A DNA stretch of 64,000 nucleotides from a virus (lineage: Duplodnaviria > Caudoviricetes), in the IMG/VR virus record IMGVR_UViG_3300037840_000041, positions 1,549 to 65,548 of that record. One strand, written 5' to 3'. Made by a program: the position numbers and the translations under genes. Position 1 is the stretch's first letter, and every line of letters starts with the position of its first letter. Under the pieces are notes generated by a model, which was not told the origin of the DNA, did no database searches, and worked only from the letters and a program-made list of their open reading frames with translations. Positions 1 through 64,000 of the stretch are shown piece after piece.

Positions 1-12
1 GCTGAATCAAGA

Positions 13-675
13 TCAGGCGCTCGGGACACCGAGTTGCGCGCTGATGATCGTGTTGGCGGCGATGCAAATGAAGATCGCCCGTTTAGCGTTCGTCAGTGTC
101 ACCGCGGTGTTTGCTCCCGCGCCATCTATGTTGCCTCCCGTGGCGGGCCAGACGGCGGCCGGGTTTGCCCCGCTGTTGATGACGATCGCGAACTGCCCCG
201 GCGTCAGGGCGGGCAGCTTCACGGCGTCTGCGGCATGAGCGCATGTCGCGATGTTGTTGGTCTGCGCAGTGAGAGCCAACGCACCAACTTGGGTTTGCGT
301 TACTGAGGCGACGAGCCCGGTCGCGACGCTCCCGGCCACAAAAGTGAATGTTCCAGGCTCCGGCGTCACCCCGCCGATCGTCGCCCCGTCGATCGTGCCG
401 CTTGTGACTCCGGCGACGCCCGTCAGCGGCGCGGCCGTCCATGTCGGCGAAGCCTGTGTGTTGGTGTTCTGATAGAGCGCCTTGTTCGTCGTATCGACGA
501 GCAAATCGCCTGGTAACGCGAGGCCGGCCTTCGTGCCGGATGTGCCGTTCGTCGGCGCGCCGGCATTCGACCAGAGATTTGCGTTTGGCGTGCCGTCGAA
601 ATTGATAATGCCGCCCTTGCCGAGATAGATGACATGCGCGCGGATGCGACCCTTGAAGCGGTCAGTGAAACCCAT
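13..675 (-). CDS. Virion structural protein (head decoration/head fibre-like), 220 aa
   Basis: Gly/Thr/Ala-rich beta-type sequence, two genes downstream of the major capsid gene; purine-rich RBS (GGAGAG) upstream. Confidence 0.6.
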   Translation of the reverse strand: MGFTDRFKGRIRAHVIYLGKGGIINFDGTPNANLWSNAGAPTNGTSGTKAGLALPGDLLVDTTNKALYQNTNTQASPTWTAAPLTGVAGVTSGTIDGATIGGVTPEPGTFTFVAGSVATGLVASVTQTQVGALALTAQTNNIATCAHAADAVKLPALTPGQFAIVINSGANPAAVWPATGGNIDGAGANTAVTLTNAKRAIFICIAANTIISAQLGVPSA

Positions 676-738
676 TTCTCTCTCCTGCTTTGGTTTTAAT
701 TCTAAGGAGGTGCCATCGTCGGCTGGCGCCCGGCCGCC

Positions 739-1245
739 TTACTCAACCGGGCCGTTATCGCCCGGGGAACCCTGTGACGGCACCGGCGGGGAACCTTTGG
801 CCCGTTTGGGCTGCTTCCGGCGGCGTACCGCGGGCCGTGAAGGGCGCTTTGCCGGGGCAGCCGCCGCCTGTGGGGCGGGTTTACCCTCACGGGCCAGTTG
901 TGTCGCCACATACTCGGCCGCCGCATCCTTGGCCACGCCATCCTGCAGCAAAACGCCCTTGATCACCCGGTATTTGCCGAAGCCGATGGTGACGATGTGA
1001 TAGTCGCCCTCGACCGCGGCCAGCGCCGGCCCATCGGCGGCCGGCCCGCGGACCTGCACGGACTTCGGCCAGACGGTGATCATCCGGTTTTCGATCAGCG
1101 CATTCCGGTTGGCCGTCGCCATCGACGCCAGATCGGCATGCGAAAGCGGATCGCCGCGGACGCGCTCCTTGCCGTTGATCGTCACCCGCCGCTCAGCGCG
1201 GCCGTGATCAATGTCCTCGATTCGCATCGGCGCGAAAATGCTCAT
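739..1245 (-). CDS. Hypothetical protein in head module, basic Pro-rich C-terminus
   Basis: ORF co-oriented between the capsid and decoration genes. Confidence 0.65.
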   Translation of the reverse strand: MSIFAPMRIEDIDHGRAERRVTINGKERVRGDPLSHADLASMATANRNALIENRMITVWPKSVQVRGPAADGPALAAVEGDYHIVTIGFGKYRVIKGVLLQDGVAKDAAAEYVATQLAREGKPAPQAAAAPAKRPSRPAVRRRKQPKRAKGSPPVPSQGSPGDNGPVE

Positions 1246-1278
1246 GGTGAATCTCGCTCAGGGTCTATGATTGGAAAT

Positions 1279-1345
1279 GCGGTGTGCGCCCAATCTCGCC
1301 AACTGCCCTGCAGCGCTGGTTCGACTTTTTGCTGGCGCACACCGC
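1279..1345. repeat. 12-bp perfect inverted repeat (GCGGTGTGCGCC/GGCGCACACCGC) downstream of the capsid gene
   Basis: Arms at 1279-1290 and 1334-1345, read directly. Confidence 0.7.
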
Positions 1346-1364
1346 CCCTCGATCCCCAAAGGGA

Positions 1365-2360
1365 TCAAGCCACAATCGAAGCGAAGTAGTAGCCGCAATC
1401 CACGCCGACAGCCTGCATGTCGAAGGCCATCTCGCACTCGTTGCGGATCGTCCCGATGCCCCGGAGAGGGACCGGGATTTGATAGGTCGCCACGCCGAGG
1501 TTATTGAGGCCTTCGGCCAGCCCCGACCACGCGAACGTGTAGCCGGCGGTCGGCACCATGATGCCGGGTGCCTTCGCGCGGTAGCAGAGCAGAGCACTCT
1601 TTCCCATCACGAAGTTCATCGTGGCGGCCTGGCCTTCGTTGGCGGAGTTATAGACCGCCTTCGAGACAAGGATCTCCTCGATATCGAACGCCTCGGCGAG
1701 CAGCTGCGGCGTGATCTTCCCCGCAAATGCCGGGTTGGTGTATTTGATGCGGTCGATCACCAGCGGATGCTTGCGCAATGCTTGGTAGACCGGCCACGCC
1801 ATCACCAGGATATTCGGCTCGAGCCCGGTGTTCTGCAGCACCGTGGTCTGCCCGAGCGCGATATCCGAGAACGGATCGCCGTTCGCATCATCAGACCATT
1901 GATAGGTCTGGTTTGCACCCGGTGCAGCGGCCACGCCGGTGACATCGGTGCCCCACAGTCCTGTCTTGAGGAAGGTGGAGACGAAGACCCGATCGCGACG
2001 GATCAACATCTTCTGCATCAGTTGGCGGGTCGACACCATGTCGAGATCGACAGCCGGGTCCGCGTTGGCGCGAATCTGACGGCCGATGTCCTGATGCAGT
2101 GCCCAGACCTTGGCGGAGTAGGACTGCGTCGTCAGGCCGACGCCGGTGCCGGCGGATTCCGTGGCGTCGGCGCGTAGCTGCGCCTCGTCGCGGAAGAAGT
2201 CAGCCTTCGACCATACGAAATACAGATCGGTCTGATGCTGGACGGGGACAAGCGGGAAGACCTTGTCCGCGATGTAACTCGACTCATCTTGCCAGTAGGC
2301 AACAGCGACATCCGTTAGCGCAGCGGCTACGTGGACGTCGCCAACATTGGGTTGCGGCAT
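1365..2360 (-). CDS. Major capsid protein (HK97 fold, capsid E-like family)
   Basis: 331 aa; 'LTDVAVAY..YIADKVFPLVPV' N-terminus and 'P+SDI...G..PN.LV....+.AL..HP.VI.RIKY' motifs; follows scaffold and cement genes. Confidence 0.9.
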   Translation of the reverse strand: MPQPNVGDVHVAAALTDVAVAYWQDESSYIADKVFPLVPVQHQTDLYFVWSKADFFRDEAQLRADATESAGTGVGLTTQSYSAKVWALHQDIGRQIRANADPAVDLDMVSTRQLMQKMLIRRDRVFVSTFLKTGLWGTDVTGVAAAPGANQTYQWSDDANGDPFSDIALGQTTVLQNTGLEPNILVMAWPVYQALRKHPLVIDRIKYTNPAFAGKITPQLLAEAFDIEEILVSKAVYNSANEGQAATMNFVMGKSALLCYRAKAPGIMVPTAGYTFAWSGLAEGLNNLGVATYQIPVPLRGIGTIRNECEMAFDMQAVGVDCGYYFASIVA

Positions 2361-2447
2361 CTTGAAGCTCCGTTGATGAAAGCCACGTCAGGGCGCGCAG
2401 CGGGTGAGATTGGTTTTGCTTGCCCAAGGCGTCAGAAGGCCGAAAGA

Positions 2448-2858
2448 TCAGGGCGCGATGATCGTCCCATTGAACACGCGAACGCTGGCGATGTCGCCCA
2501 ACGCGCCGGCCATCTTGGCCTTTGCGATGGCCAACTGGCCGGTGGTCGCGGTAACGAGCCTGGCCGACGAGTCGGTCGTCAGGTAGTCGCCAGCAGCAAC
2601 CGTGCCGCCATAGACGGCCTTGCACTCGCCTTCGAAACACACGTCGCAGGAATCGCCCGATACCGGCGCGTTCTGCAGGATGCCGTCCGAACGCGCGTTG
2701 GCGCCGGCGACGAGCAGGTAGGTGCGGTCGGCCGCGGTCGAGAATTTGACAGCGAGGAATTGCGCGCTGCCGTTCGGACCGGCGAGGCCGGCGGTCTTGG
2801 AGAAGTTTGCGCCGGCAATCGAATTGCCATCGCGTAGCATTACGCCTTCGGTCGACAT
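2448..2858 (-). CDS. Capsid cement/decoration protein (DUF2190-like)
   Basis: 136 aa with 'GILQNAP..G....V...G..K...GGTVAAGD.LTTD..AR.V.A' motif, directly upstream of the capsid gene. Confidence 0.8.
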   Translation of the reverse strand: MSTEGVMLRDGNSIAGANFSKTAGLAGPNGSAQFLAVKFSTAADRTYLLVAGANARSDGILQNAPVSGDSCDVCFEGECKAVYGGTVAAGDYLTTDSSARLVTATTGQLAIAKAKMAGALGDIASVRVFNGTIIAP

Positions 2859-2893
2859 GATTGTCAGCCTTTCGTTTGGAGGGAGGACCGATA

Positions 2894-2920
2894 GAAGCGC
2901 GCCCTTGCGGAGCGCGCTTC
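2894..2920 (-). terminator. Stem-loop between scaffold and cement genes
   Basis: GAAGCGCGC/GCGCGCTTC 9-bp inverted repeat; U-tract weak. Confidence 0.4.
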
Positions 2921-2950
2921 AAGTCCGGGTTTGCAGGATGGTTGGAAAGA

Positions 2951-4282
2951 TCAGGCGGCGACGGCGCCCATCTTCTGCAGGCGCTCGTGCCGGTTCTTGG
3001 CAACGAGCTCCGCATTCGCCGGGTCGGACATCACCTTGTTGACCGCCTGATGCATCGACAGCTTGGCGCCGGCTTCGGTCTTGCGCAGCTCCTCGGCCTT
3101 GGCGCGAATCTGCGCGTAGGCGTCGGTCGGGACCGTGGTGCTGGACGACCCGAACTCCTTGAACAAAGCGCCCGTGTCGACCTGCGTCCGCAGCGACTTT
3201 ATCAGCTGCTCGTGCTTGGCGATGGCCTCCTTGTCGCCGCCGTAGGCCTTGCGCATCACTTCCCCATGCTCCTCCGGCAACCCGAGATCAGTGGCGCGCT
3301 TGGCGAACGCCGCTACTTCGTCGCGCTTTTCGAACTCGGACAGCCGCTTCTTGAGATCGGCCGACTCCGTCTGCAGCGCCTTGACCACCGGGCTTTCACT
3401 GACCGCGGTCGGATCGAGTGCCTTTGCGGCTTTCTTCTTGCCCATCTCTTCATCGCGCTGCGCTGGCGTCATATCCGCGAACTTGTCCTTCGCGTCCTCG
3501 CTGTCGAGCGTGGCCATGTGCGCCTTGTGATCGTCCGACATCTTGAGCACACTGATCTCGCGGGCCATCTTGGCGACCTTCGTCAGAAGATCGGCCTTTT
3601 CCTTCTTCTCCTTGTCGTCGGCCTCTTTCCGCTTGCGCTCGGCCTCGGCCTTCTCGGCTTCAGTCATGGTCGAATCTCCTTTGACCGTGGGGATAGCCGC
3701 GGATGCGGCCAGGAAGTCGTCGCGCTTATCGGTCGGCACGAGGCCGGCGAGATGCTCGACGCATTGGGACAGGGACTTCTCGACGGCCGCCAACTGAGCA
3801 TCGCCGTCCAGATTCTTCTCGATGTTGCCGAGCGCGATGGCCATGGCCTTCGCGGCCGCTTTCACCTTCGCATCATCGGCGCCGAGTTCGCAGGCCTTCG
3901 CCATGATCGCCGCCAGCGCGTGGCTGGCGTCGTCGCGCTTCTCCCAGGTATTGGGGATCGCATCCTTCATGCCCATGGCCTCGGCGCGCGCCTTGATGTG
4001 GGCCTTGGCCTTCTCCGGATCCTTGGCGCGGCCGATCGCGCGAATGGCGTTGTGCAGATCGGACTCGTTGGCTATCGGATAACTTCCATCCGGCAATGCT
4101 GTACCTGCGTCGGCCATCTGCGATCGCTGCTTGTCGCTGAAGTTGCGCTTCCAGTACGGCTCAGGCTCAGTGCCAAGGTCGCGCTTCATCATCACGACGT
4201 TGACGCCGTGGCCAGCACCGCGATCGACCGACGACACTTCCTTGATCTTCAATCGCATGAGCAGATTTGGCATCAGCATCAC
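2951..4282 (-). CDS. Capsid scaffolding protein with N-terminal DUF6582-like domain
   Basis: 'EVSSVDRGA' start, 'ALPDGSYPI....DLHNAIRAIGRAKDP...KAHIKARA' domain, long charged coiled coil; upstream of cement and capsid genes. Confidence 0.75.
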   Translation of the reverse strand: MMLMPNLLMRLKIKEVSSVDRGAGHGVNVVMMKRDLGTEPEPYWKRNFSDKQRSQMADAGTALPDGSYPIANESDLHNAIRAIGRAKDPEKAKAHIKARAEAMGMKDAIPNTWEKRDDASHALAAIMAKACELGADDAKVKAAAKAMAIALGNIEKNLDGDAQLAAVEKSLSQCVEHLAGLVPTDKRDDFLAASAAIPTVKGDSTMTEAEKAEAERKRKEADDKEKKEKADLLTKVAKMAREISVLKMSDDHKAHMATLDSEDAKDKFADMTPAQRDEEMGKKKAAKALDPTAVSESPVVKALQTESADLKKRLSEFEKRDEVAAFAKRATDLGLPEEHGEVMRKAYGGDKEAIAKHEQLIKSLRTQVDTGALFKEFGSSSTTVPTDAYAQIRAKAEELRKTEAGAKLSMHQAVNKVMSDPANAELVAKNRHERLQKMGAVAA

Positions 4283-4533
4283 TCCACTGTTGCACGGCGC
4301 CGACGTTTCTCTTTCGCAGTGGCACGCAATCCCAAGCGACCGCTATCGGAGAACCGCCGGCACCATTCGTCGAATTCATCTTTTGTAAGCGAGTATCGTT
4401 CCAGCGCGCTCTCTAATGAGATCATGCCTCCGCGCACAGCTAGAACGATGTATTCTCTATGCCGCGAGCACCAATTCTTCAGGTCGCGCGGCGGCAGTGC
4501 GATAATGTTTCCGTGGCTATCCCTGACAGTCAC
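4279..4533 (-). CDS. sciP: SciP / DUF1153 family CtrA-inhibitor homologue
   Basis: LPP....W.......V.AVRGG..SL..A.ERY.LT.DEF..W......G..GLR.T matches the SciP pattern; start and stop overlap both neighbours. Confidence 0.85.
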   Translation of the reverse strand: MTVRDSHGNIIALPPRDLKNWCSRHREYIVLAVRGGMISLESALERYSLTKDEFDEWCRRFSDSGRLGLRATAKEKRRRRATVE

Positions 4534-5609
4534 GGAATCTCCATCGACATCGACTCGCCGCCGATCGAGAACTCGGGCAAGCGGCCGGCCTTGTGCTCAG
4601 CCCACACCGCAGCGTCATCGATCTTGTATCCAACCATCCACCCCGACACTTCCTGACCGTGCTGATTCTTGAGGCTGAGCGTGTAGCCGTGCTTCAGATA
4701 GGCCGCGCGCTTCTCGTCGGTGATCACGAAGGACTCAATCAGCCTGCCGGTGCCGGTGATCTTGTGCATGTGGCCATGATCGCGCGCCTCGAGCACGTAG
4801 TCGTAGACCGCATCTTCCAATTCCTCGGTTGGAATCACATCGTTTTGCTTGTCAATGATCAGCTTGCCGTCCGCTTCAGCAGTGGACGCCACACCGAATA
4901 TCATTTGGCGATCGGCATCCGCGGATTTGTTGAGCATCGTGACGGGCATCGTCCAGTCTTTCGCCAGCGTCTCATCTTCACCTGAGAGCTTGCAATATTT
5001 GCAGTCGATCGACGTTTCGCCGTCGAGTAATGATGCAGCCGCGCGATGATGACCATCCGCGATATAATTCTTGCCGTCGTTGCGAACCACAGTCGGCAGC
5101 TTCGAATAACCGTTGGCCTGCATGTCCGCGACCTTCTCTGGCGAGACGCGCGGCTGCATCGCGACCAGCGACTTGATCGGGACCTTCCGGGTCGGCAGAT
5201 CGTCGGGGTTGGTCAGTGCGGCGAAGAACTTGCGGGATTGCTCTGGCGGTATCTTGTCGAGCGCCTGGGCATCATATGGGAACGGCGTGTGCGCGCCGCC
5301 GTCCGGGTGCGGCTTCAATGCTGGCGCGCCGCTCTTGCCGATCTCGGTGAAAGCATTCGCGAGGTGAGCGTGTATATGCAGCGGAGCAGACGAAATTATC
5401 TCGTCGAATCCCTTGATCGTCGAGATCGGCTCTTCCTCAATCACCTCGGTAAATGTCAGCGGCTTGCGCTTGGGCTTCTTGTCGTTGCCGAGCGATGTGG
5501 CTACGTGCACATCGCCGACCGTGGCCATGTCCTTCGCCAGCGCCGAATTGAAATCCGGGTCGCGGTTCATCAGCGCCAGCGCTTCGGCGCTCAAAGTCAT
5601 CTGGTTCAT
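4530..5609 (-). CDS. Prohead protease (XkdF-like) fused to an internal ParB/Srx-like domain
   Basis: Start refined to ATG 5609 (ATGA overlap). 'SLVAMQPRV...LPTVVR.DGK.YIADGHHRAAA' is ParB-like; C-terminal 'IFGVAS..IDKQND.I..ELE.AVY.Y...MH...G.LIES..GW..G..I.D..VW...K.G....FSIGG' is XkdF-like. Confidence 0.8.
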   Translation of the reverse strand: MNQMTLSAEALALMNRDPDFNSALAKDMATVGDVHVATSLGNDKKPKRKPLTFTEVIEEEPISTIKGFDEIISSAPLHIHAHLANAFTEIGKSGAPALKPHPDGGAHTPFPYDAQALDKIPPEQSRKFFAALTNPDDLPTRKVPIKSLVAMQPRVSPEKVADMQANGYSKLPTVVRNDGKNYIADGHHRAAASLLDGETSIDCKYCKLSGEDETLAKDWTMPVTMLNKSADADRQMIFGVASTAEADGKLIIDKQNDVIPTEELEDAVYDYVLEARDHGHMHKITGTGRLIESFVITDEKRAAYLKHGYTLSLKNQHGQEVSGWMVGYKIDDAAVWAEHKAGRLPEFSIGGESMSMEIP

Positions 5610-5842
5610 GCTGCATGCCTCTTGCTGGCGTGCACGCGACGCGAACGGGATTTCGCGCGCATCGCTACGCGCGGAGAGAGACCGCTCTTCTTGCGATCCC
5701 ATCCGTGATGTTGCTTGCCTCGGCGAATGAATATCGGCGCGTCGATCTTTTGCTTTATCTGCAGCGGACCATGTTCTCCGAAGCTCAGCGCCGCCATCGC
5801 GGCAAATGCTGCTTTTGCCAGATAAGATTGCTTGTACATCAC
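5606..5842 (-). CDS. Small basic hypothetical protein
   Basis: Start and stop overlap MuF and protease genes. Confidence 0.55.
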   Translation of the reverse strand: MMYKQSYLAKAAFAAMAALSFGEHGPLQIKQKIDAPIFIRRGKQHHGWDRKKSGLSPRVAMRAKSRSRRVHASKRHAA

Positions 5843-6912
5843 GAATCCTCTTCTGCAGGAATGAGGTCGATATTTGTTTCGTAAGAAATCGTACAACGAC
5901 ACGCGGGATGAGTACCTGACGGCGGATCGTCAACTGGGCCGTCATCGGACTGGAAATCTTCACGGAGCCCAACTCCGTTAGGATTGTTTTCGACAATGGA
6001 GAGACAAAGTGGGCAGACCCTTTCGTCCATCGCGATTTGCCAGAAGCGGGTCACCGCTTCAGCCGGCATCACACCACGATCAACCGCTTGCGTGTAGCCC
6101 TCTCGCAGCCCGGTGTTGCCGGCGCGCAATGATTCAGTGCGCGCGATCGTGTTGGCGCGGTAGTCGAGATAATTCTCCAGATACGCATCGACTGCCTTGT
6201 CCATGAATTCATCGGACAGGAAGTCGCCGCTGTCGATCGCGTCCTGTATGTCGGCATCGAGCGTCGTATCGCGAAGTGCCCTTTGCAGCGCATTCGAATC
6301 AAGCGACTCGAGGTCGCGGCGATAGTTGGCAACGGCCTGCGCCTGGTTGGGTGTCAGCGCGATCGTATCGCGGATGTTCTTGGCGATATCGTCAAAGCTG
6401 TCGCCTGCCCGAACTCCGTCCAGCACCACCGATGAGATCGTGGCCTTGGCCTGATCCGACAGATCGGTGATCAACCCATCGAGAATTTCGTGCAACCGCT
6501 TTTGCGTCTCCGGGTCGAAGCGGTCGAAGTTGAAACCGACATCGGTTGAGCCGGCGACATCCTTGCGGAATCCTGGCGGGCGATATCGCAGGCTCCGTCC
6601 CCTCAGTCTTGACCTGATCTCGCCCGCGCCATGCTCAGCTGCCTGCAGATGGAGATCGCCAAGATGGCCGATCGGCTCCTTGAGCACTTCTTTCCAATGA
6701 GCGAACGGGATGGCGTCAAATACCGCGCCCGCCTTCCCGCCCCTTTTCAGCTTTTCCGCGATCTCCTTTACCGGGACGATCAAGCCGAGATGCTTCAGCG
6801 CCAAATGAAACGACGCCTTGATCTTTTTCTCCTCACGCTCGGCAAGTGCTCTGATCGGATCGTCTTTGGCCTGCCAGCGCTCGACCGGCGTCAGCGCGCG
6901 GAGGCGCGCCAT
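5839..6912 (-). CDS. Phage minor head / MuF-like head morphogenesis protein
   Basis: Start refined to ATG 6912; 'RANTIARTE...W.IAMDERVCPLC...HPACRCT' MuF signature. Confidence 0.88.
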   Translation of the reverse strand: MARLRALTPVERWQAKDDPIRALAEREEKKIKASFHLALKHLGLIVPVKEIAEKLKRGGKAGAVFDAIPFAHWKEVLKEPIGHLGDLHLQAAEHGAGEIRSRLRGRSLRYRPPGFRKDVAGSTDVGFNFDRFDPETQKRLHEILDGLITDLSDQAKATISSVVLDGVRAGDSFDDIAKNIRDTIALTPNQAQAVANYRRDLESLDSNALQRALRDTTLDADIQDAIDSGDFLSDEFMDKAVDAYLENYLDYRANTIARTESLRAGNTGLREGYTQAVDRGVMPAEAVTRFWQIAMDERVCPLCLSIVENNPNGVGLREDFQSDDGPVDDPPSGTHPACRCTISYETNIDLIPAEEDS

Positions 6913-7031
6913 TTCAAGAGCCGCCCAAGCTAGCGAATACCGGCATGTCGCTGATGTACCAACGGAGGGCCCACGCCGAGGCGCTGCTGAACAGAAAAAA
7001 CAGCGCCACAGCAGCAATCCTTTCCTGCATC

Positions 7032-7331
7032 TCAGGCTTTGGCGGCCAATGAAGCCGACACGTTGATGCTGACCGCCGTCAGAAGCAGATCAGTCACAAC
7101 AGCCGAACCGTAGTCCCCGCTCCAGCTCACCGAGCCACTGACGGACACGTAGAAATCTTTGCCGCCCGCATCGTCTGGCAGCACGCCGAGAAACGCTTCG
7201 ACTGCTGTCTCCGCCTGCTTGCGATCGGCAGCGTGGATCGGCTGGCTGGCCACCACGTCGTTGAGCTGGGCAGCGACGGCCGCCATAGCTGCATCTTTCG
7301 TGGCCCCGCGCGCGCTGAATGAGTACGACAT
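7032..7331 (-). CDS. Conserved-looking hypothetical protein, 99 aa
   Basis: ATG 7331 with GGAG RBS; co-oriented. Confidence 0.65.
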   Translation of the reverse strand: MSYSFSARGATKDAAMAAVAAQLNDVVASQPIHAADRKQAETAVEAFLGVLPDDAGGKDFYVSVSGSVSWSGDYGSAVVTDLLLTAVSINVSASLAAKA

Positions 7332-7374
7332 CAATTGTCTCCAAGGTTGCCGCCAGCGGACATGCCGACGGAAA

Positions 7375-7701
7375 TCAGTAGAACGCTCCCGGCCGGGCGA
7401 TCTCCGGCTCGTCATTGTTGTTCACATCGACGCAGCGCCCACCGCGAATATAGCCATGCCAGCATCCGCCGCAGTTGATCGAGGGCGCGAACGATGGTGC
7501 GGCCCGGTTATGATCCCAATCCCATTGAGCAACGCCGCCGTTCTTTCCTCGCGGGTCCCGCTTCAGGTTGGTCTTGCCGGCGATCACGATGCCTTCGCAA
7601 CGTCGATTGTGCTTCGGACAGTTGAAGCTGAAGGTCTGCTCAGCGCCGGCCGCCGCCGGATCGCCTTCGATTGTTGCAAAGCGAACCTTCGCATCACTCA
7701 T
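7375..7701 (-). CDS. DUF6527-like zinc-binding protein
   Basis: 'F.CP...C....W.WD.N...PSF.PSI.C..CWHGYIR.G' pattern; ATGA overlap with portal. Confidence 0.7.
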   Translation of the reverse strand: MSDAKVRFATIEGDPAAAGAEQTFSFNCPKHNRRCEGIVIAGKTNLKRDPRGKNGGVAQWDWDHNRAAPSFAPSINCGGCWHGYIRGGRCVDVNNNDEPEIARPGAFY

Positions 7702-9389
7702 GGCCGTACCCGCCGGCGCTTCTTGCCATAGCTCGTCGCCGAGCCACCCATGTGCATGATCCGCCGCGCGATCGACGCGGCAATGCGCTTCTGAAGATCG
7801 GTCGTCGGCGCCGTCTTATTCTCGTTGGTCGCCGGGAATTCCGGAGTTGCGACCTGGCCGATAGATTCGGCTTCAGCCGCAGCTCGGCTGGCGTCCATCA
7901 CCAAACCGAAGTCATCGTCTTCAGAGATGTCGGGCATGCCGGCGGCGTCCGAAAGATATTCCTGCAGCGTCTCGTTCGGGAACAGCGGCATCCCCGCTTG
8001 GCTGAGCCGCAAGATGAAGTTGGACAGCACGTCGAGATCTTGCCGCTGCGGCATGTCCGGGTGAATCGTCGGGTTGCCCTCCGGGTCCAGGCCGTTCAAA
8101 TCGGACAGCCGAGGGATGCCGTATCGATTCATCACGTCGGCATTCGAATTGAGAAAGCCCTCCATCGCCTGAAAGAACATGTCGACCTTGGACGTCGCCA
8201 AAGATTGCGTGCCGCGGCTTTGGTGGCCCAGCTGAATGAAGTCAGCCAAGACGCTCGACATCATGTTGATGTTGTAGCGGGTGATCGCCTTGTCGGAGTC
8301 GACGGCCTGTCCGCGACCGCCCTTCGGCACTGTCAACTCAAACCGATATTGTGCAGCGCCCCCGCCGGCTGATCCTGACGAGCCTTCCCAAATATCGGAC
8401 GGCAACAGCAAGCCCATCTGTTCGTCGATGCGCACGTTGGTGACGATGTTCTTCCACGTCTGGACCTGCATCGCCGCGTTGGCGTCGGCGCCGGACGCGG
8501 CGCGGTCCATCAGTTCTTTCGGCAAGTAGACCGTGGGGATGCCGCCCATGCGCTCGAACAGGATGGCCTCAAGTTCTTCCATCCTATTTGCGAGATAATA
8601 GCTGCGATAAGCACCTCTGAGAATTGATTTTCCTTCCGGTGAATTCTTGTGCGAACTGGGCCGGAACAATAGCATTTTTTCTATCGGCAGATCGATGATC
8701 GGCCCGGTCCAAGGCTGTTGCGTCATCCCCTGAATTTCGCCGTTCGGCCCAAAGAACCACTTCAGGATCGTCTCTTGCCCGCGCAATGGAAGGCGGCGCC
8801 AACGGATCAGCCCGTCGTCGAACTGGCTCCTTGGTAATTCCATTCCAGTCTGCTGGTCAACGCCAGGCTGACGACCGAGTGATCTCTTGTAGACGATCTC
8901 ATGCGGTGCATAGCCATAGCTCAGCATCGACAATTGTTCGGTGACGAAGTCTGACCAGGTGTGGCTGCAATCGTCCATGCAGCCCTCGATAAATTCCGCC
9001 TGATAAGCGCCCTTCGGCGAATCGTCCGCAGGCTCGACGCGCCAATCTACCTTGCGCATCGCCGAATTGATTGCGAACAAGATCGCGCTGATCGTCGCAT
9101 TATTGTCCTGCATCTCCCGATAGACGCGCGCCGATTGGCGGCCCATCAGCTGCGGCAGGAATTCCTCTCGCACCCAGCCCGAGAACTGGCGAAGGCCCGA
9201 GCTGCCGATATCCTTGAACAACATTCCGTTGTTGAACGTCGGCGCCACACCGAATCCGCCGCCATAGTTCGGGTTGGCGACGGACCGCGCCGTCGACATC
9301 GGCGGCTGCGGGAATATTTGCGACGGCGACCGCACCATCGGCACGCCAGCTTTTTCAAAGCTGGTTTCGATCGTCATCCGGTAGCTCAT
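7698..9389 (-). CDS. Portal protein (DUF935-like)
   Basis: 563 aa after TerL; 'IGSSGL..F.G.V.EEFL..L.G......Y.EM', 'MLSYGY..HEIVYK', 'NSPEG.SILR.AY'. Confidence 0.9.
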   Translation of the reverse strand: MSYRMTIETSFEKAGVPMVRSPSQIFPQPPMSTARSVANPNYGGGFGVAPTFNNGMLFKDIGSSGLRQFSGWVREEFLPQLMGRQSARVYREMQDNNATISAILFAINSAMRKVDWRVEPADDSPKGAYQAEFIEGCMDDCSHTWSDFVTEQLSMLSYGYAPHEIVYKRSLGRQPGVDQQTGMELPRSQFDDGLIRWRRLPLRGQETILKWFFGPNGEIQGMTQQPWTGPIIDLPIEKMLLFRPSSHKNSPEGKSILRGAYRSYYLANRMEELEAILFERMGGIPTVYLPKELMDRAASGADANAAMQVQTWKNIVTNVRIDEQMGLLLPSDIWEGSSGSAGGGAAQYRFELTVPKGGRGQAVDSDKAITRYNINMMSSVLADFIQLGHQSRGTQSLATSKVDMFFQAMEGFLNSNADVMNRYGIPRLSDLNGLDPEGNPTIHPDMPQRQDLDVLSNFILRLSQAGMPLFPNETLQEYLSDAAGMPDISEDDDFGLVMDASRAAAEAESIGQVATPEFPATNENKTAPTTDLQKRIAASIARRIMHMGGSATSYGKKRRRVRP

Positions 9390-10969
9390 CCGACCACTCC
9401 CGGCAGGTTAGACGGATGACTGCTGACGATCGCCCCGGAAAGAACCGCCTCGGTGCCAGACCTGCCGAATGCATAGATCGTCCCGTCGCCCTTATCGGGC
9501 GAGCGGTGGATGCGCTTTTTCATATCTTCTTTTTCTTCGGCCGCGATCCCCGATGACTTCAGGCTGTACCGATAGGCGCACAAATCAGCCTTGAGCTCCG
9601 GATCGGGCGGCAACGCGACATCCTCGCCGCTGTTCGGATCAAGAGCCTCGCGCAATCCCCAAATCCACTCCGAGCGCTTGTTGTGGAAGCGCAGCTTCGT
9701 GTTCTTCGCCAACTTGAAGCTCTTGTTGCTGCCGTTCATCGGCCGCACTACGAAGCCCAGCAGCACGCCCATGTCGACCGGTGACGACCCGATGCCGATC
9801 GAATCGATGTGCAGCGGCGCCGACTCACCCGGCTCCATTGCTGAGATCACGTCGCGGATCGTCGCCAGGCCGTCCGGCGTCAGCTTGCCAGGCCTCGTCA
9901 GGATCGGCGCCACCCAATTCGAGTAACGCTTGACGATCGTGCTCTTGTCTTTTCCCCCTCGAGCGGGGTCGACGCCGATCTGCGTCAGCGGTCCGCGCGA
10001 TTGCTTGTCGAGTGGTTTCCAGCGTGCCTGCGCTGCGATGATCCACGCCGAGGGGATCATCTGCCAAGGATGGTCGATCTGCGACAGTCCGAACTTGCCT
10101 TTCAGCATCAGCGAGCGCAGCGGCTCCGGCAACGCCTGCAGCGTCTTCTTATAGCCCGTGGCCATATAGACCGGGTTATCCTCGACAAACGACGGAATGA
10201 ATGTCCGCGACCGCGGCTCGATCAACTCCTGTTCTTCGCCGTCTTTCGGAATCGCCGGCCACCAGAACGGCAATCCGTTCTTTACCTCACGCTCGACGCC
10301 GTCGAGCATCGCGAACCACCGCAGTTCGCCTGGCTTGGCTCTCGCGCGCGGATAGGACTCATCCAACCACGGCCCGAAATATCGATTGACCCAGTCTCCC
10401 TCGGCATCGGTCGGCGGGTTGAACCCGGTGACGACCCGGCAGCGCTGGCCTTCGCGCGACGTTCTGTTCCAGGCTTTCAGCGTCCTGAATTGTAGTTCGC
10501 TAAAATGAGGTAGTTCGTCAAAAGCCTTAAGATCATGCGGCTGACCTTGGTACTTTTTGACATCGTCTTCTGTCTCAACACCGCCAAATTGAATGACCCG
10601 TCCATCGTCCATCCGCCAGCGGTGCTTCGTCGAATTGAACTTGCCGTGCCCGGTGAACAATTCGCGCGCACGGTCTTCGATACCTTCCAACTGTGCTAGT
10701 TCGCGGCGGAAGATGATCGACTTGTGGTGCGCGGTGTGAGCGAGCCCGAGTTCTAAATCGGTTTTCCCGCCGCCAGCCGCTCCACCGAATCCGAGATCGT
10801 CAGCCTCGCTGTTATAGCCCGCTTCTTGCGGGCTCCCCTCGAACGGCTCCCATGGCACGTCTGCTCTCAATAGGGCGTCAAGCTCAGCACGCTCTCGCGG
10901 CGATAGATATTCGACAAGCTCTATGGTCTGTCGGCCACTCCAATCGCCAGATTGCTCAAGCTCACTCAA
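9386..10969 (-). CDS. terL: Terminase large subunit
   Basis: Walker A GGAAGGGKT, Walker B AFDE, nuclease motifs IGVDPARGG.D and RSPDKGD. Confidence 0.95.
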   Translation of the reverse strand: MSELEQSGDWSGRQTIELVEYLSPRERAELDALLRADVPWEPFEGSPQEAGYNSEADDLGFGGAAGGGKTDLELGLAHTAHHKSIIFRRELAQLEGIEDRARELFTGHGKFNSTKHRWRMDDGRVIQFGGVETEDDVKKYQGQPHDLKAFDELPHFSELQFRTLKAWNRTSREGQRCRVVTGFNPPTDAEGDWVNRYFGPWLDESYPRARAKPGELRWFAMLDGVEREVKNGLPFWWPAIPKDGEEQELIEPRSRTFIPSFVEDNPVYMATGYKKTLQALPEPLRSLMLKGKFGLSQIDHPWQMIPSAWIIAAQARWKPLDKQSRGPLTQIGVDPARGGKDKSTIVKRYSNWVAPILTRPGKLTPDGLATIRDVISAMEPGESAPLHIDSIGIGSSPVDMGVLLGFVVRPMNGSNKSFKLAKNTKLRFHNKRSEWIWGLREALDPNSGEDVALPPDPELKADLCAYRYSLKSSGIAAEEKEDMKKRIHRSPDKGDGTIYAFGRSGTEAVLSGAIVSSHPSNLPGVVG

Positions 10970-11520
10970 TTGAGTTTTCTGTTTTCGATTGCTGGCTTCG
11001 GCGGGATGGTAACTGCCTTTTTCTTTTTCGACTCGGCGGTCTTCAGCAGCGCGACGATTCTGGACGTTCGTTCCGCTTGCGTGAGCCCGACAGTATTGAA
11101 CTCGTTTCCATCATCAGGGCGCCGATCCTCTAAATCCAGACTGACACGTTCCTGAAGACCGAGTCTCGTCTTCAGGAAGAAAATCAGCATCGCGACGTTC
11201 GGTAGCACTTCGGCTTTAGCAAGTTGACCGGCCATCGTTAGATGGCTTTTCGGGTAGTATTCGGCCGGTCCGCCGAGCGCCACGCGCGCCGCAGTCTGCC
11301 CAAGCATCGCCTGGAATTTTGCGTCCCCGATCTGAAGCTCGGCCGTGTAGTGCTTGCGTAGCGTCATTTTCGACCCGAGGCCGATCAGCGCTGCAATTGA
11401 TTTTTGCGGGACGCCATACGAGGACAGCGACTCGACGCGCGCGCGGCTTTCAGCCGTCGGGATATGAGGATCGCCACGGCGATCGATGTCGTCGTCCGGC
11501 GTTTCCGTTTCATTAACCAT
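10966..11520 (-). CDS. terS: Terminase small subunit
   Basis: Start refined to ATG 11520; HTH 'GVPQKSIAALIG....TLRKHY..EL..G' and 'AMLIFFLKTR.G..E'; overlaps TerL start. Confidence 0.8.
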   Translation of the reverse strand: MVNETETPDDDIDRRGDPHIPTAESRARVESLSSYGVPQKSIAALIGLGSKMTLRKHYTAELQIGDAKFQAMLGQTAARVALGGPAEYYPKSHLTMAGQLAKAEVLPNVAMLIFFLKTRLGLQERVSLDLEDRRPDDGNEFNTVGLTQAERTSRIVALLKTAESKKKKAVTIPPKPAIENRKLN

Positions 11521-11821
11521 TCTCGGGTACTCCAATGTCGATTTTCTAGACCAAACTAGATGGGAGCAAAAATCGACATGCCGAATCGTTGTCACTGCGG
11601 CGCCCGGGCGCTGATCTGCGGATGCTGCCTGGCGGGCTGTACTTGCCCGGAACATGGAACAAACCGGCAACTAAAGCCTGATTTGATGCCGATTTATCCA
11701 CAAATTGCTTTGGAGCGCTCTTGCGGAAAGCGGCAGGCTGAGCCATTCTATTTTGGCTTTAGTAGCCCGCTTTGCTGCGGACAGCCATCGCCGGTTCGGC
11801 GATTGCCTTGGAGACGATGAC

Positions 11822-12400
11822 TCACAGATTGTGATCGATGCCGCTCTTGGCGAGCGCCTTCTTGACGATGGCGCGCGCTTCGGCTGCGCGCGCTGCAGGC
11901 ACCGTCAGAAATATCGTGGTCTTGCTCTTGGGCGCTTGCGGCTCATTCGAAGTGGCTGGCGCTGTCGTCACAAAATCCGATATCGAGAAGCCGGTCAGAT
12001 CAAGATTGTAGTCGAGCTTCTTCAGCTCGCCCAATTCAAGCGCCAGTAGATCGTCGTCCCACTCTGACAGTTCGCTCGATCTGTTGTCCGAAATTACGAT
12101 GGCGCGCTTCTGCGCATCCGTGAGCCCGCGCAACACAACAACAGGCAACTCCGCAAAGCCCAACTCGCATGCTGCCAGCGTGGCTCCGTGGCCCGCCAGG
12201 ATCGTGTCGAACTCGTCGATCAATAGCGGCTTGGTAAAACCGAACTCGCCGATCATCGCCACGAGCGCGCGAATCTGTTCCTCAGAGTGAACCTTGGGAT
12301 TTTGCGGATACGGCTTTAGGTCTGTGACCTTGCGTCTTTCAGTCTTATCGGCCGGGAACGCCAACCGCGCTGCAGGCGCCGCGACTTGAGATTGTGCCAT
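11822..12400 (-). CDS. ParB/Srx N-terminal domain protein (stand-alone)
   Basis: 'LKPYP.NP+.HS.EQI......EFGFT.PLLIDE...ILAGHG...AA..LG...PV......QKRA..I.DNR..E...WD'. Confidence 0.85.
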   Translation of the reverse strand: MAQSQVAAPAARLAFPADKTERRKVTDLKPYPQNPKVHSEEQIRALVAMIGEFGFTKPLLIDEFDTILAGHGATLAACELGFAELPVVVLRGLTDAQKRAIVISDNRSSELSEWDDDLLALELGELKKLDYNLDLTGFSISDFVTTAPATSNEPQAPKSKTTIFLTVPAARAAEARAIVKKALAKSGIDHNL

Positions 12401-12690
12401 TCGATAGGTTTCCCCATGCGCTCGGTAACGACGCTGTCGATGTACGCCGCGAACTCGGCGTCGATCGCCGGGTCTTCGAAGTTACACTCGCGCCGGCCGA
12501 AGCGACTCCCGTTGAACCGCCTGTCGAAGTCGGACTTGAAGCGCTGCTTGAAGACCTTGATGTCCGGAGAGCGAGGGCAGGCATTCAGCGCGGCGCGCGC
12601 CATCGGTCCCAGGGTATCGAAGACCCGCATCTGCGAGTTGCTTTCCTCGGCAACGCTGGAAAACTCGATCTTGATACCAAGGCCGATCAT
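12316..12690 (-). CDS. Hypothetical protein
   Basis: Coupled to the upstream ORF; 3' end overlaps the ParB gene by 85 nt. Confidence 0.55.
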   Translation of the reverse strand: MIGLGIKIEFSSVAEESNSQMRVFDTLGPMARAALNACPRSPDIKVFKQRFKSDFDRRFNGSRFGRRECNFEDPAIDAEFAAYIDSVVTERMGKPIEWHNLKSRRLQRGWRSRPIRLKDARSQT

Positions 12691-13052
12691 CAGCCGACCG
12701 GCAGTTGATCTTCTCGCAATGAGAATTCCACCTGCAGCGTGTGCTTGAGGAAGTCCTCGATCTGTACATCGCTCGTGAGACGCATCGACTGCACATGGGT
12801 GCCGCCGGCATCGATATCGTCAGCCAAGCGCCGAAGCGCCGCCGTCATTCTAGCGCGGGTTACCTCTGCGCTGCGGCCACCGCCGACATGCTGACCAGCT
12901 ACGCCGAACGAATAGGCCTTGTCTGGACCATAGGCATTTGCCTTGGCGCTGAAATCTTCCGGCACAACGGCTACTGTCGCGCCAAGCCCGAGCATCGAAA
13001 GCGCCGTGCGGCGTGAAAGCGGATCAGTCATCAGGGGCAACTCCTTTTTCAA
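12690..13052 (-). CDS. Hypothetical protein with Tat-like leader (SRRTALSMLGLG)
   Basis: Co-oriented ORF; twin-arginine-like N-terminus. Confidence 0.55.
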   Translation of the reverse strand: MKKELPLMTDPLSRRTALSMLGLGATVAVVPEDFSAKANAYGPDKAYSFGVAGQHVGGGRSAEVTRARMTAALRRLADDIDAGGTHVQSMRLTSDVQIEDFLKHTLQVEFSLREDQLPVG

Positions 13053-13372
13053 TCCTCGGCGTCGATCGCCTCAGCGTCTTGGACTTCGCCGCGCATCAGG
13101 GGCAGCGTTGACGCTGACGCGCTCGGCTTTGTGACGACGTTAGGATGGCCCGGCAAATACCATAGCCTCTGGCATGCGTCAGAGAAAACATAGTTCGCAT
13201 TGTAGCCTCGCGGCTCCTGGTGCCGGCGACGCGATCTATTGCCGTCCCGTGTCCATTCGTGCGGCCAGTCCGTCATGAAGCCCGCGTCGATCAGCACCGC
13301 GATCACCACGGGATATTGTGCGAACGCCTCAACGTCGCTGCGATGGACCGGATAGCTTTTCTTTTTGAACAC
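13049..13372 (-). CDS. Hypothetical protein
   Basis: Probable GTG start at 13372; stop overlaps next gene. Confidence 0.5.
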   Translation of the reverse strand: MFKKKSYPVHRSDVEAFAQYPVVIAVLIDAGFMTDWPHEWTRDGNRSRRRHQEPRGYNANYVFSDACQRLWYLPGHPNVVTKPSASASTLPLMRGEVQDAEAIDAED

Positions 13373-13471
13373 GGCCGTTCCTAATAAAAGGGGTGGCGGC
13401 CCATTCGCGGCGCCGCCTGCCAAGGGCCGAATCAGCCGCGCAATTTAAAGCGGCGTTGCGCGCTGACCAGC

Positions 13472-13756
13472 CTAACCCTTCGGCTTCTTGCCGATCACCA
13501 GAACCTCGTAAGGTGCGTTCTTCGCGATGATGTGCGCCTTCAGCCTGCCGCTGGTCGCGCCGTTGATCGCATCCATCAGCTCGGGCGACGATGTCCCGAT
13601 GCCGATCGTATCGTCGATAAACGGCGCTTCGAGCTTCGTCTCCCAATGCGCGGTCTCGAAAGCGTTGTCGAAGTCAAACTTAATCCCGCACATGGTCTCA
13701 CCCGGGTATTTTCGAGATGATGGCTGGGTCGCTTGTACTTCGCTCGCCAGCGCCAC
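13472..13756 (-). CDS. Hypothetical protein
   Basis: Co-oriented ORF in a compact gene array; start uncertain. Confidence 0.55.
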   Translation of the reverse strand: MALASEVQATQPSSRKYPGETMCGIKFDFDNAFETAHWETKLEAPFIDDTIGIGTSSPELMDAINGATSGRLKAHIIAKNAPYEVLVIGKKPKG

Positions 13757-13764
13757 CCCAATTC

Positions 13765-14310
13765 TCAGCCGACCGGCTCGTTCTGCGGCCGCACGTCGAG
13801 CGATTCATAGACCGTGCCGTCAGCTCGCTTCCAGCTCACGAAGCGCCTGCCCTCCCGGGTGGTTTCGCTGCCGGGGACGATCACATCCGGCTTATCATCG
13901 TGGAACATTTTCTGGTCGAGCATCGTATGGTCGCGCTCCAAAAAGGAGGCCTTCGCGCTCGGATCAAGCGTCGCCGATGCGACCACGACGCCCGGCATCC
14001 TGCGGATCAGATCAGCGATCTGTACCAAGATCGCGCGCTCGGGCGAGGCATCGCCGACCATCGTCCCGGGATCGCCGGGCATGCGCGGCGTGGTGCCGGC
14101 CTCGAGTCGCGTCACGCCCACCGGGCCGATGACCGTCGAGACCATCGCGTCGTGGTGATCTTCGAGATCTTTCATCAGCGCGGCCTTCGACTCCTGGCCG
14201 GTGACCTGGCCGAGGCGATCCCGGATGGACTTCAGGAACAGGTCAACGCGGTCGCCCACGTTGGGCAGCGTCTTCGCGTGCTGTGCGGCGTCGTCAAATT
14301 GAATTGGCAT
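13765..14310 (-). CDS. Hypothetical protein
   Basis: GGAG RBS; phage-like codon usage. Confidence 0.65.
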   Translation of the reverse strand: MPIQFDDAAQHAKTLPNVGDRVDLFLKSIRDRLGQVTGQESKAALMKDLEDHHDAMVSTVIGPVGVTRLEAGTTPRMPGDPGTMVGDASPERAILVQIADLIRRMPGVVVASATLDPSAKASFLERDHTMLDQKMFHDDKPDVIVPGSETTREGRRFVSWKRADGTVYESLDVRPQNEPVG

Positions 14311-14364
14311 TGTGTGGCACTCCGTCTTGGGATGGCCGGAAATTCGACGCGTCAGGCCTTCGCG

Positions 14365-14652
14365 TCAGTGAGCGGCGTCAGTCCCGATAACGGGATGCGC
14401 TGCTGCAGGTTCCTTTTGCGTGTCGGCCTCGGACTCGATACTGGCGAGAGCCGCGGTGGCCGCAGCCTTCATCTTGTCGTCGCCGTCGCGCTTGAGCGCG
14501 GTCAGGTATTCGACGAACTTGCCGCTCGCCTTCAGGAGGTTGCAGGTCGGGCAGAACGGCTTGGACCATTCCCAGTTGCCGTTTCCGGTGTGCTGCTTTT
14601 CCTTGATCATCGGCGACTGATGAATCTGGCAGGTCTCGTCTCCAAGGGACAT
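14365..14652 (-). CDS. Hypothetical zinc-binding protein (C..H...CPTC)
   Basis: ATG 14652 with GGAGG RBS. Confidence 0.6.
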   Translation of the reverse strand: MSLGDETCQIHQSPMIKEKQHTGNGNWEWSKPFCPTCNLLKASGKFVEYLTALKRDGDDKMKAAATAALASIESEADTQKEPAAAHPVIGTDAAH

Positions 14653-14653
14653 A

Positions 14654-14866
14654 TCAGCCTCCAAGTTTGAGATCAGGATTGTCAAGCAGCTTACCGCTGG
14701 CGTCATAGCACCGAGGCCGCACTTCGCCCTCTCGTCTCTTGTCTTTCTCGAGAATCTTTCCGGCACCGCCGCATAGTGTGCACTCAGCCTCGGTGACCTT
14801 CACCGACAGATGCGCGCCGGGCATTATCGGCACAACGCCATGTCCAAGGCAGCGCGGGCACCTCAT
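14654..14866 (-). CDS. Small zinc-finger protein (CxxCxGxG, twice)
   Basis: CPRCLGHG and CTLCGGAG motifs; ATGA overlap. Confidence 0.65.
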   Translation of the reverse strand: MRCPRCLGHGVVPIMPGAHLSVKVTEAECTLCGGAGKILEKDKRREGEVRPRCYDASGKLLDNPDLKLGG

Positions 14867-15291
14867 GCTAGTGCTCCGGTTGCAAGCTGGCGCGGCCGAA
14901 GCCGGTTCTCATCCTTGATCGTCGACAGGACATCGCGCTGCCGATCGCGCAGGCCGCGCTTGTCGGCCCACTCGCTCATTCGGCGAAGTGCCTTGCGGAC
15001 GTTGATCACATCGCGGTCGTTGTCGCGGACGCAATCGACGTTGTGGCGATCAAGCAGATGCTCGCGGAGCGCGCCCAGCAGCAGCGCGTTGACGTCCATC
15101 AGCATCTCGACATCGGCCTCGAGAACAGCCACGCGGCCTTCGAGCCGCTCCGATCGCTTGCCGAGCAACGCGCTATCGGCGAACCCGCCGACCGACTGCA
15201 TCCGCTTGATGGTGTTGTCGACGATGCCGAGCCGCGACTTCAGATCGTTGATCTGCTGGTCGATCGTGGTGGGCTTGCGGTCAGTCGCCAT
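14863..15291 (-). CDS. Hypothetical coiled-coil protein
   Basis: Overlapping start and stop with neighbours. Confidence 0.6.
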   Translation of the reverse strand: MATDRKPTTIDQQINDLKSRLGIVDNTIKRMQSVGGFADSALLGKRSERLEGRVAVLEADVEMLMDVNALLLGALREHLLDRHNVDCVRDNDRDVINVRKALRRMSEWADKRGLRDRQRDVLSTIKDENRLRPRQLATGALA

Positions 15292-15787
15292 ACGGCACCA
15301 CCGCGACGGTAAACACGAGATGCTCGATCTCGGTGACCGACACCGCCATGTAAAGCTTGTTGCCGCAGGCGATGTTGAAAGCTTTGCCGACCGAGAATGC
15401 CGCGCCGATGTCGTCGGCTAGCAGCACGTCACGAGTCTTAAAAAACTGATAGCCGCCAGTGAGCAGCGGCGCTTGCAGCGCGTCAACCGCAAGATCGTGG
15501 TGGATCGGGCGACCAAGAGCTTCGACAATATCGGCGCGAATGTCGTCCGCTGTTTTTTCTTTCGGCCAGTCGATCTGCGGCGCAACCAAGCCATCGACAA
15601 TATCTAGCATGGAGTACGTCGCTAGCGTGCCCGGCGTGACCGGCACAAAGTGCATGGGCCAGCCACCCTCGAAATAGAACGGTTCAACTTTTCCTGGCAG
15701 CGATCCACCGGGCCAGGAGTCCAAGCGCTCCATGGGCTTGCTCAGTATGTCAGCCTGCGAACCAAGCTTTGGATTGAGCGACATCAC
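15281..15787 (-). CDS. Hypothetical protein
   Basis: Overlapping start and stop with neighbours. Confidence 0.55.
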   Translation of the reverse strand: MMSLNPKLGSQADILSKPMERLDSWPGGSLPGKVEPFYFEGGWPMHFVPVTPGTLATYSMLDIVDGLVAPQIDWPKEKTADDIRADIVEALGRPIHHDLAVDALQAPLLTGGYQFFKTRDVLLADDIGAAFSVGKAFNIACGNKLYMAVSVTEIEHLVFTVAVVPYGD

Positions 15788-16284
15788 TGTTCCCCCGGCC
15801 GAATGATCCGCGGCCGTTGCGGCATCGTCAGCTTCTTGCCGCTCGAGATCGCTTCGTCAATCCGAAGCCGCTTGCCGCCCTCGACCACCAGCATCTTGCC
15901 GATGTCGACCGCCATCTGGTTTTCAAAAACATACGTCGATTCGTTCGGCGTGTCAGGATCCAGCACCATCACGGTGCCCGGCAATCCCGCAACATGGCCG
16001 ACGCTGAATTTCGTCGCCGGCGTCGCCGCCACGAGCTCGCTGCCGTTGGCGCGCGAATTCTGCCGCATCTGATTGAGGACGCCCTTGACGCCCAGCGCAA
16101 AGTCGCCGAGCGCCTCCAGCGAGGGGAAGTGAAGCCGAACCTGCTGGCCGGTGATCGTCCCGACGACGATCGCGCACTCGTTGCCCAAAGGATCGGCGCC
16201 ATGCGCCAACGTGTCCCTGATCGAAAGCGTCGGCAGCTTCGCCTCAGCATGCAGATGTTTCGCGCAATCCGCTAGCGTGTTCAC
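15784..16284 (-). CDS. Hypothetical protein
   Basis: GTGA overlaps on both sides. Confidence 0.6.
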   Translation of the reverse strand: MNTLADCAKHLHAEAKLPTLSIRDTLAHGADPLGNECAIVVGTITGQQVRLHFPSLEALGDFALGVKGVLNQMRQNSRANGSELVAATPATKFSVGHVAGLPGTVMVLDPDTPNESTYVFENQMAVDIGKMLVVEGGKRLRIDEAISSGKKLTMPQRPRIIRPGEQ

Positions 16285-16580
16285 CGCATGATCTCCGCCT
16301 GCAGTCTCGTGAGAGCGCCTTCCGCCGTGGCTGCAAATTCAAAATGACATTCCATATTAGAAGGCACATCCATCGGACCATCGCCAAGATGTTCCGATTT
16401 GGCGCACCACGCAATAAAGCCAGCGGATTGGCGGCAACGCCTCACCCTAAAGTACCAGCCACGTAGCCGCTCTCGCTTCTCCTCGTACCAAATTTCCTGC
16501 AACTGGTGCCGTAGACCAGCCCAATCTGTGCTCTCGGACTGCGCTTGCGGATTGTGCTGACCGTTCGCGCCCTCGCTCAT
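16281..16580 (-). CDS. Hypothetical protein
   Basis: Overlaps on both sides. Confidence 0.55.
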   Translation of the reverse strand: MSEGANGQHNPQAQSESTDWAGLRHQLQEIWYEEKRERLRGWYFRVRRCRQSAGFIAWCAKSEHLGDGPMDVPSNMECHFEFAATAEGALTRLQAEIMR

Positions 16581-16774
16581 GCCGCGTTCCTGATCTCGGC
16601 CAAGCGCTGATGCAGCGCGGCTAGCTCAGCCTTGGCTTTGGCCATCTTGCGGTTCAGCGATCCGAGTTCGTCGATTATCATCTGCTCAAGCAACTCCGCG
16701 CCGGTCATCTTGCGCCCTGGCGGCGAGACTGGTCGGCGTTCGGCCCCGGCATACGGAACGAGCTTCGGTCGCAT
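16577..16774 (-). CDS. Small hypothetical protein (LVPYAG motif plus coiled coil)
   Basis: AAGGA RBS; stop overlaps next start. Confidence 0.6.
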   Translation of the reverse strand: MRPKLVPYAGAERRPVSPPGRKMTGAELLEQMIIDELGSLNRKMAKAKAELAALHQRLAEIRNAA

Positions 16775-16876
16775 CTCGCATTTCCTTTACGAGGTCCAGA
16801 ATAAAATCTCGCACAATCGGCCGGCGCTGATAAGCGCCTGATGCCCCCGATGGATTAACTAATGTTGATTAGCAAA

Positions 16877-17041
16877 TCAAATTCTGCCGAGCAACAGCAG
16901 AATGAGCAGGATAACCACAACGAGGCCCAAGCCGCCGCCGACGCCATAGCCGCCACCGTAGAATGGCGACCCACCGATGCCGCTGAAGCCGCCGAGCAGG
17001 GCGATCACGAGAATGATCAAGATGATGGTTCCGATCGACAT
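16877..17041 (-). CDS. DUF3309 family small membrane protein
   Basis: MSIGTIILIILVIALLGG...GYG.GGGLGLVVVILLILLLLGRI; AAAGGA RBS. Confidence 0.85.
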   Translation of the reverse strand: MSIGTIILIILVIALLGGFSGIGGSPFYGGGYGVGGGLGLVVVILLILLLLGRI

Positions 17042-17246
17042 CGGGGTTCCTTTCCGCCCGCGCTCCGCGCGCGCCAACTCCCAGCGCTACCGCTTCTCAC
17101 GCCGATGATCTCGCGGTCGCCATATGCCGACGCAACGATGCCCGGGGATTTGCATCCCGGGCACCGTGCGGATCAGCAGACAGAGGGAGGTCGAAATACC
17201 GGCTAGGGCACTTCGCGGGCGCATTGAGTGTCCGGAACTGTCCGCT

Positions 17247-17367
17247 TGTCAAGAGGGGAGACCGGGTACGAGAACCGGGTACGGAGCCGGGTACGGAGCC
17301 GGGTACGCGGTACATTTTGGAGGTTATGGCATTGAAAATGCAGAATTTATTTTTCGTACCCGGTTGG
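17247..17367 (-). promoter_or_regulatory. GGGTAC array A with adjacent TTGACA -35 box
   Basis: GGGTAC at 17264, 17277, 17289, 17301; GGTAC 17309; CATTGAA 17330; inverted CGTACCCGG 17355; TTGACA on minus strand at 17247-17252. Confidence 0.75.
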
Positions 17368-17392
17368 CGCAAAAATATTTGCATTGTGGCGG

Positions 17393-18043
17393 CTATTTGG
17401 CGCGATGCGCGGGGAACGCCGGTGCTGGCCCGGGCCTACCGCGCTCATGCGCCGGATCGCTTCCGATGCCCGTCAGCGGCCTCGCCCGCAGCTCCCGGCA
17501 GCATTCGCGCATGATCTCCTGGCCGCACAGCAGCCGCGCCAGTACCGCGCGCACCTTGCTGCCTGGCCACACCTCCAACAACTGCGGTTGGATCAGCCCG
17601 AGCCGCCGCGCTATCGCGCGCGCCTCGCCATCCCAAAGCCGCTCGATCAACCGCGAGCAGCACAGTTCGTCGCGATCGGGTTCCTGATCAATCCGCTTAT
17701 TGATGATGGTGCCATCGGGGAACACCACCAGCAGATTGCTATGGTAGATCACCGCCGGATGATCACGCCACTTAGGATGCACGGCCAACCACACCTCGGG
17801 CAGGTAGAAATTATATTCGCGCATCTGAAGATCCAGCCGGCCATCGCCGATGCTGTCGCGCGGCCCCTTGATCTCGATGCCGACAATGTCGCTCGCATAG
17901 ACGAACGCCAGATCGACGCGGCGGTTGCCCAGCGCGAGCTCGTGGATGACCCGGACGTCGGTGCCGCGGCGCTCCGCCATCCAGGCAATCAGCGCCACGC
18001 GCATCGCCTGCTCGGCCTTACCCGTGTTGCGACGGTCAGTCAT
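17393..18043 (-). CDS. PD-(D/E)xK nuclease-fold protein (sce7726/MmcB-like)
   Basis: 'HEL.LG.RRVDLA......I.GIEIKG.RD....RL..Q...Y' motif. Confidence 0.7.
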   Translation of the reverse strand: MTDRRNTGKAEQAMRVALIAWMAERRGTDVRVIHELALGNRRVDLAFVYASDIVGIEIKGPRDSIGDGRLDLQMREYNFYLPEVWLAVHPKWRDHPAVIYHSNLLVVFPDGTIINKRIDQEPDRDELCCSRLIERLWDGEARAIARRLGLIQPQLLEVWPGSKVRAVLARLLCGQEIMRECCRELRARPLTGIGSDPAHERGRPGPAPAFPAHRAK

Positions 18044-18960
18044 GGCTTGAACGTCACCGCGATATGCCGACTCAGCGGCAGCGGGATTTTCGCGATCATG
18101 GCGCTGGCAAATTTTCGGCCCGGAGATCCGCTTCGAAAGCGGCGCATGAGGGATGGATTATCGGGGCCAAACCAAGTGCCACCACACTTCAACCCGTCCG
18201 CAGCAGTTGCCGTGAAACCACGTTGCCACATCGGGTCTCTACCATCTGGATTCCGACCCTTCCCGCTCGTGGTGTTGTGGGCAATCTTGAACCATGATCC
18301 GCCGTTGTTCTTGATCGCCTGCTTGCCTGCAGCACACGTAAAATCCTGACCGCGTTTCGTCCGATCGCTCCAATTCAGGCCGGGAGCTTTCACTCCGGTA
18401 TGCGCCACAGCGGCCGATTGAAAAGATTTGCCGCTGCCGTCAAAACGGAATGAGGGCACCTTCGGCATCGCCGGCATCGCCGGCATCGCCGGAACGTCGC
18501 CCCACAGATAAAAACTCCCAAAGGATGCCCGGGCACGTCCGACAAACTTCTGCGCACCGCGCACGTTCTCAACAATGAGCGGAATATGCCGTCCGGCCGC
18601 TTCGCAGGCTTCGCGCTGGATTCGGAAGCACGCGTCGAACAGCTCATTGCTCGGCGGCGGCAGGGCCTTCGCCTTTTTCCATGGCATCGCGCGGTAGCTG
18701 TACTCTTGGCACGGAGGCGAAGCGACGATCAACGCGGCGTGCCGGAATTGCGAGCCGTGCAGCGTCCGAACATCTTGGAGGATCAACTCGCCAGGATACC
18801 GATGCTCTCCATATTCGTGCCGCTCAATGTCGTAGCCGATCACGCGCCAACCTTCGCCGAGCAAGCCTTCGGCCCAACCGCCGAGTCCGCAAAATAAATC
18901 TACGGCGAGCGGGCGATCATCAACCGCCAACAGAAGATCAATAGCAGTCGGCGTTCTCAC
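18040..18960 (-). CDS. C5-cytosine DNA methyltransferase (atypical variable region)
   Basis: Start refined to GTG 18960; motif I DLFCGLGG, motif IV ASPPCQ, motif VI ENV. Confidence 0.85.
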   Translation of the reverse strand: MRTPTAIDLLLAVDDRPLAVDLFCGLGGWAEGLLGEGWRVIGYDIERHEYGEHRYPGELILQDVRTLHGSQFRHAALIVASPPCQEYSYRAMPWKKAKALPPPSNELFDACFRIQREACEAAGRHIPLIVENVRGAQKFVGRARASFGSFYLWGDVPAMPAMPAMPKVPSFRFDGSGKSFQSAAVAHTGVKAPGLNWSDRTKRGQDFTCAAGKQAIKNNGGSWFKIAHNTTSGKGRNPDGRDPMWQRGFTATAADGLKCGGTWFGPDNPSLMRRFRSGSPGRKFASAMIAKIPLPLSRHIAVTFKP

Positions 18961-19403
18961 CGTTGCGCCCCGCGCTCCGTGTGAAACAAGATCACCAGCT
19001 TCGCATTGTGCTCGTCGCCGGATAGGCCGTACAGCACAAGCGCCAGCAAGAACGGGTCGATGCCGAACCATCGCCAGAACGCGAGCTCGTTCATCGAATG
19101 CTGGATGTCGTGATGGCCTCGACAAAGAGGCAACAACCAATGATCGTCCGCAGTCTCGCCGCCACCTAGTTCGCGCTTGCCGTGCAGTTCGCTCGCCGCG
19201 CGGATGTGCGCGGGATCGACCACGCCAAAGAGGAACGGCTTGCGGTCGCCGTTGCGCGCGCCAGGGATAGGTATCGATCGTGCCGGCGAGACACAGCACA
19301 CGCACGGCAGGCGCTTGATGAAGCTCTTGTGGCTTTCGCGGCGCTCGCGCGGCCGGCGGAACGGCTGCAGCTGGAAACCGCCCTCGGGGACAATGCGCGC
19401 CAT
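18957..19403 (-). CDS. DUF968-like / HNH-type zinc nuclease
   Basis: 'LPCVCC...DPAHIR...DD.W.LPLCR.HH..QH' motif. Confidence 0.75.
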   Translation of the reverse strand: MARIVPEGGFQLQPFRRPRERRESHKSFIKRLPCVCCVSPARSIPIPGARNGDRKPFLFGVVDPAHIRAASELHGKRELGGGETADDHWLLPLCRGHHDIQHSMNELAFWRWFGIDPFLLALVLYGLSGDEHNAKLVILFHTERGAQR

Positions 19404-19601
19404 CTACATCTGCCTCCGCTTGATAGTTTCGGCGGATGCGGTGTCAGCGGCTTCCAGTTCGGCAAAAATCTTAATCGCCTGCTCTAGATCGGCGAATGTG
19501 TCGTCGAAAAACAGACGCAAAGCCAAGCTCTGAGCGCTCTCGCCTTCTGGCCATTCCTCCATCATGATTCTGGCCATCTCGGCCGCGCGTTGGGTTGCCA
19601 T
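19404..19601 (-). CDS. Small hypothetical protein, 65 aa
   Basis: ATG 19601 overlapping the Dam-like gene stop. Confidence 0.55.
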   Translation of the reverse strand: MATQRAAEMARIMMEEWPEGESAQSLALRLFFDDTFADLEQAIKIFAELEAADTASAETIKRRQM

Positions 19602-20401
19602 CAGATCGCCATCCTGTATTGCCCGCGCGCGGTGCGCTCGCCGACGCGCTGCAGGATCTTCCGGACCTGCTCGCGCGCAAACTTGCGCCCTTGCGCCTTG
19701 TGATGAAATCGAACTGCCTCCCACACGGCGGCCACCGCCACCGGGCCTTCGGCCTCGGTCAGCACGCCAACGATAAGCTCGCACCATGTGACATCCCGGA
19801 ACGCGGCACCGAGAACGCTGCGGTTCCAGATCAACGGAATGAACTGGCCGGCGATACCGCTGGCCCGAAGGATGTCCGCGTTGTCGTCCCCATAGGCGAT
19901 CAGCGCGGTCGGCCCGCCGGCATTGCCCGGCGCACGGTCGCCCGCCAAGAACGTCTTGCCGCAGGCAGGCCGACCGTTGACCCACTTCAGCTCCGAATAG
20001 CCCTCGCCGATGTGGAAGTGGATGCGGCCGAACATCAGCAGCACCGCGTGCGCGCGTTGCCAGATGGAGCGAACCCACGCCGCGGTCTCTGTGCGCGCGA
20101 AGATCAGCCACGTCCCGTTGCCATGATCAGCCGCGCGCGAAAGCCATGGCTCGATCTCGCCGGTGCCATAGGGCGGATTGCCGAAGACGCGCCATTCCGG
20201 CGGCCACTCTTTCGACAGGCCATCGTCGAGAATTGTATAGGTTCGGAGCGCAGTTGGGTAAGGCTGTTCAATCGGTGCACAAGGATCGAGCCCGTAAGAT
20301 TGCCAGCCGCCTGTCCGCTCGATCGTATCGGGCGGCGTCAACCATTCGACAGTGCGTGACGCTTGGGATTGATGCCCACCGATGCCCTTAGAGTTCGCCA
20401 T
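19601..20401 (-). CDS. Phage N6-adenine DNA methyltransferase (phage Dam-like)
   Basis: 'EWLTPP', 'LDPCA', 'DGL...W..RVFGNPPYG', 'LIFARTET' motifs. Confidence 0.85.
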   Translation of the reverse strand: MANSKGIGGHQSQASRTVEWLTPPDTIERTGGWQSYGLDPCAPIEQPYPTALRTYTILDDGLSKEWPPEWRVFGNPPYGTGEIEPWLSRAADHGNGTWLIFARTETAAWVRSIWQRAHAVLLMFGRIHFHIGEGYSELKWVNGRPACGKTFLAGDRAPGNAGGPTALIAYGDDNADILRASGIAGQFIPLIWNRSVLGAAFRDVTWCELIVGVLTEAEGPVAVAAVWEAVRFHHKAQGRKFAREQVRKILQRVGERTARGQYRMAI

Positions 20402-20780
20402 GGGCCATCCTGTCGCAAAAGTCGTAAAGCGTTTCTATCTGGTCGAACCAGACGACGTCTTCGCCGCCGACCGTGCCGTTCACGGTCCCCTTCATTATTT
20501 CCTCGTAGCCCGCTCGAAGCTTTGCATTTTCTGGAATCAGCTGGCTGACGCGCCGCGCGAGCGCGCAATCGACGCGCCTGATGCGTTCCTCGTCCGGTTT
20601 CTTAAGAGCGGCGAGTTCAGCCTGCAGATCGCTGTGGCGTTTCATGCATCTGGCTAGCGCGTCAGAATATCCTTTGAGTTCGTAGGCTATCCTCGGATGG
20701 CACCACAAGAAAATCCTCACGACTGTAGTCCGGATGATGCCATAGCCGAGAAACCGCGGATCGAGGCGCTCGCCGATCAT
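20388..20780 (-). CDS. Hypothetical protein
   Basis: Overlaps both neighbours. Confidence 0.55.
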   Translation of the reverse strand: MIGERLDPRFLGYGIIRTTVVRIFLWCHPRIAYELKGYSDALARCMKRHSDLQAELAALKKPDEERIRRVDCALARRVSQLIPENAKLRAGYEEIMKGTVNGTVGGEDVVWFDQIETLYDFCDRMAHGEL

Positions 20781-21745
20781 GTTGGAGCCCTTCCATCGCG
20801 CTTGAGGCCTTCAACAATCACTTTAACGGCCTCCTTCCTTTGTCGGTAGAAGGTCTGCCGCTGGACTCCTAATTGCACACACTTTTTCGATATCGGGACG
20901 CCCCACGCGCGCCACATCGATCCAAGGTTCACAAACATCGGAAGATCGGTCGGCAAGCCACTGAGATATCTCGCTGACCACGCCAGCGCATCCTCCATGC
21001 GCCGAACTTCCTCAGTTGATGGTGGGCCTTCTGATCGAATGAGCCGTCCGATGGCCTTGCGCAGCGATCGGTTGCCCGCCTGGGCGACCAGATCGGACAT
21101 CTCGCGGACGATCGCCGGCATGGCGTTGCCGAACTGCCGCGGCCCGCGGTGGCGATCGGCTGTGCGGAACAGCGTCCGGAAGGCCTCGTCCATCCGGGCT
21201 TCGACCAGCTGCTCGGTCCATTCCGGCCCGCGTACCGATGCCCGGGCCACACGGGCCCGCTCAGCGGCCTTGCGTCGGCTGACGGACAGATCATCATCTG
21301 TCCGGACAATCGCCCTTGTGGCGAACGCTGAGGGCGCACTGGCGGCCTCGGCAATCTGTTCGGCGGTCAGTTCGGGGACTTCCTCGGGCAACGGCGCCAG
21401 CACATCGTCCGGATCGATATCGGCGCGCCGGCCCGTCGCCGCATCAAGCGGCCACTGGCGTTCCTTGAGCCGTTCCTCGATCCGCCGCTTCTGCCGACCA
21501 GCACGCTTTTGCGGCGGCAGATGTGTATCGGTCGTCAGCCAGGCGGTTGCCTTCTGGTCGGGCGCAGGCTTGGGCGGCGGCAACTTCCGGCTGGCGAGCT
21601 TGCGCGCGCGGGCGGCTTCACGTAGCGCCTTGGCCTCGGCCTTTCGGCGACGACGATCTTCCCGCGCGTTTTTCAGTTCGCGCTTGGCATCTTCCGTTGG
21701 TGGTGTCCGTTCGACCATTTCCATTTCCGCATCGCTCCCTATCAT
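20777..21745 (-). CDS. DUF6362-like putative late transcription regulator with C-terminal HTH
   Basis: 'WT...VEAR..EAFRTL', 'PPS..EV.RME.AL.W', C-terminal 'LGVQRQTFYRQR..A'. Confidence 0.6.
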   Translation of the reverse strand: MIGSDAEMEMVERTPPTEDAKRELKNAREDRRRRKAEAKALREAARARKLASRKLPPPKPAPDQKATAWLTTDTHLPPQKRAGRQKRRIEERLKERQWPLDAATGRRADIDPDDVLAPLPEEVPELTAEQIAEAASAPSAFATRAIVRTDDDLSVSRRKAAERARVARASVRGPEWTEQLVEARMDEAFRTLFRTADRHRGPRQFGNAMPAIVREMSDLVAQAGNRSLRKAIGRLIRSEGPPSTEEVRRMEDALAWSARYLSGLPTDLPMFVNLGSMWRAWGVPISKKCVQLGVQRQTFYRQRKEAVKVIVEGLKRDGRAPT

Positions 21746-22443
21746 AGGTCCAAATTTTCCTGGCGCATCGGCCTCGGCGCTTCGATGAACAAATCCGGCC
21801 GCGCCAGCGCGTCGGCGATGCGGCGGCAGGCGACCTCAAAATACTTCGGCACGATCTCGATGCCGATGAACTTGCGGCCTAGTTTGACGGCGGCAACGCC
21901 CGTGGTGCCGGAGCCCATGAAGGGGTCGAGGATCAGAGTCGCAGTGGGGGGTAGGAGCTTTATACACCATCGCATCAAGTCGACCGGCTTTTGAGTCGGA
22001 CACCAGCGCTCTTTGCCGCCGCCTTTCTCACTCGCTTTGCAGATGCCTTTCCACAAATGCGAGAAGATGCGATCTTTACCGCGCCCTTTTTGCCAAGCGA
22101 ACTCGACATCGGAGAAACTATCGAACGCTTCCATCCCGGCTAACTTATCCCACGCGAGCCAACAGCCGTGAGGCAAGCGCGACGCATAATGATTGCCTCC
22201 CCACAAGATGACCTCTTCAAAGTCCAAAAATGGCGCGGGATCGAAGGGCTCGGTGTCACCCTCGATTGCTTCAATATTCCTAACGTGGTGTTTGCCCTTG
22301 CCGCCTGATCCTTTGCTGTAGCCAATCCCATATGGCGGATCAGTCACCACGGCATCGACCTTGCCAAGATCAGGCAATATCTCCCGGCAATCTCCGAGGT
22401 AAAGCGTAACGCCTTCGGCGAGATGTTCGACGCGCGGGTTCAT
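21742..22443 (-). CDS. Amino (N6A/N4C) DNA methyltransferase, beta class
   Basis: Motif IV TDPPYG before motif I LDPFMGSGTTG; PTQKP motif. Confidence 0.92.
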   Translation of the reverse strand: MNPRVEHLAEGVTLYLGDCREILPDLGKVDAVVTDPPYGIGYSKGSGGKGKHHVRNIEAIEGDTEPFDPAPFLDFEEVILWGGNHYASRLPHGCWLAWDKLAGMEAFDSFSDVEFAWQKGRGKDRIFSHLWKGICKASEKGGGKERWCPTQKPVDLMRWCIKLLPPTATLILDPFMGSGTTGVAAVKLGRKFIGIEIVPKYFEVACRRIADALARPDLFIEAPRPMRQENLDL

Positions 22444-24971
22444 CAGAATACACTCCTCGGCGGACCGCCAAAATCATCCTCGGTTTCGCCCGGCGCCAGG
22501 ATCGGCTTCGCTGCCGGCTTAGCTCTAGCGATGGGCGGCCACTGCAAGCCCTTGCCGTAGACTCGCTTTCCGGTCGGCCAGACATAATGAAGCATCCTCG
22601 GTTTCGGATCAGTGTCAGTCGGGTCGACCATCGAGGCAACGCCGATCACCCGGTATGGGCGAAGGTCTTCGCGGAAGCGGCGCGTCCGCGCCTTGATCCG
22701 ATTCCGATATTGTTCCTTCGTCTCGTCAAGTTCCTGCGGGTCGCTTTTTTTGTATTCGTTTCCAAGATCAGCCCACTGCACAACCCGCGTCACGCTCTGC
22801 GGCAGTTTCAGCGCGGCAGGCGGCGGCGTGCCCATTTCGTCGATCGCGCTGAGCAGCGCCTGGAACACCGCAGCATGGTTGACTGTCAGTGCGAAACCTT
22901 CCGGTCGGTCTTTGCGATTTGATGCCCCGGCCTCAGCTGCGGCGGTGGCGCTGACTGGATCGACAGAGACCATCGACGAGATATCGTCGCCATCTTCGTC
23001 GACGCCGATCACGACGCGATGAAGCACAAAATCAAACCTCAGGGTGTCATCGCCGTCGCGAACCTTGTCCGTGCTGATGCGGCGGACGACGCGGCCCTCA
23101 TCGTCGCGCCGTTCCACTTGTTTCTTTTCATCGGAGTAGGACCGCTTGATCAGCAGGGCAACGTCGATGCCGTTAAAAAACTGCTCGTTGCCGCGGTGGC
23201 GGCCTTCCTGATTCGTATGGCCGACAATCCACAGCGGGCAGGTGGTGCCATCGCGAACGGCGCTGTAATTGGTCTGGATGCGCGCCACATCTTCGCTCTT
23301 GATCTCGCTCGAGCCGCGCGTTGCCGCGTTGTGGGTATCGATCACCGAATGCGAAAGCGGCAGCTTGAAATTGCGGGATATCTCGACGATCTCGGCGGCA
23401 ACGCCCTTGGCGTCGTCTTCGCTGGCGTACAAACCCGGCGGCCGCGTCAGCCAGGCGAATGAATGAAGATCGGCGTGCGTCAACCCGTGGTATTGCATAT
23501 AGGCACGCAGCCGGTTCTCGAATCCTTCGGAGCCCTCATAGGTCAGATAGACAATCCCGCCAGCTTCGACTCGGCGGCCGCCGTAGTCTTTCCCGAAGTG
23601 AACATGCATGCACATGTTCAACGTCTCGAAGGTCTTGCCCGACTTGGTCGGCCCCATGATGAGCGTATCGATGTTTCGCGGGACCAAAAATTTTATTCGC
23701 CATGGGAACTGCCGGGCCGGCGCGTTCAGGTCGCGCGCGGTCTTCGCGCCATATCTCGACTTATAAGGCTCTGGCACCCACGGCTTCAGCGAGTCGACGA
23801 TCTCCAGCAATCTCGCACGATCACCAGCTGCACCATCGCGCCAGTCCTTCACGTCGCCCCGCTCCGGACACGACGGCCAGATTGTTTTGAAATTCAGCAC
23901 GCGGACATTGCAGCCGCGATCTTTCAGCATCGGCGCGACCTTCGCGGTGCGCTCGGCCCCGGCACGCTTGCCGGTCTTTGGATGGGGCGGGTCGTTGTCC
24001 TCAAGGATCACAACGTCGGCAGCGCCGCGGAAAAACTCTGCCATGTCGGTCGAGAAATTGCCGGCGCCGCCGGTGTTCGATACCGCGAGCAATCCCCATT
24101 CTTTCAAAACGTCGACGTTGCCTTCACCTTCAGGCAGAAAAACAATGCGCTGATCTTCCGGCGGCTCTTGTATCTCGTCGATCACGTCGTTCGCGTTGTA
24201 AAGCCAGTGATCGACATTGCCGGCCGCTTCGAATGTCCGCAACTCGTAGCCGCCCGTGGCCTTCTTCTCGTCGTCCGCACGGACCCAATCGCCGTCCTTC
24301 CGCCAGCGCAGAAATTCAAACGGCTGGCCGGTCTTCCGATCAATGAAGTCGAGAGCCCAAACGAACGTCCCATCATTGTCAGGTGATGGTCGGCGCTGAC
24401 TCGGCTTCTTGAAGATCTTGCCGTTTTTATTTACCGCCCACGAGCCGTCCGCGAGCCTTTTTTGGAAGCGGACCGTTTGGTAGAGGACCGAATTGTCCGG
24501 CGCTTTGATGTCCCAGACTTGGACGATCTCGAGCTTTCCATCTGGCGGTGAAGCTTGCGCTCCATCACCGCTTTGAGGCCGATCTTCTCTAGGCGCGTCA
24601 AAATGTTCGCTTGCGCCGTTTCCAGATTTCCGACCTTGCGATTTTCCGCTTGAACCAGTTGAAGATGTAGATCGACCAGGTCGGCTTCTGAGTACGACGC
24701 CAGCCTCCTGCGCGAGGGTTTCGATCGCCGCGACTTTCGTGAGACCTGCGTACCTCTCGACGAAGTCGAAAACATCGCCTGCTTTTTCGCCGCCATTGCC
24801 GAAGTCCTTCCATATCTGTTTTGAATTGTTGACCGTGAACGACGGGTTGTCCGCTACGACATACTCACTGCCGCGCTTCACCAACTTGAAGGTGCGCCCG
24901 ACCACATCGGACAGCGTGAGCCGATTTTTTATCTCCTGAAGCTGTTCCCTGTTGGCGTCGAATGCCATCAA
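22443..24971 (-). CDS. Primase-helicase (DnaG-like N-terminus, Toprim, RepA/AAA_25 SF4 helicase)
   Basis: 'PSFTV....+KDFG....GDVFDFV', Toprim 'EGE...D' and 'ILEDND', Walker A GPTKSGKT, Walker B VIDT, 'VGHT...RG'. Confidence 0.88.
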   Translation of the reverse strand: MMAFDANREQLQEIKNRLTLSDVVGRTFKLVKRGSEYVVADNPSFTVNNSKQIWKDFGNGGEKAGDVFDFVERYAGLTKVAAIETLAQEAGVVLRSRPGRSTSSTGSSGKSQGRKSGNGASEHFDAPREDRPQSGDGAQASPPDGKLEIVQVWDIKAPDNSVLYQTVRFQKRLADGSWAVNKNGKIFKKPSQRRPSPDNDGTFVWALDFIDRKTGQPFEFLRWRKDGDWVRADDEKKATGGYELRTFEAAGNVDHWLYNANDVIDEIQEPPEDQRIVFLPEGEGNVDVLKEWGLLAVSNTGGAGNFSTDMAEFFRGAADVVILEDNDPPHPKTGKRAGAERTAKVAPMLKDRGCNVRVLNFKTIWPSCPERGDVKDWRDGAAGDRARLLEIVDSLKPWVPEPYKSRYGAKTARDLNAPARQFPWRIKFLVPRNIDTLIMGPTKSGKTFETLNMCMHVHFGKDYGGRRVEAGGIVYLTYEGSEGFENRLRAYMQYHGLTHADLHSFAWLTRPPGLYASEDDAKGVAAEIVEISRNFKLPLSHSVIDTHNAATRGSSEIKSEDVARIQTNYSAVRDGTTCPLWIVGHTNQEGRHRGNEQFFNGIDVALLIKRSYSDEKKQVERRDDEGRVVRRISTDKVRDGDDTLRFDFVLHRVVIGVDEDGDDISSMVSVDPVSATAAAEAGASNRKDRPEGFALTVNHAAVFQALLSAIDEMGTPPPAALKLPQSVTRVVQWADLGNEYKKSDPQELDETKEQYRNRIKARTRRFREDLRPYRVIGVASMVDPTDTDPKPRMLHYVWPTGKRVYGKGLQWPPIARAKPAAKPILAPGETEDDFGGPPRSVF

Positions 24972-26086
24972 GCACCTTTGCGAGAGCGTGGCCGCTCGAT
25001 TCTATTCTTGGCGATGGCCACATATTTCGCGCTCAATTCTATCAACGTGGATTTTCGACCGGTTGCGGCTGCGACGACTCCCACGGTGCACGAGCCGCCG
25101 AACGGATCGAGAACCCTGCCGCCTTCTGGACACCCAGCCTTGATGCACTTGGCCACAAGCGCTTCCGGGAACGTAGCAAAGTGAGCGGCCCTGTATGCTT
25201 GCGTCGGTATCGACCACACGTTGCGGCTATTGCGCGTCTTCAATAAATGACCGCTGATAGCTTCGTGAAACGAAGCGTTCGCCCGGATGCCGCTGCGCGG
25301 CTTCGCTGATTTTGGCGATACACCGGGCGCCAACTTTCTGGCTACTGGCACGCGGTCAATCAACATTCGGCTGTTTCGCCCAACCGACGACCTTGGATGG
25401 GTGTTCGGACTTACAGGCTCGGCAATCGCGCGCGCGTTATAAAAATATCGCTCGCATTTTGTGAGCAGCCAAACCTTCTCGTGCGCAACGGCTGGCCGAT
25501 CCATGATTGATTCCGGCATCGCGTTGGGTTTGTGCCAGATGATCTCGCTGCGAATCCACCAGCCATCATCCTGCAGGGCGATAGCCAGTCGGTTTGAAAT
25601 CATGCACAGGTCTTTTGGTTTCAGATAATCGCCAGCGACCACACGACCGCCGCTGTCAATACGGCACTGCCGATCGGCAGCAACAAACTTCCCGCGCGGC
25701 GTACTGTGCATCGGCTCATAGATCGGGCCGACGGTTGAAAACGGCTTGTCTCGGAACGTTCGGTCATCATTTCCCTTGGCCTTCGTGTCCTGCGCGCTTC
25801 GGCCGTTCGGCGCAGCAGCGTAGCAATCACCGTAGTTGAGCCATAGCGTCCCCTCGGGCTTGAGAACACGTCTAACCTCGCGCAGAACTTCCACGAGCGC
25901 TGCGATATGATCGAACAGCGTGCGCTCCGATCCCATTTGCCCGCGGATGCCGTAGTCCCTCAGCCCCCAATATGGTGGCGATGTGACGCAGCAATCGAAG
26001 GAGTTGTCGTCCATACATCGCAACGCGTCTAAGGCGTCCCCTGTTATTATCTCGACCGCGCCACCGCGTAAAAGAATGCGCTTCAC
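24968..26086 (-). CDS. Amino (probably N4C) DNA methyltransferase, beta class
   Basis: Start refined to GTG 26086; TSPPYWGLRDY, IIWHKPN.MPES..DR, HFATFP, LDPFGGS. Confidence 0.9.
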   Translation of the reverse strand: MKRILLRGGAVEIITGDALDALRCMDDNSFDCCVTSPPYWGLRDYGIRGQMGSERTLFDHIAALVEVLREVRRVLKPEGTLWLNYGDCYAAAPNGRSAQDTKAKGNDDRTFRDKPFSTVGPIYEPMHSTPRGKFVAADRQCRIDSGGRVVAGDYLKPKDLCMISNRLAIALQDDGWWIRSEIIWHKPNAMPESIMDRPAVAHEKVWLLTKCERYFYNARAIAEPVSPNTHPRSSVGRNSRMLIDRVPVARKLAPGVSPKSAKPRSGIRANASFHEAISGHLLKTRNSRNVWSIPTQAYRAAHFATFPEALVAKCIKAGCPEGGRVLDPFGGSCTVGVVAAATGRKSTLIELSAKYVAIAKNRIERPRSRKGA

Positions 26087-26982
26087 GAAAGCTCCCTCAA
26101 GCAAAACCCCATTTTCGGAATTTCTTTCATCTGAAGGCCGATGCTGACAAGCTTCGGGTTTAACACCGAGACCATGCCGATCAGAAAATCACGCGCCGGG
26201 ATTCCGGGCTGGCGCTCGTTCTTAAACGCGTGGCCCATCAATCGGCTGTAATCGAGGAATCCGCTGTCGATGATCACGCCCAGCGCGCTGACGACGCGCC
26301 ACTCCTTGTTGAGCAATTTGATCTCGCGGCCCTTGTGTTCGAAATGCCGTTCGCCGTTCGACGCGGCGGCAATCGGTGCTGGCGGCTTTGCCGCGTTCGG
26401 CGCTTTCTTCTCGGCCACCGACACGCTCGGCACCGCGCCCGCCGCCTTTGGCAGGCCGTATCGTTCATGCGGCAGCTTTTCGATCACGCCAGTCTTGGCC
26501 GCGTAGAACAGCGCCGAGGTCCAGGCCGGTGGCGCCGAGGGCCAGTATTTTTCGCGCACGAAAGCCAAGATGCCGGGTCCAGTCAGCGGGGTTCCCGCAG
26601 CGCTGATCGCCTCGACCGCCAGATCGGAATTTGACGGGATGCCCTCGGGACGGCCCTTGCTTGGCCGGCCACCCATGTTGGGCCTTTCCTGCGCGGCGGG
26701 CGCGGTGCTGGGCGCTCCAGCCGGCTTTGGGGCTACCGAAGCCGGCTTTAGCTCAGGGCGCGCCGGCGGCGCTACGGCCGCATGTGGCGGGGCCTTTCGC
26801 GGCGGCTCCAGCAGCTTTGACGGCTCTTCGCGGAGCATATCCCCAACCTTCGTCAGAATTTCCGCCCGGGCATCCGCGACGCCGCGCTGATATTCGGCCT
26901 GCATGAGCTTGATGAGATCGTCAAATCCGATGGCGTTGCAGATTTTTTCGAACAGGTCGTCATCGTCAGGGTTATCGGTCAT
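26083..26982 (-). CDS. Putative DNA-binding protein with two winged-helix domains (C-terminal one OmpR/CtrA-like)
   Basis: C-terminus 'GREIKLLNKEWRVVSAL...L.PKL..IGLQMKEIPKMGFCLRE' follows the OmpR/PhoB effector pattern; no receiver domain. Confidence 0.55.
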   Translation of the reverse strand: MTDNPDDDDLFEKICNAIGFDDLIKLMQAEYQRGVADARAEILTKVGDMLREEPSKLLEPPRKAPPHAAVAPPARPELKPASVAPKPAGAPSTAPAAQERPNMGGRPSKGRPEGIPSNSDLAVEAISAAGTPLTGPGILAFVREKYWPSAPPAWTSALFYAAKTGVIEKLPHERYGLPKAAGAVPSVSVAEKKAPNAAKPPAPIAAASNGERHFEHKGREIKLLNKEWRVVSALGVIIDSGFLDYSRLMGHAFKNERQPGIPARDFLIGMVSVLNPKLVSIGLQMKEIPKMGFCLRELS

Positions 26983-27224
26983 CGCTTCGCCCTTGGTTTG
27001 TCGGCCGCTGTAACCCGTTCCAATTCCTGTCGCTCAAGCCATTCGAGCAAATTCTTTAGATCGCACATCACCGCGTACTCTCGTTTCCAGCCCGGCAGCA
27101 CTGATGCCGGATCCATCGACTCGCGCGCCTGAAAAGACCGCATCCGTTCCTGAATGAACGCGAACATGCGATCGCGCGGCGGCCCTGCCATCTCCCACCA
27201 ATTGAGTTCGGTCGCGTCAGCCAC
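26979..27224 (-). CDS. Hypothetical protein
   Basis: Overlaps both neighbours. Confidence 0.6.
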   Translation of the reverse strand: MADATELNWWEMAGPPRDRMFAFIQERMRSFQARESMDPASVLPGWKREYAVMCDLKNLLEWLERQELERVTAADKPRAKR

Positions 27225-27741
27225 GAAGCTCCGTCTCCCAATGAAAGAGCGCGATCAGCATCGCCTCAGCGCGGTCAGCGGTGTTTTTGAATTTCAGAAA
27301 CGGAGCCATGCATGGCCATTTCTGCAATGCTAACTGCCGAGCCTGTTCCTTGCCTTCTAAACCGCCCCGGAGTTTGAAATGTTTTTTCCATCGTGCCGGC
27401 GGGACGACCGCCGTAGGGATGTTGAACAGAAGCGGGATGGCCTTCAGGACCTTGTACGTTCCGCCGAACGCAAAAGCGCTTGTCGCGCCCATCGAACGGC
27501 GCTCGCCGGTTTTCTTGTCCGGGATCGATGGCATCGGGGTGACTTGCTCGATGATCGCGGAGTCCGGCTGCATCTGCAGCATCCAGTCGCGGAAATTCAG
27601 CGCGTCGATTTCGCGCTGCTTGTCAGCGCCGATGGTTGGAAGGTCGATCAATCCTCCCGGTTCTACGGGCACAACTGCGCCACAGACGAACAGGCAGGAA
27701 CTCCCATTGATTCCCGGATCGATGGCAAGAAGCCGATGCAT
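27217..27741 (-). CDS. RuvC-like Holliday junction resolvase
   Basis: 'LAIDPG..G', 'IIEQV', 'SAFAFG', 'V.P..WKK', 'DRAEA.LIA'. Confidence 0.85.
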   Translation of the reverse strand: MHRLLAIDPGINGSSCLFVCGAVVPVEPGGLIDLPTIGADKQREIDALNFRDWMLQMQPDSAIIEQVTPMPSIPDKKTGERRSMGATSAFAFGGTYKVLKAIPLLFNIPTAVVPPARWKKHFKLRGGLEGKEQARQLALQKWPCMAPFLKFKNTADRAEAMLIALFHWETELRG

Positions 27742-27748
27742 GGCGGCC

Positions 27749-28279
27749 TCAATGCGGCTTGTGTTCGGGTCCGCGCCCGATTTTATTCAACGCGTCGTTC
27801 TTGATCTTCTCGACGGCATCTTCTGCGGCGCTGGCGCCTGGCTGACGAAGATGCGACGGTCGCGGGTCAGGTTCGCCGTCTTCGTCCTTGCCGCGCGGGA
27901 CACCATTGACGTCCTTCGCGCCGACCTCACCGACTCCGAACATCCGCCCCTGCAGATTTGCGTGCTCGTCGAGTTTGAAAAATTCCCGCAGCTTGTCGAA
28001 GTTCGCGAGATAGGCCGCGAGCTTTTCGGATGCGATGGATTGATTTTTTGCTTTTCGGAACGCGTCGGCGAGCTTCTTTACATCCTTGAAGGCCGACAGA
28101 TTGAGATGCTTGCCTTTGGCGACCTTGGCGGCATCCTTGTAGACATCATTCGCCTCGTCGACGGTTTCCTTCGCCAGATCATACGCCGAATTAAAAACCT
28201 TGATCGTAACATCGGCCGGCGTGCGAATCTCTTTGCCGCTCGGCTGCTGATCTGATTCGACGGTGGATCGCTTTGGCAT
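27749..28279 (-). CDS. GapR/DUF2312-like nucleoid-associated protein (diverged, C-terminally extended)
   Basis: 'E.N.V.KD..K.AK...LN..AFK.V.KL......EK' helical pattern resembles GapR; first gene of the leftward operon; GGAG RBS. Confidence 0.5.
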   Translation of the reverse strand: MPKRSTVESDQQPSGKEIRTPADVTIKVFNSAYDLAKETVDEANDVYKDAAKVAKGKHLNLSAFKDVKKLADAFRKAKNQSIASEKLAAYLANFDKLREFFKLDEHANLQGRMFGVGEVGAKDVNGVPRGKDEDGEPDPRPSHLRQPGASAAEDAVEKIKNDALNKIGRGPEHKPH

Positions 28280-28300
28280 GGTGGTCTCCCTGAAAGGTGC

Positions 28301-28332
28301 CAGCCCCGAGCCGGGCTGGTGGCCCGGGGCTG
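28301..28332. other. GC-rich hairpin in the leader of the leftward operon
   Basis: CAGCCCCG/CGGGGCTG stem extended by GCC/GGC. Confidence 0.5.
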
Positions 28333-28637
28333 ACTATTGCCTGCAACGCGGTTGCGCCAACGTCGCATCGGCAATTCATGTTTCGAGGGGTGTGATGGTG
28401 CGCAACCTCACTGACCGGAATCGGTCGGCGCCTGTCATGCGCCTGATATATTTTTCCGTCAAGGCGGTATTTCTGTTTTGCGATTCGGGCGACGGAAGAG
28501 CGCGCCTTACGCGCGCGTGCTCTATCTAGCAGTTGAGCAAGCTGAGATACTGTAAGGTAAACGCGCCTATAGAGGCGCTTACCGCTCTTTCTTTCAAATG
28601 CCGCGCGCGAAAGAAATTGGCGATATTTATTTTTGCG

Positions 28638-28747
28638 AGTCAAGGGGTACGCAAACCGGGTACGCGGGCGGGTACATGCCGGGTACGCGGTACGAATTTT
28701 GGCCTAAGTCATTGAACTGTGGCGGAGATTTTTTCGTACCCGGCTGG
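28638..28747 (-). promoter_or_regulatory. GGGTAC array B with adjacent TTGACT -35 box and IHF-like site
   Basis: GGGTAC at 28645, 28658, 28670, 28681; GGTAC 28689; TAAGTCATTGAA (CATTGAA at 28710); inverted CGTACCCGG 28735; TTGACT on minus strand at 28638-28643. Confidence 0.75.
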
Positions 28748-28866
28748 TGAGGCCAGAATGCCAGTTTCCACATTTATTTTTGCCGAGGCTGGCGAAGGGG
28801 CTGGCGCTAATTCAATTTTATCTATAGTTGGGGGACAGCGACTCATTCGCCATGGAGCCCTGACCC

Positions 28867-29355
28867 ATGATTACTTACTACGGCATCCCCGGCAGCAACC
28901 TTGTCAAATTCGGCAACAGCGACGACCACAAGATGGCCGAACCGTTGCCGATTCGGTGGGACCTCGCGCAACACGGCACGTTCGCATGGGGCCATCTGAC
29001 GGTCGGCACCAAGGAAGTCCCCGCGCACGTCCCCGGCGCCGCGCAAGTCGCGCTGGCGCTATGCGCCCACGCCCTGGCCGATGATCGCCGGGCGCTGGCG
29101 CTGTATCAGCGCTTCAAGATGCGCGCGATGGACAAGTGGAAGGCCACCGAGCCGTGGGCGATCACCGTCGAGGAGATCAGCGCGGTTTGTGATCAGATCG
29201 AACTCGATGCGCAGGCGACCGAAAAGGAGCGGATTGCTGCGGACAAAGACCGGCCGCCGGTCGAGCGGGAAACCGGCGGCGCCGACTTCGGCAAGGGAGG
29301 CGTCGTTTGGGATACCGACGAGCGCGGAAGACCAATCAGCAACGGAGAAAAGTGA
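28867..29355 (+). CDS. DUF6166-like protein
   Basis: 'F.WG....G.AQ.ALAL...LADD..AL.LYQRFK' motif; GGAG RBS; first gene of the rightward operon. Confidence 0.65.
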   Translation: MITYYGIPGSNLVKFGNSDDHKMAEPLPIRWDLAQHGTFAWGHLTVGTKEVPAHVPGAAQVALALCAHALADDRRALALYQRFKMRAMDKWKATEPWAITVEEISAVCDQIELDAQATEKERIAADKDRPPVERETGGADFGKGGVVWDTDERGRPISNGEK

Positions 29356-29540
29356 TGGCCCTGACAAAGAAACAAGCGGATGCCCTCTCGGTCCTGGAGA
29401 CCGAGGTCAATCTTCTTGCGAAGTCCCGCAAGATCCAGACCGACGCCGATCGCGCGCTCGTCAACCTGATGATTCGGATTATCGAGACCGAGTTGTATGG
29501 CGAGCCGAAGACCGTGCCGCTGAGTTCGCACCATGTCTAA
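29355..29540 (+). CDS. Small hypothetical protein
   Basis: TGATG coupling; GGAG RBS. Confidence 0.6.
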   Translation: MALTKKQADALSVLETEVNLLAKSRKIQTDADRALVNLMIRIIETELYGEPKTVPLSSHHV

Positions 29541-29700
29541 GGGCGCGCTCGACGACATCGCGCGGCTAAAGCGCATCCGCTACGAGACGAAGGGCGCTGG
29601 CGCCCTCCGCGCGACGAAGCCGATCAAGCCGCAACTCGAAAAGCTTCGCAAGGATATGGCGAAGGCCACCAAGCGCGGGAAAAAGAAGGGGCGGCGATGA
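29533..29700 (+). CDS. Small basic hypothetical protein, 55 aa (MSKGALDDIARLKR...)
   Basis: Read manually, below the ORF-track cut-off; overlaps both neighbours. Confidence 0.55.
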   Translation: MSKGALDDIARLKRIRYETKGAGALRATKPIKPQLEKLRKDMAKATKRGKKKGRR

Positions 29701-29891
29701 ACCATAAGATCGTGCTGATGGCTGCTGCGCTGCGCGCGGCTAAGCGAGTTATCGCCGATGAGCGGCGAGCGCAGTTCGATTGTTTCACGATCGCGCCAGA
29801 TCGCTCTTATGACCAGATGTGCGCTAGTGAACGCGCTGCCATCAGGCGCTTTGACCGCGCGATCAAGAAAATTAACGAGGCGCTCCGATGA
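29697..29891 (+). CDS. Small hypothetical protein
   Basis: ATGA overlap. Confidence 0.55.
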   Translation: MNHKIVLMAAALRAAKRVIADERRAQFDCFTIAPDRSYDQMCASERAAIRRFDRAIKKINEALR

Positions 29892-29994
29892 TCGACCCGG
29901 GATATCGCAAGTCGGTGGTCTATCCGTTCCTGTATGTCATCGCGCCAGCGGCATCGATCATACTGATCGCGGTCATCACGCTTGGAGTCGCCCG

Positions 29995-30270
29995 ATGAAA
30001 TCGCGACCGCTCTTACCATCACGATCCGTAGATGTAACCGCGCTGCACATGGAATTAGTGCGCGATCTGTCGGCCGTCGTGAATGCCTTTAACCATGCGC
30101 ATCCCGAGGTTGATACGGCCGAAGTCATGGCGTGCCTCGGGACAACGGCTGGCGCTTGCATATCGTCAGCGCCGACCGAGAGCGAAAGAACGCGCGCTCG
30201 GGACAGCGTCGTCAGCAGCCTCGATAAAGCGATCGAGGATTTTTTGTTCGCGCGGGAGAATCGGCAATGA
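29995..30270 (+). CDS. Hypothetical protein
   Basis: ATG 29995 with GGAG RBS. Confidence 0.55.
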   Translation: MKSRPLLPSRSVDVTALHMELVRDLSAVVNAFNHAHPEVDTAEVMACLGTTAGACISSAPTESERTRARDSVVSSLDKAIEDFLFARENRQ

Positions 30271-30461
30271 AGAGCCGCCATTGTCCATTTTCGTATCTCG
30301 CCACGCCGCAGCAACCATGTTGGGGCGACGACGTGTTTTACGAGATCACTGAGGACGGCGGAGAAATCTACACGTGCGAAGGCCACACGATGTGCTCGCT
30401 TTGGCTCGGGACTAGCGACGAGGAAAACATCAACCGATATCAGGTGGAGGCAAAACCATGA
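30267..30461 (+). CDS. Small Cys/His-containing hypothetical protein
   Basis: ATGA overlaps on both sides. Confidence 0.55.
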   Translation: MKSRHCPFSYLATPQQPCWGDDVFYEITEDGGEIYTCEGHTMCSLWLGTSDEENINRYQVEAKP

Positions 30462-31747
30462 AAGCCGACGTTCCGCGAGAGTATAATCTTATCGAGCTAC
30501 GTGCCGAAAACTTCAAAGCGCTGAAGGCCGTCCGCATCACGCCTGACGGCGGCATCTTCAAGATATCGGGGAGGAACGCCGCTGGGAAAAGTTCGGTTTT
30601 AGATGCTGTCTCGGCTGGCTTGGCTGGCCGCAAGGCCTTCCCGAAAGAGCCGATCCGACAGGGCGCGGAGGAAGCCATCATCGAACTGGACTTCGGCGGT
30701 CTGCAGCTGAAGCGCCGGATTACCCGCAAGGATGGCGGTGGCTTTACCGATACGCTGACATTGCAGTTCGCGGACGGCAAGCGGCCGAAGGAGCCGCAAC
30801 ACATTCTCGATACTTTGCGGGGATCGCCGATCGCCGACGATCCAATTGCGTTTGCCAGGCTTAAGCCGAAGGACCGTTATGATCTGCTCAAGCAATTGGT
30901 CCCGGACTTCGACTTCGACGATCACGCAGAGAAGCGCCGCGAACTGTTCGACGAGCGCACGGCAACGGGCCGCGAATTTGAGCGCGCCAAAGGCTTCGCG
31001 GAGTCCATCGTTCTGCCGCTGAATTGCCCGACGACATCGGTCGACGTCACCGAGTTGGCCGCAAAGCTCCGCGAGGCCGGCGAGCACAACAACAAGCTAG
31101 AACGGCGCACCCGCCGCCGGCAGGAGTTGGCGGCGAATATCGAAACTGCTCGCGATGAGGCCGACCGGAAGACAGCGCAGGCAAACGCCCTGATGAGGGA
31201 GGTTGAAGCCCTGAACCTTCAGGCGGCGGCAGATGAGGCCACGCTGAAGAATGCTGAGCCTCTCCCCGACCCGATCAGCACCGCGCTAATCGAACAACAG
31301 ATTGCCGACGCGGATACCCGCAACAACGCAGCGCGGCGCGCCGGCGAGAAGTCCGCGGCCATCGCCAAGCGCGACAACCTCGAAAAAACCTATGACGATC
31401 TGACCAGCAAGATCTCGGAGTCCGACAAGGCCAAGGCCGAAGCGATCGCCCAGGCGAAGCTTCCGGTGCCTGAGATCACCTTCGGCGAGGACGATATACT
31501 TTTGGACGGCCTGCCGTTCGATCAGGCGTCCACCGCGCGCAAGATCAGGGTCTCGACCGCGCTGCTGATGGCGCTGAAGCCAAGTCTGCGCGTGCTGCTG
31601 GTCCGCGAAGGTTCCCTTCTCGACCGAGATGCGCGCGCCGCCCTCGAAGCCGACGCCAAGGCAAACAACTTCGTGGTGCTGATGGAATGCGTATCAGAAA
31701 GCATCGACGGCGACGGCGTGATGATCGAAGACGGGGAGATAGTATGA
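30458..31747 (+). CDS. SMC/Rad50-like AAA ATPase with coiled coil
   Basis: 'ENFK.LKAV', Walker A GRNAAGKSS, coiled coil, 'QASTA.KIRVS', 'LVREGSLLD'. Confidence 0.85.
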   Translation: MKADVPREYNLIELRAENFKALKAVRITPDGGIFKISGRNAAGKSSVLDAVSAGLAGRKAFPKEPIRQGAEEAIIELDFGGLQLKRRITRKDGGGFTDTLTLQFADGKRPKEPQHILDTLRGSPIADDPIAFARLKPKDRYDLLKQLVPDFDFDDHAEKRRELFDERTATGREFERAKGFAESIVLPLNCPTTSVDVTELAAKLREAGEHNNKLERRTRRRQELAANIETARDEADRKTAQANALMREVEALNLQAAADEATLKNAEPLPDPISTALIEQQIADADTRNNAARRAGEKSAAIAKRDNLEKTYDDLTSKISESDKAKAEAIAQAKLPVPEITFGEDDILLDGLPFDQASTARKIRVSTALLMALKPSLRVLLVREGSLLDRDARAALEADAKANNFVVLMECVSESIDGDGVMIEDGEIV

Positions 31748-32130
31748 TGTCATCGACCGCGCCCATGACACGCGAAGAACTGCTGCCGTGCCCACTATGT
31801 AATGGGAAATCTGATATCATATTTCCCGATACCGATGCCGAAATCTTCTGCACCGAATGCGATCTCACACTTGAGTCTAGAAGTGGCGAGACCATCAATC
31901 AACTCAAATCGCGATGGAACAAGCGCATTCCTGCCCAATGTGTGCCTTCGCCGCCAGAACCCTACTGGCTTCCGTTCAAAGTTGTAGGCGGCTGCATCCG
32001 TGATGCCAAGGACAATTACGTTGCGGAGCTATCCAGCCCGTTCGGAGGGAATGTCCGCGATGCGATGGCGGCGTTTCTGGTGGCAGCCGCGAACACATTT
32101 TCATCGGCGGAATGCGGAGAAGGGAAATGA
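31744..32130 (+). CDS. Lar-like restriction alleviation zinc-finger protein
   Basis: 'LLPCPLCNG...I.C..C......WNKR' pattern. Confidence 0.65.
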   Translation: MMSSTAPMTREELLPCPLCNGKSDIIFPDTDAEIFCTECDLTLESRSGETINQLKSRWNKRIPAQCVPSPPEPYWLPFKVVGGCIRDAKDNYVAELSSPFGGNVRDAMAAFLVAAANTFSSAECGEGK

Positions 32131-32342
32131 GCGGCCCCTATCAGGACTACTGCAACGCAAACTATGGTCCAGAGGATATTGACGACACTTGCCCAAACTG
32201 CGGAGGCGAAGGCGTCGTCTATTGCTGCCAAGACGAGATTGGTTGCGTTGATCCCGAATCCGGCTGCAACCTTTGCGAGCGCCGCTGCGATTGGTGCCGT
32301 CCCCGCCCTCCCCGATCCTCCCGCCCAACGATAGAGGGATGA
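32127..32342 (+). CDS. Small Cys-rich protein
   Basis: CPNCGGEG...CC...C...C..C...CDWC; ATGA overlaps. Confidence 0.6.
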   Translation: MSGPYQDYCNANYGPEDIDDTCPNCGGEGVVYCCQDEIGCVDPESGCNLCERRCDWCRPRPPRSSRPTIEG

Positions 32343-32734
32343 AGATGAGCGACGAAGCATTTCTGATCGGCGACGGCAAAATCCAGCGGATCACAGGCCA
32401 ACGCGGTGAAACGCCACCCTGTCCGGGAGCGAAGTTTGCGCGCGGCGATGTTGTCAAGGTTCGCAACACCAACGCGATGGCGAATTTTCCGCGGGAGGCT
32501 GTTGTTGCCGTCGCTATCCCGCCCGGATTCTCGCCGGATCATGCGCTCGCTGATCTTCTAGGCGAACCGCGCGCCTTGATGGCACAGGTCGGCGCACGAA
32601 GCATCACTTACATTTTGGTCCGCGAGGACGATCCAAAACCCTATCTCGCTCACGAGCGAGATTTGCTGCCGAGCGGAAAAGACCCCGTTGAAATTGGAAC
32701 GGTGAGCCGCGGTCCAGACGGAGCCCGCCCATGA
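32339..32734 (+). CDS. Hypothetical protein (SH3-like)
   Basis: 'KFARGDVVKVR' strand motif; overlaps neighbours. Confidence 0.55.
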   Translation: MKMSDEAFLIGDGKIQRITGQRGETPPCPGAKFARGDVVKVRNTNAMANFPREAVVAVAIPPGFSPDHALADLLGEPRALMAQVGARSITYILVREDDPKPYLAHERDLLPSGKDPVEIGTVSRGPDGARP

Positions 32735-32931
32735 CCAACCCCCCGAGCCGTGCGGAGACAATGGGCGACGGCGCGAGAGCATTTGCAGCCTACTCTTTGC
32801 GTCGTGGTTTGGCGACAACATCTATTCGCTTTTTGAGAAACGAAACTGAGCACTGGATCGCGAAAGAAGAACAAGCTGGCATCGACGACTGGCAATTGAT
32901 CGAAGTCGGGATCAAGAGGATTCAGCCATGA
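32731..32931 (+). CDS. Small hypothetical protein
   Basis: ATGA overlaps. Confidence 0.5.
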   Translation: MTNPPSRAETMGDGARAFAAYSLRRGLATTSIRFLRNETEHWIAKEEQAGIDDWQLIEVGIKRIQP

Positions 32932-33908
32932 CAACCCGTGCGGAGAGGGAGAGGCTGGCCGACAAACTTGAGGACTTCGCGCCCAAGTATGATTCCCCCA
33001 TGGGGCGCACGATGCGCGAAGCTGCTGTCGCCCTCCGCCGCTCGGAGATGGAGAGGCTGGCGGACGGCCGTGAAGATACCAGCATTGGCGGCGTGACATG
33101 GCATTCGAGCGAGGAAGATGGTGGTCCTGACGTCGGGATCAGCCTCTATCTAGGCCCCGATGATCGGCTGTGGGCTGGCGAGATCAGCCGCCGCACTTTC
33201 GACGAAAACAACAACCTGAATTTCCAGAGCGACGGTGGATGGTTTTTAGTCCGCTATACCGGCAAAGAAGCGAAAATCATTGCCAAGTTTGGCGAACTGG
33301 ATTGCCAGCAAGATGGGCGCGAGTTCATCGAATGGATAGCCGGGGCCCTCCGCTCCCTCCCGGATGCGCGGGAGGCGTTGGGGCCGGTCGCGTGGTGTCA
33401 GCCGATGGACAACGGCAAGCATACGCCGCGCAAATTCTATCTTTATTTCGACGACCCAGACCACGGCAATGGTGTGTTCGACAACGAGGTTGAGGCGCGG
33501 GCTGCTTTCGAGCGCGCCAACGTCGCATGGAATTGCTACCTGTTTGGGGCATTGCCACTTGCCACCCCTCCTTCATTGCCGCAAGCCGGGGAGAGCGAGA
33601 GGCCGCCAGAATGCGAAGAGGCTTTCGATCGAGATAAACTTTGCCCGCACCTAAAGGAAACGGACAACCGGGGTATCCTCTATCATTGCGATGTTTGCGA
33701 GCAAAAGCTGGTTGTACCCGACGAAGCCGGCGAGAGCCGCGAGGCGATCATTGAGGCGCTGGATGTTCCGCGCATCATGGAAGTCATCCGTTCGCGCTGG
33801 AACTATGAAGAGGACCAATTCAACGCAATCGAGCAAGTGCTTTCTGACGCACCTTGTGTCCGCGCCCTCGCCGCAGCGCGCCATCGGGGAGAGGCACCAG
33901 ATGCCTGA
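32928..33908 (+). CDS. Mosaic multi-module hypothetical protein
   Basis: Short modules joined by 'EAL.PVAW' and 'AGES' linkers, typical of phage early genes. Confidence 0.6.
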   Translation: MTTRAERERLADKLEDFAPKYDSPMGRTMREAAVALRRSEMERLADGREDTSIGGVTWHSSEEDGGPDVGISLYLGPDDRLWAGEISRRTFDENNNLNFQSDGGWFLVRYTGKEAKIIAKFGELDCQQDGREFIEWIAGALRSLPDAREALGPVAWCQPMDNGKHTPRKFYLYFDDPDHGNGVFDNEVEARAAFERANVAWNCYLFGALPLATPPSLPQAGESERPPECEEAFDRDKLCPHLKETDNRGILYHCDVCEQKLVVPDEAGESREAIIEALDVPRIMEVIRSRWNYEEDQFNAIEQVLSDAPCVRALAAARHRGEAPDA

Positions 33909-34080
33909 TCCGGCTCGCCTGATCGCCGAACTGCGGCGCCTGGCGTTGGTCGCCGCTGAAACCTCGCCCGGCATGCGCTGCCGGGTTTGCGGATCGCGCT
34001 GGCCGTTCGCCGAACCGCGCAAGCCCAGCCATGAAAAACACGAAGCAGATTGCCTGCTCGCTGAAGGAGTCGACGCATGA
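33901..34080 (+). CDS. Small zinc-binding hypothetical protein
   Basis: CRVC...H..DC; overlaps neighbours. Confidence 0.55.
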   Translation: MPDPARLIAELRRLALVAAETSPGMRCRVCGSRWPFAEPRKPSHEKHEADCLLAEGVDA

Positions 34081-34295
34081 CCAAGAAGAAACCGCCAACG
34101 AATGCTGCGGTCGGTGCCAAGCTGAAGGCAGCGCGCAAGAAGGCTGGACTGACGCAAGCCGAACTCGGCGACAAGATCGGCGCGTCCTATCAGACCATCT
34201 CGCAATATGAAACCGGAACTGCCGGCATGTCGGCGCTGCAGCTGGTCAATGCAGCGAAGGCGCTGAAGTGCTCGACGCTGGATTTGATACCATGA
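34077..34295 (+). CDS. XRE/Cro-C1 helix-turn-helix regulator
   Basis: 'VGAKLKAARKKAGLTQAELGDKIGASYQTISQYETG' canonical HTH_3. Confidence 0.9.
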   Translation: MTKKKPPTNAAVGAKLKAARKKAGLTQAELGDKIGASYQTISQYETGTAGMSALQLVNAAKALKCSTLDLIP

Positions 34296-34504
34296 AAGCC
34301 ATCTATGCTGCCGCCGACTTTCTAGCAGTCCCAACATCCCTAAGACACTCCTTGTTACGCCTAATTGCCTTCATCGCTATGAGCGTTTTGATGATCGTAA
34401 TCGGAAACCTTTCGTCGATCCCAGTCTCGGTTGGATGGATATTTGGCTACATATGGGGATCATTGACGACACTAGGAACCATCAGAGCCTTGGCTAAAGG
34501 CTAG
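34292..34504 (+). CDS. Small two-TM membrane protein, lower GC
   Basis: Two hydrophobic stretches; ATGA overlap. Confidence 0.55.
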   Translation: MKAIYAAADFLAVPTSLRHSLLRLIAFIAMSVLMIVIGNLSSIPVSVGWIFGYIWGSLTTLGTIRALAKG

Positions 34505-34566
34505 CCATCACTCAATTTATACTATAGAAGCGAGTCGCCCCGTTCCCCTGCAGATGGAGCCCAACG

Positions 34567-35643
34567 ATGACAAGCCAAGAAGCGCTCAAAGAGCGCGCCA
34601 TGATGTCCAGCTTCTACACGGCCCTCGGGCCGTTCCTGCCGGACGGCATCTACATCAACCTCAGCAACGAAGCCTACCACGCGGATAGCGCACTGGGTTC
34701 GACCAACGAGCGCGACCTACTGAAGGGCGCTAACGTCTATTGGGCGCGCTCGCCAATGAACAAGAAGCGTAAGAAGGAGAAGCGCACCGAGGCGAAGATC
34801 GTCGGGTCGGCAATCCATAAATTGTTGCTGGAGGGCCGCGAAGCATTCGACGCGGAATATGTCCGCGGGCCTTATGACGACGACTCCCATCTTTCCAGCG
34901 CCGAAAAATCTGCGCTGACCAAGGCCGCTAAAAAGATCTTGCTCGAAGGCCAAGAACTGATCGCCGCCGATATCTACGATTTTATTCTCGGTATCAAAGA
35001 GATCATCGACTCCGACCCGGAACTCGAAGGCTGCCTTGACGGTGGCCTGACCGAAGTTTCGATCTTCTGGACGCGCCCCGATGGCGTCCGATGTAAGGCG
35101 CGCATTGACGCACTGAAGCTTGGCGGCATCGGCGATCTGAAGTCCATCGCCAATGAGCGCGACCGCGATCTGGAGGAAGCCTGTCTTCTCGACATCAAAA
35201 CCTATCGCTACGATATCCCTGTGTCGCATTATTCCGAGGGGCGCCGGCAGATGGCCGATCTAGTAAAAGCTGGCGCTATTTTCTTCGGCGATGAAGCCGC
35301 CAAGATCAACCATCCCGGCGAGCGCACCGATGCCGAACAGAAGATCTTCGACTATTTGTGTGATTGCATCGCAACGCCGCGCTTTGGCCTTCAGATAGTC
35401 TTCATCCCGAAGCCAAATAAGACGGGGACGACCGCTCCCGATGCGTGGTCGGGGACGATCACGCCAGGGCTCGAGGTCGAGTTGATGGCGCGCACCGATA
35501 TCGAGACGGCCATCGAACGCTACAAGCGCGCCATTGAACAGTTTGGTCCCGACAAGCGCTGGACCCCGAATCGCGCAGTTGCCGAGATCACCGCCGACGA
35601 TTTACCGATGGGCTTCGGCCGCATGCGATCACGGGTGCGGTGA
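34567..35643 (+). CDS. recE: RecE/exonuclease VIII-like PD-(D/E)xK exonuclease (DUF3799)
   Basis: 'GIY..LSNEAYHAD.ALGST', 'GSAIH.LLLE', 'EVSIFW......CKARID.L....I.DLKS'; upstream of RecT. Confidence 0.8.
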   Translation: MTSQEALKERAMMSSFYTALGPFLPDGIYINLSNEAYHADSALGSTNERDLLKGANVYWARSPMNKKRKKEKRTEAKIVGSAIHKLLLEGREAFDAEYVRGPYDDDSHLSSAEKSALTKAAKKILLEGQELIAADIYDFILGIKEIIDSDPELEGCLDGGLTEVSIFWTRPDGVRCKARIDALKLGGIGDLKSIANERDRDLEEACLLDIKTYRYDIPVSHYSEGRRQMADLVKAGAIFFGDEAAKINHPGERTDAEQKIFDYLCDCIATPRFGLQIVFIPKPNKTGTTAPDAWSGTITPGLEVELMARTDIETAIERYKRAIEQFGPDKRWTPNRAVAEITADDLPMGFGRMRSRVR

Positions 35644-35783
35644 TGACGCCGGATCAAGCCGCTGACTTAGCCAGCACGGCGCACAGCATTCTAGATTGTG
35701 TGCGAGCGATCCTGATGTTCGTCACATTCATTGCATCAATGTCTATCATCGCCGCTATCTATACCGTCGTCAGAGGAAAATAA
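35643..35783 (+). CDS. Small single-TM protein, 46 aa
   Basis: Read manually (MTPDQAADL...IYTVVRGK); fills the gap between recE and recT. Confidence 0.5.
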   Translation: MTPDQAADLASTAHSILDCVRAILMFVTFIASMSIIAAIYTVVRGK

Positions 35784-35785
35784 TC

Positions 35786-37024
35786 ATGGCAACCGAAGCA
35801 GCAATACCGAATGCGAACACGCCGGCTGAAAAAGACGAAGGCTTCCGCGCCAGCTTCATGCGGATGGAGAGCCAGTTCGAATTGGCGCTTCCGCCGCACA
35901 TGCCGCCCGATCGGTTCATGCGCGTGGTACTGACAGCGGTCAACGGCAACCCTGATCTATTGAAGGCCGACCGCGCATCGCTGTTTGAAGCGGCGATGAA
36001 GGCCGCCCAGGACGGCCTCTTGCCGGACGGCCGCGAGGGCGCCTTGGTGATCTACAACACGAAGCTGCCGAAGGTCGACGGCGAACGTGATGTTTGGATC
36101 AAGAAAGTCCAATGGATGCCGATGATCGCCGGCATCCTGAAGCGCGTCCGCAATTCCGGGCAACTGAAAACCATCGTCGCCCGCGTGGTCTATGCCGGCG
36201 ATAAATATCGCTGCTGGATTGACGACGATGGTGAGCACGTCGAATTCGAGGCTGCGGAAGATCACGACACGAATATCGTTCGCCGGATCTTCGCTATGGC
36301 GAAGCTGAAGGACGACTCGGTCGAGGTCGAGGAGTTATTTCCTGCCGATGTCGAAAAGATGCGGGAGGCCAGCAAATCGAAAGGTGGCCCCGCTTGGGCG
36401 AACTGGTGGTCGGAGATGGCGAAAAAGGGCGCGCTCCGGCGCCTGTCCAAACGCTTGCCGATATCGGCCGATCTCGACGACTTGATCCGCCGTGACGACG
36501 AGCTTTACGATTTCAGCAGCGGCAAAGCGCCGGCGCTGGGCGAGCCCGTCAAGAACCCGTTGCGGGATTCCGCCCACGCCAAACTCGACAAGCCTGGCCA
36601 GACAATCGACGCCACGGCCAACCGCGATGAACCAGAAGGCGAAGCCGAAGCACGGGCCGAATCGATGGAAGCCATCAAGCGCGGAGAGCATGGACCTCGT
36701 GGCGATGATGCCTCACAAGCCTTAGGGAAGCCCGCTGAGGGGCCTTCGGATGATCAGGCGGCAAAGTCCGGGCCAACCCAAAATAACGCACAGCCGGCCA
36801 CGTCCGCAAAGGTCGAGCGGCCCTATACCGACGCCGCCAGCTATATCGACCATATGCGCGACGAATTCGACAAGGCCACCAGCGAGGCCTTCGTTTCCGA
36901 TCTATGGGGCAGCACCCGGAGGGACCGGCAAGAGTTACTGACCGACCTCGAGCAGTTGGGCGAATTGGAAAAGGACAAGAAGGCGACGATCGCAAAGCTG
37001 AAACTCAGGAAGGGCGGTGCGTGA
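35786..37024 (+). CDS. recT: RecT single-strand annealing recombinase
   Basis: Start ATG 35786 (GAGG RBS); 'ALP.H..PDRF.R..LT....NP.L...DR.SL..A....AQ.GL.PD' and 'W.EMAKK..LRRL.K.LP.S'. Confidence 0.92.
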   Translation: MATEAAIPNANTPAEKDEGFRASFMRMESQFELALPPHMPPDRFMRVVLTAVNGNPDLLKADRASLFEAAMKAAQDGLLPDGREGALVIYNTKLPKVDGERDVWIKKVQWMPMIAGILKRVRNSGQLKTIVARVVYAGDKYRCWIDDDGEHVEFEAAEDHDTNIVRRIFAMAKLKDDSVEVEELFPADVEKMREASKSKGGPAWANWWSEMAKKGALRRLSKRLPISADLDDLIRRDDELYDFSSGKAPALGEPVKNPLRDSAHAKLDKPGQTIDATANRDEPEGEAEARAESMEAIKRGEHGPRGDDASQALGKPAEGPSDDQAAKSGPTQNNAQPATSAKVERPYTDAASYIDHMRDEFDKATSEAFVSDLWGSTRRDRQELLTDLEQLGELEKDKKATIAKLKLRKGGA

Positions 37025-37371
37025 TGGCTACCACCGTCCCGGTTAGGATCGAACTGGCTGCTGAGGTTGTGCCACTCGGTGAAGGCCAGCACGCACGCAT
37101 GGGAATCGACCGTCTCCAGTTGCTAGCCACGTTCGAAGATGGCCACACCGAGAAATTCGAAGTGATCGGCACCAAGGGCATCTTCGCATCCGAAGAGATC
37201 GGCGACAAGCTCATCAAGTTCGGCAAAGCCATCAAGCGCGGCGGCCAGTATCGCCATCGACCGCTGGATTATCGAACGGCACTTGAGGGATTGATTGATG
37301 CGGTGACCAAAGACGCAAATGAGAAAGGCGGCAAGGGCATCAGCGGCTTTACCAGCGCGAGGCGCAAATGA
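37024..37371 (+). CDS. Hypothetical protein
   Basis: TGATG coupling with recT. Confidence 0.6.
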   Translation: MATTVPVRIELAAEVVPLGEGQHARMGIDRLQLLATFEDGHTEKFEVIGTKGIFASEEIGDKLIKFGKAIKRGGQYRHRPLDYRTALEGLIDAVTKDANEKGGKGISGFTSARRK

Positions 37372-37598
37372 TCCTGTCCTTCTCCGAGCGCCAGGAGCGC
37401 ATCAAGGCCCGCGCGGACGAATACCGCGCGCGCGAAGCCACAGAGGCGTCGGCGTCGGCCTCCCTGTTCGCGCTCCGCATGCGCGGCGACGACATCACGC
37501 ACACGCTTCGATCAAATGAGCCGCCGGTTCGCTTTGATGCAGAGCAGGCGCGGTACGAGGCCAGCATCGAATGGCTGAGGGGGTTTTTGAATGGGTGA
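37368..37598 (+). CDS. Hypothetical protein
   Basis: Overlaps both neighbours. Confidence 0.6.
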   Translation: MILSFSERQERIKARADEYRAREATEASASASLFALRMRGDDITHTLRSNEPPVRFDAEQARYEASIEWLRGFLNG

Positions 37599-38361
37599 AA
37601 ATTCCGCCATCGCGTGGTGTGACCACACCTTCAATCCGTGGATCGGCTGCCAGAAAGTCTCTGCCGGATGCGATCATTGCTACGCCGAGACGCTGATGGA
37701 CACGCGCTATGGCCGCGTGGAATGGGGGCAGCGAAAAACCGAGGACACGAAGCCAAGGGTCGGCACGCGTGTTCGCACATCCGCAGCAAACTGGAAACTT
37801 CCACTGCGATGGGCCAAGGCGGCTCGCAGCACTGGAAAGCGGCCGAGGGTTTTTTGCGCGTCCTTATCCGACTGGCTCGACAACCAAGTGCCACGATCAT
37901 GGCGCGCTGATCTTGCAGAGTTGATCGAAGCAACGCCAGAACTCGACTGGTTGCTGCTGACGAAGCGACCAGAAAATTACGATCATCTCTCCCCATGGGA
38001 ACGCCACAATGTTCCTGCGAATGTCTGGCTCGGCATCACAGCCGAAGATCAAGAAAACTATGCAAGGCGTTGGGCAATCCTGTCGCGTATCTTTTCGGCG
38101 CGTGTCCGGTACGTATCTTACGAGCCGGCAATCGGGCCGCTCACGCGGCTTCAATTACTGCCGGCAGCTCCTATTCCGGATTGGATTATTTGTGGCGGCG
38201 AGAGCGGGCCTGGCTATCGAGATATGAATCCGGACTGGGCGCGCTCCGTGCGCAACCAATGCAAGGGTTGGATTCACCCGCGGTTTTTTATGAAGCAGAT
38301 GGCTGGGCTCAAGCCGATCCCGGGGGATCTGATGGTCCGACAATTTCCGGTGCCGCGATGA
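37591..38361 (+). CDS. DUF5131 (phage Gp37/Gp68) radical-SAM-like protein
   Basis: 'I.W.DHTFNPWIGC.KVS.GCDHCYAE', 'RVFC.SLSD', 'LLLTKRPEN', 'WII.GGESG'. Confidence 0.92.
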   Translation: MGENSAIAWCDHTFNPWIGCQKVSAGCDHCYAETLMDTRYGRVEWGQRKTEDTKPRVGTRVRTSAANWKLPLRWAKAARSTGKRPRVFCASLSDWLDNQVPRSWRADLAELIEATPELDWLLLTKRPENYDHLSPWERHNVPANVWLGITAEDQENYARRWAILSRIFSARVRYVSYEPAIGPLTRLQLLPAAPIPDWIICGGESGPGYRDMNPDWARSVRNQCKGWIHPRFFMKQMAGLKPIPGDLMVRQFPVPR

Positions 38362-39056
38362 TCTATCGATGTATCGACGTCGAGACGACGGGCATCCCAA
38401 CGGAAACCAAGAAGCATGGCCTCATGGAAATCGGGTGGTGTGATCTGACGAACGGCCTGCGGATCGGGAAACCGCAAGGCGAGTTGGTCAATCCTGGCAT
38501 CAGTTGCACGATCGAAGCACGCGCTGTGCACCACATCAGCGACAAGGATATCGAAGGCGCGATCTCTCCTGATCGGGCCTGCATGACGTTGCACGCCGGC
38601 GATCACCAATTCTATTGCGCGCACAACATCGATTTTGAGAAGCAGTTTTTCGGCGGCGGCGAGAAGGGCTGGCTCTGCACCTATAAAGCGGCACTTCGCA
38701 TCTGGACGGACGCGCCCGGCCACAAGCTTCAAGAGCTTCGCTACTTCCTGAAGATCGATGAGGATGAAGACTTTGACCGTGATCTGGCATCGCGGCCGCA
38801 CCGCGCGCCAGATGACGCCTATGTGTGCGCCTTCATCCTGCGACGCCTTCTGAAAGAGGCGACCGTCGAACAGATCGCGAAGTGGTCGAGCGGCCCCGCG
38901 CTGCTCCACATTTGCTACCTCAAAAAACACAAGGGAACGCCGTGGTCGCAAGTGCCAGCCGATTATCTCGCGTGGATTCTGTCGAGCGACATCAAGGATC
39001 GCGATATTCGGGCGACAGCGAAATTCTACCTCAACCAAAAGCGTCAATCATCGTAA
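38358..39056 (+). CDS. exoX: DEDDh 3'-5' exonuclease, exonuclease X-like
   Basis: Start ATG 38358; DVETTG, AHNIDFE, HRA.DDAY; C-terminal 'KHKG..WS.VP.DYL.W'. Confidence 0.85.
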   Translation: MIYRCIDVETTGIPTETKKHGLMEIGWCDLTNGLRIGKPQGELVNPGISCTIEARAVHHISDKDIEGAISPDRACMTLHAGDHQFYCAHNIDFEKQFFGGGEKGWLCTYKAALRIWTDAPGHKLQELRYFLKIDEDEDFDRDLASRPHRAPDDAYVCAFILRRLLKEATVEQIAKWSSGPALLHICYLKKHKGTPWSQVPADYLAWILSSDIKDRDIRATAKFYLNQKRQSS

Positions 39057-39072
39057 ACCAGAAGGAGTGACC

Positions 39073-40905
39073 ATGTTAGAGAAAGCCCCTGCATCCCTGC
39101 CGCCCACCGTGTGGGTCGATATCGCAAAGCTTCGCTACGCCAGCGAAGCGCCCAAGGAACTGAACCTTCAGGTCCGCAAGTCCAGCGACAAGGCCGGCCT
39201 CGAGGAACTGGAGGCGTCGATCAAAACGCACGGCATCATCGTGCCGCTGGTGACCAAGGAGCATAAAGGCGTGCTCTACGTCACCGCCGGCAACCGCCGG
39301 CTGAAGCTGATGCGCAAGCTGCATCCCGATTACGAGAAAACATCGGTGTCGGCACCGACGGTCGACTCCGACAAGATCACCGGAGACCCGCGCGAGATCG
39401 CAATGGCCACCAACCTCGGCCTGCCGCCGCATCCTGTCGATCGCTACGAGGTAATTGCGCTGCTGGTCAAGGAAGGGATGAAGCCGGCCGATGCCCAGGA
39501 GCATTTCGGATTGACCGGCCACGCGTTCGCGCAAGTGATGCGGCTCGGCAAGATGGACCCGATCGTCCGCAATGCTTGGCGCGACGGCGAGATCGACGCG
39601 CCCACGGTCAAGGCGTTCGCCCTGACCGACGATCAGAAGGAGCAAGCCCGCGTCTTCAATCTGCTGAAAAAGAACAGCCACAACGGCAAGGTCTACCAGC
39701 ACGAAGTCACCTCGCGGCTGATCGGCCAGCAGCGCGAGGCCGGCCATCTTGTGGAATTCGTCGGGCTGGCGGTTTGCGAGGATGCGAAGCTGAAGGTCAA
39801 CACCGATCTGTTCGGCACCCAGCATACCGTCAGCGACATGAAACTTTTGCGAAAGCTAGCCGACAAGAAACTGGCGGAGGCCTGTGCGATCTTGATCGCC
39901 GACGGCTGGTCTTGGGCGCTTCCGGCATCCGAGATCGCCAGCGATTGGTATTACAGCCGACTCGAGCCGGCACAGCCGGCTAAGCCTACTCCAGGCGAAC
40001 AGAAGCGGCTCGATGAAATCGCCGCGATCATGCAAAGCTATGACGACGACAGCGGCGACGATATCGACGCGCTCGAAGAGGAAAACGCGAGCATCACGGA
40101 GGCGATCAAATCGCGCGGCTACACCGAGGCGCAGCGCAAGAAGTCCGGATGCATCCTGAAGATCGCCGGCGATGGGAGCCTCTCGATTGAGTACGGTCTG
40201 GTAAAGCCGGAAGATGCCAAGAAGGTCGCCGCGTCAGAGCGCAAGGCCAACGCGCCGACGGCCGATGCCGGCAAGACCAAAAAGAAAGGTCCGCACAACG
40301 ATGTCAAGTCGGCGGCGCTGGCCGGCCGCCTCTCCGAGCAGCTGACGAAGGCCGCCGGCATGGCGATCGTCCGCGAGCCCAGCGTGGCGATCTCCGCGCT
40401 GATCGCTGGCATCGCGAGTCACGATTATGCGGTCGGCGTCCGCATCAATACCGATCACAGCAGGCCGGTAGCGTTTGTCTCGACCTTCGAGGGCAACCTC
40501 AAGGGCTCTACCCAAAATCGGGAAATACTGCTCGCGCAGATCACCGCGCGCGCCCTCAGCTTCGGCAACAGCAACCCGGACAGCCATCCGATGAAGAACC
40601 CGGCGGTTGCCGCAGTCTGCGACGCGATTGACGTTAAGCGGATGAATGCGGCGCTGCGCGAATGCTTCGATGCCAAGGATTATTTCTCGTCGACCGACAA
40701 GGCCTCGATTGCCCAGGCGGTACGCGAATCGATGGGCGAAGATCACGCGGCCAAGGTGCTGAAGATGAAAGGCCCCGAGGCCGCTAAGTTCGCGACGGCA
40801 AATGTTCCGAGAACCAAATGGTTGCCGCCATGGTTGCGCATCGCTGGCTATGATGGGCCGAATATCGCCGCAAAGAAGCCGGCGAAAAAGGGGAAGCGCA
40901 AATGA
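39073..40905 (+). CDS. parB: Large ParB/RepB/Spo0J family protein
   Basis: 'LEASIK.HGII.PL......Y.TAGNRRL', 'HPVDRYE', HTH, and the long C-terminus ending 'WLPPWLR' typical of mobile-element ParB; AAGGAG RBS. Confidence 0.85.
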   Translation: MLEKAPASLPPTVWVDIAKLRYASEAPKELNLQVRKSSDKAGLEELEASIKTHGIIVPLVTKEHKGVLYVTAGNRRLKLMRKLHPDYEKTSVSAPTVDSDKITGDPREIAMATNLGLPPHPVDRYEVIALLVKEGMKPADAQEHFGLTGHAFAQVMRLGKMDPIVRNAWRDGEIDAPTVKAFALTDDQKEQARVFNLLKKNSHNGKVYQHEVTSRLIGQQREAGHLVEFVGLAVCEDAKLKVNTDLFGTQHTVSDMKLLRKLADKKLAEACAILIADGWSWALPASEIASDWYYSRLEPAQPAKPTPGEQKRLDEIAAIMQSYDDDSGDDIDALEEENASITEAIKSRGYTEAQRKKSGCILKIAGDGSLSIEYGLVKPEDAKKVAASERKANAPTADAGKTKKKGPHNDVKSAALAGRLSEQLTKAAGMAIVREPSVAISALIAGIASHDYAVGVRINTDHSRPVAFVSTFEGNLKGSTQNREILLAQITARALSFGNSNPDSHPMKNPAVAAVCDAIDVKRMNAALRECFDAKDYFSSTDKASIAQAVRESMGEDHAAKVLKMKGPEAAKFATANVPRTKWLPPWLRIAGYDGPNIAAKKPAKKGKRK

Positions 40906-41150
40906 GCTACTGCGGAGCCTGCGGATCGTTTTTCTATCCCGATTGTCCGCGTCGGCGTGAGGGATTGTGCATTCCGTCGCTCAATCCCTTCGAGCAGCAG
41001 ATCGTCGAAGCGCAGGCGGCAGTTGTGGCCGCCAATGCGGAAATCCATGCGACCGTTCTCCGCGCTGACGGCCTCACGTCGCTAGCTGAGAAAGTTGAAA
41101 TGATCGCGGCCACTCTGTCTCGCCTTTTCGAGGAACCCGGCGCACCTTGA
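40902..41150 (+). CDS. Small Cys-containing hypothetical protein
   Basis: ATGA overlap. Confidence 0.55.
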   Translation: MSYCGACGSFFYPDCPRRREGLCIPSLNPFEQQIVEAQAAVVAANAEIHATVLRADGLTSLAEKVEMIAATLSRLFEEPGAP

Positions 41151-41217
41151 GCCGCCGGAAACTACTTCCCGCGCCGCAAATGGGCGGGACGGTCTTTTAT
41201 CAGATGGAGGAAAAATC

Positions 41218-41790
41218 GTGCTTGACCTGAAGAACCCTTTGGTATGGCCCGCCGACGAGCCCCGCACGCCATTCAATAAAAAGCGCAGCACTTCACTATT
41301 CGACACTCCTGAGGATAAAACCAGACGGCAGATCGAAAACGAGCTGCGGCTTTTTCGAGCAACGAATGTCAGCCTCTCGTACAACAATGCCTTTCGCGGC
41401 AGGATCGATGATCCTGCCGTCGCGCTCTATTTCGATCTACCTGGCGGCCGCTCGATCGCGATCTGCTGCGACCTGTACTATCAGCGATCGGATAACATCC
41501 GCGCACTCTACAAGGTCATTGAGGCGATGCGCACGATCGAGCGCTACGGCGGCCAGCATCTCTCGCAAAAATCATTCACCGGCTTTGCCGCGCTGCCCCC
41601 GCCGATCGACATCTGGAAATCGCTCGGCATCAGCAAAGGCGTCGGCGAAGCGCTGAACGAAAAAATGCGGCGCGAGTATGTGATGGACGGATTCCGCAAC
41701 AAGGTGAAGGAAGGCCACGGTGCCGGCAATGATATGGCGGCGCTGGTCGACGCTCGCGAAGAGGCGCTCAAGCAGCTGGGAGTCGCGTGA
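41218..41790 (+). CDS. Phage protein of the family usually fused to a C-terminal J-domain
   Basis: 'PL.WP...PRT', 'DPAVALYF', 'I.CD.Y....DN..A....IEA.R.IERYG', 'FTGFAALPPP..W..LG'; HPD motif absent. Confidence 0.7.
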   Translation: MLDLKNPLVWPADEPRTPFNKKRSTSLFDTPEDKTRRQIENELRLFRATNVSLSYNNAFRGRIDDPAVALYFDLPGGRSIAICCDLYYQRSDNIRALYKVIEAMRTIERYGGQHLSQKSFTGFAALPPPIDIWKSLGISKGVGEALNEKMRREYVMDGFRNKVKEGHGAGNDMAALVDAREEALKQLGVA

Positions 41791-42227
41791 TGTCTGAGGT
41801 CGCCTTTCCATCTGCGCAGATCAGTCGCGCGTCGACCGCGCCAGCGCTTGGCCTAAAGCGCGGACCGCTGTCGGCGGCCGAGAAGGACCGCATCGCGCAT
41901 CTGTTCAACACGATGAAGAAGCCGTTCCCCGCGGCGATCGCCCGCAAGCTCAATCGGGCCGACTCGACGATCGAATGGCACATGATGCGCAACGGCATGC
42001 GCAAGAAGCCGCTGCAGGTCCGGACGAAGCTGGTCTACGGCGACGGCTATCATGCGTTCACGGCTGAGCAAGACGCCTTTATCGAGGCCAAGCGCGCCGA
42101 GGGCAAAGGCATGACCTACAAAAAGATTGCCGAGCTGGCGACCGCGCAGTTCGGCTTCGTTCGCAAATGGTACAGCGTCAGGACTCGCCTGGCGCTGCTG
42201 GCTTCAGCTGCAGAAATGGAGGATTGA
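41787..42227 (+). CDS. Tandem HTH protein (GcrA-N/Myb-like)
   Basis: Two repeats: 'LSAAEKDRI......AAIARKLNR..STI.W' and 'FTAEQDAFI...R.EG..YKKIA......R...SVR.RL..L'. Confidence 0.6.
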   Translation: MMSEVAFPSAQISRASTAPALGLKRGPLSAAEKDRIAHLFNTMKKPFPAAIARKLNRADSTIEWHMMRNGMRKKPLQVRTKLVYGDGYHAFTAEQDAFIEAKRAEGKGMTYKKIAELATAQFGFVRKWYSVRTRLALLASAAEMED

Positions 42228-42491
42228 GTGATGATCTGGAAAACTGTTCTGAAGCTGACCGACGTCCAGCAGATTAAGGTGCCGGCGGGTGCCGAGATAC
42301 TTTGCGCGCGCGAACAGAACGAGCAAATCTGCGTTTGGTATCGCTGCGATCCACGCGCGCCAGACGTTCATCGCACGTTGCACATTGTTGGCACTGGCAA
42401 CGGCGGTCCGTCCGATGCTGGAAGATATCTCGGCACCGCAAGCCTTCGCCAAGGTCAACTTATTTTTCACGTCTTTGAAATGGAGGACTGA
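42228..42491 (+). CDS. Conserved small phage protein
   Basis: 'IWK..L.....Q.I..P.GA.IL....Q....C.W...D......I.GTG......YLGT......L.FHVFE'. Confidence 0.7.
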   Translation: MMIWKTVLKLTDVQQIKVPAGAEILCAREQNEQICVWYRCDPRAPDVHRTLHIVGTGNGGPSDAGRYLGTASLRQGQLIFHVFEMED

Positions 42492-42746
42492 ATGTCGATC
42501 ACCGTCAAGGAACTATACGACGCCACGATGCGTGGCGAAGGCGCACTGGCGAAGCACGCCGCGGCCAATCCAAATATGCCGGTCTTTCTCCTGCTCGGCC
42601 AAGATCAGCATGCCGCTGATCTGGTCGAGAAGTGGGCGATATGGGCCAGCGTCGATGACAGATCGGTCAAGAGCGGCAAAGTCTCGGAAGCCCGCGAGAT
42701 CACCGAACAGATGCGGCGGTGGCCGATTCACAAAGCACCCGATTAA
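42492..42746 (+). CDS. Small conserved phage protein (PVFLL.GQD..A motif)
   Basis: GGAGG RBS; recurrent phage motif ending 'K.PD'. Confidence 0.7.
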   Translation: MSITVKELYDATMRGEGALAKHAAANPNMPVFLLLGQDQHAADLVEKWAIWASVDDRSVKSGKVSEAREITEQMRRWPIHKAPD

Positions 42747-42789
42747 GTTCGGTCGCGCCGGTTGACCTCCATCGCCAGCGCGATCCGAG

Positions 42790-42824
42790 GGCCGGGCGGC
42801 TCCAGCCATGGCGGCCGCCCGGCC
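42790..42824 (+). terminator. GC-rich stem-loop
   Basis: GGCCGGGCGGC/GCCGCCCGGCC 11-bp inverted repeat in an intergenic gap. Confidence 0.5.
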
Positions 42825-42847
42825 TGTAATTCAAGGGAGTCGACTCG

Positions 42848-43051
42848 ATGACCTATCGCCGTGAAATTTCCAGCAGCTTTTTCGATTGTGATTCCTGTAC
42901 TGATCACATCGAAGTCGACGAGACCGGATTCGATGAAGCGTTAGAGGCCGCCAAGGCCGAAGGCTGGCGCGCATACATCGGTCCCGATAAAAAGTGGGCA
43001 CATTCGTGCCCATCATGCACGGAAGATTTTGCTAAGGAGCGTCGCCGATGA
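42848..43051 (+). CDS. Small zinc-finger protein
   Basis: CDSC...GW...H.CPSC; GGAG RBS. Confidence 0.7.
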   Translation: MTYRREISSSFFDCDSCTDHIEVDETGFDEALEAAKAEGWRAYIGPDKKWAHSCPSCTEDFAKERRR

Positions 43052-43599
43052 CACGCGCTATCGTCGCTCAATTTCACAAGAGCAAAGGCGGTCGCTTTGA
43101 TCTCTGGTCGGTCACTACCATCGAAGAGGAAGCAGATGGCAGCGGCGACACATGGATCAAACGAGAAACCTATGACGTCGATTGGTCCAGAAAATATGGC
43201 TATCTGTATCACAACTCTGGAAGCGGCGGCTCCAGGTCGGTAACGGTCGATTGCATCTACTTCGCCAGCGGCGAAGTCGAGATTGATGAGCAACCTTGCA
43301 TGCTATGTGAGCGCTCGAAAATAACTGGCCGTTGGAAAACGCGGGAGATACGCGCGATCAATAAAACCCGCCGACTTCCGGCATTGCCTAAAGCGTTCCG
43401 CCTTGAAGATGGCGGCGATCTCATGGAATGGCTGGAAGTCAACGGGATCAATCAGGATGCCGTCTGGTGCTCAGAATGTCGCGACCTCGTGCCCGGCGAT
43501 GAGCTCTGCAGGCATTGCTGGTGGTGCACCAAAACTGGATGGTACTCCACGCCTAGCGAGCGTTGCGGATGCAAAAATACTCAGGAGTGCGAAGGATGA
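43048..43599 (+). CDS. Cys-rich hypothetical protein
   Basis: ATGA overlaps; multiple CxxC pairs. Confidence 0.6.
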   Translation: MTRAIVAQFHKSKGGRFDLWSVTTIEEEADGSGDTWIKRETYDVDWSRKYGYLYHNSGSGGSRSVTVDCIYFASGEVEIDEQPCMLCERSKITGRWKTREIRAINKTRRLPALPKAFRLEDGGDLMEWLEVNGINQDAVWCSECRDLVPGDELCRHCWWCTKTGWYSTPSERCGCKNTQECEG

Positions 43600-43772
43600 C
43601 CAACAGCGCTGAGTTGAACATCATAGACAGCGTGTTGATGAGAATGATGCCGTGGGACGGCGCGCTTGCAATGCGCGACCGCCTCCGCGAGGCTGGCTTC
43701 GAGATCATCTATGTCAAGCCGACGGAAATAACTGGCGAGCAGTTCGACGACATCAACAGGAGATCGACATGA
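43596..43772 (+). CDS. Small hypothetical protein
   Basis: ATGA overlaps. Confidence 0.55.
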   Translation: MTNSAELNIIDSVLMRMMPWDGALAMRDRLREAGFEIIYVKPTEITGEQFDDINRRST

Positions 43773-44167
43773 CGGCCAGACGGAAGAAAGACCCTCGCTA
43801 TATTCCAAACCCGCGCCTGTCGCGCAACACATCCGTGGATCCTTCCGGCAATAAGCTGCTGGCGAAGATCGCGGCTATCCCGCCGATGGAAGACCCGGTA
43901 GGCGACGGCGAGATCGAATTCCGCCACAGGGTAATCTCGGTAGAGGAGAAATTCCGCGCCGAGCTTGATGATGAAGCGCGCGCCAGGCTCGGCGCAATGC
44001 CGGAGTCCGGCGGCGGCGCCGAAGGCAAATACGAGCCTCAGCTGGTCAGCCTCGGTTGGTGGGTCGTTCTCGACGGCTGGCCAGTTGCGCTTCGCTTCAG
44101 CACCGGAAAGCCATCGATCGAGGCCGGGGATACGCTGGCGCTGGTCGCCCGGATCATCAAGGCCTGA
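43769..44167 (+). CDS. Hypothetical protein, last gene of the rightward operon
   Basis: AGGAG RBS; ATGA overlap. Confidence 0.6.
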   Translation: MTARRKKDPRYIPNPRLSRNTSVDPSGNKLLAKIAAIPPMEDPVGDGEIEFRHRVISVEEKFRAELDDEARARLGAMPESGGGAEGKYEPQLVSLGWWVVLDGWPVALRFSTGKPSIEAGDTLALVARIIKA

Positions 44168-44230
44168 CGGGCCACAAACGGCCAGCGGCGCGATATTCCT
44201 GGCTGGCCGCGACTTATCCCCCAAACGACG

Positions 44231-44279
44231 AAAACCCCGCCCAGCCGCCCGCTAATGGGCGGCTTGGCGGGGTAATTTT
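44231..44279. terminator. Probable bidirectional terminator between convergent operons
   Basis: AAAA-CCCCGCCCAGCCGCCC-GCTAAT-GGGCGGCTTGGCGGGG-TAATTTT. Confidence 0.75.
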
Positions 44280-44297
44280 ATTGCGCAGAAACGAAAG

Positions 44298-44336
44298 CGG
44301 CCGCTACCGGGACCATTTTTTGATCGGTAGCGGCCG
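44298..44336 (-). terminator. Second stem-loop terminator for the leftward late transcript
   Basis: CGGCCGCTACCG/CGGTAGCGGCCG 12-bp inverted repeat followed on minus strand by CTTTCGTTTC. Confidence 0.6.
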
Positions 44337-44588
44337 AAGTCATTTGGGAGGAAACCCAAGGATGCGCAGTATCGCTACCGCACGGTTCCATCTGTATCTG
44401 GAACCTCTTCGAATATCACCGGTAAGTTTTGCCGCGGTCGATCACGACGGCTGATCGCTGAAAGCTGGCGATGATGTGGTCGCTGCTGGCGACGTTCGGA
44501 TCAACCTGCAGCCAACTGGTGACCGCACCATCATCCCGCACGGCCGTCGCAATCGTGCATTTGAGGATGGCGGATTGCAGCGCCACGG

Positions 44589-45053
44589 TCAGCGCCCGGT
44601 ATTGGCCGGTGGTTGCGGATGAGCATAGCCCTGCGGCTGTACTAGAATCGAGGCGGCGATCTGCCGGTTGATGTCGTTGATCTGCTGCTGCGCAGCCTCG
44701 AATCTCTTGTCGATGGACTGGGAGAGAATGTCGACCTCCTTACCCTCAACAGGCACATGTGCCGCATGTGCGATCAACTCTCGCTGTGCGGTTTCCAGGA
44801 CGCCAAGCCGCGCCAACACCGAGGCGCTTGCAACCTCCTGCTCATGCTGAAAGGCGGAATGCTCCCGCAGCGAAAGATATTGCGCCCGGATCAGTTCAAG
44901 CGCCCGCTCATGAGTATCAATCCGCCGATCTTGTGCATTGAACTGGTTCTGCACGATGGTGAAGAAGCCGGCGGACAGCGCACAGAAGGCCAAGATGCCA
45001 GCGATGACGACGGACCATGTCAGTTGTGGCCCGCCGTTCGACCCATCAACCAT
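44589..45053 (-). CDS. Single-TM coiled-coil protein (lysis accessory, spanin-like)
   Basis: N-terminal TM followed by heptad repeats; end of lysis region. Confidence 0.55.
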   Translation of the reverse strand: MVDGSNGGPQLTWSVVIAGILAFCALSAGFFTIVQNQFNAQDRRIDTHERALELIRAQYLSLREHSAFQHEQEVASASVLARLGVLETAQRELIAHAAHVPVEGKEVDILSQSIDKRFEAAQQQINDINRQIAASILVQPQGYAHPQPPANTGR

Positions 45054-45072
45054 CCCCGCCCCCTTGCGCTTG

Positions 45073-45429
45073 CTATCGATCGCGTGTCTTCACCGGCGTC
45101 AGCAACGCCTCAATGCGGCTGGCGGTCGCTTGGACGGCAATCACCTTTTCCTCCAAGCGAGCTGTGCGCTCACCCTGTGATGCAGCTGAGGCGCTGGCGA
45201 CGATCGACGCGGCCGACATTTGCGCCTGTAATTTCTCGAGCGCATCGATTCGGGAGTTCATGGCGCTGGCGTACCAGCCGCCGACCACCGCGTTGATGAA
45301 CGCATAGACCGTCATCGTCGCGATGAACACCACCGGCACCCCGCGAACGAGATGCCAATGCGTGTTGCCGTTTTCCAGCGGCTCTCCCTCAGATGCTTCG
45401 ATCATTTTTCTGCCCGTCATTTGCGACAT
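45073..45429 (-). CDS. Single-TM coiled-coil protein (lysis accessory)
   Basis: TM segment, then 'RIDALEK...ERTARLEEKV..V......RIE'. Confidence 0.55.
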   Translation of the reverse strand: MSQMTGRKMIEASEGEPLENGNTHWHLVRGVPVVFIATMTVYAFINAVVGGWYASAMNSRIDALEKLQAQMSAASIVASASAASQGERTARLEEKVIAVQATASRIEALLTPVKTRDR

Positions 45430-45468
45430 CCCATTAAAACGATCTTGAGGCGCTTTTGTTCGACGGGC

Positions 45469-45879
45469 TTAGGCGCTGCCGACGCGGCTATCATCCATGA
45501 CTGGAGTCGCACGGTTGATCCAGGCGGTTTCCTCCGCTGGTGTCATCTCGTTGGCACCGACGAGGACTCGGGTCACATTCTCGACGTGCTTGTCGTAGCT
45601 GGAGTGGGAGACAGCCTGGGCACCTTCCGACGCGACCTCTGGAGCGGCAGCACCGGACGAAGCTACGAAGTCCTCGATCGCCTTAGCCAGTTTGGGAGCT
45701 TCGGCCTTTGCCGCTTCGAACGCGGATGGTCCCTCCTTGGCTGCCGCCAGGATCACTGGCGCCGCCCGCTCGAGCTGCGGTTCATACTTGACCGCCATTG
45801 ATACCAGCGGCGCGGCGTCCGGATGAAAATAGGCCAGCGCCCGCAAGGCGCCGTCGATGATCTGACCGTGAAGCGACAT
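45469..45879 (-). CDS. Hypothetical protein in lysis region
   Basis: GGAGG RBS. Confidence 0.65.
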   Translation of the reverse strand: MSLHGQIIDGALRALAYFHPDAAPLVSMAVKYEPQLERAAPVILAAAKEGPSAFEAAKAEAPKLAKAIEDFVASSGAAAPEVASEGAQAVSHSSYDKHVENVTRVLVGANEMTPAEETAWINRATPVMDDSRVGSA

Positions 45880-45940
45880 CGGATTCCTCCAAAGGGTTGA
45901 AAAATAAGGGAATTATATACATGACTCCCTTTTCCACTGT

Positions 45941-46879
45941 TCATTCGCATAACCCGTAGCTGGAGGAACAACCGACATGCTTTTCCAGCAATGGCAATTG
46001 GAACTGCATCCCGCCGCGCGACGTGCTCGCCCACTCGACCACCTTGCGGATTCCCCGCTTATCAAGATGGGCATCCCGGTCAGGATCAGAAAAGAACGAT
46101 GCGGCCCGGCGCTTCGCCGCAAGGGCCACAAGGCCCTCCCATTCGGCAATCCGAGCGACGTGCTCGGGGAAGCGGTTGGCTATTTCCGCGATCTCGGATT
46201 TAGCGCAGTTAATGCAGGGCAGGCAGCCAACCCGGCTCATGCCCATGGAGTAGAGCGGATTCAGCTTTATGCCCCGAGCGACCACGAAATCGACCGTCTG
46301 TTGCGCGGTCCAATCCACGATAGGCCGATAGCAATAGAGGCCATCCGTTGTGTGCTCAATCCGCTTCGCGAACTTGCGCTGTTGCGATTCGTCGCGCCGG
46401 ACGCCCTGCCACGACCAAACCTTGAAGCCATCCTTGACGAAGCCATACTGAAAATCGATCAGCGGGATTGTCTTGAGTTCCTGGGTGCAGAACTGCGCTT
46501 TCCGGGACGGAAAGCGCCCCTTCCAAAGACACAGATCAAGGAACGGATTTCCAGTCGGATGCAAGATCGCCAGCGCGCGGCGTTTGGCTTTGTTGGTCCA
46601 GCGAATGCGGCGACCGTCTCGCCTGCCGATACGGGAATCCCGCGCGATGAAAACACGCTTGATGGCGATCTCGGCGCTAAAATCGGCGCGGACGGTTTCG
46701 ATTGTTCGGCCCAGCGCCTTCGGGAGGTAGTCCCGAACGTAATCATAGGTGTATTCGTGCTCGTTGCCGGTATCGGCAAAGACCAGATGCGCGTCCGGGA
46801 ATCGATCAAGGGCAAGCAACGCGGTCGCAGTGGAGTCTTTGCCACCGGATACCGAAACGATATGGGCACGCTTTTGCAT
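45941..46879 (-). CDS. PAPS-reductase family (PP-loop) protein, IS passenger
   Basis: SVSGGKDS, FADTGNE, 'RFPS...FCT.ELK', QGVRRDES..R, NPLY..G..RVGC.PC, terminal CSSSYGLCE. Confidence 0.9.
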   Translation of the reverse strand: MQKRAHIVSVSGGKDSTATALLALDRFPDAHLVFADTGNEHEYTYDYVRDYLPKALGRTIETVRADFSAEIAIKRVFIARDSRIGRRDGRRIRWTNKAKRRALAILHPTGNPFLDLCLWKGRFPSRKAQFCTQELKTIPLIDFQYGFVKDGFKVWSWQGVRRDESQQRKFAKRIEHTTDGLYCYRPIVDWTAQQTVDFVVARGIKLNPLYSMGMSRVGCLPCINCAKSEIAEIANRFPEHVARIAEWEGLVALAAKRRAASFFSDPDRDAHLDKRGIRKVVEWASTSRGGMQFQLPLLEKHVGCSSSYGLCE

Positions 46880-46883
46880 CGGG

Positions 46884-47003
46884 CTATTTGGCCTTCCGCG
46901 CTTTGCGTTGGCGCTTTTTGGCGCTCTTGCTCACGGGTTTCGGGCGATACCGCAGCACCACGTCTGCGATGGCGTCGAGAACCTTGGGCGTTTTCGGCTT
47001 CAT
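46884..47003 (-). CDS. 39-aa basic peptide inside the IS
   Basis: Read manually: MKPKTPKVLDAIADVVLRYRPKPVSKSAKKRQRKARKAK; ATGA overlap with the transposase stop. Confidence 0.55.
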   Translation of the reverse strand: MKPKTPKVLDAIADVVLRYRPKPVSKSAKKRQRKARKAK

Positions 47004-47923
47004 GCGATCAGCGCCTTATAAGTCAGGCGCTTGCCCGCAACGCCGTCAATGAAGCTGCCGAGCCGTTCCAGCGTGTGGCGAGCTACGTTGCCCTCATTCA
47101 ACCGGAAGGCAAATTCATCGACGTAGCGGCCAAGATGCTTTGGGCTGGCATGGTGGTAGACGCCGATCAGCCCGCGCTTGAGAACCGCGAACACGGACTC
47201 GACGCTATTGGTCGTCACGCCGTCGCGGACGTATTCGCCGCCGCTGTGGTTGACGCTCTCGTGCTCAAAGAACAAGCCGCCCATCGCGTGATAAACGGCG
47301 GCTTCGTCCGTGTGCAGCACCGAGCCGACTTCGACGTTCTGCACGATCACGTCTTGGATGGTCTGCAAATCGGTAGCCTCGATTTTGACCGCCTTCACGC
47401 GTCCGCCCTTGCCGCGCTCCTTCATGCCCAGCACGGCGGTTTTTCCGACCGTGCCGCGCCCCTGTTTCAGCTTCTTGTGCTCGTGCTTGTTCGCCTCGAT
47501 GCCGCCGACGTAGGTTTCATCGATTTCGACCAACCCTTGCAACATCGTCATGTCGCCGCCGCAGGCTTCCCGCAGCCGGTGCAGGACGAACCAAGCCGAC
47601 TTTTGCGTGATGCCGATTTCCTTGGCGAGTTGCATCGAGGATACGCCCTTGCGGGCCGTCACAAGCAGGTACATCGCGTAAACCCATTTGTGCAGCGGAA
47701 CGTGGCTGCGCTCGAAAATCGTGCCGGTGCGCACCGTAAAGTCCTCCCGGCACTGGTTGCAGCGGTAGAAGCCGCCCTTGCGCGCCGTGATCCGGTCGCC
47801 CATGCCGCAGACCGGGCAGCGCGGCCCTTCCGGCCACAAGCGGCCCTCCAAATAGACCCGCGCCGTCTCTTGATCTGGGATCATGGCGAACAACTCAAAC
47901 GTCGAAATGGTGGACTTGGACAT
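47000..47923 (-). CDS. IS1595-family DDE transposase
   Basis: Zinc ribbon CPVC...CNQC, 'FTVRTGTIFE.S..PL.KW', VEIDETYVGG, HTDE, VNHS, TN.VE, Y.DEF.FR.N. Confidence 0.95.
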   Translation of the reverse strand: MSKSTISTFELFAMIPDQETARVYLEGRLWPEGPRCPVCGMGDRITARKGGFYRCNQCREDFTVRTGTIFERSHVPLHKWVYAMYLLVTARKGVSSMQLAKEIGITQKSAWFVLHRLREACGGDMTMLQGLVEIDETYVGGIEANKHEHKKLKQGRGTVGKTAVLGMKERGKGGRVKAVKIEATDLQTIQDVIVQNVEVGSVLHTDEAAVYHAMGGLFFEHESVNHSGGEYVRDGVTTNSVESVFAVLKRGLIGVYHHASPKHLGRYVDEFAFRLNEGNVARHTLERLGSFIDGVAGKRLTYKALIA

Positions 47924-47993
47924 GACCGATTTACCCCTATTTCACAGGCGAAACATAGCAAATTTCACCGAGGTAGTAAAGTATATAATTCCC

Positions 47994-48034
47994 AAAAATA
48001 AAATCGGCGCCCGGAGCGTACCCCGAGCGCCGAT
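47994..48034 (-). terminator. Rho-independent terminator after the outer-membrane protein gene
   Basis: ATCGGCGC/GCGCCGAT stem followed on minus strand by TTTATTTTT; the U-tract is the IS target. Confidence 0.7.
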
Positions 48035-48053
48035 CATGCGACAGCGGGAAAAT

Positions 48054-48767
48054 TCAGAAAAGCGTCTTCACCCCCGCCATGACGCGGTTCGTCTCCTTGA
48101 CGCAGCCGCCGACGATCGCGACACCGATGCATTTCGCGGTGCTCGGGATCAGGTACTCTGCATAAGGCTCCATCACGATCCCATTGGAGAGCCTGATCTT
48201 GGTGCTCGTGCCGATGTCCAGCCCGAACATGATCTCCTGGAAATTCTGCAGTCCTAGCTTCGCGCCGACATCATCCCACGTCGGGGCCAGATAAATACTC
48301 GGGTTGGACGTCGTTACAGTGACACCTGCGGGGAGCGGATTGATCGACGGCACCGCGTTCTGCAATTGCGACAGTCCCGGGATCGCGGCGATCAGTTGGT
48401 CGATCGGCATGCCGACGCCGAAGCGCTGACGCAGGAAGATCGGCCCGGAGAACAGCGAGAGGCCGTTCGTGGTGCCGCCGTTGATGTTGTGGAAGTCGAA
48501 GTCGCCGTCGATGTACCAAAAGCCCACGGTCCCAACCGGGCAGGTCCACCCTACATTGAGGCCGATCATCCCCTGGGTCATCTGGGTTCCGGCCACGGCG
48601 TTTGCGACCGCGCCCGTCGCGCCACCGGCGTCGACGCCGTAGTATAGCCCGCACTTCGTTGTCGGGTATTTATAGGCCGTCGCCGGCGCCTTCGTCGGCA
48701 GATCAGACGCGGCCGCCGGCACCGCCATCAAAAACGCGGTGATCACCGCGCAAAGAATTCGTTTCAT
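48054..48767 (-). CDS. Outer-membrane beta-barrel protein (Omp25/RopB-like)
   Basis: Sec signal peptide, 'SDLPTKAP' N-terminus typical of rhizobial OMPs, amphipathic strands, terminal Phe. Confidence 0.75.
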   Translation of the reverse strand: MKRILCAVITAFLMAVPAAASDLPTKAPATAYKYPTTKCGLYYGVDAGGATGAVANAVAGTQMTQGMIGLNVGWTCPVGTVGFWYIDGDFDFHNINGGTTNGLSLFSGPIFLRQRFGVGMPIDQLIAAIPGLSQLQNAVPSINPLPAGVTVTTSNPSIYLAPTWDDVGAKLGLQNFQEIMFGLDIGTSTKIRLSNGIVMEPYAEYLIPSTAKCIGVAIVGGCVKETNRVMAGVKTLF

Positions 48768-48880
48768 GGTGATTCCCCAATTATGAGTTGCAGTCCGCGG
48801 ACGCTACGCCCGGCTATCCGCGGCACAAGGCCAACAATGAGGCACCGCCGGCGATTATGCCGGCGTGTGACTTTCCTGCA

Positions 48881-49318
48881 TCAGGAGGCAGCGACCACCG
48901 ATTGGGAGGGCGAGGCGTCAGCAGTCTTCTTGTCGGTCACGATCGTCTGCACTTCCGGCAGCGCGATGGTCGCTGCGATCAACGTGTTCTTGGCGTCGTC
49001 GCTGGTGGGGATTGATTTGTCTTGGGCGATGGCACTGGTCGCCTCGATTAGCGCCTTCTGCGCACTCACGGCCGCTGGGCCAGCTGTCCCTGTCGCTATG
49101 TTCTGGACCGACTTGATGTGGCTGGCTTGCGTGTTGGCGACTAACGACCAGATCGCAACGACGGCATAAGAGATCGGGCCGACCAAAGACAATGCGAGAT
49201 CAACATAATAATTAGCTGTGACGCCATTAACGCCTACCGCTGAGACAACAGTGCCGAGCGCTGGGATAATAATCCTCAGCTGGGCAGTAACCTGTTCTTG
49301 AGACGGGATCGCTGACAT
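48881..49318 (-). CDS. Putative holin
   Basis: Start ATG 49318; two N-terminal hydrophobic segments; in lysis cassette. Confidence 0.6.
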   Translation of the reverse strand: MSAIPSQEQVTAQLRIIIPALGTVVSAVGVNGVTANYYVDLALSLVGPISYAVVAIWSLVANTQASHIKSVQNIATGTAGPAAVSAQKALIEATSAIAQDKSIPTSDDAKNTLIAATIALPEVQTIVTDKKTADASPSQSVVAAS

Positions 49319-49340
49319 AAGGTGATGCTCCCTTCGGGCT

Positions 49341-49841
49341 TCAGTGAGGAATTTCAACGTGTGTCGAGAGAATAGCGAATAGCAGGTCCGGCGAGATATG
49401 ATGGAACGGCTTTGTCATCGGCCATGGGAATATCCCACAGGCCCGCAAACCGCCGCACATGAAGGCCGAACAGAAAATAGTCCCGACTTCGTGCAGGTGC
49501 ACCTCTGTCGCGACGAAGCCGAGAATTGCCTTCCAATCATAGGGTTCGCCAACATGCTTCTCGACGAACGCATAGAAGGCAGCCTCCTGCTCTGGCGTGC
49601 AGGGAATGGAAACGATGCGCTCGCTCTTGGAGCCATCCGGCAACACCATCAAGCTGTCGGCGTCGTAACCAACAGGGCGCCGCAGGATCCCGCCATCGAT
49701 ATGCGCCCCGATATAGAACTTGCCGTCTTGCGACAGCGCCTCGGCATGGCTCGGTGTGAACGGCATCGATGTGCCAGCCTGAAACCGGATCAGGCGCGAC
49801 GAAAAATCGGTGCTCGTGACGAAGCGCATGTTGACGGCCAT
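49341..49841 (-). CDS. Permuted papain-like NlpC/P60 (YiiX-like) amidase
   Basis: 'SHA' His motif first, then 'G.PYDW..I.G', 'FCS', 'ISP..L'. Confidence 0.75.
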   Translation of the reverse strand: MAVNMRFVTSTDFSSRLIRFQAGTSMPFTPSHAEALSQDGKFYIGAHIDGGILRRPVGYDADSLMVLPDGSKSERIVSIPCTPEQEAAFYAFVEKHVGEPYDWKAILGFVATEVHLHEVGTIFCSAFMCGGLRACGIFPWPMTKPFHHISPDLLFAILSTHVEIPH

Positions 49842-49843
49842 TT

Positions 49844-50029
49844 TTAGTCCTTGAGTTTTTCAGCTGCGATCTTTCTCGCTGAGCGCTCGAGCGCAATCAG
49901 CATGTCGAAGTCGTCGCGAAGCCGCTTCTCTTGAGCTTCGCCCTCATACCCGTTTGCATTCAAAAGCTGGCCTGTATGAAGATTGACGAGCGCCGCCTCG
50001 AGGATGCGATCGTAGTCGGCCAGCTTCAC
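49844..50029 (-). CDS. Small hypothetical protein
   Basis: GTGA overlap with the endolysin stop. Confidence 0.55.
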   Translation of the reverse strand: MKLADYDRILEAALVNLHTGQLLNANGYEGEAQEKRLRDDFDMLIALERSARKIAAEKLKD

Positions 50030-50901
50030 GTCGGCAGACCTTTCGCGGCCATGACTTTCTTGATGGCGCCGATCACCTCGGGGCCGGGGATGCCGCGATC
50101 CATGTCGAGATGCTGCTGCTGTTCGAACGCGCGGATCGCCGCGCGCGATCCTGGCCCGATGTTGCCGTCGACTCGAAGCGGCACGTTGGTGACGTGTAGC
50201 CGGTTCAATGACGACTGAATCCAGAAGGCGTCATCGACGGTGCCGTTCTCGTGCGGCACGACAGCGATCGGCGGTGCATCGGTGACCTTCGGGATGAGTG
50301 GAGCAAATGCCAGCGACGGGTCTTGCTTCACCAGTTCCTCGTAGATCGCCAGCGTGCCCAACTGCGGGTCCATCATCGTCGGGTCGAAAAAATGATCGCG
50401 CGGAAATTTGCCGGGCTTCTGGACGGTGGTCGCGCCGAACACATAGGGCGAAGGAAGACCGCGCCGGCGATAGCCGTCGCCGTTCAATTCCTCGGTGCCG
50501 TAGCAGAACAGCGGAATCGTCCAACCACCAAAGATCTTCGCCCACTGATCGAGACCCTCGAGTCGCAGCGCGTCCATGCAGCCGGCATAGAAATCATCGG
50601 GAAACGGCTGCGAAAATGGCCCACGATCAAGCGGAACGATCGTGGTGCGGACCTTCAGGCTTTGCCCGTTGCCGAGATAGCAATGGACGTTGCCGTTCAT
50701 CTCGCGATCTGACAGCGCCATCAGCATGGCAGTCGGCACGGTCGATATCGACTCGACGTGCTGATATAGCGGTTTGTTGGCGATCAGGTTTTTGCAGGAC
50801 GCGACGAGATCATGCTCGCGCTCCGGTTTGATAACCGCGCGCGCGGCGAGATCGGCATATTCCTTTTCACGCTCTGGCGTGAATGCCTGTACGGAGATCA
50901 T
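50026..50901 (-). CDS. Endolysin (lysozyme-like domain plus C-terminal peptidoglycan-binding domain)
   Basis: 'LGNGQ.L...T..VP..RGPF', 'E..NG.GYRRRG.PSPY.F..T','D.QLG'; C-terminal 'IQ..LN......VDG.IGP.SRAAIRAF...G..GP'. Confidence 0.88.
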   Translation of the reverse strand: MISVQAFTPEREKEYADLAARAVIKPEREHDLVASCKNLIANKPLYQHVESISTVPTAMLMALSDREMNGNVHCYLGNGQSLKVRTTIVPLDRGPFSQPFPDDFYAGCMDALRLEGLDQWAKIFGGWTIPLFCYGTEELNGDGYRRRGLPSPYVFGATTVQKPGKFPRDHFFDPTMMDPQLGTLAIYEELVKQDPSLAFAPLIPKVTDAPPIAVVPHENGTVDDAFWIQSSLNRLHVTNVPLRVDGNIGPGSRAAIRAFEQQQHLDMDRGIPGPEVIGAIKKVMAAKGLPT

Positions 50902-50922
50902 TTGGAATTTCTCCTCGTTTGT

Positions 50923-53142
50923 TTAGTGTCGTCTTCGCGCAATGAGAATGCCGCATACCGACTCGGTCGACAACGTAAATACCGAAGTTGCGACCGCGTA
51001 ATATGTGGTAGTGGCACTCACCAGCAATCGAGTTTGAGGCGTCGTTACGATGTTTGAAGCATTGCCCGTGACGAACCCGCTTGCGCCATATTGCAGGGTG
51101 GCCTGTCTGCCCGGAGTGGTCAAATCGTTGGTGGCCGACGTAGCATTCCATGATGCGTAATCCGCCGTGACATTGGTAGTCGCGGCCGGAACAAAATTCA
51201 AACTCAGAGAAACATCGTAATCTCCCGGCGGAAGCGAGATCGCGGCCACATTGGTTGCAGCGGAATTAGCGAGCGTCATCCCGCCCGTTCCGGTTTGTGT
51301 GCCGGATTGAGTGCCCGATGTGTTGACCGCAGTTCCGGCCAACGCATTCGCGATTGAAGTCGCAACCTTGAATGTGTTGCCGTTGATCGAGTTGCCGATC
51401 ACCCAATAGACCTGGCCAGCCGTCAAGCCCGTGGGGAGCGCACCGCTTGTCGTGAAGGTGATGGGCGCCGTCCAGTTGCCCGAACCCGCCGAGCCAACCC
51501 CGTAAGGGTTGCCCGTCCATGTGATGACAGCAGGACTTGCGATCGTGATGGTGACGGTCGAAGTGACAGCATTACTTGGAGCTGCGGCGGCAATATATTC
51601 ACCGACATATCCACCCGGCGCAGCGTCGTTTGACGTAGTGCCGTAAATGCCGCTGTTGGTGCTTCCTGTTCCTGGAAACGTGGTAGCCCGAGTATTGGCG
51701 TCGATAGTCGCGCTGTTCGCGAGCTGGAATTGCAGCCCCGTCGAGGACGCACCGGAGCCCGTTCCAGAATAAGTCTGGGCAGCGGTGAAGTTGGTTACCG
51801 CGTCCCCACCCGAACCGCTGTACCAAGCCGTGAATGTCTGCGCTCCAGATACGGTGAATGCCTGCGCGCCAGGACTGTTCCATCTGCCGCCGTTGTTCTG
51901 CACGAAATAATTGAAGCTGCTGGAAGTCCCATCGCCGACCTGATGCGTACCGGCATCAGAGACGAAAGTGCCGCCCGTTGCGATGCTGACAAAATTTCCT
52001 CCGACCGCAGAAGACCAAATCTCGTTGATGACCGCAACGATGCCCATCTTGCTGACGTTGATGACATTCAATCCGCTTCCGGTAGTGCGGAAAGTGAAAC
52101 CGCTCAGGACGATTACCGCGCCGTTGTCGGCAGTGATGCCCGCGGTATTCATTACAACCGAGCCAGGCGAACCGGCGTTGCCCGTGATGATGATCGCGCC
52201 TTCCTGGGAATTTGTCCCACCGACGAAAGCAGGCGACTCAGTGAACGACGCGTCGTTGACCTGAATATTTACGAAGCCAGCGGCAACCCCATTGAACAAC
52301 GCCTGCGATGCGACCTTGCCAGCATGCCCAATAGTCGCGAATGCCCTAGTGCTAGACCCGAGACCATCCCCCGTCGTGTCTGAGCCATTGGTATGATCGA
52401 CCTGAAACGTCACCGAGCTTTGCGCGTACCACGGGCCAGGGTTGATAGTAGTGGCCCACACACCGTTGACGATTTGAACCTGAATGGCCTGCCAGGGGAA
52501 TAAAACCGGAAAGGTGCCCGCTGGAAAGCCGGACAAGATTTTTCCAGCCGCCGTATCGCCGTTCAAGACTAGCACGGTGCACTTTGGATCAAAACCAGAA
52601 ACCGCCGGAAGAGTTATTGTGAACTTTCCGGTTGATCCCGTCCCGGCCTGCACTGTCTTGCTGCAATCCGTTGTCGCGATCGTGTAGTTCGAGGTTTGTG
52701 CGTTGAGAGTATTGGCAGCGATTCCGGCCGATGGAGTTGTGACGCAACTTCCCGCCGCAGACGACACTCCACCGCTTAACGCGGGAAGCTGCGAACAAGC
52801 AACATTGCCAGAGAGGGTCCACGCATGAGTGGAAGTATTGATCGTCCCGGTGGTGACCCACGACGCGCCGTCGTAAAAATTTACGGTGTCATTCGGTGAA
52901 GCTGACGTGTTGATCCAGCACTGCCCGAAAGCTGGTGCTGACCCAGGCCCGTTCGCCGGCGCGGTCGGCCCCCAATTGCAGGTCGCAAGCGCGAGCAGCG
53001 CCGGATTGAGATAGGTTGCGGTGAACGTCGCAGCCGACATCGGCCCCGAGGTCGGCGTCTGGTACGATGCCTGGTTCGCCGCAAGCGCAGGCGTGAGTGA
53101 AAGCCAGAGCGCGGCGACGAGTGATGCGAGGCGAGTTTTCAT
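50923..53142 (-). CDS. Tail fibre/adhesin-like protein with N-terminal signal peptide (739 aa)
   Basis: Start refined to ATG 53142; T/G/S/A-rich beta modules; MKTRLASLVAALWLSLTPALA leader. Confidence 0.75.
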   Translation of the reverse strand: MKTRLASLVAALWLSLTPALAANQASYQTPTSGPMSAATFTATYLNPALLALATCNWGPTAPANGPGSAPAFGQCWINTSASPNDTVNFYDGASWVTTGTINTSTHAWTLSGNVACSQLPALSGGVSSAAGSCVTTPSAGIAANTLNAQTSNYTIATTDCSKTVQAGTGSTGKFTITLPAVSGFDPKCTVLVLNGDTAAGKILSGFPAGTFPVLFPWQAIQVQIVNGVWATTINPGPWYAQSSVTFQVDHTNGSDTTGDGLGSSTRAFATIGHAGKVASQALFNGVAAGFVNIQVNDASFTESPAFVGGTNSQEGAIIITGNAGSPGSVVMNTAGITADNGAVIVLSGFTFRTTGSGLNVINVSKMGIVAVINEIWSSAVGGNFVSIATGGTFVSDAGTHQVGDGTSSSFNYFVQNNGGRWNSPGAQAFTVSGAQTFTAWYSGSGGDAVTNFTAAQTYSGTGSGASSTGLQFQLANSATIDANTRATTFPGTGSTNSGIYGTTSNDAAPGGYVGEYIAAAAPSNAVTSTVTITIASPAVITWTGNPYGVGSAGSGNWTAPITFTTSGALPTGLTAGQVYWVIGNSINGNTFKVATSIANALAGTAVNTSGTQSGTQTGTGGMTLANSAATNVAAISLPPGDYDVSLSLNFVPAATTNVTADYASWNATSATNDLTTPGRQATLQYGASGFVTGNASNIVTTPQTRLLVSATTTYYAVATSVFTLSTESVCGILIARRRH

Positions 53143-53143
53143 T

Positions 53144-54409
53144 TTACTGGACTCGGCTGACGGTGATCGTCGTATCGTGAGACCCGCCGCTCTGGTTGAA
53201 CGACATTCTAGAGGTCGTCGTGAACGCATCGCGGCAACTCAGCTTGACGATCCCGCCACTCGGATTGGTGATGAGCCCCGACATGGCGATCTGCGTCGGA
53301 TAGGTGCTAACAGGATTCGTGTTTGCTCCCGATCCGATCTTCGTCGTCCCGTCCCATAGCTGGCAAAAATATTGTCCGGTCGCCGTGTTCAAGATTGTTG
53401 CCATTCCAGACACCAGCCATGTCCCAGTACCGACTCCAGAGATGCTCGGGCCGTCGATATAGATTGCAGTGTTGTTTAGCAGAACATCTGATCCGAGAGA
53501 GGCGGTTTGCGCATTCAGATTGATGGCGCATGTTCCGGTCGTCGTGATCGTGCCGCCAGAAAGTCCGGTTCCGCAGGTCACGCTCTGGACGGTGCCGCCC
53601 GCGATCGCGGAGATCGCGCCCACGGTGACTTTCTTGAAAGCGTTGCCCGCCGCCGAATCGGCAATCATAACGAGGTCGGCGCTGACCGGCGTCGTCTTTG
53701 CGGTCAGGGCGGCAATCAAAATATCCGTCGGATTTGCACTTCCAGAGGTGTTGTTGCCCTTGAAGCTGAAGGCCGCTGACTGCGGTGCTGCTGCGGCCTT
53801 GGTATATTCCAGCATCAACCAGTTACTGCTGCCCATATACATCACGGCCGAGATGTCGCCAGCTTGCGTGACGACATTCGCGGCACCGAGCAGGATCATG
53901 CTCGTTGCGTTATATGTCAACGTCAGCGATCCTGCGAATTTCAGAAAATGGATTGAGCCGACACCTGCCGATGATCCGAACGAGTTTATCGTCGTCGTGC
54001 CGTTGATCGTCTTGAACGTCTGCGGGACCGACCCGAGGTCGGTCGTCGACCCCGAGGAGATCGCCGCGGTGACGATGCCTCCACCAATCTGAGGCGTCTG
54101 AAGATGGTTGGTCGAGTCGACGTACCAGAGATTGAACCAGCTGGCGCCGTCGTACTGCTGAATATAATTGATGTTTGTATTGAACCAGAGTTGCCCGGCC
54201 TGCGGCCCGCTCGGAGCGGATGCGCCAGACCACAGCGAGATCAGCGAATTGTTGCAGGCGTTGATATCGTTGACCAGCACCAGGCCAGACACCGTGCCGG
54301 TCGTCGGCATGATGCACGAGCCCTGCGATGCGCGCGCCGGCGGCGCTGCCAACGCGAACACGGCAGTCATGAACGCCGCGATAAGACGAAGCCTTGATGT
54401 CTTGAGCAT
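53144..54409 (-). CDS. Tail fibre-like protein with N-terminal signal peptide (421 aa)
   Basis: GAGGA RBS; 'SGASAP......GQLW.NT......YDG..W' fibre N-domain; MLKTSRLRLIAAFMTAVFALAAPPARA leader. Confidence 0.75.
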   Translation of the reverse strand: MLKTSRLRLIAAFMTAVFALAAPPARASQGSCIMPTTGTVSGLVLVNDINACNNSLISLWSGASAPSGPQAGQLWFNTNINYIQQYDGASWFNLWYVDSTNHLQTPQIGGGIVTAAISSGSTTDLGSVPQTFKTINGTTTINSFGSSAGVGSIHFLKFAGSLTLTYNATSMILLGAANVVTQAGDISAVMYMGSSNWLMLEYTKAAAAPQSAAFSFKGNNTSGSANPTDILIAALTAKTTPVSADLVMIADSAAGNAFKKVTVGAISAIAGGTVQSVTCGTGLSGGTITTTGTCAINLNAQTASLGSDVLLNNTAIYIDGPSISGVGTGTWLVSGMATILNTATGQYFCQLWDGTTKIGSGANTNPVSTYPTQIAMSGLITNPSGGIVKLSCRDAFTTTSRMSFNQSGGSHDTTITVSRVQ

Positions 54410-54418
54410 CGGTTTTCC

Positions 54419-57400
54419 TCAGTAGCCTTCTACAACAGTGGTGACGCCGTTCACGGCGATAGTCGTGCCGGTATGATCGACCATGTGGAAGGTCAATTGC
54501 GAGAGCGTCAGCAAGTCGATGACATAGTTTGCGTCGGCCGAACCAGACCAGCTCATTGAGACAACCGGGAGCGGATGATTTGATGTGCCGCCCACCAAGG
54601 GGCCACCGTTGAACGGCTTCGACAGGATCGCATCGTCCGGCATGAACACGATTGTCAATCCTGCGGTAGTGACGTTGTTGCCGACGTAGTGATCGACCCG
54701 AGCGGGGATCGAGGCCTGCACCACGAGAGATGTGAGATAGGCGATGATGTTTTGTGTCGTCGTACTGAAGATCGCCCGATACTCGATATATTGCGCGCGG
54801 TAGACGCCCGGTACGTATCTCTGCCAGGCACCCCATTCGACTCCCGCATTGAAAAGGTCCGGGACATCGGTTGTATTAAACATGTCGGTCGGCGAGAACA
54901 TATCGTTCAACGATGCCGATGCGGTTCTGACTTCGATCCACACGTCGACGAACTGCCCACCTGCGGCATTGAGCACGTCAGGATCATTCAGAAAATCTGG
55001 ATTGGAAAGAACGTCGGTGCCCACCGGGATGCCGGCCGATGTCCAAGTGATATTGAGGTAGACGTCGGCGACATAGCCGACATTGAGTCCGAGTGACGGA
55101 TCGGCGGTATATGTGCCGCTCGTCGCCAGCGTGCCTAGATTCAAGATATCGGGTTCGGTGAGAATGCTCGGATCGGTCAGGACATCTCCGGTCCCGGTCA
55201 ACCTCAGCAGCGCGGTGGGGTTTGTCCCTTCTGATCCCACGTTGATGTAAGTCCCGATCCATCCAGCCGCCTGAAAATCAGTCGTCTGGATGATGTTCGT
55301 CGTCAGCATGTTGCCTTGTATCGTAATCGACTCGGCGGTCTCGCCATAGACGATCAAACCAGCAACAGGCTGACAGGTCGGCATGATCCAATAGGTATCG
55401 GCACCGAAGCAAATGAAGGGCGGGTGAGCGACCGACCCGAGGTCTTGCCCGCCGGCGAAGCTCGTTCCTTTCCTGATGATGTAGCGAATGCCTGTTCGGA
55501 AGTCGCTAATCTCCTGCCACCACATCTCGGTGAACTGGTCCTTAAAGACCGTTCTAACCTCGGTGACCGCAGGAAGCGGCGAAGCCAGTGCAGCGCCGGT
55601 GATGACATACGCATAGGCCGGGACATCAGCGAGAGTGTTCGGCGTGACGCCCCAAATGTTGAACGGCAAAAACTTCAGATAGATCGTCGCGCCGATCCGC
55701 GTTTGATCGTAGGGCACTCGCAAGATGCCGTTGTCGAGCCGCGCGAAGCTTGCGCCGATTGCATGATTGACGATCGAGGACTCGGTGCCGTAGGCCCCTC
55801 GCACAAGGTATGTCAGATTATAGGCGTCCGTCCCCGTTAGGGTTGCCGTCTGATAGGCGACGACCTCGCCGTCCACCCAGCACGCCGTATTGAGCGCCAA
55901 CGCATCCGCCTGCGAACCTGACGAAAGCACGCCGCCGCTCTCAGCCAGGTTGACCGACAGCGTGTTTACCGTGTCGATCGTCTGCCCTATCGGGTTCACC
56001 GCGATCACCGGCAGGGCCGCGGTCAGCGCCCCCATCCTCGCCGAACCATACTGTCGGCCATTCGCTATTCTGGCGAAAGGCCCGGTCGCACCGTTGTAAG
56101 AAATATAGACGTCGCAGCCACCGTACAGCGATTGATTGACGCCGGAGATCGCGGCCCACACTTCGAGGCCGCCGGCGAGCTCGTCGGTTGGCTCAAACAA
56201 GATCGGCGGATTGATCTGGCCAGGATCGGCATTGTAGTTTGGCTTGCTCCCTGAACTAGCCTGCTGGCCGTACAGCGGGGACGCGCCGGTGCCCTCGAGA
56301 TATTCCTCGACCAACAGGTTAAGCGTGCGGTCCTGATTCTCGACGATGCTGAGGATGCGCACCCATTGCCGGGCCAGCCCAAGGCCGACATCGGTCAAGG
56401 TAATGATATCGCCGGGCTCCAACAGGATGAAGCGCGGTCGCACCGTCAACGCATAGTTGTTCGCGATCTTCTCTCGACCGAGAGCAAGTTGCGCGGCCAT
56501 CTGCGCGGATGATGCGCTGGTGAACCAATGCCAGGAATTGACGCCCTTTGACCCACGCTCTCCATAAAGAAGGATCGCGCCATCATCCTGAACTTGAATT
56601 GAGGATGGATTGTAGTCGTTGGTCCGGTCGAAATATTCGACCTTGATGACGTTGTTCTGAGAACGAGCCGGTTTCTGCTGACCCGACACCGGGTCGGCGT
56701 TGACGCCGCCGAAGCTGTTCTGATTCGGTAGATAATCCGCGTCCGTCAGATCGTAGACCGGCGCCGTCGGGGGATTGTAAGATCCTTGAGCAGCGACGGT
56801 GAAATTGATGTTGACGCTGGTGCCGGCATCAAGCGGGCAGAACGAGTAAAAGCCGTTAGGGCTGAGTTCGTATTGACCTGGCAGCAACGCCGCCCACCGC
56901 GGTATTGAGACCTTTGTGAGCGGGACTAACGTGGCCGAATTAACCACGCCGAGATCGGCCACGAAGCTGGCGGCCGTTCCAGCTTGAACGTCATAGGAAC
57001 CATCCGGCACAGATTGAATCACGACGACCAAGGTGCTCGGCGTGATGGCCCCGGCGACAATCGACTGGTCGCCCCGCGGCACGAGCTTGAGCACCGCCTC
57101 CGACCAAACCGGCATGACGTTGTGCGATGTCAGCAGCTCGTCGAGAAACGACGAAGCACTTTGCTGCGATGTCATCGCGTAGGAAATCAAAAGCCCCGAG
57201 GCGATCGTATAGCCCTTGGTGTAACTCCAATCTGCGTTGTAAGCGTTTGACCAGCCGGGCACGCCATAATTGGCGTTGCCGAGAAAATCGGCGACGACGC
57301 CAGTTAGTTCGGCATCCGGGTAACCGGCTCCTGAAAGAGTCGCCGCGCCCTGAACCTCAAACGTCCAGTTTGGAAGTTCGGCGGATGATCCAAGATTGAT

Positions 57401-57841
57401 CGTGCCCGGCACATAGGATGTCAGGCGATAGGCGAATGCCTGCGTCGGGTGATTGGCGGTCAGATAGGACCATGGCAACTGCGTCTGGTCGCCGTAAAAA
57501 AAACCGAAGCCGACATTGGTCAGCGAGGTTATGGCCTTGCCGGTCCACATCACGCCGGTCGGCGTGGCCGGTCCTTCGGTTAACGCGATCTCGAGCGATG
57601 CGGCGTAGACAAAGGATGTCCCGGAAGGGCTGCCGAAGATCCCGCCCTTTCCACCTCCAGCACTCGAATTACTCGTAATCGCCTGGGCGATAAAATCGCC
57701 ATACCAAATCAGGTTGCCGGCGAGCCTCGCGGTGCCCCACACGATCGGGCGAGCGAGCCCGATGACCGATGTCTGAACCCGAAGCGCTGTATCCGGGCCG
57801 GTTTGGGCTGCAGCTGTTCCCGAGCCAAATAAAGTGGACAT
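54419..57841 (-). CDS. Tail tip / central tail fibre (host-specificity J-like)
   Basis: 1140 aa; 'VQTS..G...PIVWG..RL.GN.IW', 'LEPGDI.TL', 'L.YL.RGAYGT', 'IYLKF..FN.WG'. Confidence 0.88.
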   Translation of the reverse strand: MSTLFGSGTAAAQTGPDTALRVQTSVIGLARPIVWGTARLAGNLIWYGDFIAQAITSNSSAGGGKGGIFGSPSGTSFVYAASLEIALTEGPATPTGVMWTGKAITSLTNVGFGFFYGDQTQLPWSYLTANHPTQAFAYRLTSYVPGTINLGSSAELPNWTFEVQGAATLSGAGYPDAELTGVVADFLGNANYGVPGWSNAYNADWSYTKGYTIASGLLISYAMTSQQSASSFLDELLTSHNVMPVWSEAVLKLVPRGDQSIVAGAITPSTLVVVIQSVPDGSYDVQAGTAASFVADLGVVNSATLVPLTKVSIPRWAALLPGQYELSPNGFYSFCPLDAGTSVNINFTVAAQGSYNPPTAPVYDLTDADYLPNQNSFGGVNADPVSGQQKPARSQNNVIKVEYFDRTNDYNPSSIQVQDDGAILLYGERGSKGVNSWHWFTSASSAQMAAQLALGREKIANNYALTVRPRFILLEPGDIITLTDVGLGLARQWVRILSIVENQDRTLNLLVEEYLEGTGASPLYGQQASSGSKPNYNADPGQINPPILFEPTDELAGGLEVWAAISGVNQSLYGGCDVYISYNGATGPFARIANGRQYGSARMGALTAALPVIAVNPIGQTIDTVNTLSVNLAESGGVLSSGSQADALALNTACWVDGEVVAYQTATLTGTDAYNLTYLVRGAYGTESSIVNHAIGASFARLDNGILRVPYDQTRIGATIYLKFLPFNIWGVTPNTLADVPAYAYVITGAALASPLPAVTEVRTVFKDQFTEMWWQEISDFRTGIRYIIRKGTSFAGGQDLGSVAHPPFICFGADTYWIMPTCQPVAGLIVYGETAESITIQGNMLTTNIIQTTDFQAAGWIGTYINVGSEGTNPTALLRLTGTGDVLTDPSILTEPDILNLGTLATSGTYTADPSLGLNVGYVADVYLNITWTSAGIPVGTDVLSNPDFLNDPDVLNAAGGQFVDVWIEVRTASASLNDMFSPTDMFNTTDVPDLFNAGVEWGAWQRYVPGVYRAQYIEYRAIFSTTTQNIIAYLTSLVVQASIPARVDHYVGNNVTTAGLTIVFMPDDAILSKPFNGGPLVGGTSNHPLPVVSMSWSGSADANYVIDLLTLSQLTFHMVDHTGTTIAVNGVTTVVEGY

Positions 57842-57854
57842 GCGCGGGGAGCCT

Positions 57855-58292
57855 CTACCATGCCGAATAAATCTTCTTTTTGGATTTCGCGATTATCCCG
57901 AATTCGGTCTCGTTGCCTTCGACGACGCACCTGTCCGGCGCGTAAGCGTGAATGATTCGAAGCGGCTCGACCTGGGAGACGATCGCGCCATGCGCAAATT
58001 GCTTGCCCTGAAAATAAAGGACGATATCACCGATCTTGGGCTCGGTGACTTCCTTGCCGCCGTTGTTGGTGATCGCGGTCTCGTAAAGCGGCTCGGTGCT
58101 GTGAAGATGCCATTGATCGGAATACTGCCCGACGTCGATCGGTGGCCTCACGCCTGCCTCGGTGAAGGCCAGCGAGATCAGTGTGGCGCAATCGACGCCG
58201 ACTCCCTTGAGCTTGGCGTTCGATCGGTAGGGAGTAGCGATATAGCTGCGGGCGGCCGTGACAACTGCGGCGCGCTGCTGATCTTCGGTCAT
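57855..58292 (-). CDS. Tail-associated NlpC/P60 peptidase
   Basis: 'ARSYI.TPY......G.GVDCA.L' and 'HGAIV...IHAY'. Confidence 0.9.
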   Translation of the reverse strand: MTEDQQRAAVVTAARSYIATPYRSNAKLKGVGVDCATLISLAFTEAGVRPPIDVGQYSDQWHLHSTEPLYETAITNNGGKEVTEPKIGDIVLYFQGKQFAHGAIVSQVEPLRIIHAYAPDRCVVEGNETEFGIIAKSKKKIYSAW

Positions 58293-58314
58293 TTAAGAAT
58301 ACCAAGGTTTGAAA

Positions 58315-59217
58315 TTACAAACTGGTTTCGGGGGCAGGTATTAAGGTGAAGCCCCCATGATTCAGCACGTTGCCGAACCTTGTGCATGTCGCCACCGTCT
58401 TGTCGCAGCCAGGATAGATCGTCGCCAGATCACCCGGCGCTACCGTCCACGGCATCGGCGCCAACAATGTCAGTGCGCCGGTCGCTCCGATCGACGTGCG
58501 GATCATCATCCGTAGCCCAGCGTTCAGGCCAGATGTGAATGCGATATTGCCGAGTGCGTAGTAGCCGTCCGCCCGAGTCAGGTCGTTCATCGCGAACTGT
58601 TGCGTCGATGTCACCGCGCCGATCGTCACCGCCTCGGCAAACGCCGCTGCATTCAATGTGCACTGCGGACTGAAAAGAGCATACCGGCATTCGACCGTGA
58701 ACAGGTTGCGCGGCATGTCGATGTCGAGCAGTTCAAGCGGGCTGTTGATGTTGATCTGGATTGAGCTTCGGCCGAAGTCGATCTCCGCTACCCGACCGAA
58801 GAACACATTCACTAGACCGACAGGAACCAGCGATAACGTCGGCGTGGCGGGCCACGCTGCCACATATCCGCGGTCAACGCGGACCATCGCCTCTTGCATG
58901 ATCCCGGCGCGGACGGCGGATGCCCACGGGAGTGAACCGATCATATCGGTCGTACGCGGCATCACCGTGACAGCCCACGTTCCAACATTGAACCCGGAAG
59001 TCCAACTCGCACGCGGGCCTGAGTCCGTCGCCTCATCGATCGGGATGCCGCCATTTCTCGCCGACAGCCATGTGTTGCCGCCGAACACAATGTCGAACGG
59101 GCATGTCGAATAGCGAAGCACGAAGCCCGAGGTCAGCGTGAAGGTATAGAGATCGAACTGCTCGAACGGCTGGTCAGTCGAAAACAGCGTGAGCAGTGCC
59201 GAGTTCGCCGACTTCAT
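58315..59217 (-). CDS. Baseplate hub protein (DUF2163 / BR0599 C-terminus)
   Basis: Start ATG 59217; 'PRNL....C...LF...C' and 'PGCDKT..TC..F.N..N.GGF..IP'. Confidence 0.88.
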   Translation of the reverse strand: MKSANSALLTLFSTDQPFEQFDLYTFTLTSGFVLRYSTCPFDIVFGGNTWLSARNGGIPIDEATDSGPRASWTSGFNVGTWAVTVMPRTTDMIGSLPWASAVRAGIMQEAMVRVDRGYVAAWPATPTLSLVPVGLVNVFFGRVAEIDFGRSSIQININSPLELLDIDMPRNLFTVECRYALFSPQCTLNAAAFAEAVTIGAVTSTQQFAMNDLTRADGYYALGNIAFTSGLNAGLRMMIRTSIGATGALTLLAPMPWTVAPGDLATIYPGCDKTVATCTRFGNVLNHGGFTLIPAPETSL

Positions 59218-59846
59218 TGCTGCACCGTCGAGAACTTGACGGACTTCGCCTCCCACAGGCCTTTCCCATTCAATCTGGTGAACTGCGAAAACTCCTGGGC
59301 GTCTTGGTCGAAGCGGCACAGCCAATTGTAGGAAAAATCTGCTGTGACCACCCGGCCGGCGACAACCGGCACCACAAACCTGATACCATAGTTAGTGCCG
59401 TAGTTTGATGTCGATAGGATGCTGTACCCTGTGGTGAGCGGCTGCGCGATGCCATTGATGTAAACGACCAAGCCTGCAGCAATCGCATCCTGAATCGGGT
59501 CGGCTACACCGACCATCGTGCGAACAAAACCAAAATCCGTCGTGGTGCCATCGCCGACGCCGAGCGATTGTCCCGTAACCTGATTGTCGTCCGGATCATT
59601 GAAGTGGAACGGCAGGCCCTTCCCAAGACGGGCCTGATAAAACGACATCAGCGTTTGGATCTCGAGCGTCGCATTATCGGCCCGCAAGAACTCAAACGGT
59701 AGATCGTAGCTATAGACCGCATAGGGCTGCGGCGATTGCGTCGTCGAATTGCCGGCGACGGCCTTGTGTTCGATCGTCTGGAACGTCGGGGAACGCTTGA
59801 CCGGGAAGGACAAGCCCGGAAGCGTAGGAAAGGTGGGGAACGCCAT
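59214..59846 (-). CDS. Distal tail protein (DUF2460)
   Basis: 'L..FY.AR.G....F.F.DP.D....Q..G.GDG.TT.F','TADF......RFD.D'. Confidence 0.88.
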   Translation of the reverse strand: MAFPTFPTLPGLSFPVKRSPTFQTIEHKAVAGNSTTQSPQPYAVYSYDLPFEFLRADNATLEIQTLMSFYQARLGKGLPFHFNDPDDNQVTGQSLGVGDGTTTDFGFVRTMVGVADPIQDAIAAGLVVYINGIAQPLTTGYSILSTSNYGTNYGIRFVVPVVAGRVVTADFSYNWLCRFDQDAQEFSQFTRLNGKGLWEAKSVKFSTVQQ

Positions 59847-61957
59847 TATCGAGAACTCGGGTTCATGGCCATATGGCCATTAAGAGCCTGAGCCATCGTG
59901 CTGGCGTAGGTGCGGAACAGCCCGGCGATCGACGGCCCATCGACCATCATGCCGTGGAAGTGGACGCCGCCACCGGCGAAGGCGCCACCGCCCTCAGCCA
60001 TATCACGGAAGGCCTGCGCGGCCGGCGCCGGCAGAACCGTCTCGTTGTCGTGCAGTTGCCACAGGCCGCCGCTGACCTGATAGGCACCTGTCTCCGCTGA
60101 TGCCACTGCCATCGTTGTTGCCGCAGCATCGACCTCGGCCGATACGCCCAACGCGGCGGCGGGCGCGCCAGGCCCGAGAAGTGGTGCGAAGAACGCCGCA
60201 GCACCGGCATAGACCTGCGCGACTTTCTGCTGGATCGAAGCGAGCGCCGATGGCACCTGTGCGGCGGTAGCCGCCGCGGCTGCGGCCGTGCTCTCGACAG
60301 TGGCGGCTTTGTCGGCGGTCGCCATCGTCAGCTTCCCGACAGCCCACTGCACCACCATCTTCTCGACCGCCTGGATGAAGGCGATAACCAAGTCACCCAA
60401 GATAGATTTGAAAGCCGTTGCCCACGAAGTAGTGCCGGCGAGCAAACCACGAAGCTGCGAATTGAACGCGCTCAGAATCGTGTTGCCCATCTCCTGCCAT
60501 TTAGCTTGCACGGCGGCGACGGTCTCACCATTCAGCTTGACGGTTTCGGTCGCGTAACGCTGCTCAAGCTGGGATATTTTGTTGAGCACCGTCTGCCGCT
60601 GTTCGGCAGACAGATTGCCGATCGTCAACTCTTTCTGCAGAACGTCGTATTCAAGCGCGACTTCCTCCATCGTCGCGCGCTCGACAGCCGCGATTTTCGC
60701 GCCTTGGCCGATCTGGAATTGTGCGACCGCCTGATCGAGCAAAATCTTTTGCCGAGCGAGTCCGTCTTGTAAGACTTTAACCTGATCGTCCGCAGCCTTC
60801 AGTGCGGCACTGGCCGTGTCGGCACCGAAGCCCAACGCACCGACGCTCGGCTTGTTAGACGGAGGCTTGAGCGCGCCCTGAAGCGCGAATTGTCCGGTAA
60901 GAGCGATCTTGCCCATCGCCAACAGATGCGCCCTTAGATTTTCCTGCTGCTCTTCAAAGTTGGATTTCCACGCCGCCCGGACACCATCCCAATCCAGCAT
61001 AAAGAGCGCTTTGACTGCAGCGGCGGCCTTGACGATGTTGATGATCCACGACTGAAGCAGGTAGTCCAGTTGGACTATGAGGTTCTCGAAAACCCTCCCT
61101 GATGCGGTGACCTGGGCTGCGGTGGTGATCCAGTTTTGCAACCCGGTCACGACGATGTTGATCGATGTCGCGAAGCGCGCGACCAAAGCGGCCGACGCGC
61201 CCTCAGATGCCGATTTCAGCAACACCAAATTTCTGTGCACGCTGGTCAGCGCGTCCACCGTCTCGCCGGATAGCGTCGCGCCGACGAACGTGGCGCTTTG
61301 CTCCATCGAGACGAGGCCCTCGCGCCCCTGCGCAAGCATCGGGATCAGCGATTGCATCCCGCGGCCGCCGAGCGCCATCAGCGCTTGGCTGAGGTTGAAA
61401 TCCTGATTGAACTTCGAGGCCGCGTCGGCGATCTTCAAAATATATTCGTTTGCGTTAAGCCCGATGAAGTCCTTTGCGCTCAGGCCAAGCTTTGAGAGCG
61501 CCAGCGCCGCCGGTGAGGTCGCGCTCGTCGCCGATCGCTGAATATTCAGCGCCAAGCGCTCGACCGTCATGGTCATTGTCTCAAGCGAACCGCCGGTCGA
61601 TTCCGCGACAACCTTCAGTTTGCCGACTTCCTGAGTCGAGACGCCGAGGATAGCGGCCGTCTTTTCGGTTTGCGTTCCGAGTTCGGCCATCCGCTCGATC
61701 AGCGCGATGATCTTCTCGATCGCGAACGCCGCGACGAAGCCCTCCGCGATCTCACCGAGATTGTCATGGACGGCGCGCAGCGGCGACGTCAGACCTTGGA
61801 GGGCTTCCCTGATCTGGGACATCGCCCCGCCAGTATGATCCCCGACCTCGGATGCTTTGGACTTGATCGAGTCCAGCGACGAGTTGACCTGCTTGATCCC
61901 GCCGACCAGATCATCGATCTTCGCGCCGAAGGTTACCTGAACGGTATCGTCAGCCAT
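59846..61957 (-). CDS. Tape measure protein (703 aa)
   Basis: Long Ala/Leu-rich helical protein between tail chaperones and distal tail gene. Confidence 0.92.
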   Translation of the reverse strand: MADDTVQVTFGAKIDDLVGGIKQVNSSLDSIKSKASEVGDHTGGAMSQIREALQGLTSPLRAVHDNLGEIAEGFVAAFAIEKIIALIERMAELGTQTEKTAAILGVSTQEVGKLKVVAESTGGSLETMTMTVERLALNIQRSATSATSPAALALSKLGLSAKDFIGLNANEYILKIADAASKFNQDFNLSQALMALGGRGMQSLIPMLAQGREGLVSMEQSATFVGATLSGETVDALTSVHRNLVLLKSASEGASAALVARFATSINIVVTGLQNWITTAAQVTASGRVFENLIVQLDYLLQSWIINIVKAAAAVKALFMLDWDGVRAAWKSNFEEQQENLRAHLLAMGKIALTGQFALQGALKPPSNKPSVGALGFGADTASAALKAADDQVKVLQDGLARQKILLDQAVAQFQIGQGAKIAAVERATMEEVALEYDVLQKELTIGNLSAEQRQTVLNKISQLEQRYATETVKLNGETVAAVQAKWQEMGNTILSAFNSQLRGLLAGTTSWATAFKSILGDLVIAFIQAVEKMVVQWAVGKLTMATADKAATVESTAAAAAATAAQVPSALASIQQKVAQVYAGAAAFFAPLLGPGAPAAALGVSAEVDAAATTMAVASAETGAYQVSGGLWQLHDNETVLPAPAAQAFRDMAEGGGAFAGGGVHFHGMMVDGPSIAGLFRTYASTMAQALNGHMAMNPSSR

Positions 61958-61964
61958 CGCTACC

Positions 61965-62267
61965 TCACATGCTGCCGATGCCCGGGATCTTGCCGCCCGT
62001 TGTGTTCATCATCATCTGCGCCTCTTCCGGCGTACTGATGTGCTGAGGGCGGACGACGCGCTTGACGCCAGCGAACGCGGCGACAATCTGATAGAGAGGC
62101 GGGATTTTTTCCCAGCTACGGCGAAGGGAGACAAGCTGCCTCGAATCGAAACCATCAAGCACAGCATCGGGAAGCTGCCCCGTCTCCCTGACGATCTGAG
62201 TTATCAGGTCGTCCCAGTCTTCGATCAGTTGCTCGCGGGTTCTGCGGCCGCCGCCGCCGCTTCCCCC
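61965..62267 (-). CDS. Tail assembly chaperone GT, -1 frame segment
   Basis: The -1 frame is open from slippery GGGGGAA (62261-62267) to the stop at 61965. Confidence 0.75.
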   Translation of the reverse strand, partial: GGSGGGGRRTREQLIEDWDDLITQIVRETGQLPDAVLDGFDSRQLVSLRRSWEKIPPLYQIVAAFAGVKRVVRPQHISTPEEAQMMMNTTGGKIPGIGSM

Positions 62268-62599
62268 ACCTTGGCGATCTCCAATCCGGCGGCTTTGCCG
62301 ATCACCGGGAACGCGTCGATCAATTCCGGAGGTTTGACCGGCATATCCATGAACGCGTCAAACGTGAGGCCAGGATAGGCGCGGTGCAATCCGCAATGGA
62401 CGGCCTCGTAAAGCTTCTCAAGTTGATCGCCGCCAAGGCGCATCATATCGCTGGAAACGGCGAGGCCGCCGGCGACCTTGACGAACGCGATGATAGACCG
62501 CGCGCTCATGGGCGGGACCGCCCACATCTTGCCGGCGAGTGCGATCGTCGGCTCGTCTTTCCACTCTTGCGGGATGTTGTTTGCAGGGGCTTCGGTCAT
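62225..62599 (-). CDS. Tail assembly chaperone G
   Basis: Between tail tube and tape measure genes; GGAG RBS. Confidence 0.8.
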   Translation of the reverse strand: MTEAPANNIPQEWKDEPTIALAGKMWAVPPMSARSIIAFVKVAGGLAVSSDMMRLGGDQLEKLYEAVHCGLHRAYPGLTFDAFMDMPVKPPELIDAFPVIGKAAGLEIAKVGEAAAAAAEPASN

Positions 62600-62614
62600 G
62601 GGTTCTCCGTTGGT

Positions 62615-63385
62615 TTACGAGACTTCAGGGTAAATGAAATCGTAGACGTTGCCGGCATTGTTGGCGAACACGCTGAAATCCAACTCCGGCAAGATGTAGT
62701 CCTCAAGCTTGCTGGCGATCGTCAGCTTGCTGGCGACGCACGCATAGAGCCGGTAGGCGAACGGCTTCGACGTCGGCTGATTCAGATTGGTCCAATAGTC
62801 GAGCTGGAATGTCGGCGTATTGCCGATCACCTGGTTCTGCACGCTAAGCGTCTGGCCGCTGGCCGTGGTCGACCGATAGGTGATCTTTACGTTCGCCAGC
62901 GTATCGGCGACGGCAAAGACGTACTTGCCTTTGTTGGCACCGGTTTCGGTCACGCTGTAGAGACCGACCGCTTCGGAGCCAGCCGTCACGCGCTGGAACG
63001 GCAACCCGGTGGCCGCGTAGGTCACGCCGAGATCGGAATCGAACGTCGCCGCGTTGGTAACGGTGACCGTGTATGGCGTAGCCGGCACCGCCTGGGCTTC
63101 GCCGACGTTCCAGATCACACCTCCCGAGGTAAACGATTGGGCGAACATCACCGCGTTCCAGGCCAGCCCTGACAGGACGGCGGCCTTGATCTTGCCGGTC
63201 ACCTTGATGGTGCCCTGCGCGACCACCAGCGGGAATTTGTTTTGCCCGTACAGCTCTTTGTTGGTCGCCGCTGAATCGAGTGAGAGTTCCTGCGCGAAAC
63301 CAATATTTACCGAAGGCCCATTGGCAATATCGGTGCGCTTGACGATGCAGATGCCGGGGCCGAACGCTGCGAGTGGCGTGGACAT
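62615..63385 (-). CDS. Major tail tube protein
   Basis: 'FG.G', 'QE.S.D....KELYGQ..FP..VA.G..KVTGK.K.A', 'K..DY..PE.DF'; no sheath gene nearby. Confidence 0.85.
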   Translation of the reverse strand: MSTPLAAFGPGICIVKRTDIANGPSVNIGFAQELSLDSAATNKELYGQNKFPLVVAQGTIKVTGKIKAAVLSGLAWNAVMFAQSFTSGGVIWNVGEAQAVPATPYTVTVTNAATFDSDLGVTYAATGLPFQRVTAGSEAVGLYSVTETGANKGKYVFAVADTLANVKITYRSTTASGQTLSVQNQVIGNTPTFQLDYWTNLNQPTSKPFAYRLYACVASKLTIASKLEDYILPELDFSVFANNAGNVYDFIYPEVS

Positions 63386-63400
63386 TTGAGACGCTCCTTC

Positions 63401-63943
63401 TCAGGGGATGAGGATTTTCACAGGGACGGTCAGCATCGCCAGCCCGGAGGGATCGATATCGCCCGGGATGGAGTAAACATCGCCTTCGATCCAGCAGTTC
63501 GAAACAAACTCTCCGTTCGGGAGAACGTAGCGCAGCGTGATTGCGCCTTCCGAATCTTCCGAGGTATCGAACGCCTTGACGATCAAATCCAACAGCGGAT
63601 TGAGAACCTTGGAGCCCGTGGGCGTGCGGGCGGCACCCGCCGGCGTGTTGGCGTTCGGCTGCAAAGCATAGACGACGATCGTCAAGTTCATCGTCCGCTT
63701 GTGCGGAAGGCCACGGCCAGGGCTGACCACATGAATCTTCCCACCACCGAGGCCGACGCCCTCATAGAGCATCAGCATCGGGAATGTCAGCTGAGGACCG
63801 CCGCCGACCGTGGGCTGGGTCAGAAGATCGATGACATCCTGATAAAGCAGCACGCCGCGCGTGTAGCTGACAAAGGCCGCGCCGCACTTCGCGGTCAGGA
63901 AGTTGATGATCGCATCGGCGACGTCGTCGTAGATGTTACTCAT
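63401..63943 (-). CDS. Tail terminator/completion protein
   Basis: Directly upstream of the tail tube; 'V.NCWIEG......GD.....A...VPV.IL'. Confidence 0.75.
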   Translation of the reverse strand: MSNIYDDVADAIINFLTAKCGAAFVSYTRGVLLYQDVIDLLTQPTVGGGPQLTFPMLMLYEGVGLGGGKIHVVSPGRGLPHKRTMNLTIVVYALQPNANTPAGAARTPTGSKVLNPLLDLIVKAFDTSEDSEGAITLRYVLPNGEFVSNCWIEGDVYSIPGDIDPSGLAMLTVPVKILIP

Positions 63944-64000
63944 GCGTTGATCGGTCCCAGGATCGCTTCGCGCGCACCAGCGATCAATTGATCCTGCAAC

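Follow-up and report, generated by a model that had tools for sequence, protein, structure and literature searches.

The window analysed in this study, a stretch of 64,000 nucleotides, belongs to a complete 65.5-kb siphophage genome from soil and carries a head operon in which a small gene of the DUF1153/SciP family sits between the prohead protease gene and the gene of a scaffold-like protein (Table 1). Homologues of the scaffold-like protein are found at the same place in related phages. A sequence-only reading had proposed that the 84-aa frame is a genuine, phage-borne gene whose ends overlap both of its neighbours. Our analysis confirms that it is a genuine gene with a GTG start, and that it is borne by a phage, since the IMG/VR record is a complete virus genome. 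At the upstream end the proposed overlap is real, because the GTG (4533-4531) shares the letters GTGA with the protease stop TGA (4532-4530), and a GGAG stands 5 nt upstream of this start codon. At the downstream end the proposal holds only in part. The TGA of the gene (4281-4279) does overlap a possible GTG or ATG, but the scaffold is more likely to start at the ATG at 4273, 5 nt past the DUF1153 stop codon, because the scaffolds of relatives open with MPN, MPR or MPD. Upstream of the GTG, the DUF1153 reading frame continues without a stop for 21 codons. A frameshift fusion of the protease with the DUF1153 protein was considered and found to be unsupported, as no slippery heptamer was noticed among the final protease codons.

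Table 1. Positions of the genes and signals of the head operon within the window
Feature	Position	Strand	Remarks
Major capsid protein	1365..2360	-	phrog_1005, E 5.7e-83
Head protein, phrog_673	2448..2858	-	described there as head scaffolding protein
Scaffold-like protein	2951..4273	-	start ATG 4273 (MPNLL...) by homology
DUF1153/SciP-family ORF, 84 aa	4279..4533	-	GTG start, TGA stop
Codons for residues 18-29 (LKNWCSRHREYI)	4456..4491	-	remodelled basic segment, start of helix 1
GGAG, putative ribosome-binding site of the DUF1153 ORF	4539..4542	-	within 3' end of protease gene; sequence reading
Prohead protease, XkdF-type, Peptidase_S78_2	4530..5609	-	start ATG 5609 inferred by homology; ORF open to 5996
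Mu F-like head morphogenesis protein	5839..7017	-	
Portal protein	7698..9389	-	
Large terminase subunit	9386..10969	-	

Because the gene is embedded in the head operon, the simplest expectation is that it is expressed late, together with the head genes. The same expectation had been raised from the letters alone, and it agrees with the GGAG, the stop/start overlap and the lack of any minus-strand terminator-like site in 1-13000, the region of the head operon, among the 13 such sites found. Promoter-like sites numbered three, against 3.2 expected, and none of them adjoins the DUF1153 gene. RNA-library contigs identical to the operon cover 2518-2668, 2752-2936 and 3427-3679, where carry-over of DNA is possible, and metatranscriptome run X3 gave no contig on 4279-4533, a gap in coverage that is uninformative.

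The family assignment of the protein is supported by several kinds of search. The Pfam profile PF06627 (DUF1153) matched the 84-aa protein with 62.3 bits (E 5e-17; curated gathering threshold 23.5) and with 61.8 bits in a whole-genome profile search; residues 12-76 align to profile positions 21-85 of 87, so that the DUF1153/SciP pattern first noticed from the letters alone does extend over most of the ORF, and chance cannot account for a match of this strength. The NCBIfam SciP model NF051866 gave 68.2 bits (E 5.2e-19), below its equivalog cut-off of 100, which means that the earlier identification as SciP stands at the level of the DUF1153/SciP family and fails at that of the equivalog. Among the closest relatives (best 150 of 1592 library matches; our count) 109 reach the 100-bit cut-off, so that most are true SciP, and only 2 score below the phage protein. 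A cluster look-up of ten divergent relatives led to short metagenome contigs only. SciP was the sole NCBIfam model listed at E <= 1; an HTH of the OrfA type from IS3/IS481 transposases was rejected as a candidate on this ground and because the neighbours are a protease and a scaffold. A PDB sequence search with the phage protein matched 2jrt and 2oa4, and the AF2 model (mean pLDDT 75.4) shows a beta-hairpin and three helices, with strands at residues 2-4 and 10-12 and helices at 23-34, 40-46 and 51-70. The best Foldseek matches to this model are again 2jrt (TM 0.64, E 4.3e-3) and 2oa4 (TM 0.56, E 1.9e-2), each with a probability of 1.00, and no match was obtained at E <= 0.001. The phage protein is predicted to have the DUF1153 fold, like these two solved members, and its closest clusters in the ESM Atlas are all DUF1153/SciP. 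In three library proteins (P0069, P0140 and P0022) the DUF1153 domain is fused to a CtrA-like DNA-binding domain, a hint in favour of a link between this family and CtrA; the phage protein and P0069 share 46% identity, with the N-terminal hairpin included. A CtrA-like DNA-binding domain (PF00486) gave 0 matches at E <= 1 in the phage. No close relatives of the phage protein came out of a word-based search of 5.8 billion proteins, and IMG/VR scans with the single proteins P0038, P0069 and the phage protein itself gave no usable loci. The tree of 151 domain sequences (88 columns) is unresolved and leaves the phage protein outside every supported clade, so that no donor can be named; its branch measures 1.05 against a median of 0.39.

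Of the 26 columns that are strongly conserved in the family, 20 are unchanged in the phage protein, and all six deviations fall within residues 18-29, a clustering that gives a post hoc hypergeometric probability of 1.2e-4. Outside this stretch the conserved columns are retained without exception (18/18). The alignment confirms that NWCSRHR (residues 20-26) replaces the family sequence RWVIRRK and that this segment, singled out in the sequence-only reading, is indeed the odd part of the protein. N20 stands where 144 of 150 relatives have R, H25 where 129 of 150 have R, R26 where all 150 have K and E27 where 134 of 150 have A; W21 and R24 of the basic segment are kept, but the opening of helix 1 consequently does not match the family segment R-W-[VI]-x-R-R-K-A. 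The arginine-rich C-terminal tail that had also been pointed out is present (KEKRRRRATVE), and the third helix reads as acidic (DEFDEW). Because the six deviations are clustered in residues 18-29, the pattern points to one remodelled surface rather than to decay. In Caulobacter SciP, two conserved arginines, five residues apart, are required for CtrA binding. If these are the positions remodelled here, canonical CtrA binding would be lost.

Comparison with related phages shows that the gene is single-gene cargo of one phage lineage. No DUF1153 gene was detected by tblastn or HMM in any of 27 related phage loci (positive control 2e-32), 17 of which have a recognisable protease as well as a scaffold, and none of 20 related virus records had one either. 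Protease and scaffold genes lie directly next to each other in the nearest relative; the gap between them measures 3 nt in L002 and 16 nt in L003. The GC3 of the DUF1153 gene is 0.588, whereas 11 other genes, read in frame for comparison, span 0.69-0.83. In two other relatives the protease-scaffold junction holds small PadR-family regulators (L005:6343-6657, 32.5 bits; L006:6851-7150, 28.4 bits; cut-off 27).

In Alphaproteobacteria, CtrA controls division and DNA replication as well as flagella and pili, and the latter two serve as phage receptors. SciP, which usually occurs as one chromosomal copy per genome with a CtrA-dependent promoter, represses CtrA-activated (late S-phase) promoters. 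Among 165 alphaproteobacterial genomes with a match, a tally that takes in the unpublished genome G265, the DUF1153 copies are mostly single, about ten genomes having two among the matches listed. The phage gene departs from this norm in lying in a virus genome and inside an operon, and in that no perfect CtrA box occurs in the window (0 found, 0.10 expected). CtrA boxes with one mismatch are not enriched in the window either (2 against 3.94 expected), and TTAACCAT is present twice where 0.43 is expected; since 7 of 100 shuffles reach this count, it is unconvincing. Prediction of a complex between the phage protein (alignment A4) and Swiss-Prot CTRA_CAUVC, run without controls, gave scores of 0.00 and 0.01 against a mark of 0.32, an outcome that has no weight on either side of the question of binding. 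A search for the host through the major capsid protein found no relatives in genome_contigs. Two of 401 alphaproteobacterial genomes gave a match, with identities of 40% and 34%, and a close prophage relative turned up in none of the 401; compared with isolated phages, among them phages of Pseudomonas, Rhizobium and Roseobacter, the identity of the capsid protein does not exceed 43.5%. According to passages of two papers, SciP binds CtrA and stops the recruitment of RNA polymerase (PMC4083442, PMC6169604).

Going beyond what we demonstrate of family membership, fold, genomic position, cargo status and focal remodelling, we prefer, with a probability of about 0.38, to regard the protein as a modulator of CtrA-dependent transcription that derives from SciP, is expressed late and has altered contacts, where the late expression, any contact with CtrA and the consequences for the host are what we infer. 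Horizontal transfer would have brought a divergent gene of the DUF1153 family, whose members are small helix-turn-helix proteins, to one phage lineage as a single-gene cargo, which would have landed in a variable slot between prohead protease and scaffold. Bringing along neither promoter nor terminator, it would be translated alongside the late head proteins through its own GGAG and translational coupling. The protein keeps the family fold and all strongly conserved residues outside 18-29, while the basic patch at the start of helix 1 has been remodelled, with N20 and H25 in place of R, R26 in place of K and E27 in place of A. It would act late in infection on host transcription controlled by CtrA and SciP, either inhibiting much as SciP does, though through changed contacts, or competing with the host SciP; flagellar, pilus, chemotaxis and division genes may be among the CtrA-dependent ones affected. 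The sequence-only reading, which had proposed that the phage shuts down CtrA output late in infection or makes a decoy or degradation-resistant variant, is in this way supported in part. Counted against such a modulator of CtrA are the SciP score under the equivalog cut-off, the substitutions N20, H25 and R26, the lack of a perfect CtrA box or an enrichment of one-mismatch boxes in the window, the absence of a close prophage relative from the 401 alphaproteobacterial genomes searched, and the standing of the gene as a singleton on a long branch, as would be the two SciP arginines should they fall at the remodelled positions. Late genes also leave little time before lysis for altering the cell surface.

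The clustering of the changes bears on the other explanations in different ways. It would suit a DNA-binding or regulatory HTH protein that is independent of CtrA and whose remodelled patch has acquired a new target, such as a phage promoter or another host factor, making it an accessory regulator; this we consider possible although doubtful. The confinement of the changes to one basic surface, the PadR-family regulators at the same junction in L005 and L006 and the absence of perfect CtrA boxes from the phage genome are all consistent with such a protein, as is the alternative view, set out in part of a published paper, that SciP binds DNA directly (PMC4083442). However, the retention of every conserved column outside residues 18-29 suggests a partner shared with the rest of the family, and an acidic third helix would be unusual for a recognition helix. 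The same clustering speaks against a neutral or decaying passenger, that is, a recently captured gene fragment translated by virtue of its landing site and without a selected function, for decay would be expected to scatter its changes, and 20 of the 26 conserved columns are kept. The ORF is moreover intact and has its own GGAG, its fold is predicted with fair confidence, and the insertion is exact, preserving the ribosome-binding site and start of the scaffold. A passenger would on the other hand fit the singleton status of the gene among the related loci and records, its atypical GC3, its long terminal branch and the loss of near-invariant residues, and at least one further virus-borne copy, L032, which is without part of the domain, does look degenerate. 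We regard a passenger as improbable.

Two further proposals appear less probable again. In one of them the protein would serve as a decoy for a handler of host SciP other than CtrA, for example the Lon protease, and would stabilise the host SciP or other Lon substrates. That most of the family surface is kept, the basic patch excepted, agrees with a decoy, and so does the short half-life that Lon imposes on SciP according to part of a preprint (bioRxiv 10.1101/739516); nevertheless, the phage sequence holds no pointer to Lon and the proposal is pure inference; we judge it very unlikely. The other takes the protease-scaffold junction of this phage group as a slot for small host-regulator mimics, SciP-like here and PadR-like in two relatives, and lets the SciP-like protein be packed with DNA in the capsid, injected into the next host, and set to rewire CtrA-dependent transcription from the first minute, as a cell-cycle effector that acts early instead of late. 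The protein, with its disordered arginine-rich tail, would be made with the head proteins to allow such packing, and of all the readings this is the one that we hold to have the slightest chance.

If the preferred reading is right and the protein acts on CtrA, it would represent a naturally occurring SciP variant in which the changed residues outline the functional surface, and it would reveal a new route by which a phage takes over the alphaproteobacterial cell cycle. A phage copy of a cell-cycle regulator may permit tampering with CtrA, the master regulator of the host. Because the changes are focal, they also offer a ready-made mutant series for the disputed mode of SciP action, on CtrA or on DNA. 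Virus-borne DUF1153 genes seem to be rare in sequence collections. The literature searched gave no description of a SciP-family protein encoded by a phage, and two SciP-family queries matched 1 of 50,697 phage records. A canonical-motif scan of IMG/VR gave 3 loci and a wider DNA pattern 1 locus, although motif scans miss divergent copies.

Of the known systems, Caulobacter crescentus SciP and its orthologues across the Alphaproteobacteria (NF051866, DUF1153, 2jrt, 2oa4) share family, fold and approximate size with the phage protein. Identity between host SciPs and the phage protein is 40-52%, and LPP, W21, R24, AVRGG, RY, EF, W57 and GLR are common to both. Unlike host SciP, however, the phage protein is encoded by a phage within a late head operon, scores under the equivalog cut-off, is about 10 residues shorter at the N terminus, reads NWCSRHRE instead of RWVIRRKA in the basic segment and ends in an arginine-rich tail in place of R-x-Q-x-Y-R; nor is there a perfect CtrA box upstream of its gene. 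With phage morons the gene shares its restriction to one lineage, its atypical composition and its insertion between conserved structural genes. Classical morons carry their own promoter and terminator, whereas the DUF1153 gene has neither and would rely on the late operon. Other DUF1153-like genes in phage or provirus DNA are those of Erythrobacter phage XM05 (PV416404) and of the IMG/VR provirus locus L031. The former lies among small early-type genes and the latter adjoins an S24 CI-like repressor, so that neither is in a head operon, and L031 retains the canonical RWVARRK that the protein described here has lost. These two copies are not close to it, and tblastn of the phage protein against the phage collection gave no match. 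A further tie between phages and the CtrA circuit is 'lytic deferment', in which, as described in part of PMC9437464, alphaproteobacterial phage genomes carry CtrA-binding sites and are controlled by host CtrA; the phage described here differs in having a SciP-like protein and no excess of CtrA boxes. The closest precedent is the GcrA homologue of phiCbK-like Caulobacter phages, which passages of PMC3556154 propose to alter the replicative state of the host and report as kept in 5 of 6 related phages. The SciP-like gene differs from it in being a singleton among its relatives and in belonging to the SciP rather than the GcrA family, but both are phage-borne homologues of a host cell-cycle regulator.

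Judged from its profile scores, the 84-aa open reading frame with a GTG start in the head operon is a phage-borne gene of the SciP family, though no SciP equivalog. The SciP/DUF1153 pattern described by the sequence-only reading is present as claimed, and the HMM search that it proposed gives Pfam DUF1153 (PF06627) over residues 12-76 at 62.3 bits (E 5e-17; gathering score 23.5). SciP (NF051866) is the sole match among those listed at E <= 1 in an NCBIfam scan, but its 68.2 bits fall under the curated equivalog cut-off of 100, so the identification as SciP stands for the family and not for the equivalog. A PHROGs search with the protein gave no match. The closest solved structures by sequence are the two DUF1153 NMR structures, 2jrt and 2oa4 (E 1.5e-8 and 7.5e-8 respectively), which are also the first two in a Foldseek search with the AlphaFold2 model (TM 0.64 and 0.56, probability 1.00), where no match reached E 0.001. 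This model (110 sequences, mean pLDDT 75.4) has an N-terminal beta-hairpin followed by three helices, with a low-confidence C-terminal tail from about residue 71 (pLDDT < 50 at 81-84). The ESM Atlas neighbours are DUF1153/SciP clusters without exception.

The phage protein is remote from its cellular relatives. A HMMER scan of 1.84 billion representatives returned 1592 matches at E <= 0.001, 21 of them at E <= 1e-10 and none reaching 1e-30, with a top identity of 54%. Among the best 150 of the 1592, 109 lie at or above the equivalog cut-off and 41 under it by our count, and scores lower than that of the phage protein are confined to P0069 (61.9 bits) and P0140 (67.6 bits). Of 401 genomes drawn from the class to which a Sinorhizobium genome belongs, a tally that includes the unpublished genome G265, 165 carry a match at E <= 1e-5, most of them a single one, with a maximum identity of about 50% to the phage protein; the match in a Methyloceanibacter genome reaches 52%. 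The phage protein is thus roughly equidistant from all host SciPs. The phylogeny of phage and host SciPs, also proposed earlier, places it in no supported position, on an end branch of 1.05 against a median of 0.39.

The divergence is concentrated in one segment. Twenty-six columns are strongly conserved, with one residue in at least 120 of the best 150 relatives, and the phage protein matches the consensus at 20 of them, departing at L18 (T in 120/150), N20 (R in 144/150, N in none), H25 (R in 129/150), R26 (K in 150/150), E27 (A in 134/150) and I29 (V in 127/150). Residues 18-29 hold eight of the conserved columns and all six deviations (hypergeometric 1.2e-4, for a residue window picked post hoc), which confirms the odd segment flagged from sequence, while the 18 conserved columns outside it are all kept; KEKRRRR stands in place of the C-terminal family motif R-x-Q-x-Y-R. 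With the deviations so confined, a single surface seems to have been remodelled on an intact fold with the other conserved positions retained, and the basic start of helix 1 thus looks like a site of altered contacts rather than decay. CtrA binding by Caulobacter SciP needs two conserved arginines spaced five residues apart. In the canonical alignment the invariant arginines at this distance are the one preceding W and the second in RRK, which correspond to N20 and H25 of the phage protein. If this pair is the one needed for CtrA binding, canonical binding by the phage protein would be impaired.

PMC4083442 and PMC6169604 describe SciP as contacting CtrA directly and blocking RNA polymerase recruitment, with CtrA DNA binding undisturbed; PMC4083442 also gives the rival view that SciP itself binds DNA, and reports repression of late S-phase CtrA-activated genes (flagellar, pilus-secretion and chemotaxis). 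Our leading reading, to which we give a rough probability of 0.38, is that the phage protein may modulate CtrA/SciP-dependent transcription as a SciP derivative whose contacts have changed. A regulator independent of CtrA ranks second and is doubtful. A neutral passenger, ranked third, is unlikely. Three library proteins known from metagenome or genome contigs alone, P0069 (183 aa), P0140 (210 aa) and P0022 (205 aa), join a DUF1153/SciP-like domain, first in P0069 and P0140 and last in P0022, to a CtrA-like OmpR-type winged-helix DNA-binding domain, with the receiver domain absent. P0069 and the phage protein share 46% identity along almost the full length of the latter, N-terminal hairpin included; the P0140 cluster occurs on four short contigs, and P0022 could be an artefact of gene calling across neighbouring ctrA and sciP genes. 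These fusions hint that even divergent DUF1153 domains partner CtrA-type DNA-binding domains; the phage encodes no such domain. A decoy for another SciP partner would have a candidate in Lon, to which bioRxiv 10.1101/739516 attributes the short half-life of SciP, and this fourth-ranked reading is improbable. The remaining probability covers other readings, among them a possible capsid-packaged effector.

None of the 27 related IMG/VR loci found with the capsid protein (59-82% identity) has a DUF1153 gene by tblastn, or by the DUF1153 HMM over all open frames of at least 40 aa at E <= 10, which gives the window's own frame 2e-32; both protease and scaffold are visible in 17 of them. The family is likewise missing from the whole records of 20 of these viruses, two of them complete genomes. 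Protease stop and scaffold start are separated by 3 nt in L002, 16 nt in L003 and 174 nt in L007 and L022, and by inserts of about 0.3 to 2.4 kb in other relatives; the insert's 3' edge, GTGGAGTGATGCTGATGCCAAAT, is similar to the uninterrupted L002 junction, GGGGAGTGATCGATGCCTAAT. GC3 of the DUF1153 gene is 0.588, against 0.69-0.83 in 11 in-frame comparison genes. Absence in relatives, varied inserts and atypical GC3 thus indicate that the junction is a variable slot and the gene a lineage-specific acquisition, that is, cargo. Small PadR-family winged-helix regulators occupy the junction in two phages related by capsid protein, L005 and L006, which suggests a site that takes up small regulators. 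The L005 junction also has an HNH-like ORF, under cut-off.

Coordinates of the genes discussed (window positions unless a locus is named)
Feature	Location	Strand	Remark
Large terminase	9386-10969	minus	
Portal	7698-9389	minus	
Mu F-like protein	5839-7017	minus	
XkdF-type protease	4530 to about 5609	minus	
DUF1153 gene	4279-4533	minus	between XkdF-type protease and scaffold-like gene
Scaffold-like protein	2951-4273	minus	
phrog_673 head protein	2448-2858	minus	
Major capsid protein	1365-2360	minus	
ParB-like gene	11822-12400		
Methyltransferase-like genes	18040-26104	minus	around primase/helicase gene
PAPS-reductase-like gene	45941-46879		
IS1595-family transposase	47000-47923	minus	DDE_Tnp_IS1595 151.6 bits, zinc ribbon
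PadR-family regulator	L005:6343-6657	plus	32.5 bits, cut-off 27
PadR-family regulator	L006:6851-7150	plus	28.4 bits, cut-off 27
DUF1153 domain, IMG/VR provirus	L031:5008-6255	plus	107 bits

The source is a 65,548-bp IMG/VR virus record that carries direct terminal repeats and is rated 100% complete; the window spans its bases 1549-65548, and it has one DUF1153 gene. Elsewhere it encodes a siphovirus tail (GTA-like tail genes among them), a primase/helicase, RecE/RecT-like proteins and several DNA methyltransferases. At least four methyltransferase-like genes (phrog_363, phrog_111 and two phrog_67) cluster around the primase/helicase gene. No integrase or CI-type repressor was found in the scanned ORFs (58 PHROGs, 40 Pfam, largely overlapping sets), which covered small ORFs only in part. 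The transposase, adjoining the PAPS-reductase-like gene, looks like an insertion sequence living in the phage genome. The protease frame (4530-5996, minus) stays open over a further 129 codons upstream from its homology-supported start at 5609, overlapping the Mu F-like gene, and weak ParB-like and VapB-like matches, all under cut-offs, lie upstream of its Peptidase_S78_2 domain.

The expression signals agree with the late placement proposed earlier. The GTG start shares bases with the protease stop (GTGA) and follows a GGAG by 5 nt. The scaffold ATG, placed by homology, comes 5 nt after the DUF1153 stop codon, its GGAG sits within the final codons of the DUF1153 gene, and its N-terminus MPNLL... 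parallels MPN/MPR/MPD of relatives' scaffolds. All 13 terminator-like sites in window 1-13000 are on the plus strand, and promoter-like sites there show no excess (3 found, 3.2 expected). Three contigs from a metatranscriptome run on soil match the operon exactly (2518-2668, 2752-2936 and 3427-3679, covering parts of the scaffold and phrog_673 genes), which fits transcription of the operon, DNA within the RNA library being the other possibility, and suggests that the phage is active in a sampled soil; the entire stretch is present in two soil DNA runs, possibly its source. Together these signals make late co-expression with the head genes the simplest expectation. The earlier observation is confirmed and its interpretation partly supported: the phage carries a SciP-family gene in a position suited to late expression, though the protein is no SciP equivalog and its binding to CtrA is hypothetical.

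Virus-borne relatives are few. Tblastn with the phage protein matched none of 50,697 phage records, and queries with canonical SciP and the divergent library relative P0038 each found one same record, Erythrobacter phage XM05 (L029, PV416404), the only isolated phage with a DUF1153-like match there. This match (4001-4225) lies among small hypothetical genes and extends over two annotated CDSs (XM05_98 and XM05_97); its sequence, ...MRYTARIKAEIV..., lacks LPP and W motifs. A canonical-motif scan of IMG/VR gave three loci: one that looks like host flank, one that looks truncated and one provirus gene (L031). The DUF1153 domain of L031, with canonical RWVARRK, closes a long open frame some 1 kb downstream from an S24/HTH CI-like repressor gene, making this a prophage-borne SciP-like gene of an early or immunity region. 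A wider DNA pattern fitting the phage gene too found one contig, the window's own record left out. Such scans miss divergent copies, so these counts are lower bounds.

Two TTAACCAT half-sites on the plus strand (11513-11520 and 30089-30096; 0.43 expected, a count reached by 7 of 100 shuffles), one within the ORF upstream of the large terminase, are probably due to chance. Perfect CtrA boxes are absent from the window (0.10 expected) and one-mismatch boxes are not over-represented (2 found against 3.94 expected), so this phage does not look CtrA-regulated, in contrast to the phages of PMC9437464. The closest precedent comes from phiCbK-like phages, which carry a GcrA homologue (PMC3556154).

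Follow-up and report, generated by a model that had tools for sequence, protein, structure and literature searches.

Two tail-fibre genes with Sec-type leaders and paired cysteines in a soil-type phage: possible export and periplasmic folding of the fibres

The window analysed here (the whole stretch of 64,000 nucleotides) belongs to the record of a complete, soil-type phage of 65.5 kb, whose late tail operon carries two fibre genes, P0001 and P0002. The first of these lies directly after the gene of a J-like tail-tip protein, and the elements of this part of the operon are the following.

54419..57841, minus strand: J-like, megatron-type tail-tip gene, 1140 aa, without leader (Pfam Phage-tail_3 and Rcc01698_C; PHROG tail protein)
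54416..54420, minus strand: GAGGA ribosome-binding site of P0001, read from the sequence, 6 nt before the ATG
53144..54409, minus strand: P0001, fibre gene 1, 421 aa (open reading frame and translation), with leader, predicted docking N-domain, shaft and lectin-like head
50923..53142, minus strand: P0002, fibre/tailspike gene 2, 739 aa (open reading frame and translation)
50026..50901, minus strand: endolysin-like gene, next in the operon, with a PG_binding_1 domain and without an N-terminal membrane segment

The GAGGA of P0001 overlaps the TGA of the upstream J-like gene, and the ATG of P0002 (53140-53142) is found 1 nt past the TAA of P0001 (53144-53146), so that the starts, the ribosome-binding site and the 1-nt gap read as in the initial annotation. 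The intergenic gaps along the run from the J-like to the endolysin-like gene are 9, 1, and 21 nt. The sole strong terminator is located at 48002-48035, with none between the fibre genes and that position, and no promoter excess was found around the fibre genes. An own promoter and terminator, as expected of moron or lysogenic-conversion (Lom-like) genes, were thus not apparent for P0001 and P0002, which appear to be co-transcribed within the tail module and adjoin the tip protein, as is typical of virion fibres.

The frame of P0002 was not picked in the gene map of the window, a rough, GC3-based map of 84 genes, but homology shows that P0002 is a real gene. The public gene call for it, P0122, has 705 aa, starts at Met35 and omits the leader. 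Downstream starts at Met34 of P0001 and Met35 of P0002 were considered and rejected, as each of these methionines is internal and conserved in the relatives, which extend upstream of it; Met35 of P0002 is part of a GPMS motif that is internal in the relatives, all of which extend upstream with a leader.

The N-terminus of P0001 reads MLKTSRLRLIAAFMTAVFALAAPPARA followed by SQ, and that of P0002 MKTRLASLVAALWLSLTPALA followed by AN, with the following leaders.

54329..54409, minus strand: Sec-type leader of P0001, residues 1-27, with K3, R6, and R8, a hydrophobic core, and A-R-A before S28
53080..53142, minus strand: Sec-type leader of P0002, residues 1-21, with K2 and R4, and A-L-A before A22

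As judged from the sequence, both appear to have what a Sec signal calls for, i.e. a charged n-region, an h-region shorter than a membrane anchor, and small residues at -3 and -1; this n/h/c anatomy, together with the A-x-A site, bears out the Sec-type leaders that had been ascribed to both genes. A lipoprotein signal was rejected, the +1 residue being S or A and never C, and so was a Tat signal, P0001 having R-L-R rather than R-R and P0002 a single R. The window's own OMP-like gene beside the tail genes (48054-48767) also has a classical leader; in the 84-gene map only this gene and P0001 carry a leader of the classical n-h-c form, and counting P0002, which is absent from that map, the window holds three.

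Among 280 distinct relatives that share the N-domain, mostly from metagenomes and not independent sequences, 232 carry a leader according to our own heuristic scoring, which is not a trained predictor, and the relatives of P0002 have the same kind of leader. A rule-obeying cleavage site is present in 225 of the 232. In the 223 leader forms whose anatomy was analysed, the leader has a median length of 24 aa (quartiles 22 and 28) and an uncharged run, including the c-region, of median 18; K or R precedes the hydrophobic run in 220 and occupies positions +1 to +5 in none (0/223), while Ala is found at -1 in 211 and at -3 in 161. Long leaders of 45-64 aa were seen in 6 of 112 cases, and the P0002-type cleavage site is uncertain by one residue. 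What is conserved is the form of the leader and not its sequence.

The remaining 48 of the 280 relatives are leaderless and start with M-S-Q at the position where cleavage is predicted. At the DNA level, eight leaderless loci were seen, and seven of them (L011, L026, L029, L036, L038, L048, and L056) have an in-frame stop 0-6 codons upstream, the eighth, L031, having 38 non-hydrophobic codons upstream. The conserved form of the leaders and the start of the leaderless relatives at the predicted cleavage position support the view, already taken in the initial annotation, that these leaders truly serve as export signals and can be cleaved. The phage of locus L011 has one leaderless fibre beside two leader-bearing ones; export is therefore not needed for docking as such, which speaks against the export reading.

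The cysteines of P0001 form the pairs C32/C52, C279/C294, and C349/C392, and the seven of P0002 comprise C55/C75, C116/C133, C160/C188, and a lone C730, so that, as noticed earlier, all six in the first protein and six of the seven in the second fall in pairs. Counted in the rows of alignments A4 and A6, C32/C52 has both cysteines in 28 rows, neither in 12, and one only in 0; the corresponding numbers are 9, 12, and 0 for C349/C392 and 23, 1, and 0 for C160/C188. For C55/C75 they are 22, 3, and 8, the partner being two columns off in some lineages, and for C279/C294 and C116/C133 the alignment is too sparse to judge pairing. The N-domain pair is present in 204 of the 232 leader forms vs 0 of the 48 leaderless ones (Fisher 1.5e-34), as anticipated if leader and pair co-occur, while a lone N-domain cysteine is found in 0/232 and 10/48, respectively. 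The pair occupies five alternative column pairs (62, 36, 30, 6, and 2 sequences), and the total of mature cysteines is even in 206 of the 232 leader forms vs 24 of 50 leaderless rows (this set includes two 5'-partial ones). In addition, all 27 proteins bearing a G-x-G-L-x-G-G-x-I-T repeat have leaders, and the motifs contain both cysteines in 21 cases, neither in 7, and one only in 0; the loci contain only two such motifs, so that there is no leader/leaderless contrast.

On a tree with the cysteines masked (FastTree topology), the leader was gained or lost on at least 14 occasions, and there are 7 supported independent pairs. The cysteine pair shifts the same way as the leader in 5.5 of these 7 on average and the opposite way never, giving a median p of 0.031 in a sign test. 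The cysteines thus appear to be gained and lost in pairs and to be tied to export, and the confinement of the pairs to leader forms supports their assignment as disulfides formed outside the cytoplasm, in line with the periplasmic oxidation proposed at the outset. On the other side, the 28 of 232 leader forms with zero N-domain cysteines, the 26 of 232 with an odd mature total, and the seven cysteines of P0002 tell against the export reading, as does the small base of the phylogenetic control, with 7 pairs (p ~0.03) and a FastTree topology.

The domains of the two mature proteins are arranged as follows.

54095..54328, minus strand: P0001 N-domain, residues 28-105, with Cys32/Cys52 (homologue alignments)
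53147..53431, minus strand: P0001 C-terminal jelly-roll head, approximately residues 327-421, with Cys349/Cys392 (Foldseek)
52813..53079, minus strand: P0002 N-domain, residues 22-110, with Cys55/Cys75, homologous to that of P0001
51580..52422, minus strand: P0002 right-handed parallel beta-helix, approximately residues 241-521 (AF2 and VIA-align)

The N-domain that the two proteins were said to share is real, 78 of 124 homologues with the N-domain having matched both seeds. P0001 has 244 homologues, and a fibre profile finds 18,795 cluster representatives at E <= 0.001, many via the shaft repeat alone. Pfam (E <= 0.01) and NCBIfam have no family for either protein, PHROGs gave only weak matches of unknown function for P0001, and the solved structures include no relative of the fibre family by sequence. 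The Pfam Collar domain PF07484 was not matched in P0001 or P0002 (E <= 0.01); it is present in some relatives with the same N-domain. The AF2 model of P0001 has a mean pLDDT of 72.8, and its head resembles TNF/C1q-like lectin heads in Foldseek (2wq4, TMt 0.58; 9ib7, TMt 0.54), the neighbours also including the Bd2734 C-domain (8okw). For P0002, a right-handed parallel beta-helix, as in tailspikes, is predicted with a pLDDT mostly above 90, and VIA-align gives Z of 13-17 over ~210-245 aligned residues to pectin methylesterases, pectate lyases, and tailspike depolymerases (6c72, 5w6h, 9rkv), while Foldseek against the PDB returned nothing at E <= 0.001. The Atlas neighbours shown for the fibres are mostly or wholly viral. 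Across the family the N-terminus is conserved and the C-terminal heads are shuffled.

The candidate partner of the N-domain lies in the C-terminal part of the J-like protein.

54422..55594, minus strand: J C-terminal module, residues 750-1140, co-occurring with the fibre N-domain
54962..55021, minus strand: predicted fibre-docking peg, J residues 941-960, with D-x-L repeats

The PDB profile matches of the J-like protein (lambda gpJ and megatron proteins) concern its N-terminal and central part only, and no PDB match covers the C-terminal part. This module accompanies the fibre N-domain even in phages with a different tail tip, and L945, L951, and D955 of the peg are nearly invariant. In the model of the complex, three mature fibre N-termini sit on J residues 941-960, the predicted docking surface of P0001 being mature residues 8-21 with the PTTGTVSGL motif. 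The ipSAE is 0.73 vs 0.01 for the best control, with three runs in agreement and a partner pLDDT of 70-71, in a run with one J fragment and alignments of our own that lies outside the calibration of the tool; among solved complexes 116 of 157 attain this ipSAE mark, and among mismatched pairs 2 of 215.

The order TMP-DUF2460-BR0599-NlpC-J-fibre is kept in 6/6 viral loci. Alignment-based scans of viral contigs yielded loci where a single-protein scan gave only two weak ones. A J-like gene is immediately upstream of the fibre in 33 of 40 loci, and in 14 of those 33 the C-terminal module is the sole part of J that is shared. The immediately upstream ORF is not J-like in the other 7, two of which come from a single contig with a small ORF in between. 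Profile scans of genome contigs gave no loci with alignment A1 and two with A2, in Nitrobacter and in a Rhizobiales MAG. Bradyrhizobium phage ppBdUSDA122-1 has the same leader-bearing gene pair behind a J-like 'tail protein', and its tail module instead has genes annotated as DUF1833 and C40 peptidase. This phage, whose host is non-pathogenic, was produced as virions in culture according to the available part of PMC10127595, in which no virion proteome was found. The synteny behind J, the co-occurrence with the J module, the folds, and the docking model with its passed controls support the identity of P0001 and P0002 as genuine tail fibres, which is what they had been called initially.

The evidence is consistent with a pathway, of which we judge the chances to be about even, in which the fibres are exported, become disulfide-bonded, and join the virions when lysis merges the compartments. 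Both P0001, as a side fibre, and P0002, as a tailspike, would be made as Sec pre-proteins, with the leader carrying the unfolded chain across the inner membrane. Signal peptidase I would then cut after A-x-A, leaving the same N-terminus as in the leaderless relatives, and the chains would fold and trimerize in the periplasm, where the host Dsb system would close the local cysteine pairs. The freed motif (mature residues 8-21 of three chains) could clamp the J peg. Since J itself lacks a leader and tail assembly is cytoplasmic, fibres and J would meet only when the compartments become continuous through holin lesions or lysis, and the addition of the fibres would thus fall at or after lysis. 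The anatomy and conservation of the leaders, the starts of the leaderless relatives, the confinement of the cysteine pairs to leader forms, the operon position, the co-occurrence with the J module, the folds, and the docking model are all computational results; we infer export, cleavage, Dsb oxidation, periplasmic trimerization, and the time and place of attachment. What speaks against late loading is that fibres added only after lysis would be quickly diluted. The broader proposal, that in a large lineage of tailed phages of alphaproteobacteria some of the virion is made outside the cytoplasm, with Sec-secreted, Dsb-folded, periplasm-held fibres snapping onto DNA-filled particles at holin action or lysis, seems to us to fall slightly short of an even prospect. 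To our knowledge, no tailed phage studied so far matures parts of the virus outside the cytoplasm, and a literature search, covering sources other than subscription journals, brought up no tailed phage described as having a tail fibre with a Sec leader.

The same leader and cysteine evidence would also be obtained if the fibres were exported and never entered the virion, acting instead in the envelope of the dying cell by cutting or binding polysaccharide or by masking the receptor, which we consider unlikely. Such masking would be in the manner of Llp of T5 and Lom of lambda, which are exported and whose genes adjoin those for receptor binding. The beta-helix of P0002 is of the depolymerase type, with the structural neighbour VexL titled a periplasmic depolymerase, and a protein of this kind, placed in the periplasm, might cleave or bind the polysaccharide of the cell surface and thereby keep the progeny from sticking to debris; no unprecedented assembly step would be needed, and adsorption might require no more than the J-like tip. 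However, leaderless fibres at the same genomic site have this N-domain too, and it is always accompanied by the J C-terminal module and is predicted to clamp the conserved J peg. The genes are, moreover, translationally coupled in the late tail operon without a promoter of their own, and their architecture, in which the N-terminus is conserved and the heads at the C-terminus are shuffled, is that of a virion fibre. The surface display or receptor blocking that the initial annotation had offered as an alternative is thus kept in weakened form, because of the late-operon position and the predicted docking. A dual route, in which fibres pooled in the periplasm first act on the envelope and, at lysis, themselves load onto virions, export being selected for two reasons, would combine the evidence for both places, in each of which an enzymatic tailspike would be useful; the envelope activity is, however, putative, and we regard this route as quite unlikely.

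It is very unlikely, in our estimate, that the leader is not used for export at all, with cytoplasmic assembly, a hydrophobic N-terminus used, for instance, in timing, membrane tethering or removal by a phage protease, and cysteines oxidizing only after release. All tailed phages studied follow the rule of assembly in the cytoplasm, and disulfides can form in released virions without export, which weighs against the export reading; virion disulfides without export are reported for a tail tube in the accessible text of PMC13576161. However, such oxidation would not explain why the pair is absent from all 48 leaderless relatives, and the positive-inside n-region, the median-18 uncharged run, and an A-x-A site not followed by K/R predict a translocated and cleaved C-terminal body. 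The public gene call of P0002, which starts past the leader, would fit an unused leader, but Met35 is a conserved internal residue.

Several known systems resemble P0001 and P0002 in part. Siphophages carry side tail fibres or tailspikes on the tail tip, as in lambda Stf or the RcGTA fibres on the megatron protein. P0001 and P0002 are like these in following the J/megatron gene, in their conserved N-terminus, predicted to dock on the tip, and shuffled receptor-binding C-terminus, and in their predicted TNF/C1q-like head (P0001) and beta-helix (P0002). They differ in that a Sec leader with leader-linked cysteine pairs is the rule, whereas known siphophage fibres have no signal peptide and are assembled in the cytoplasm, and in matching no Pfam or NCBIfam family and, by sequence, no solved relative. 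The adsorption protein g3p of filamentous phages has a Sec leader and disulfides formed in the periplasm and, by analogy, P0001 and P0002 may likewise be phage receptor-binding proteins with a Sec leader and putative periplasmic disulfides. Filamentous virions are, however, assembled at and extruded through the envelope, while the partner here would be a DNA-filled tailed particle from the cytoplasm, and there is no relation in sequence or fold to g3p.

SAR endolysins and spanins demonstrate that the Sec route still operates late in infection, with phage proteins staying in the periplasm until lysis is triggered; they are likewise Sec-dependent late phage proteins but act as lysis effectors and are not virion parts, unlike the role proposed for P0001 and P0002. 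Bdellovibrio fibre adhesins are exported for display on the cell, and the Bd2734 C-domain has a phage-fibre-like head. The genes of these adhesins are, however, on the chromosome of a predatory cell, where there is no tail for them to dock on, whereas P0001 and P0002 stand in a phage late operon with a predicted docking partner. Lambda Lom and T5 Llp also have a signal peptide and adjoin tail-tip or fibre genes, the position and leader of Lom being stated in the available part of PMC12309495. Those, however, are small membrane proteins or lipoproteins that remain in the envelope of the host. P0001 and P0002 are, by contrast, large fibres of modular build, with an N-domain also found in leaderless fibres and a predicted binding to the tail tip.

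The textbook assembly pathways of tailed phages are all cytoplasmic. If the fibres are indeed exported and loaded late, completion of the virion would depend on Sec, signal peptidase, and Dsb, making periplasmic redox and secretion host factors for phage infectivity, and lysis would be the last step of virion assembly, with completion coupled to it. Fibreless particles and free fibres should then coexist in lysates, and the fibres could carry disulfides hardening them for life in soil. This would affect host-range engineering and also the recombinant production of such fibres, for which a periplasmic or oxidizing host would be needed. In metagenomes, fibre genes with a leader may carry wrong annotations; gene callers sometimes clip the leader, as for P0002.

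Both tail-fibre proteins of the window, P0001 and P0002, carry a Sec-type leader, as the initial annotation had proposed: its n-region is basic, its core is hydrophobic and it ends in an A-x-A site. The N-domain said to follow the leaders is indeed shared, 78 of the 124 N-domain homologues collected in the first set matching both seeds. The two genes are located as follows.

53144-54409, minus strand: P0001, 421 aa (open reading frame and translation)
50923-53142, minus strand: P0002, 739 aa (open reading frame and translation)

In a rough 84-gene map of the window, a classical leader was read by eye at two N-termini, those of P0001 and of an OMP-like gene at 48054-48767; the map missed the frame of P0002, which provides the third leader. 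The first homologue set (n = 124) contained 112 leader forms (19-64 residues), 9 leaderless forms and 3 clipped gene calls. Viral loci, another homologue search (the third) and a profile search against 1.84 billion representatives extended it to 280 distinct N-domain proteins, two 5'-partial sequences being dropped. A leader was found in 232 of these, the remaining 48 being leaderless, where the scoring follows heuristic rules of our own. The 223 analysable leaders have a median length of 24 residues (quartiles 22 and 28). Ala occupies position -1 in 211 of them and position -3 in 161; Lys or Arg precedes the hydrophobic run in 220, and no leader is followed by Lys or Arg within the first five mature residues. 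In 225 of the 232 leader forms, a site that satisfies the -3/-1 rule is found 1-2 residues ahead of a conserved Gln, and neither a lipobox nor a twin arginine was found in the leader set with the heuristic scoring. What is conserved in the leader is its form, not its sequence.

The leaderless relatives all start with M-S-Q (48/48, one of them M-A-Q), and their Met aligns with the -1 Ala of the leader forms. The leader thus acts like a detachable module, set ahead of an N-terminus that needs to be free at exactly that point. At the DNA level, an in-frame stop is located 0-6 codons 5' of this Met in seven loci (L011, L026, L029, L036, L038, L048 and L056), while in an eighth, L031, the 38 codons upstream are not hydrophobic; the leaderless state is therefore not an artefact of gene calling. 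The converse concern, that the real start of a fibre lies downstream of its leader, was not borne out for P0002. The public call P0122 (705 aa) begins at Met35, but this start was ruled out, Met35 being an internal conserved residue, and the relatives of P0002 all reach upstream of it with a leader. Two more relatives, P0027 and P0381, are likewise cut short, their calls beginning with the conserved Met of an MPTTG motif, and gene callers may hide leaders systematically in this fibre family.

The local pairing of cysteines also holds: P0001 has six and P0002 seven, in pairs 15-43 residues apart plus a lone Cys730. The proposed co-occurrence of leader and cysteine pair is pronounced among the homologues. 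Two N-domain cysteines are present in 204 of the 232 leader forms, none in 28 and a single one in 0, whereas the 48 leaderless forms have a pair in 0, none in 38 and a single cysteine in 10 (Fisher 1.5e-34). Depending on the lineage, the pair occupies one of five alternative column pairs (62, 36, 30, 6 and 2 sequences), so there were several separate origins, each of them of two cysteines together. Mature cysteines add up to an even number in 206/232 leader forms vs 24/50 leaderless rows (two partial ones included), and the cysteine density is doubled in the leader forms (medians 1.25 vs 0.61 per 100 residues). At the level of individual pairs, the alignment rows retain C349/C392 of P0001 as both (9) or neither (12) and never one only, and C160/C188 of P0002 as both in 23 and neither in 1, again never one only; C55/C75 has one member alone in 8 rows, which reflects a partner displaced by two columns in some lineages. 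As a control for relatedness, a tree was built with the cysteines masked. On this tree the leader state changes at least 14 times, giving 7 supported independent contrasts, in which the cysteine pair follows the leader change in 5.5 on average and goes the opposite way in 0 (sign test, median p 0.031). The raw association between leader and cysteines is very strong; the support from the tree-controlled test is modest.

The virus record that contains the window is 65,548 bases long, has direct terminal repeats and is estimated to be 100% complete. Upstream of P0001 on the same strand lie the tape-measure gene, DUF2460, Phage_BR0599, an NlpC/P60 peptidase and the 1140-aa tail-tip protein (the J-like protein, in which the domains Phage-tail_3 and Rcc01698_C were matched); together they form a tail module of the RcGTA/megatron type. 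The GAGGA motif 6 nt before the ATG of P0001 is overlapped by the tail-tip stop codon, the P0001 stop and the P0002 ATG are 1 nt apart, and 21 nt past P0002 begins an endolysin-like gene with a PG_binding_1 domain. Promoter-like sites show no excess over chance, and the sole strong terminator (48002-48035, minus strand, 15 pairs, the strongest of the region) lies behind the OMP-like gene. P0001 and P0002 are therefore members of the late tail and lysis operon, not additions with independent transcription.

The 237-aa product of the OMP-like gene (48054-48767, minus strand) has the classical signal peptide MKRILCAVITAFLMAVPAAA followed by SD, and five cysteines, and matched nothing in Pfam or NCBIfam; in appearance it is a moron for an outer-membrane protein ending the late operon, in a position comparable to that of lambda lom. 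Between it and a PAPS-reductase-like gene (45941-46879), the phage genome contains an IS1595-family transposase (DDE_Tnp_IS1595 plus zinc ribbon; 47000-47923, minus strand).

The predicted folds are those of fibres. The P0001 model (mean pLDDT 72.8) has a jelly roll at its C-terminal end, for which the structural matches include trimeric TNF/C1q-like lectin heads, the tip of lambda gpJ and the head of a Bdellovibrio fibre. The P0002 model (mean pLDDT 67.6, rising above 90 for most positions between 125 and 470) contains a right-handed parallel beta-helix with Z of 13-17 to pectin-modifying enzymes and phage tailspike depolymerases; Foldseek alone gave no match for it at E <= 0.001. Among the ESM Atlas neighbours listed for the N-terminal half, most or all are viral. 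As in fibres generally, relatives join the same N-domain to other heads (Collar, collagen, pyocin-knob). The relatives with a named source come from Bradyrhizobium, Tardiphaga, Nitrobacter, Devosia and other alphaproteobacteria, and the profile search returned 18,795 representatives at E <= 0.001, many via the shaft repeat alone. Of 81 matches in which the middle or C-terminal modules are all that is shared, 69 were also scored by a crude rule as having a leader-like N-terminus, with even cysteine totals in 57/69 of these vs 4/12 of the others. One P0001 variant of 381 aa, P0003, encoded on a contig of 1,511 bases, is 90% identical overall and misses about 40 residues right after YDGAS, either through a natural deletion or through faulty assembly.

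The gene order tape measure-DUF2460-BR0599-NlpC-J-fibre is kept in all six viral loci of the P0001-type alignment scan, and the ORF immediately 5' of the N-domain gene is J-like in 33 of 40 loci, the 40 including near-duplicates and one contig, counted as two loci, with an intervening small ORF. Of the 33, 14 share with the J-like protein no more than its last ~390 residues and otherwise have a tip protein of another kind; the joint occurrence of fibre N-domain and J C-terminal module thus extends across tail types. One of these 14 is the Bradyrhizobium phage ppBdUSDA122-1, where a tail module whose annotations include DUF1833 and C40 peptidase genes is followed by two leader-bearing fibre relatives with cysteine pairs. 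Its host, Bradyrhizobium diazoefficiens USDA 122, produces the phage spontaneously; according to PMC10127595, it sheds siphophage particles in culture and the prophage too has an insertion sequence. A term search of that paper for "signal peptide", "tail fiber", "mass spectrometry" and "proteom" gave no match. Leaderless fibres sit in the same genomic slot as leader-bearing ones.

A complex of the J C-terminal module (residues 750-1140) and three P0001 chains (mature residues 1-110) was also modeled, with an alignment for each partner. The docking score is 0.73 (median of three runs) vs 0.01 for the best of three controls, although custom alignments and the multi-copy design lie outside the calibration of this score, whose benchmark mark is reached by 116/157 solved complexes and 2/215 mismatched pairs. 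The runs agree, with partner pLDDT of 70-71. On the fibre side the predicted interface comprises mature residues 8-21 of all three chains, the most conserved motif of the family, and on the J side residues 941-960, which form D-x-L repeats with L945, L951 and D955 nearly invariant.

54962-55021, minus strand: predicted docking peg, D-x-L run DVLSNPDFLNDPDVL (alignment A5)

The peg is kept even in tip proteins otherwise unlike the J-like protein; locus L029 has a 24-residue insertion inside it. No solved relative of the fibre family was found by sequence in the PDB, and the PDB matches of the J-like profile end before the docking region, so the score is unlikely to come from reproducing a known structure. 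The predicted complex supports binding of the P0001 N-domain to the J C-terminal module. By every computational test available, P0001 and P0002 would be virion fibres.

The J-like protein has no leader and is part of the particle filled with DNA in the cytoplasm, while its predicted fibre partners carry leaders and disulfide-type cysteine pairs, the latter missing from leaderless relatives. The simplest reconciliation is that the fibres are exported, then cleaved, oxidised and trimerised in the periplasm, and would meet the particles once holin lesions or lysis remove the membrane barrier. We give this form of the loading proposed initially an even chance. The endolysin-like protein has no membrane segment, which points to a membrane-opening holin, as is usual for such endolysins. 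Weak points are that free fibres would be diluted after lysis, that 28 of the 232 leader forms have no N-domain cysteine, and that in phage L011 a leaderless fibre is followed by two with leaders. Export for action on the envelope only, for example by cutting or masking surface polysaccharide, is unlikely in our estimation; the enzyme-like helix of P0002 speaks for it, the slot shared with leaderless fibres and the predicted J interface against it. A combination of envelope action with a virion role, which draws on both, seems rather improbable. We regard it as very unlikely that the leader is not used for export and oxidation follows release. In favour of this reading, disulfides are reported to form in a tail tube without export (PMC13576161); against it, the fibre leader looks like a fully functional Sec type, positive-inside, which would place the protein body in the periplasm.

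P0001 and P0002 are themselves tail fibres, a known kind of protein; the assembly route implied by export and loading would be new for tailed phages. No report of a Sec leader on the tail fibre of a tailed phage was found in the full-text literature, a source with most subscription journals outside its coverage.

In L011 (7998-13186, plus strand), three N-domain genes follow the J-like gene on one viral contig. The first fibre is leaderless and has no N-domain cysteine, the second has a leader, and the third, ~680 nt further on, has a leader and a cysteine pair; cytoplasmic and exported fibres may thus coexist on one phage. Three small proteins of the window (44589-45429 and 48881-49357, minus strand) matched no family and have one or more hydrophobic segments, which makes them candidates for holin or spanin components. 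Outside the lysis region, a 66-aa protein (16877-17077, minus strand) has a very hydrophobic segment followed by a glycine-rich tail (GGFSGIGGSPFYGGGYG).
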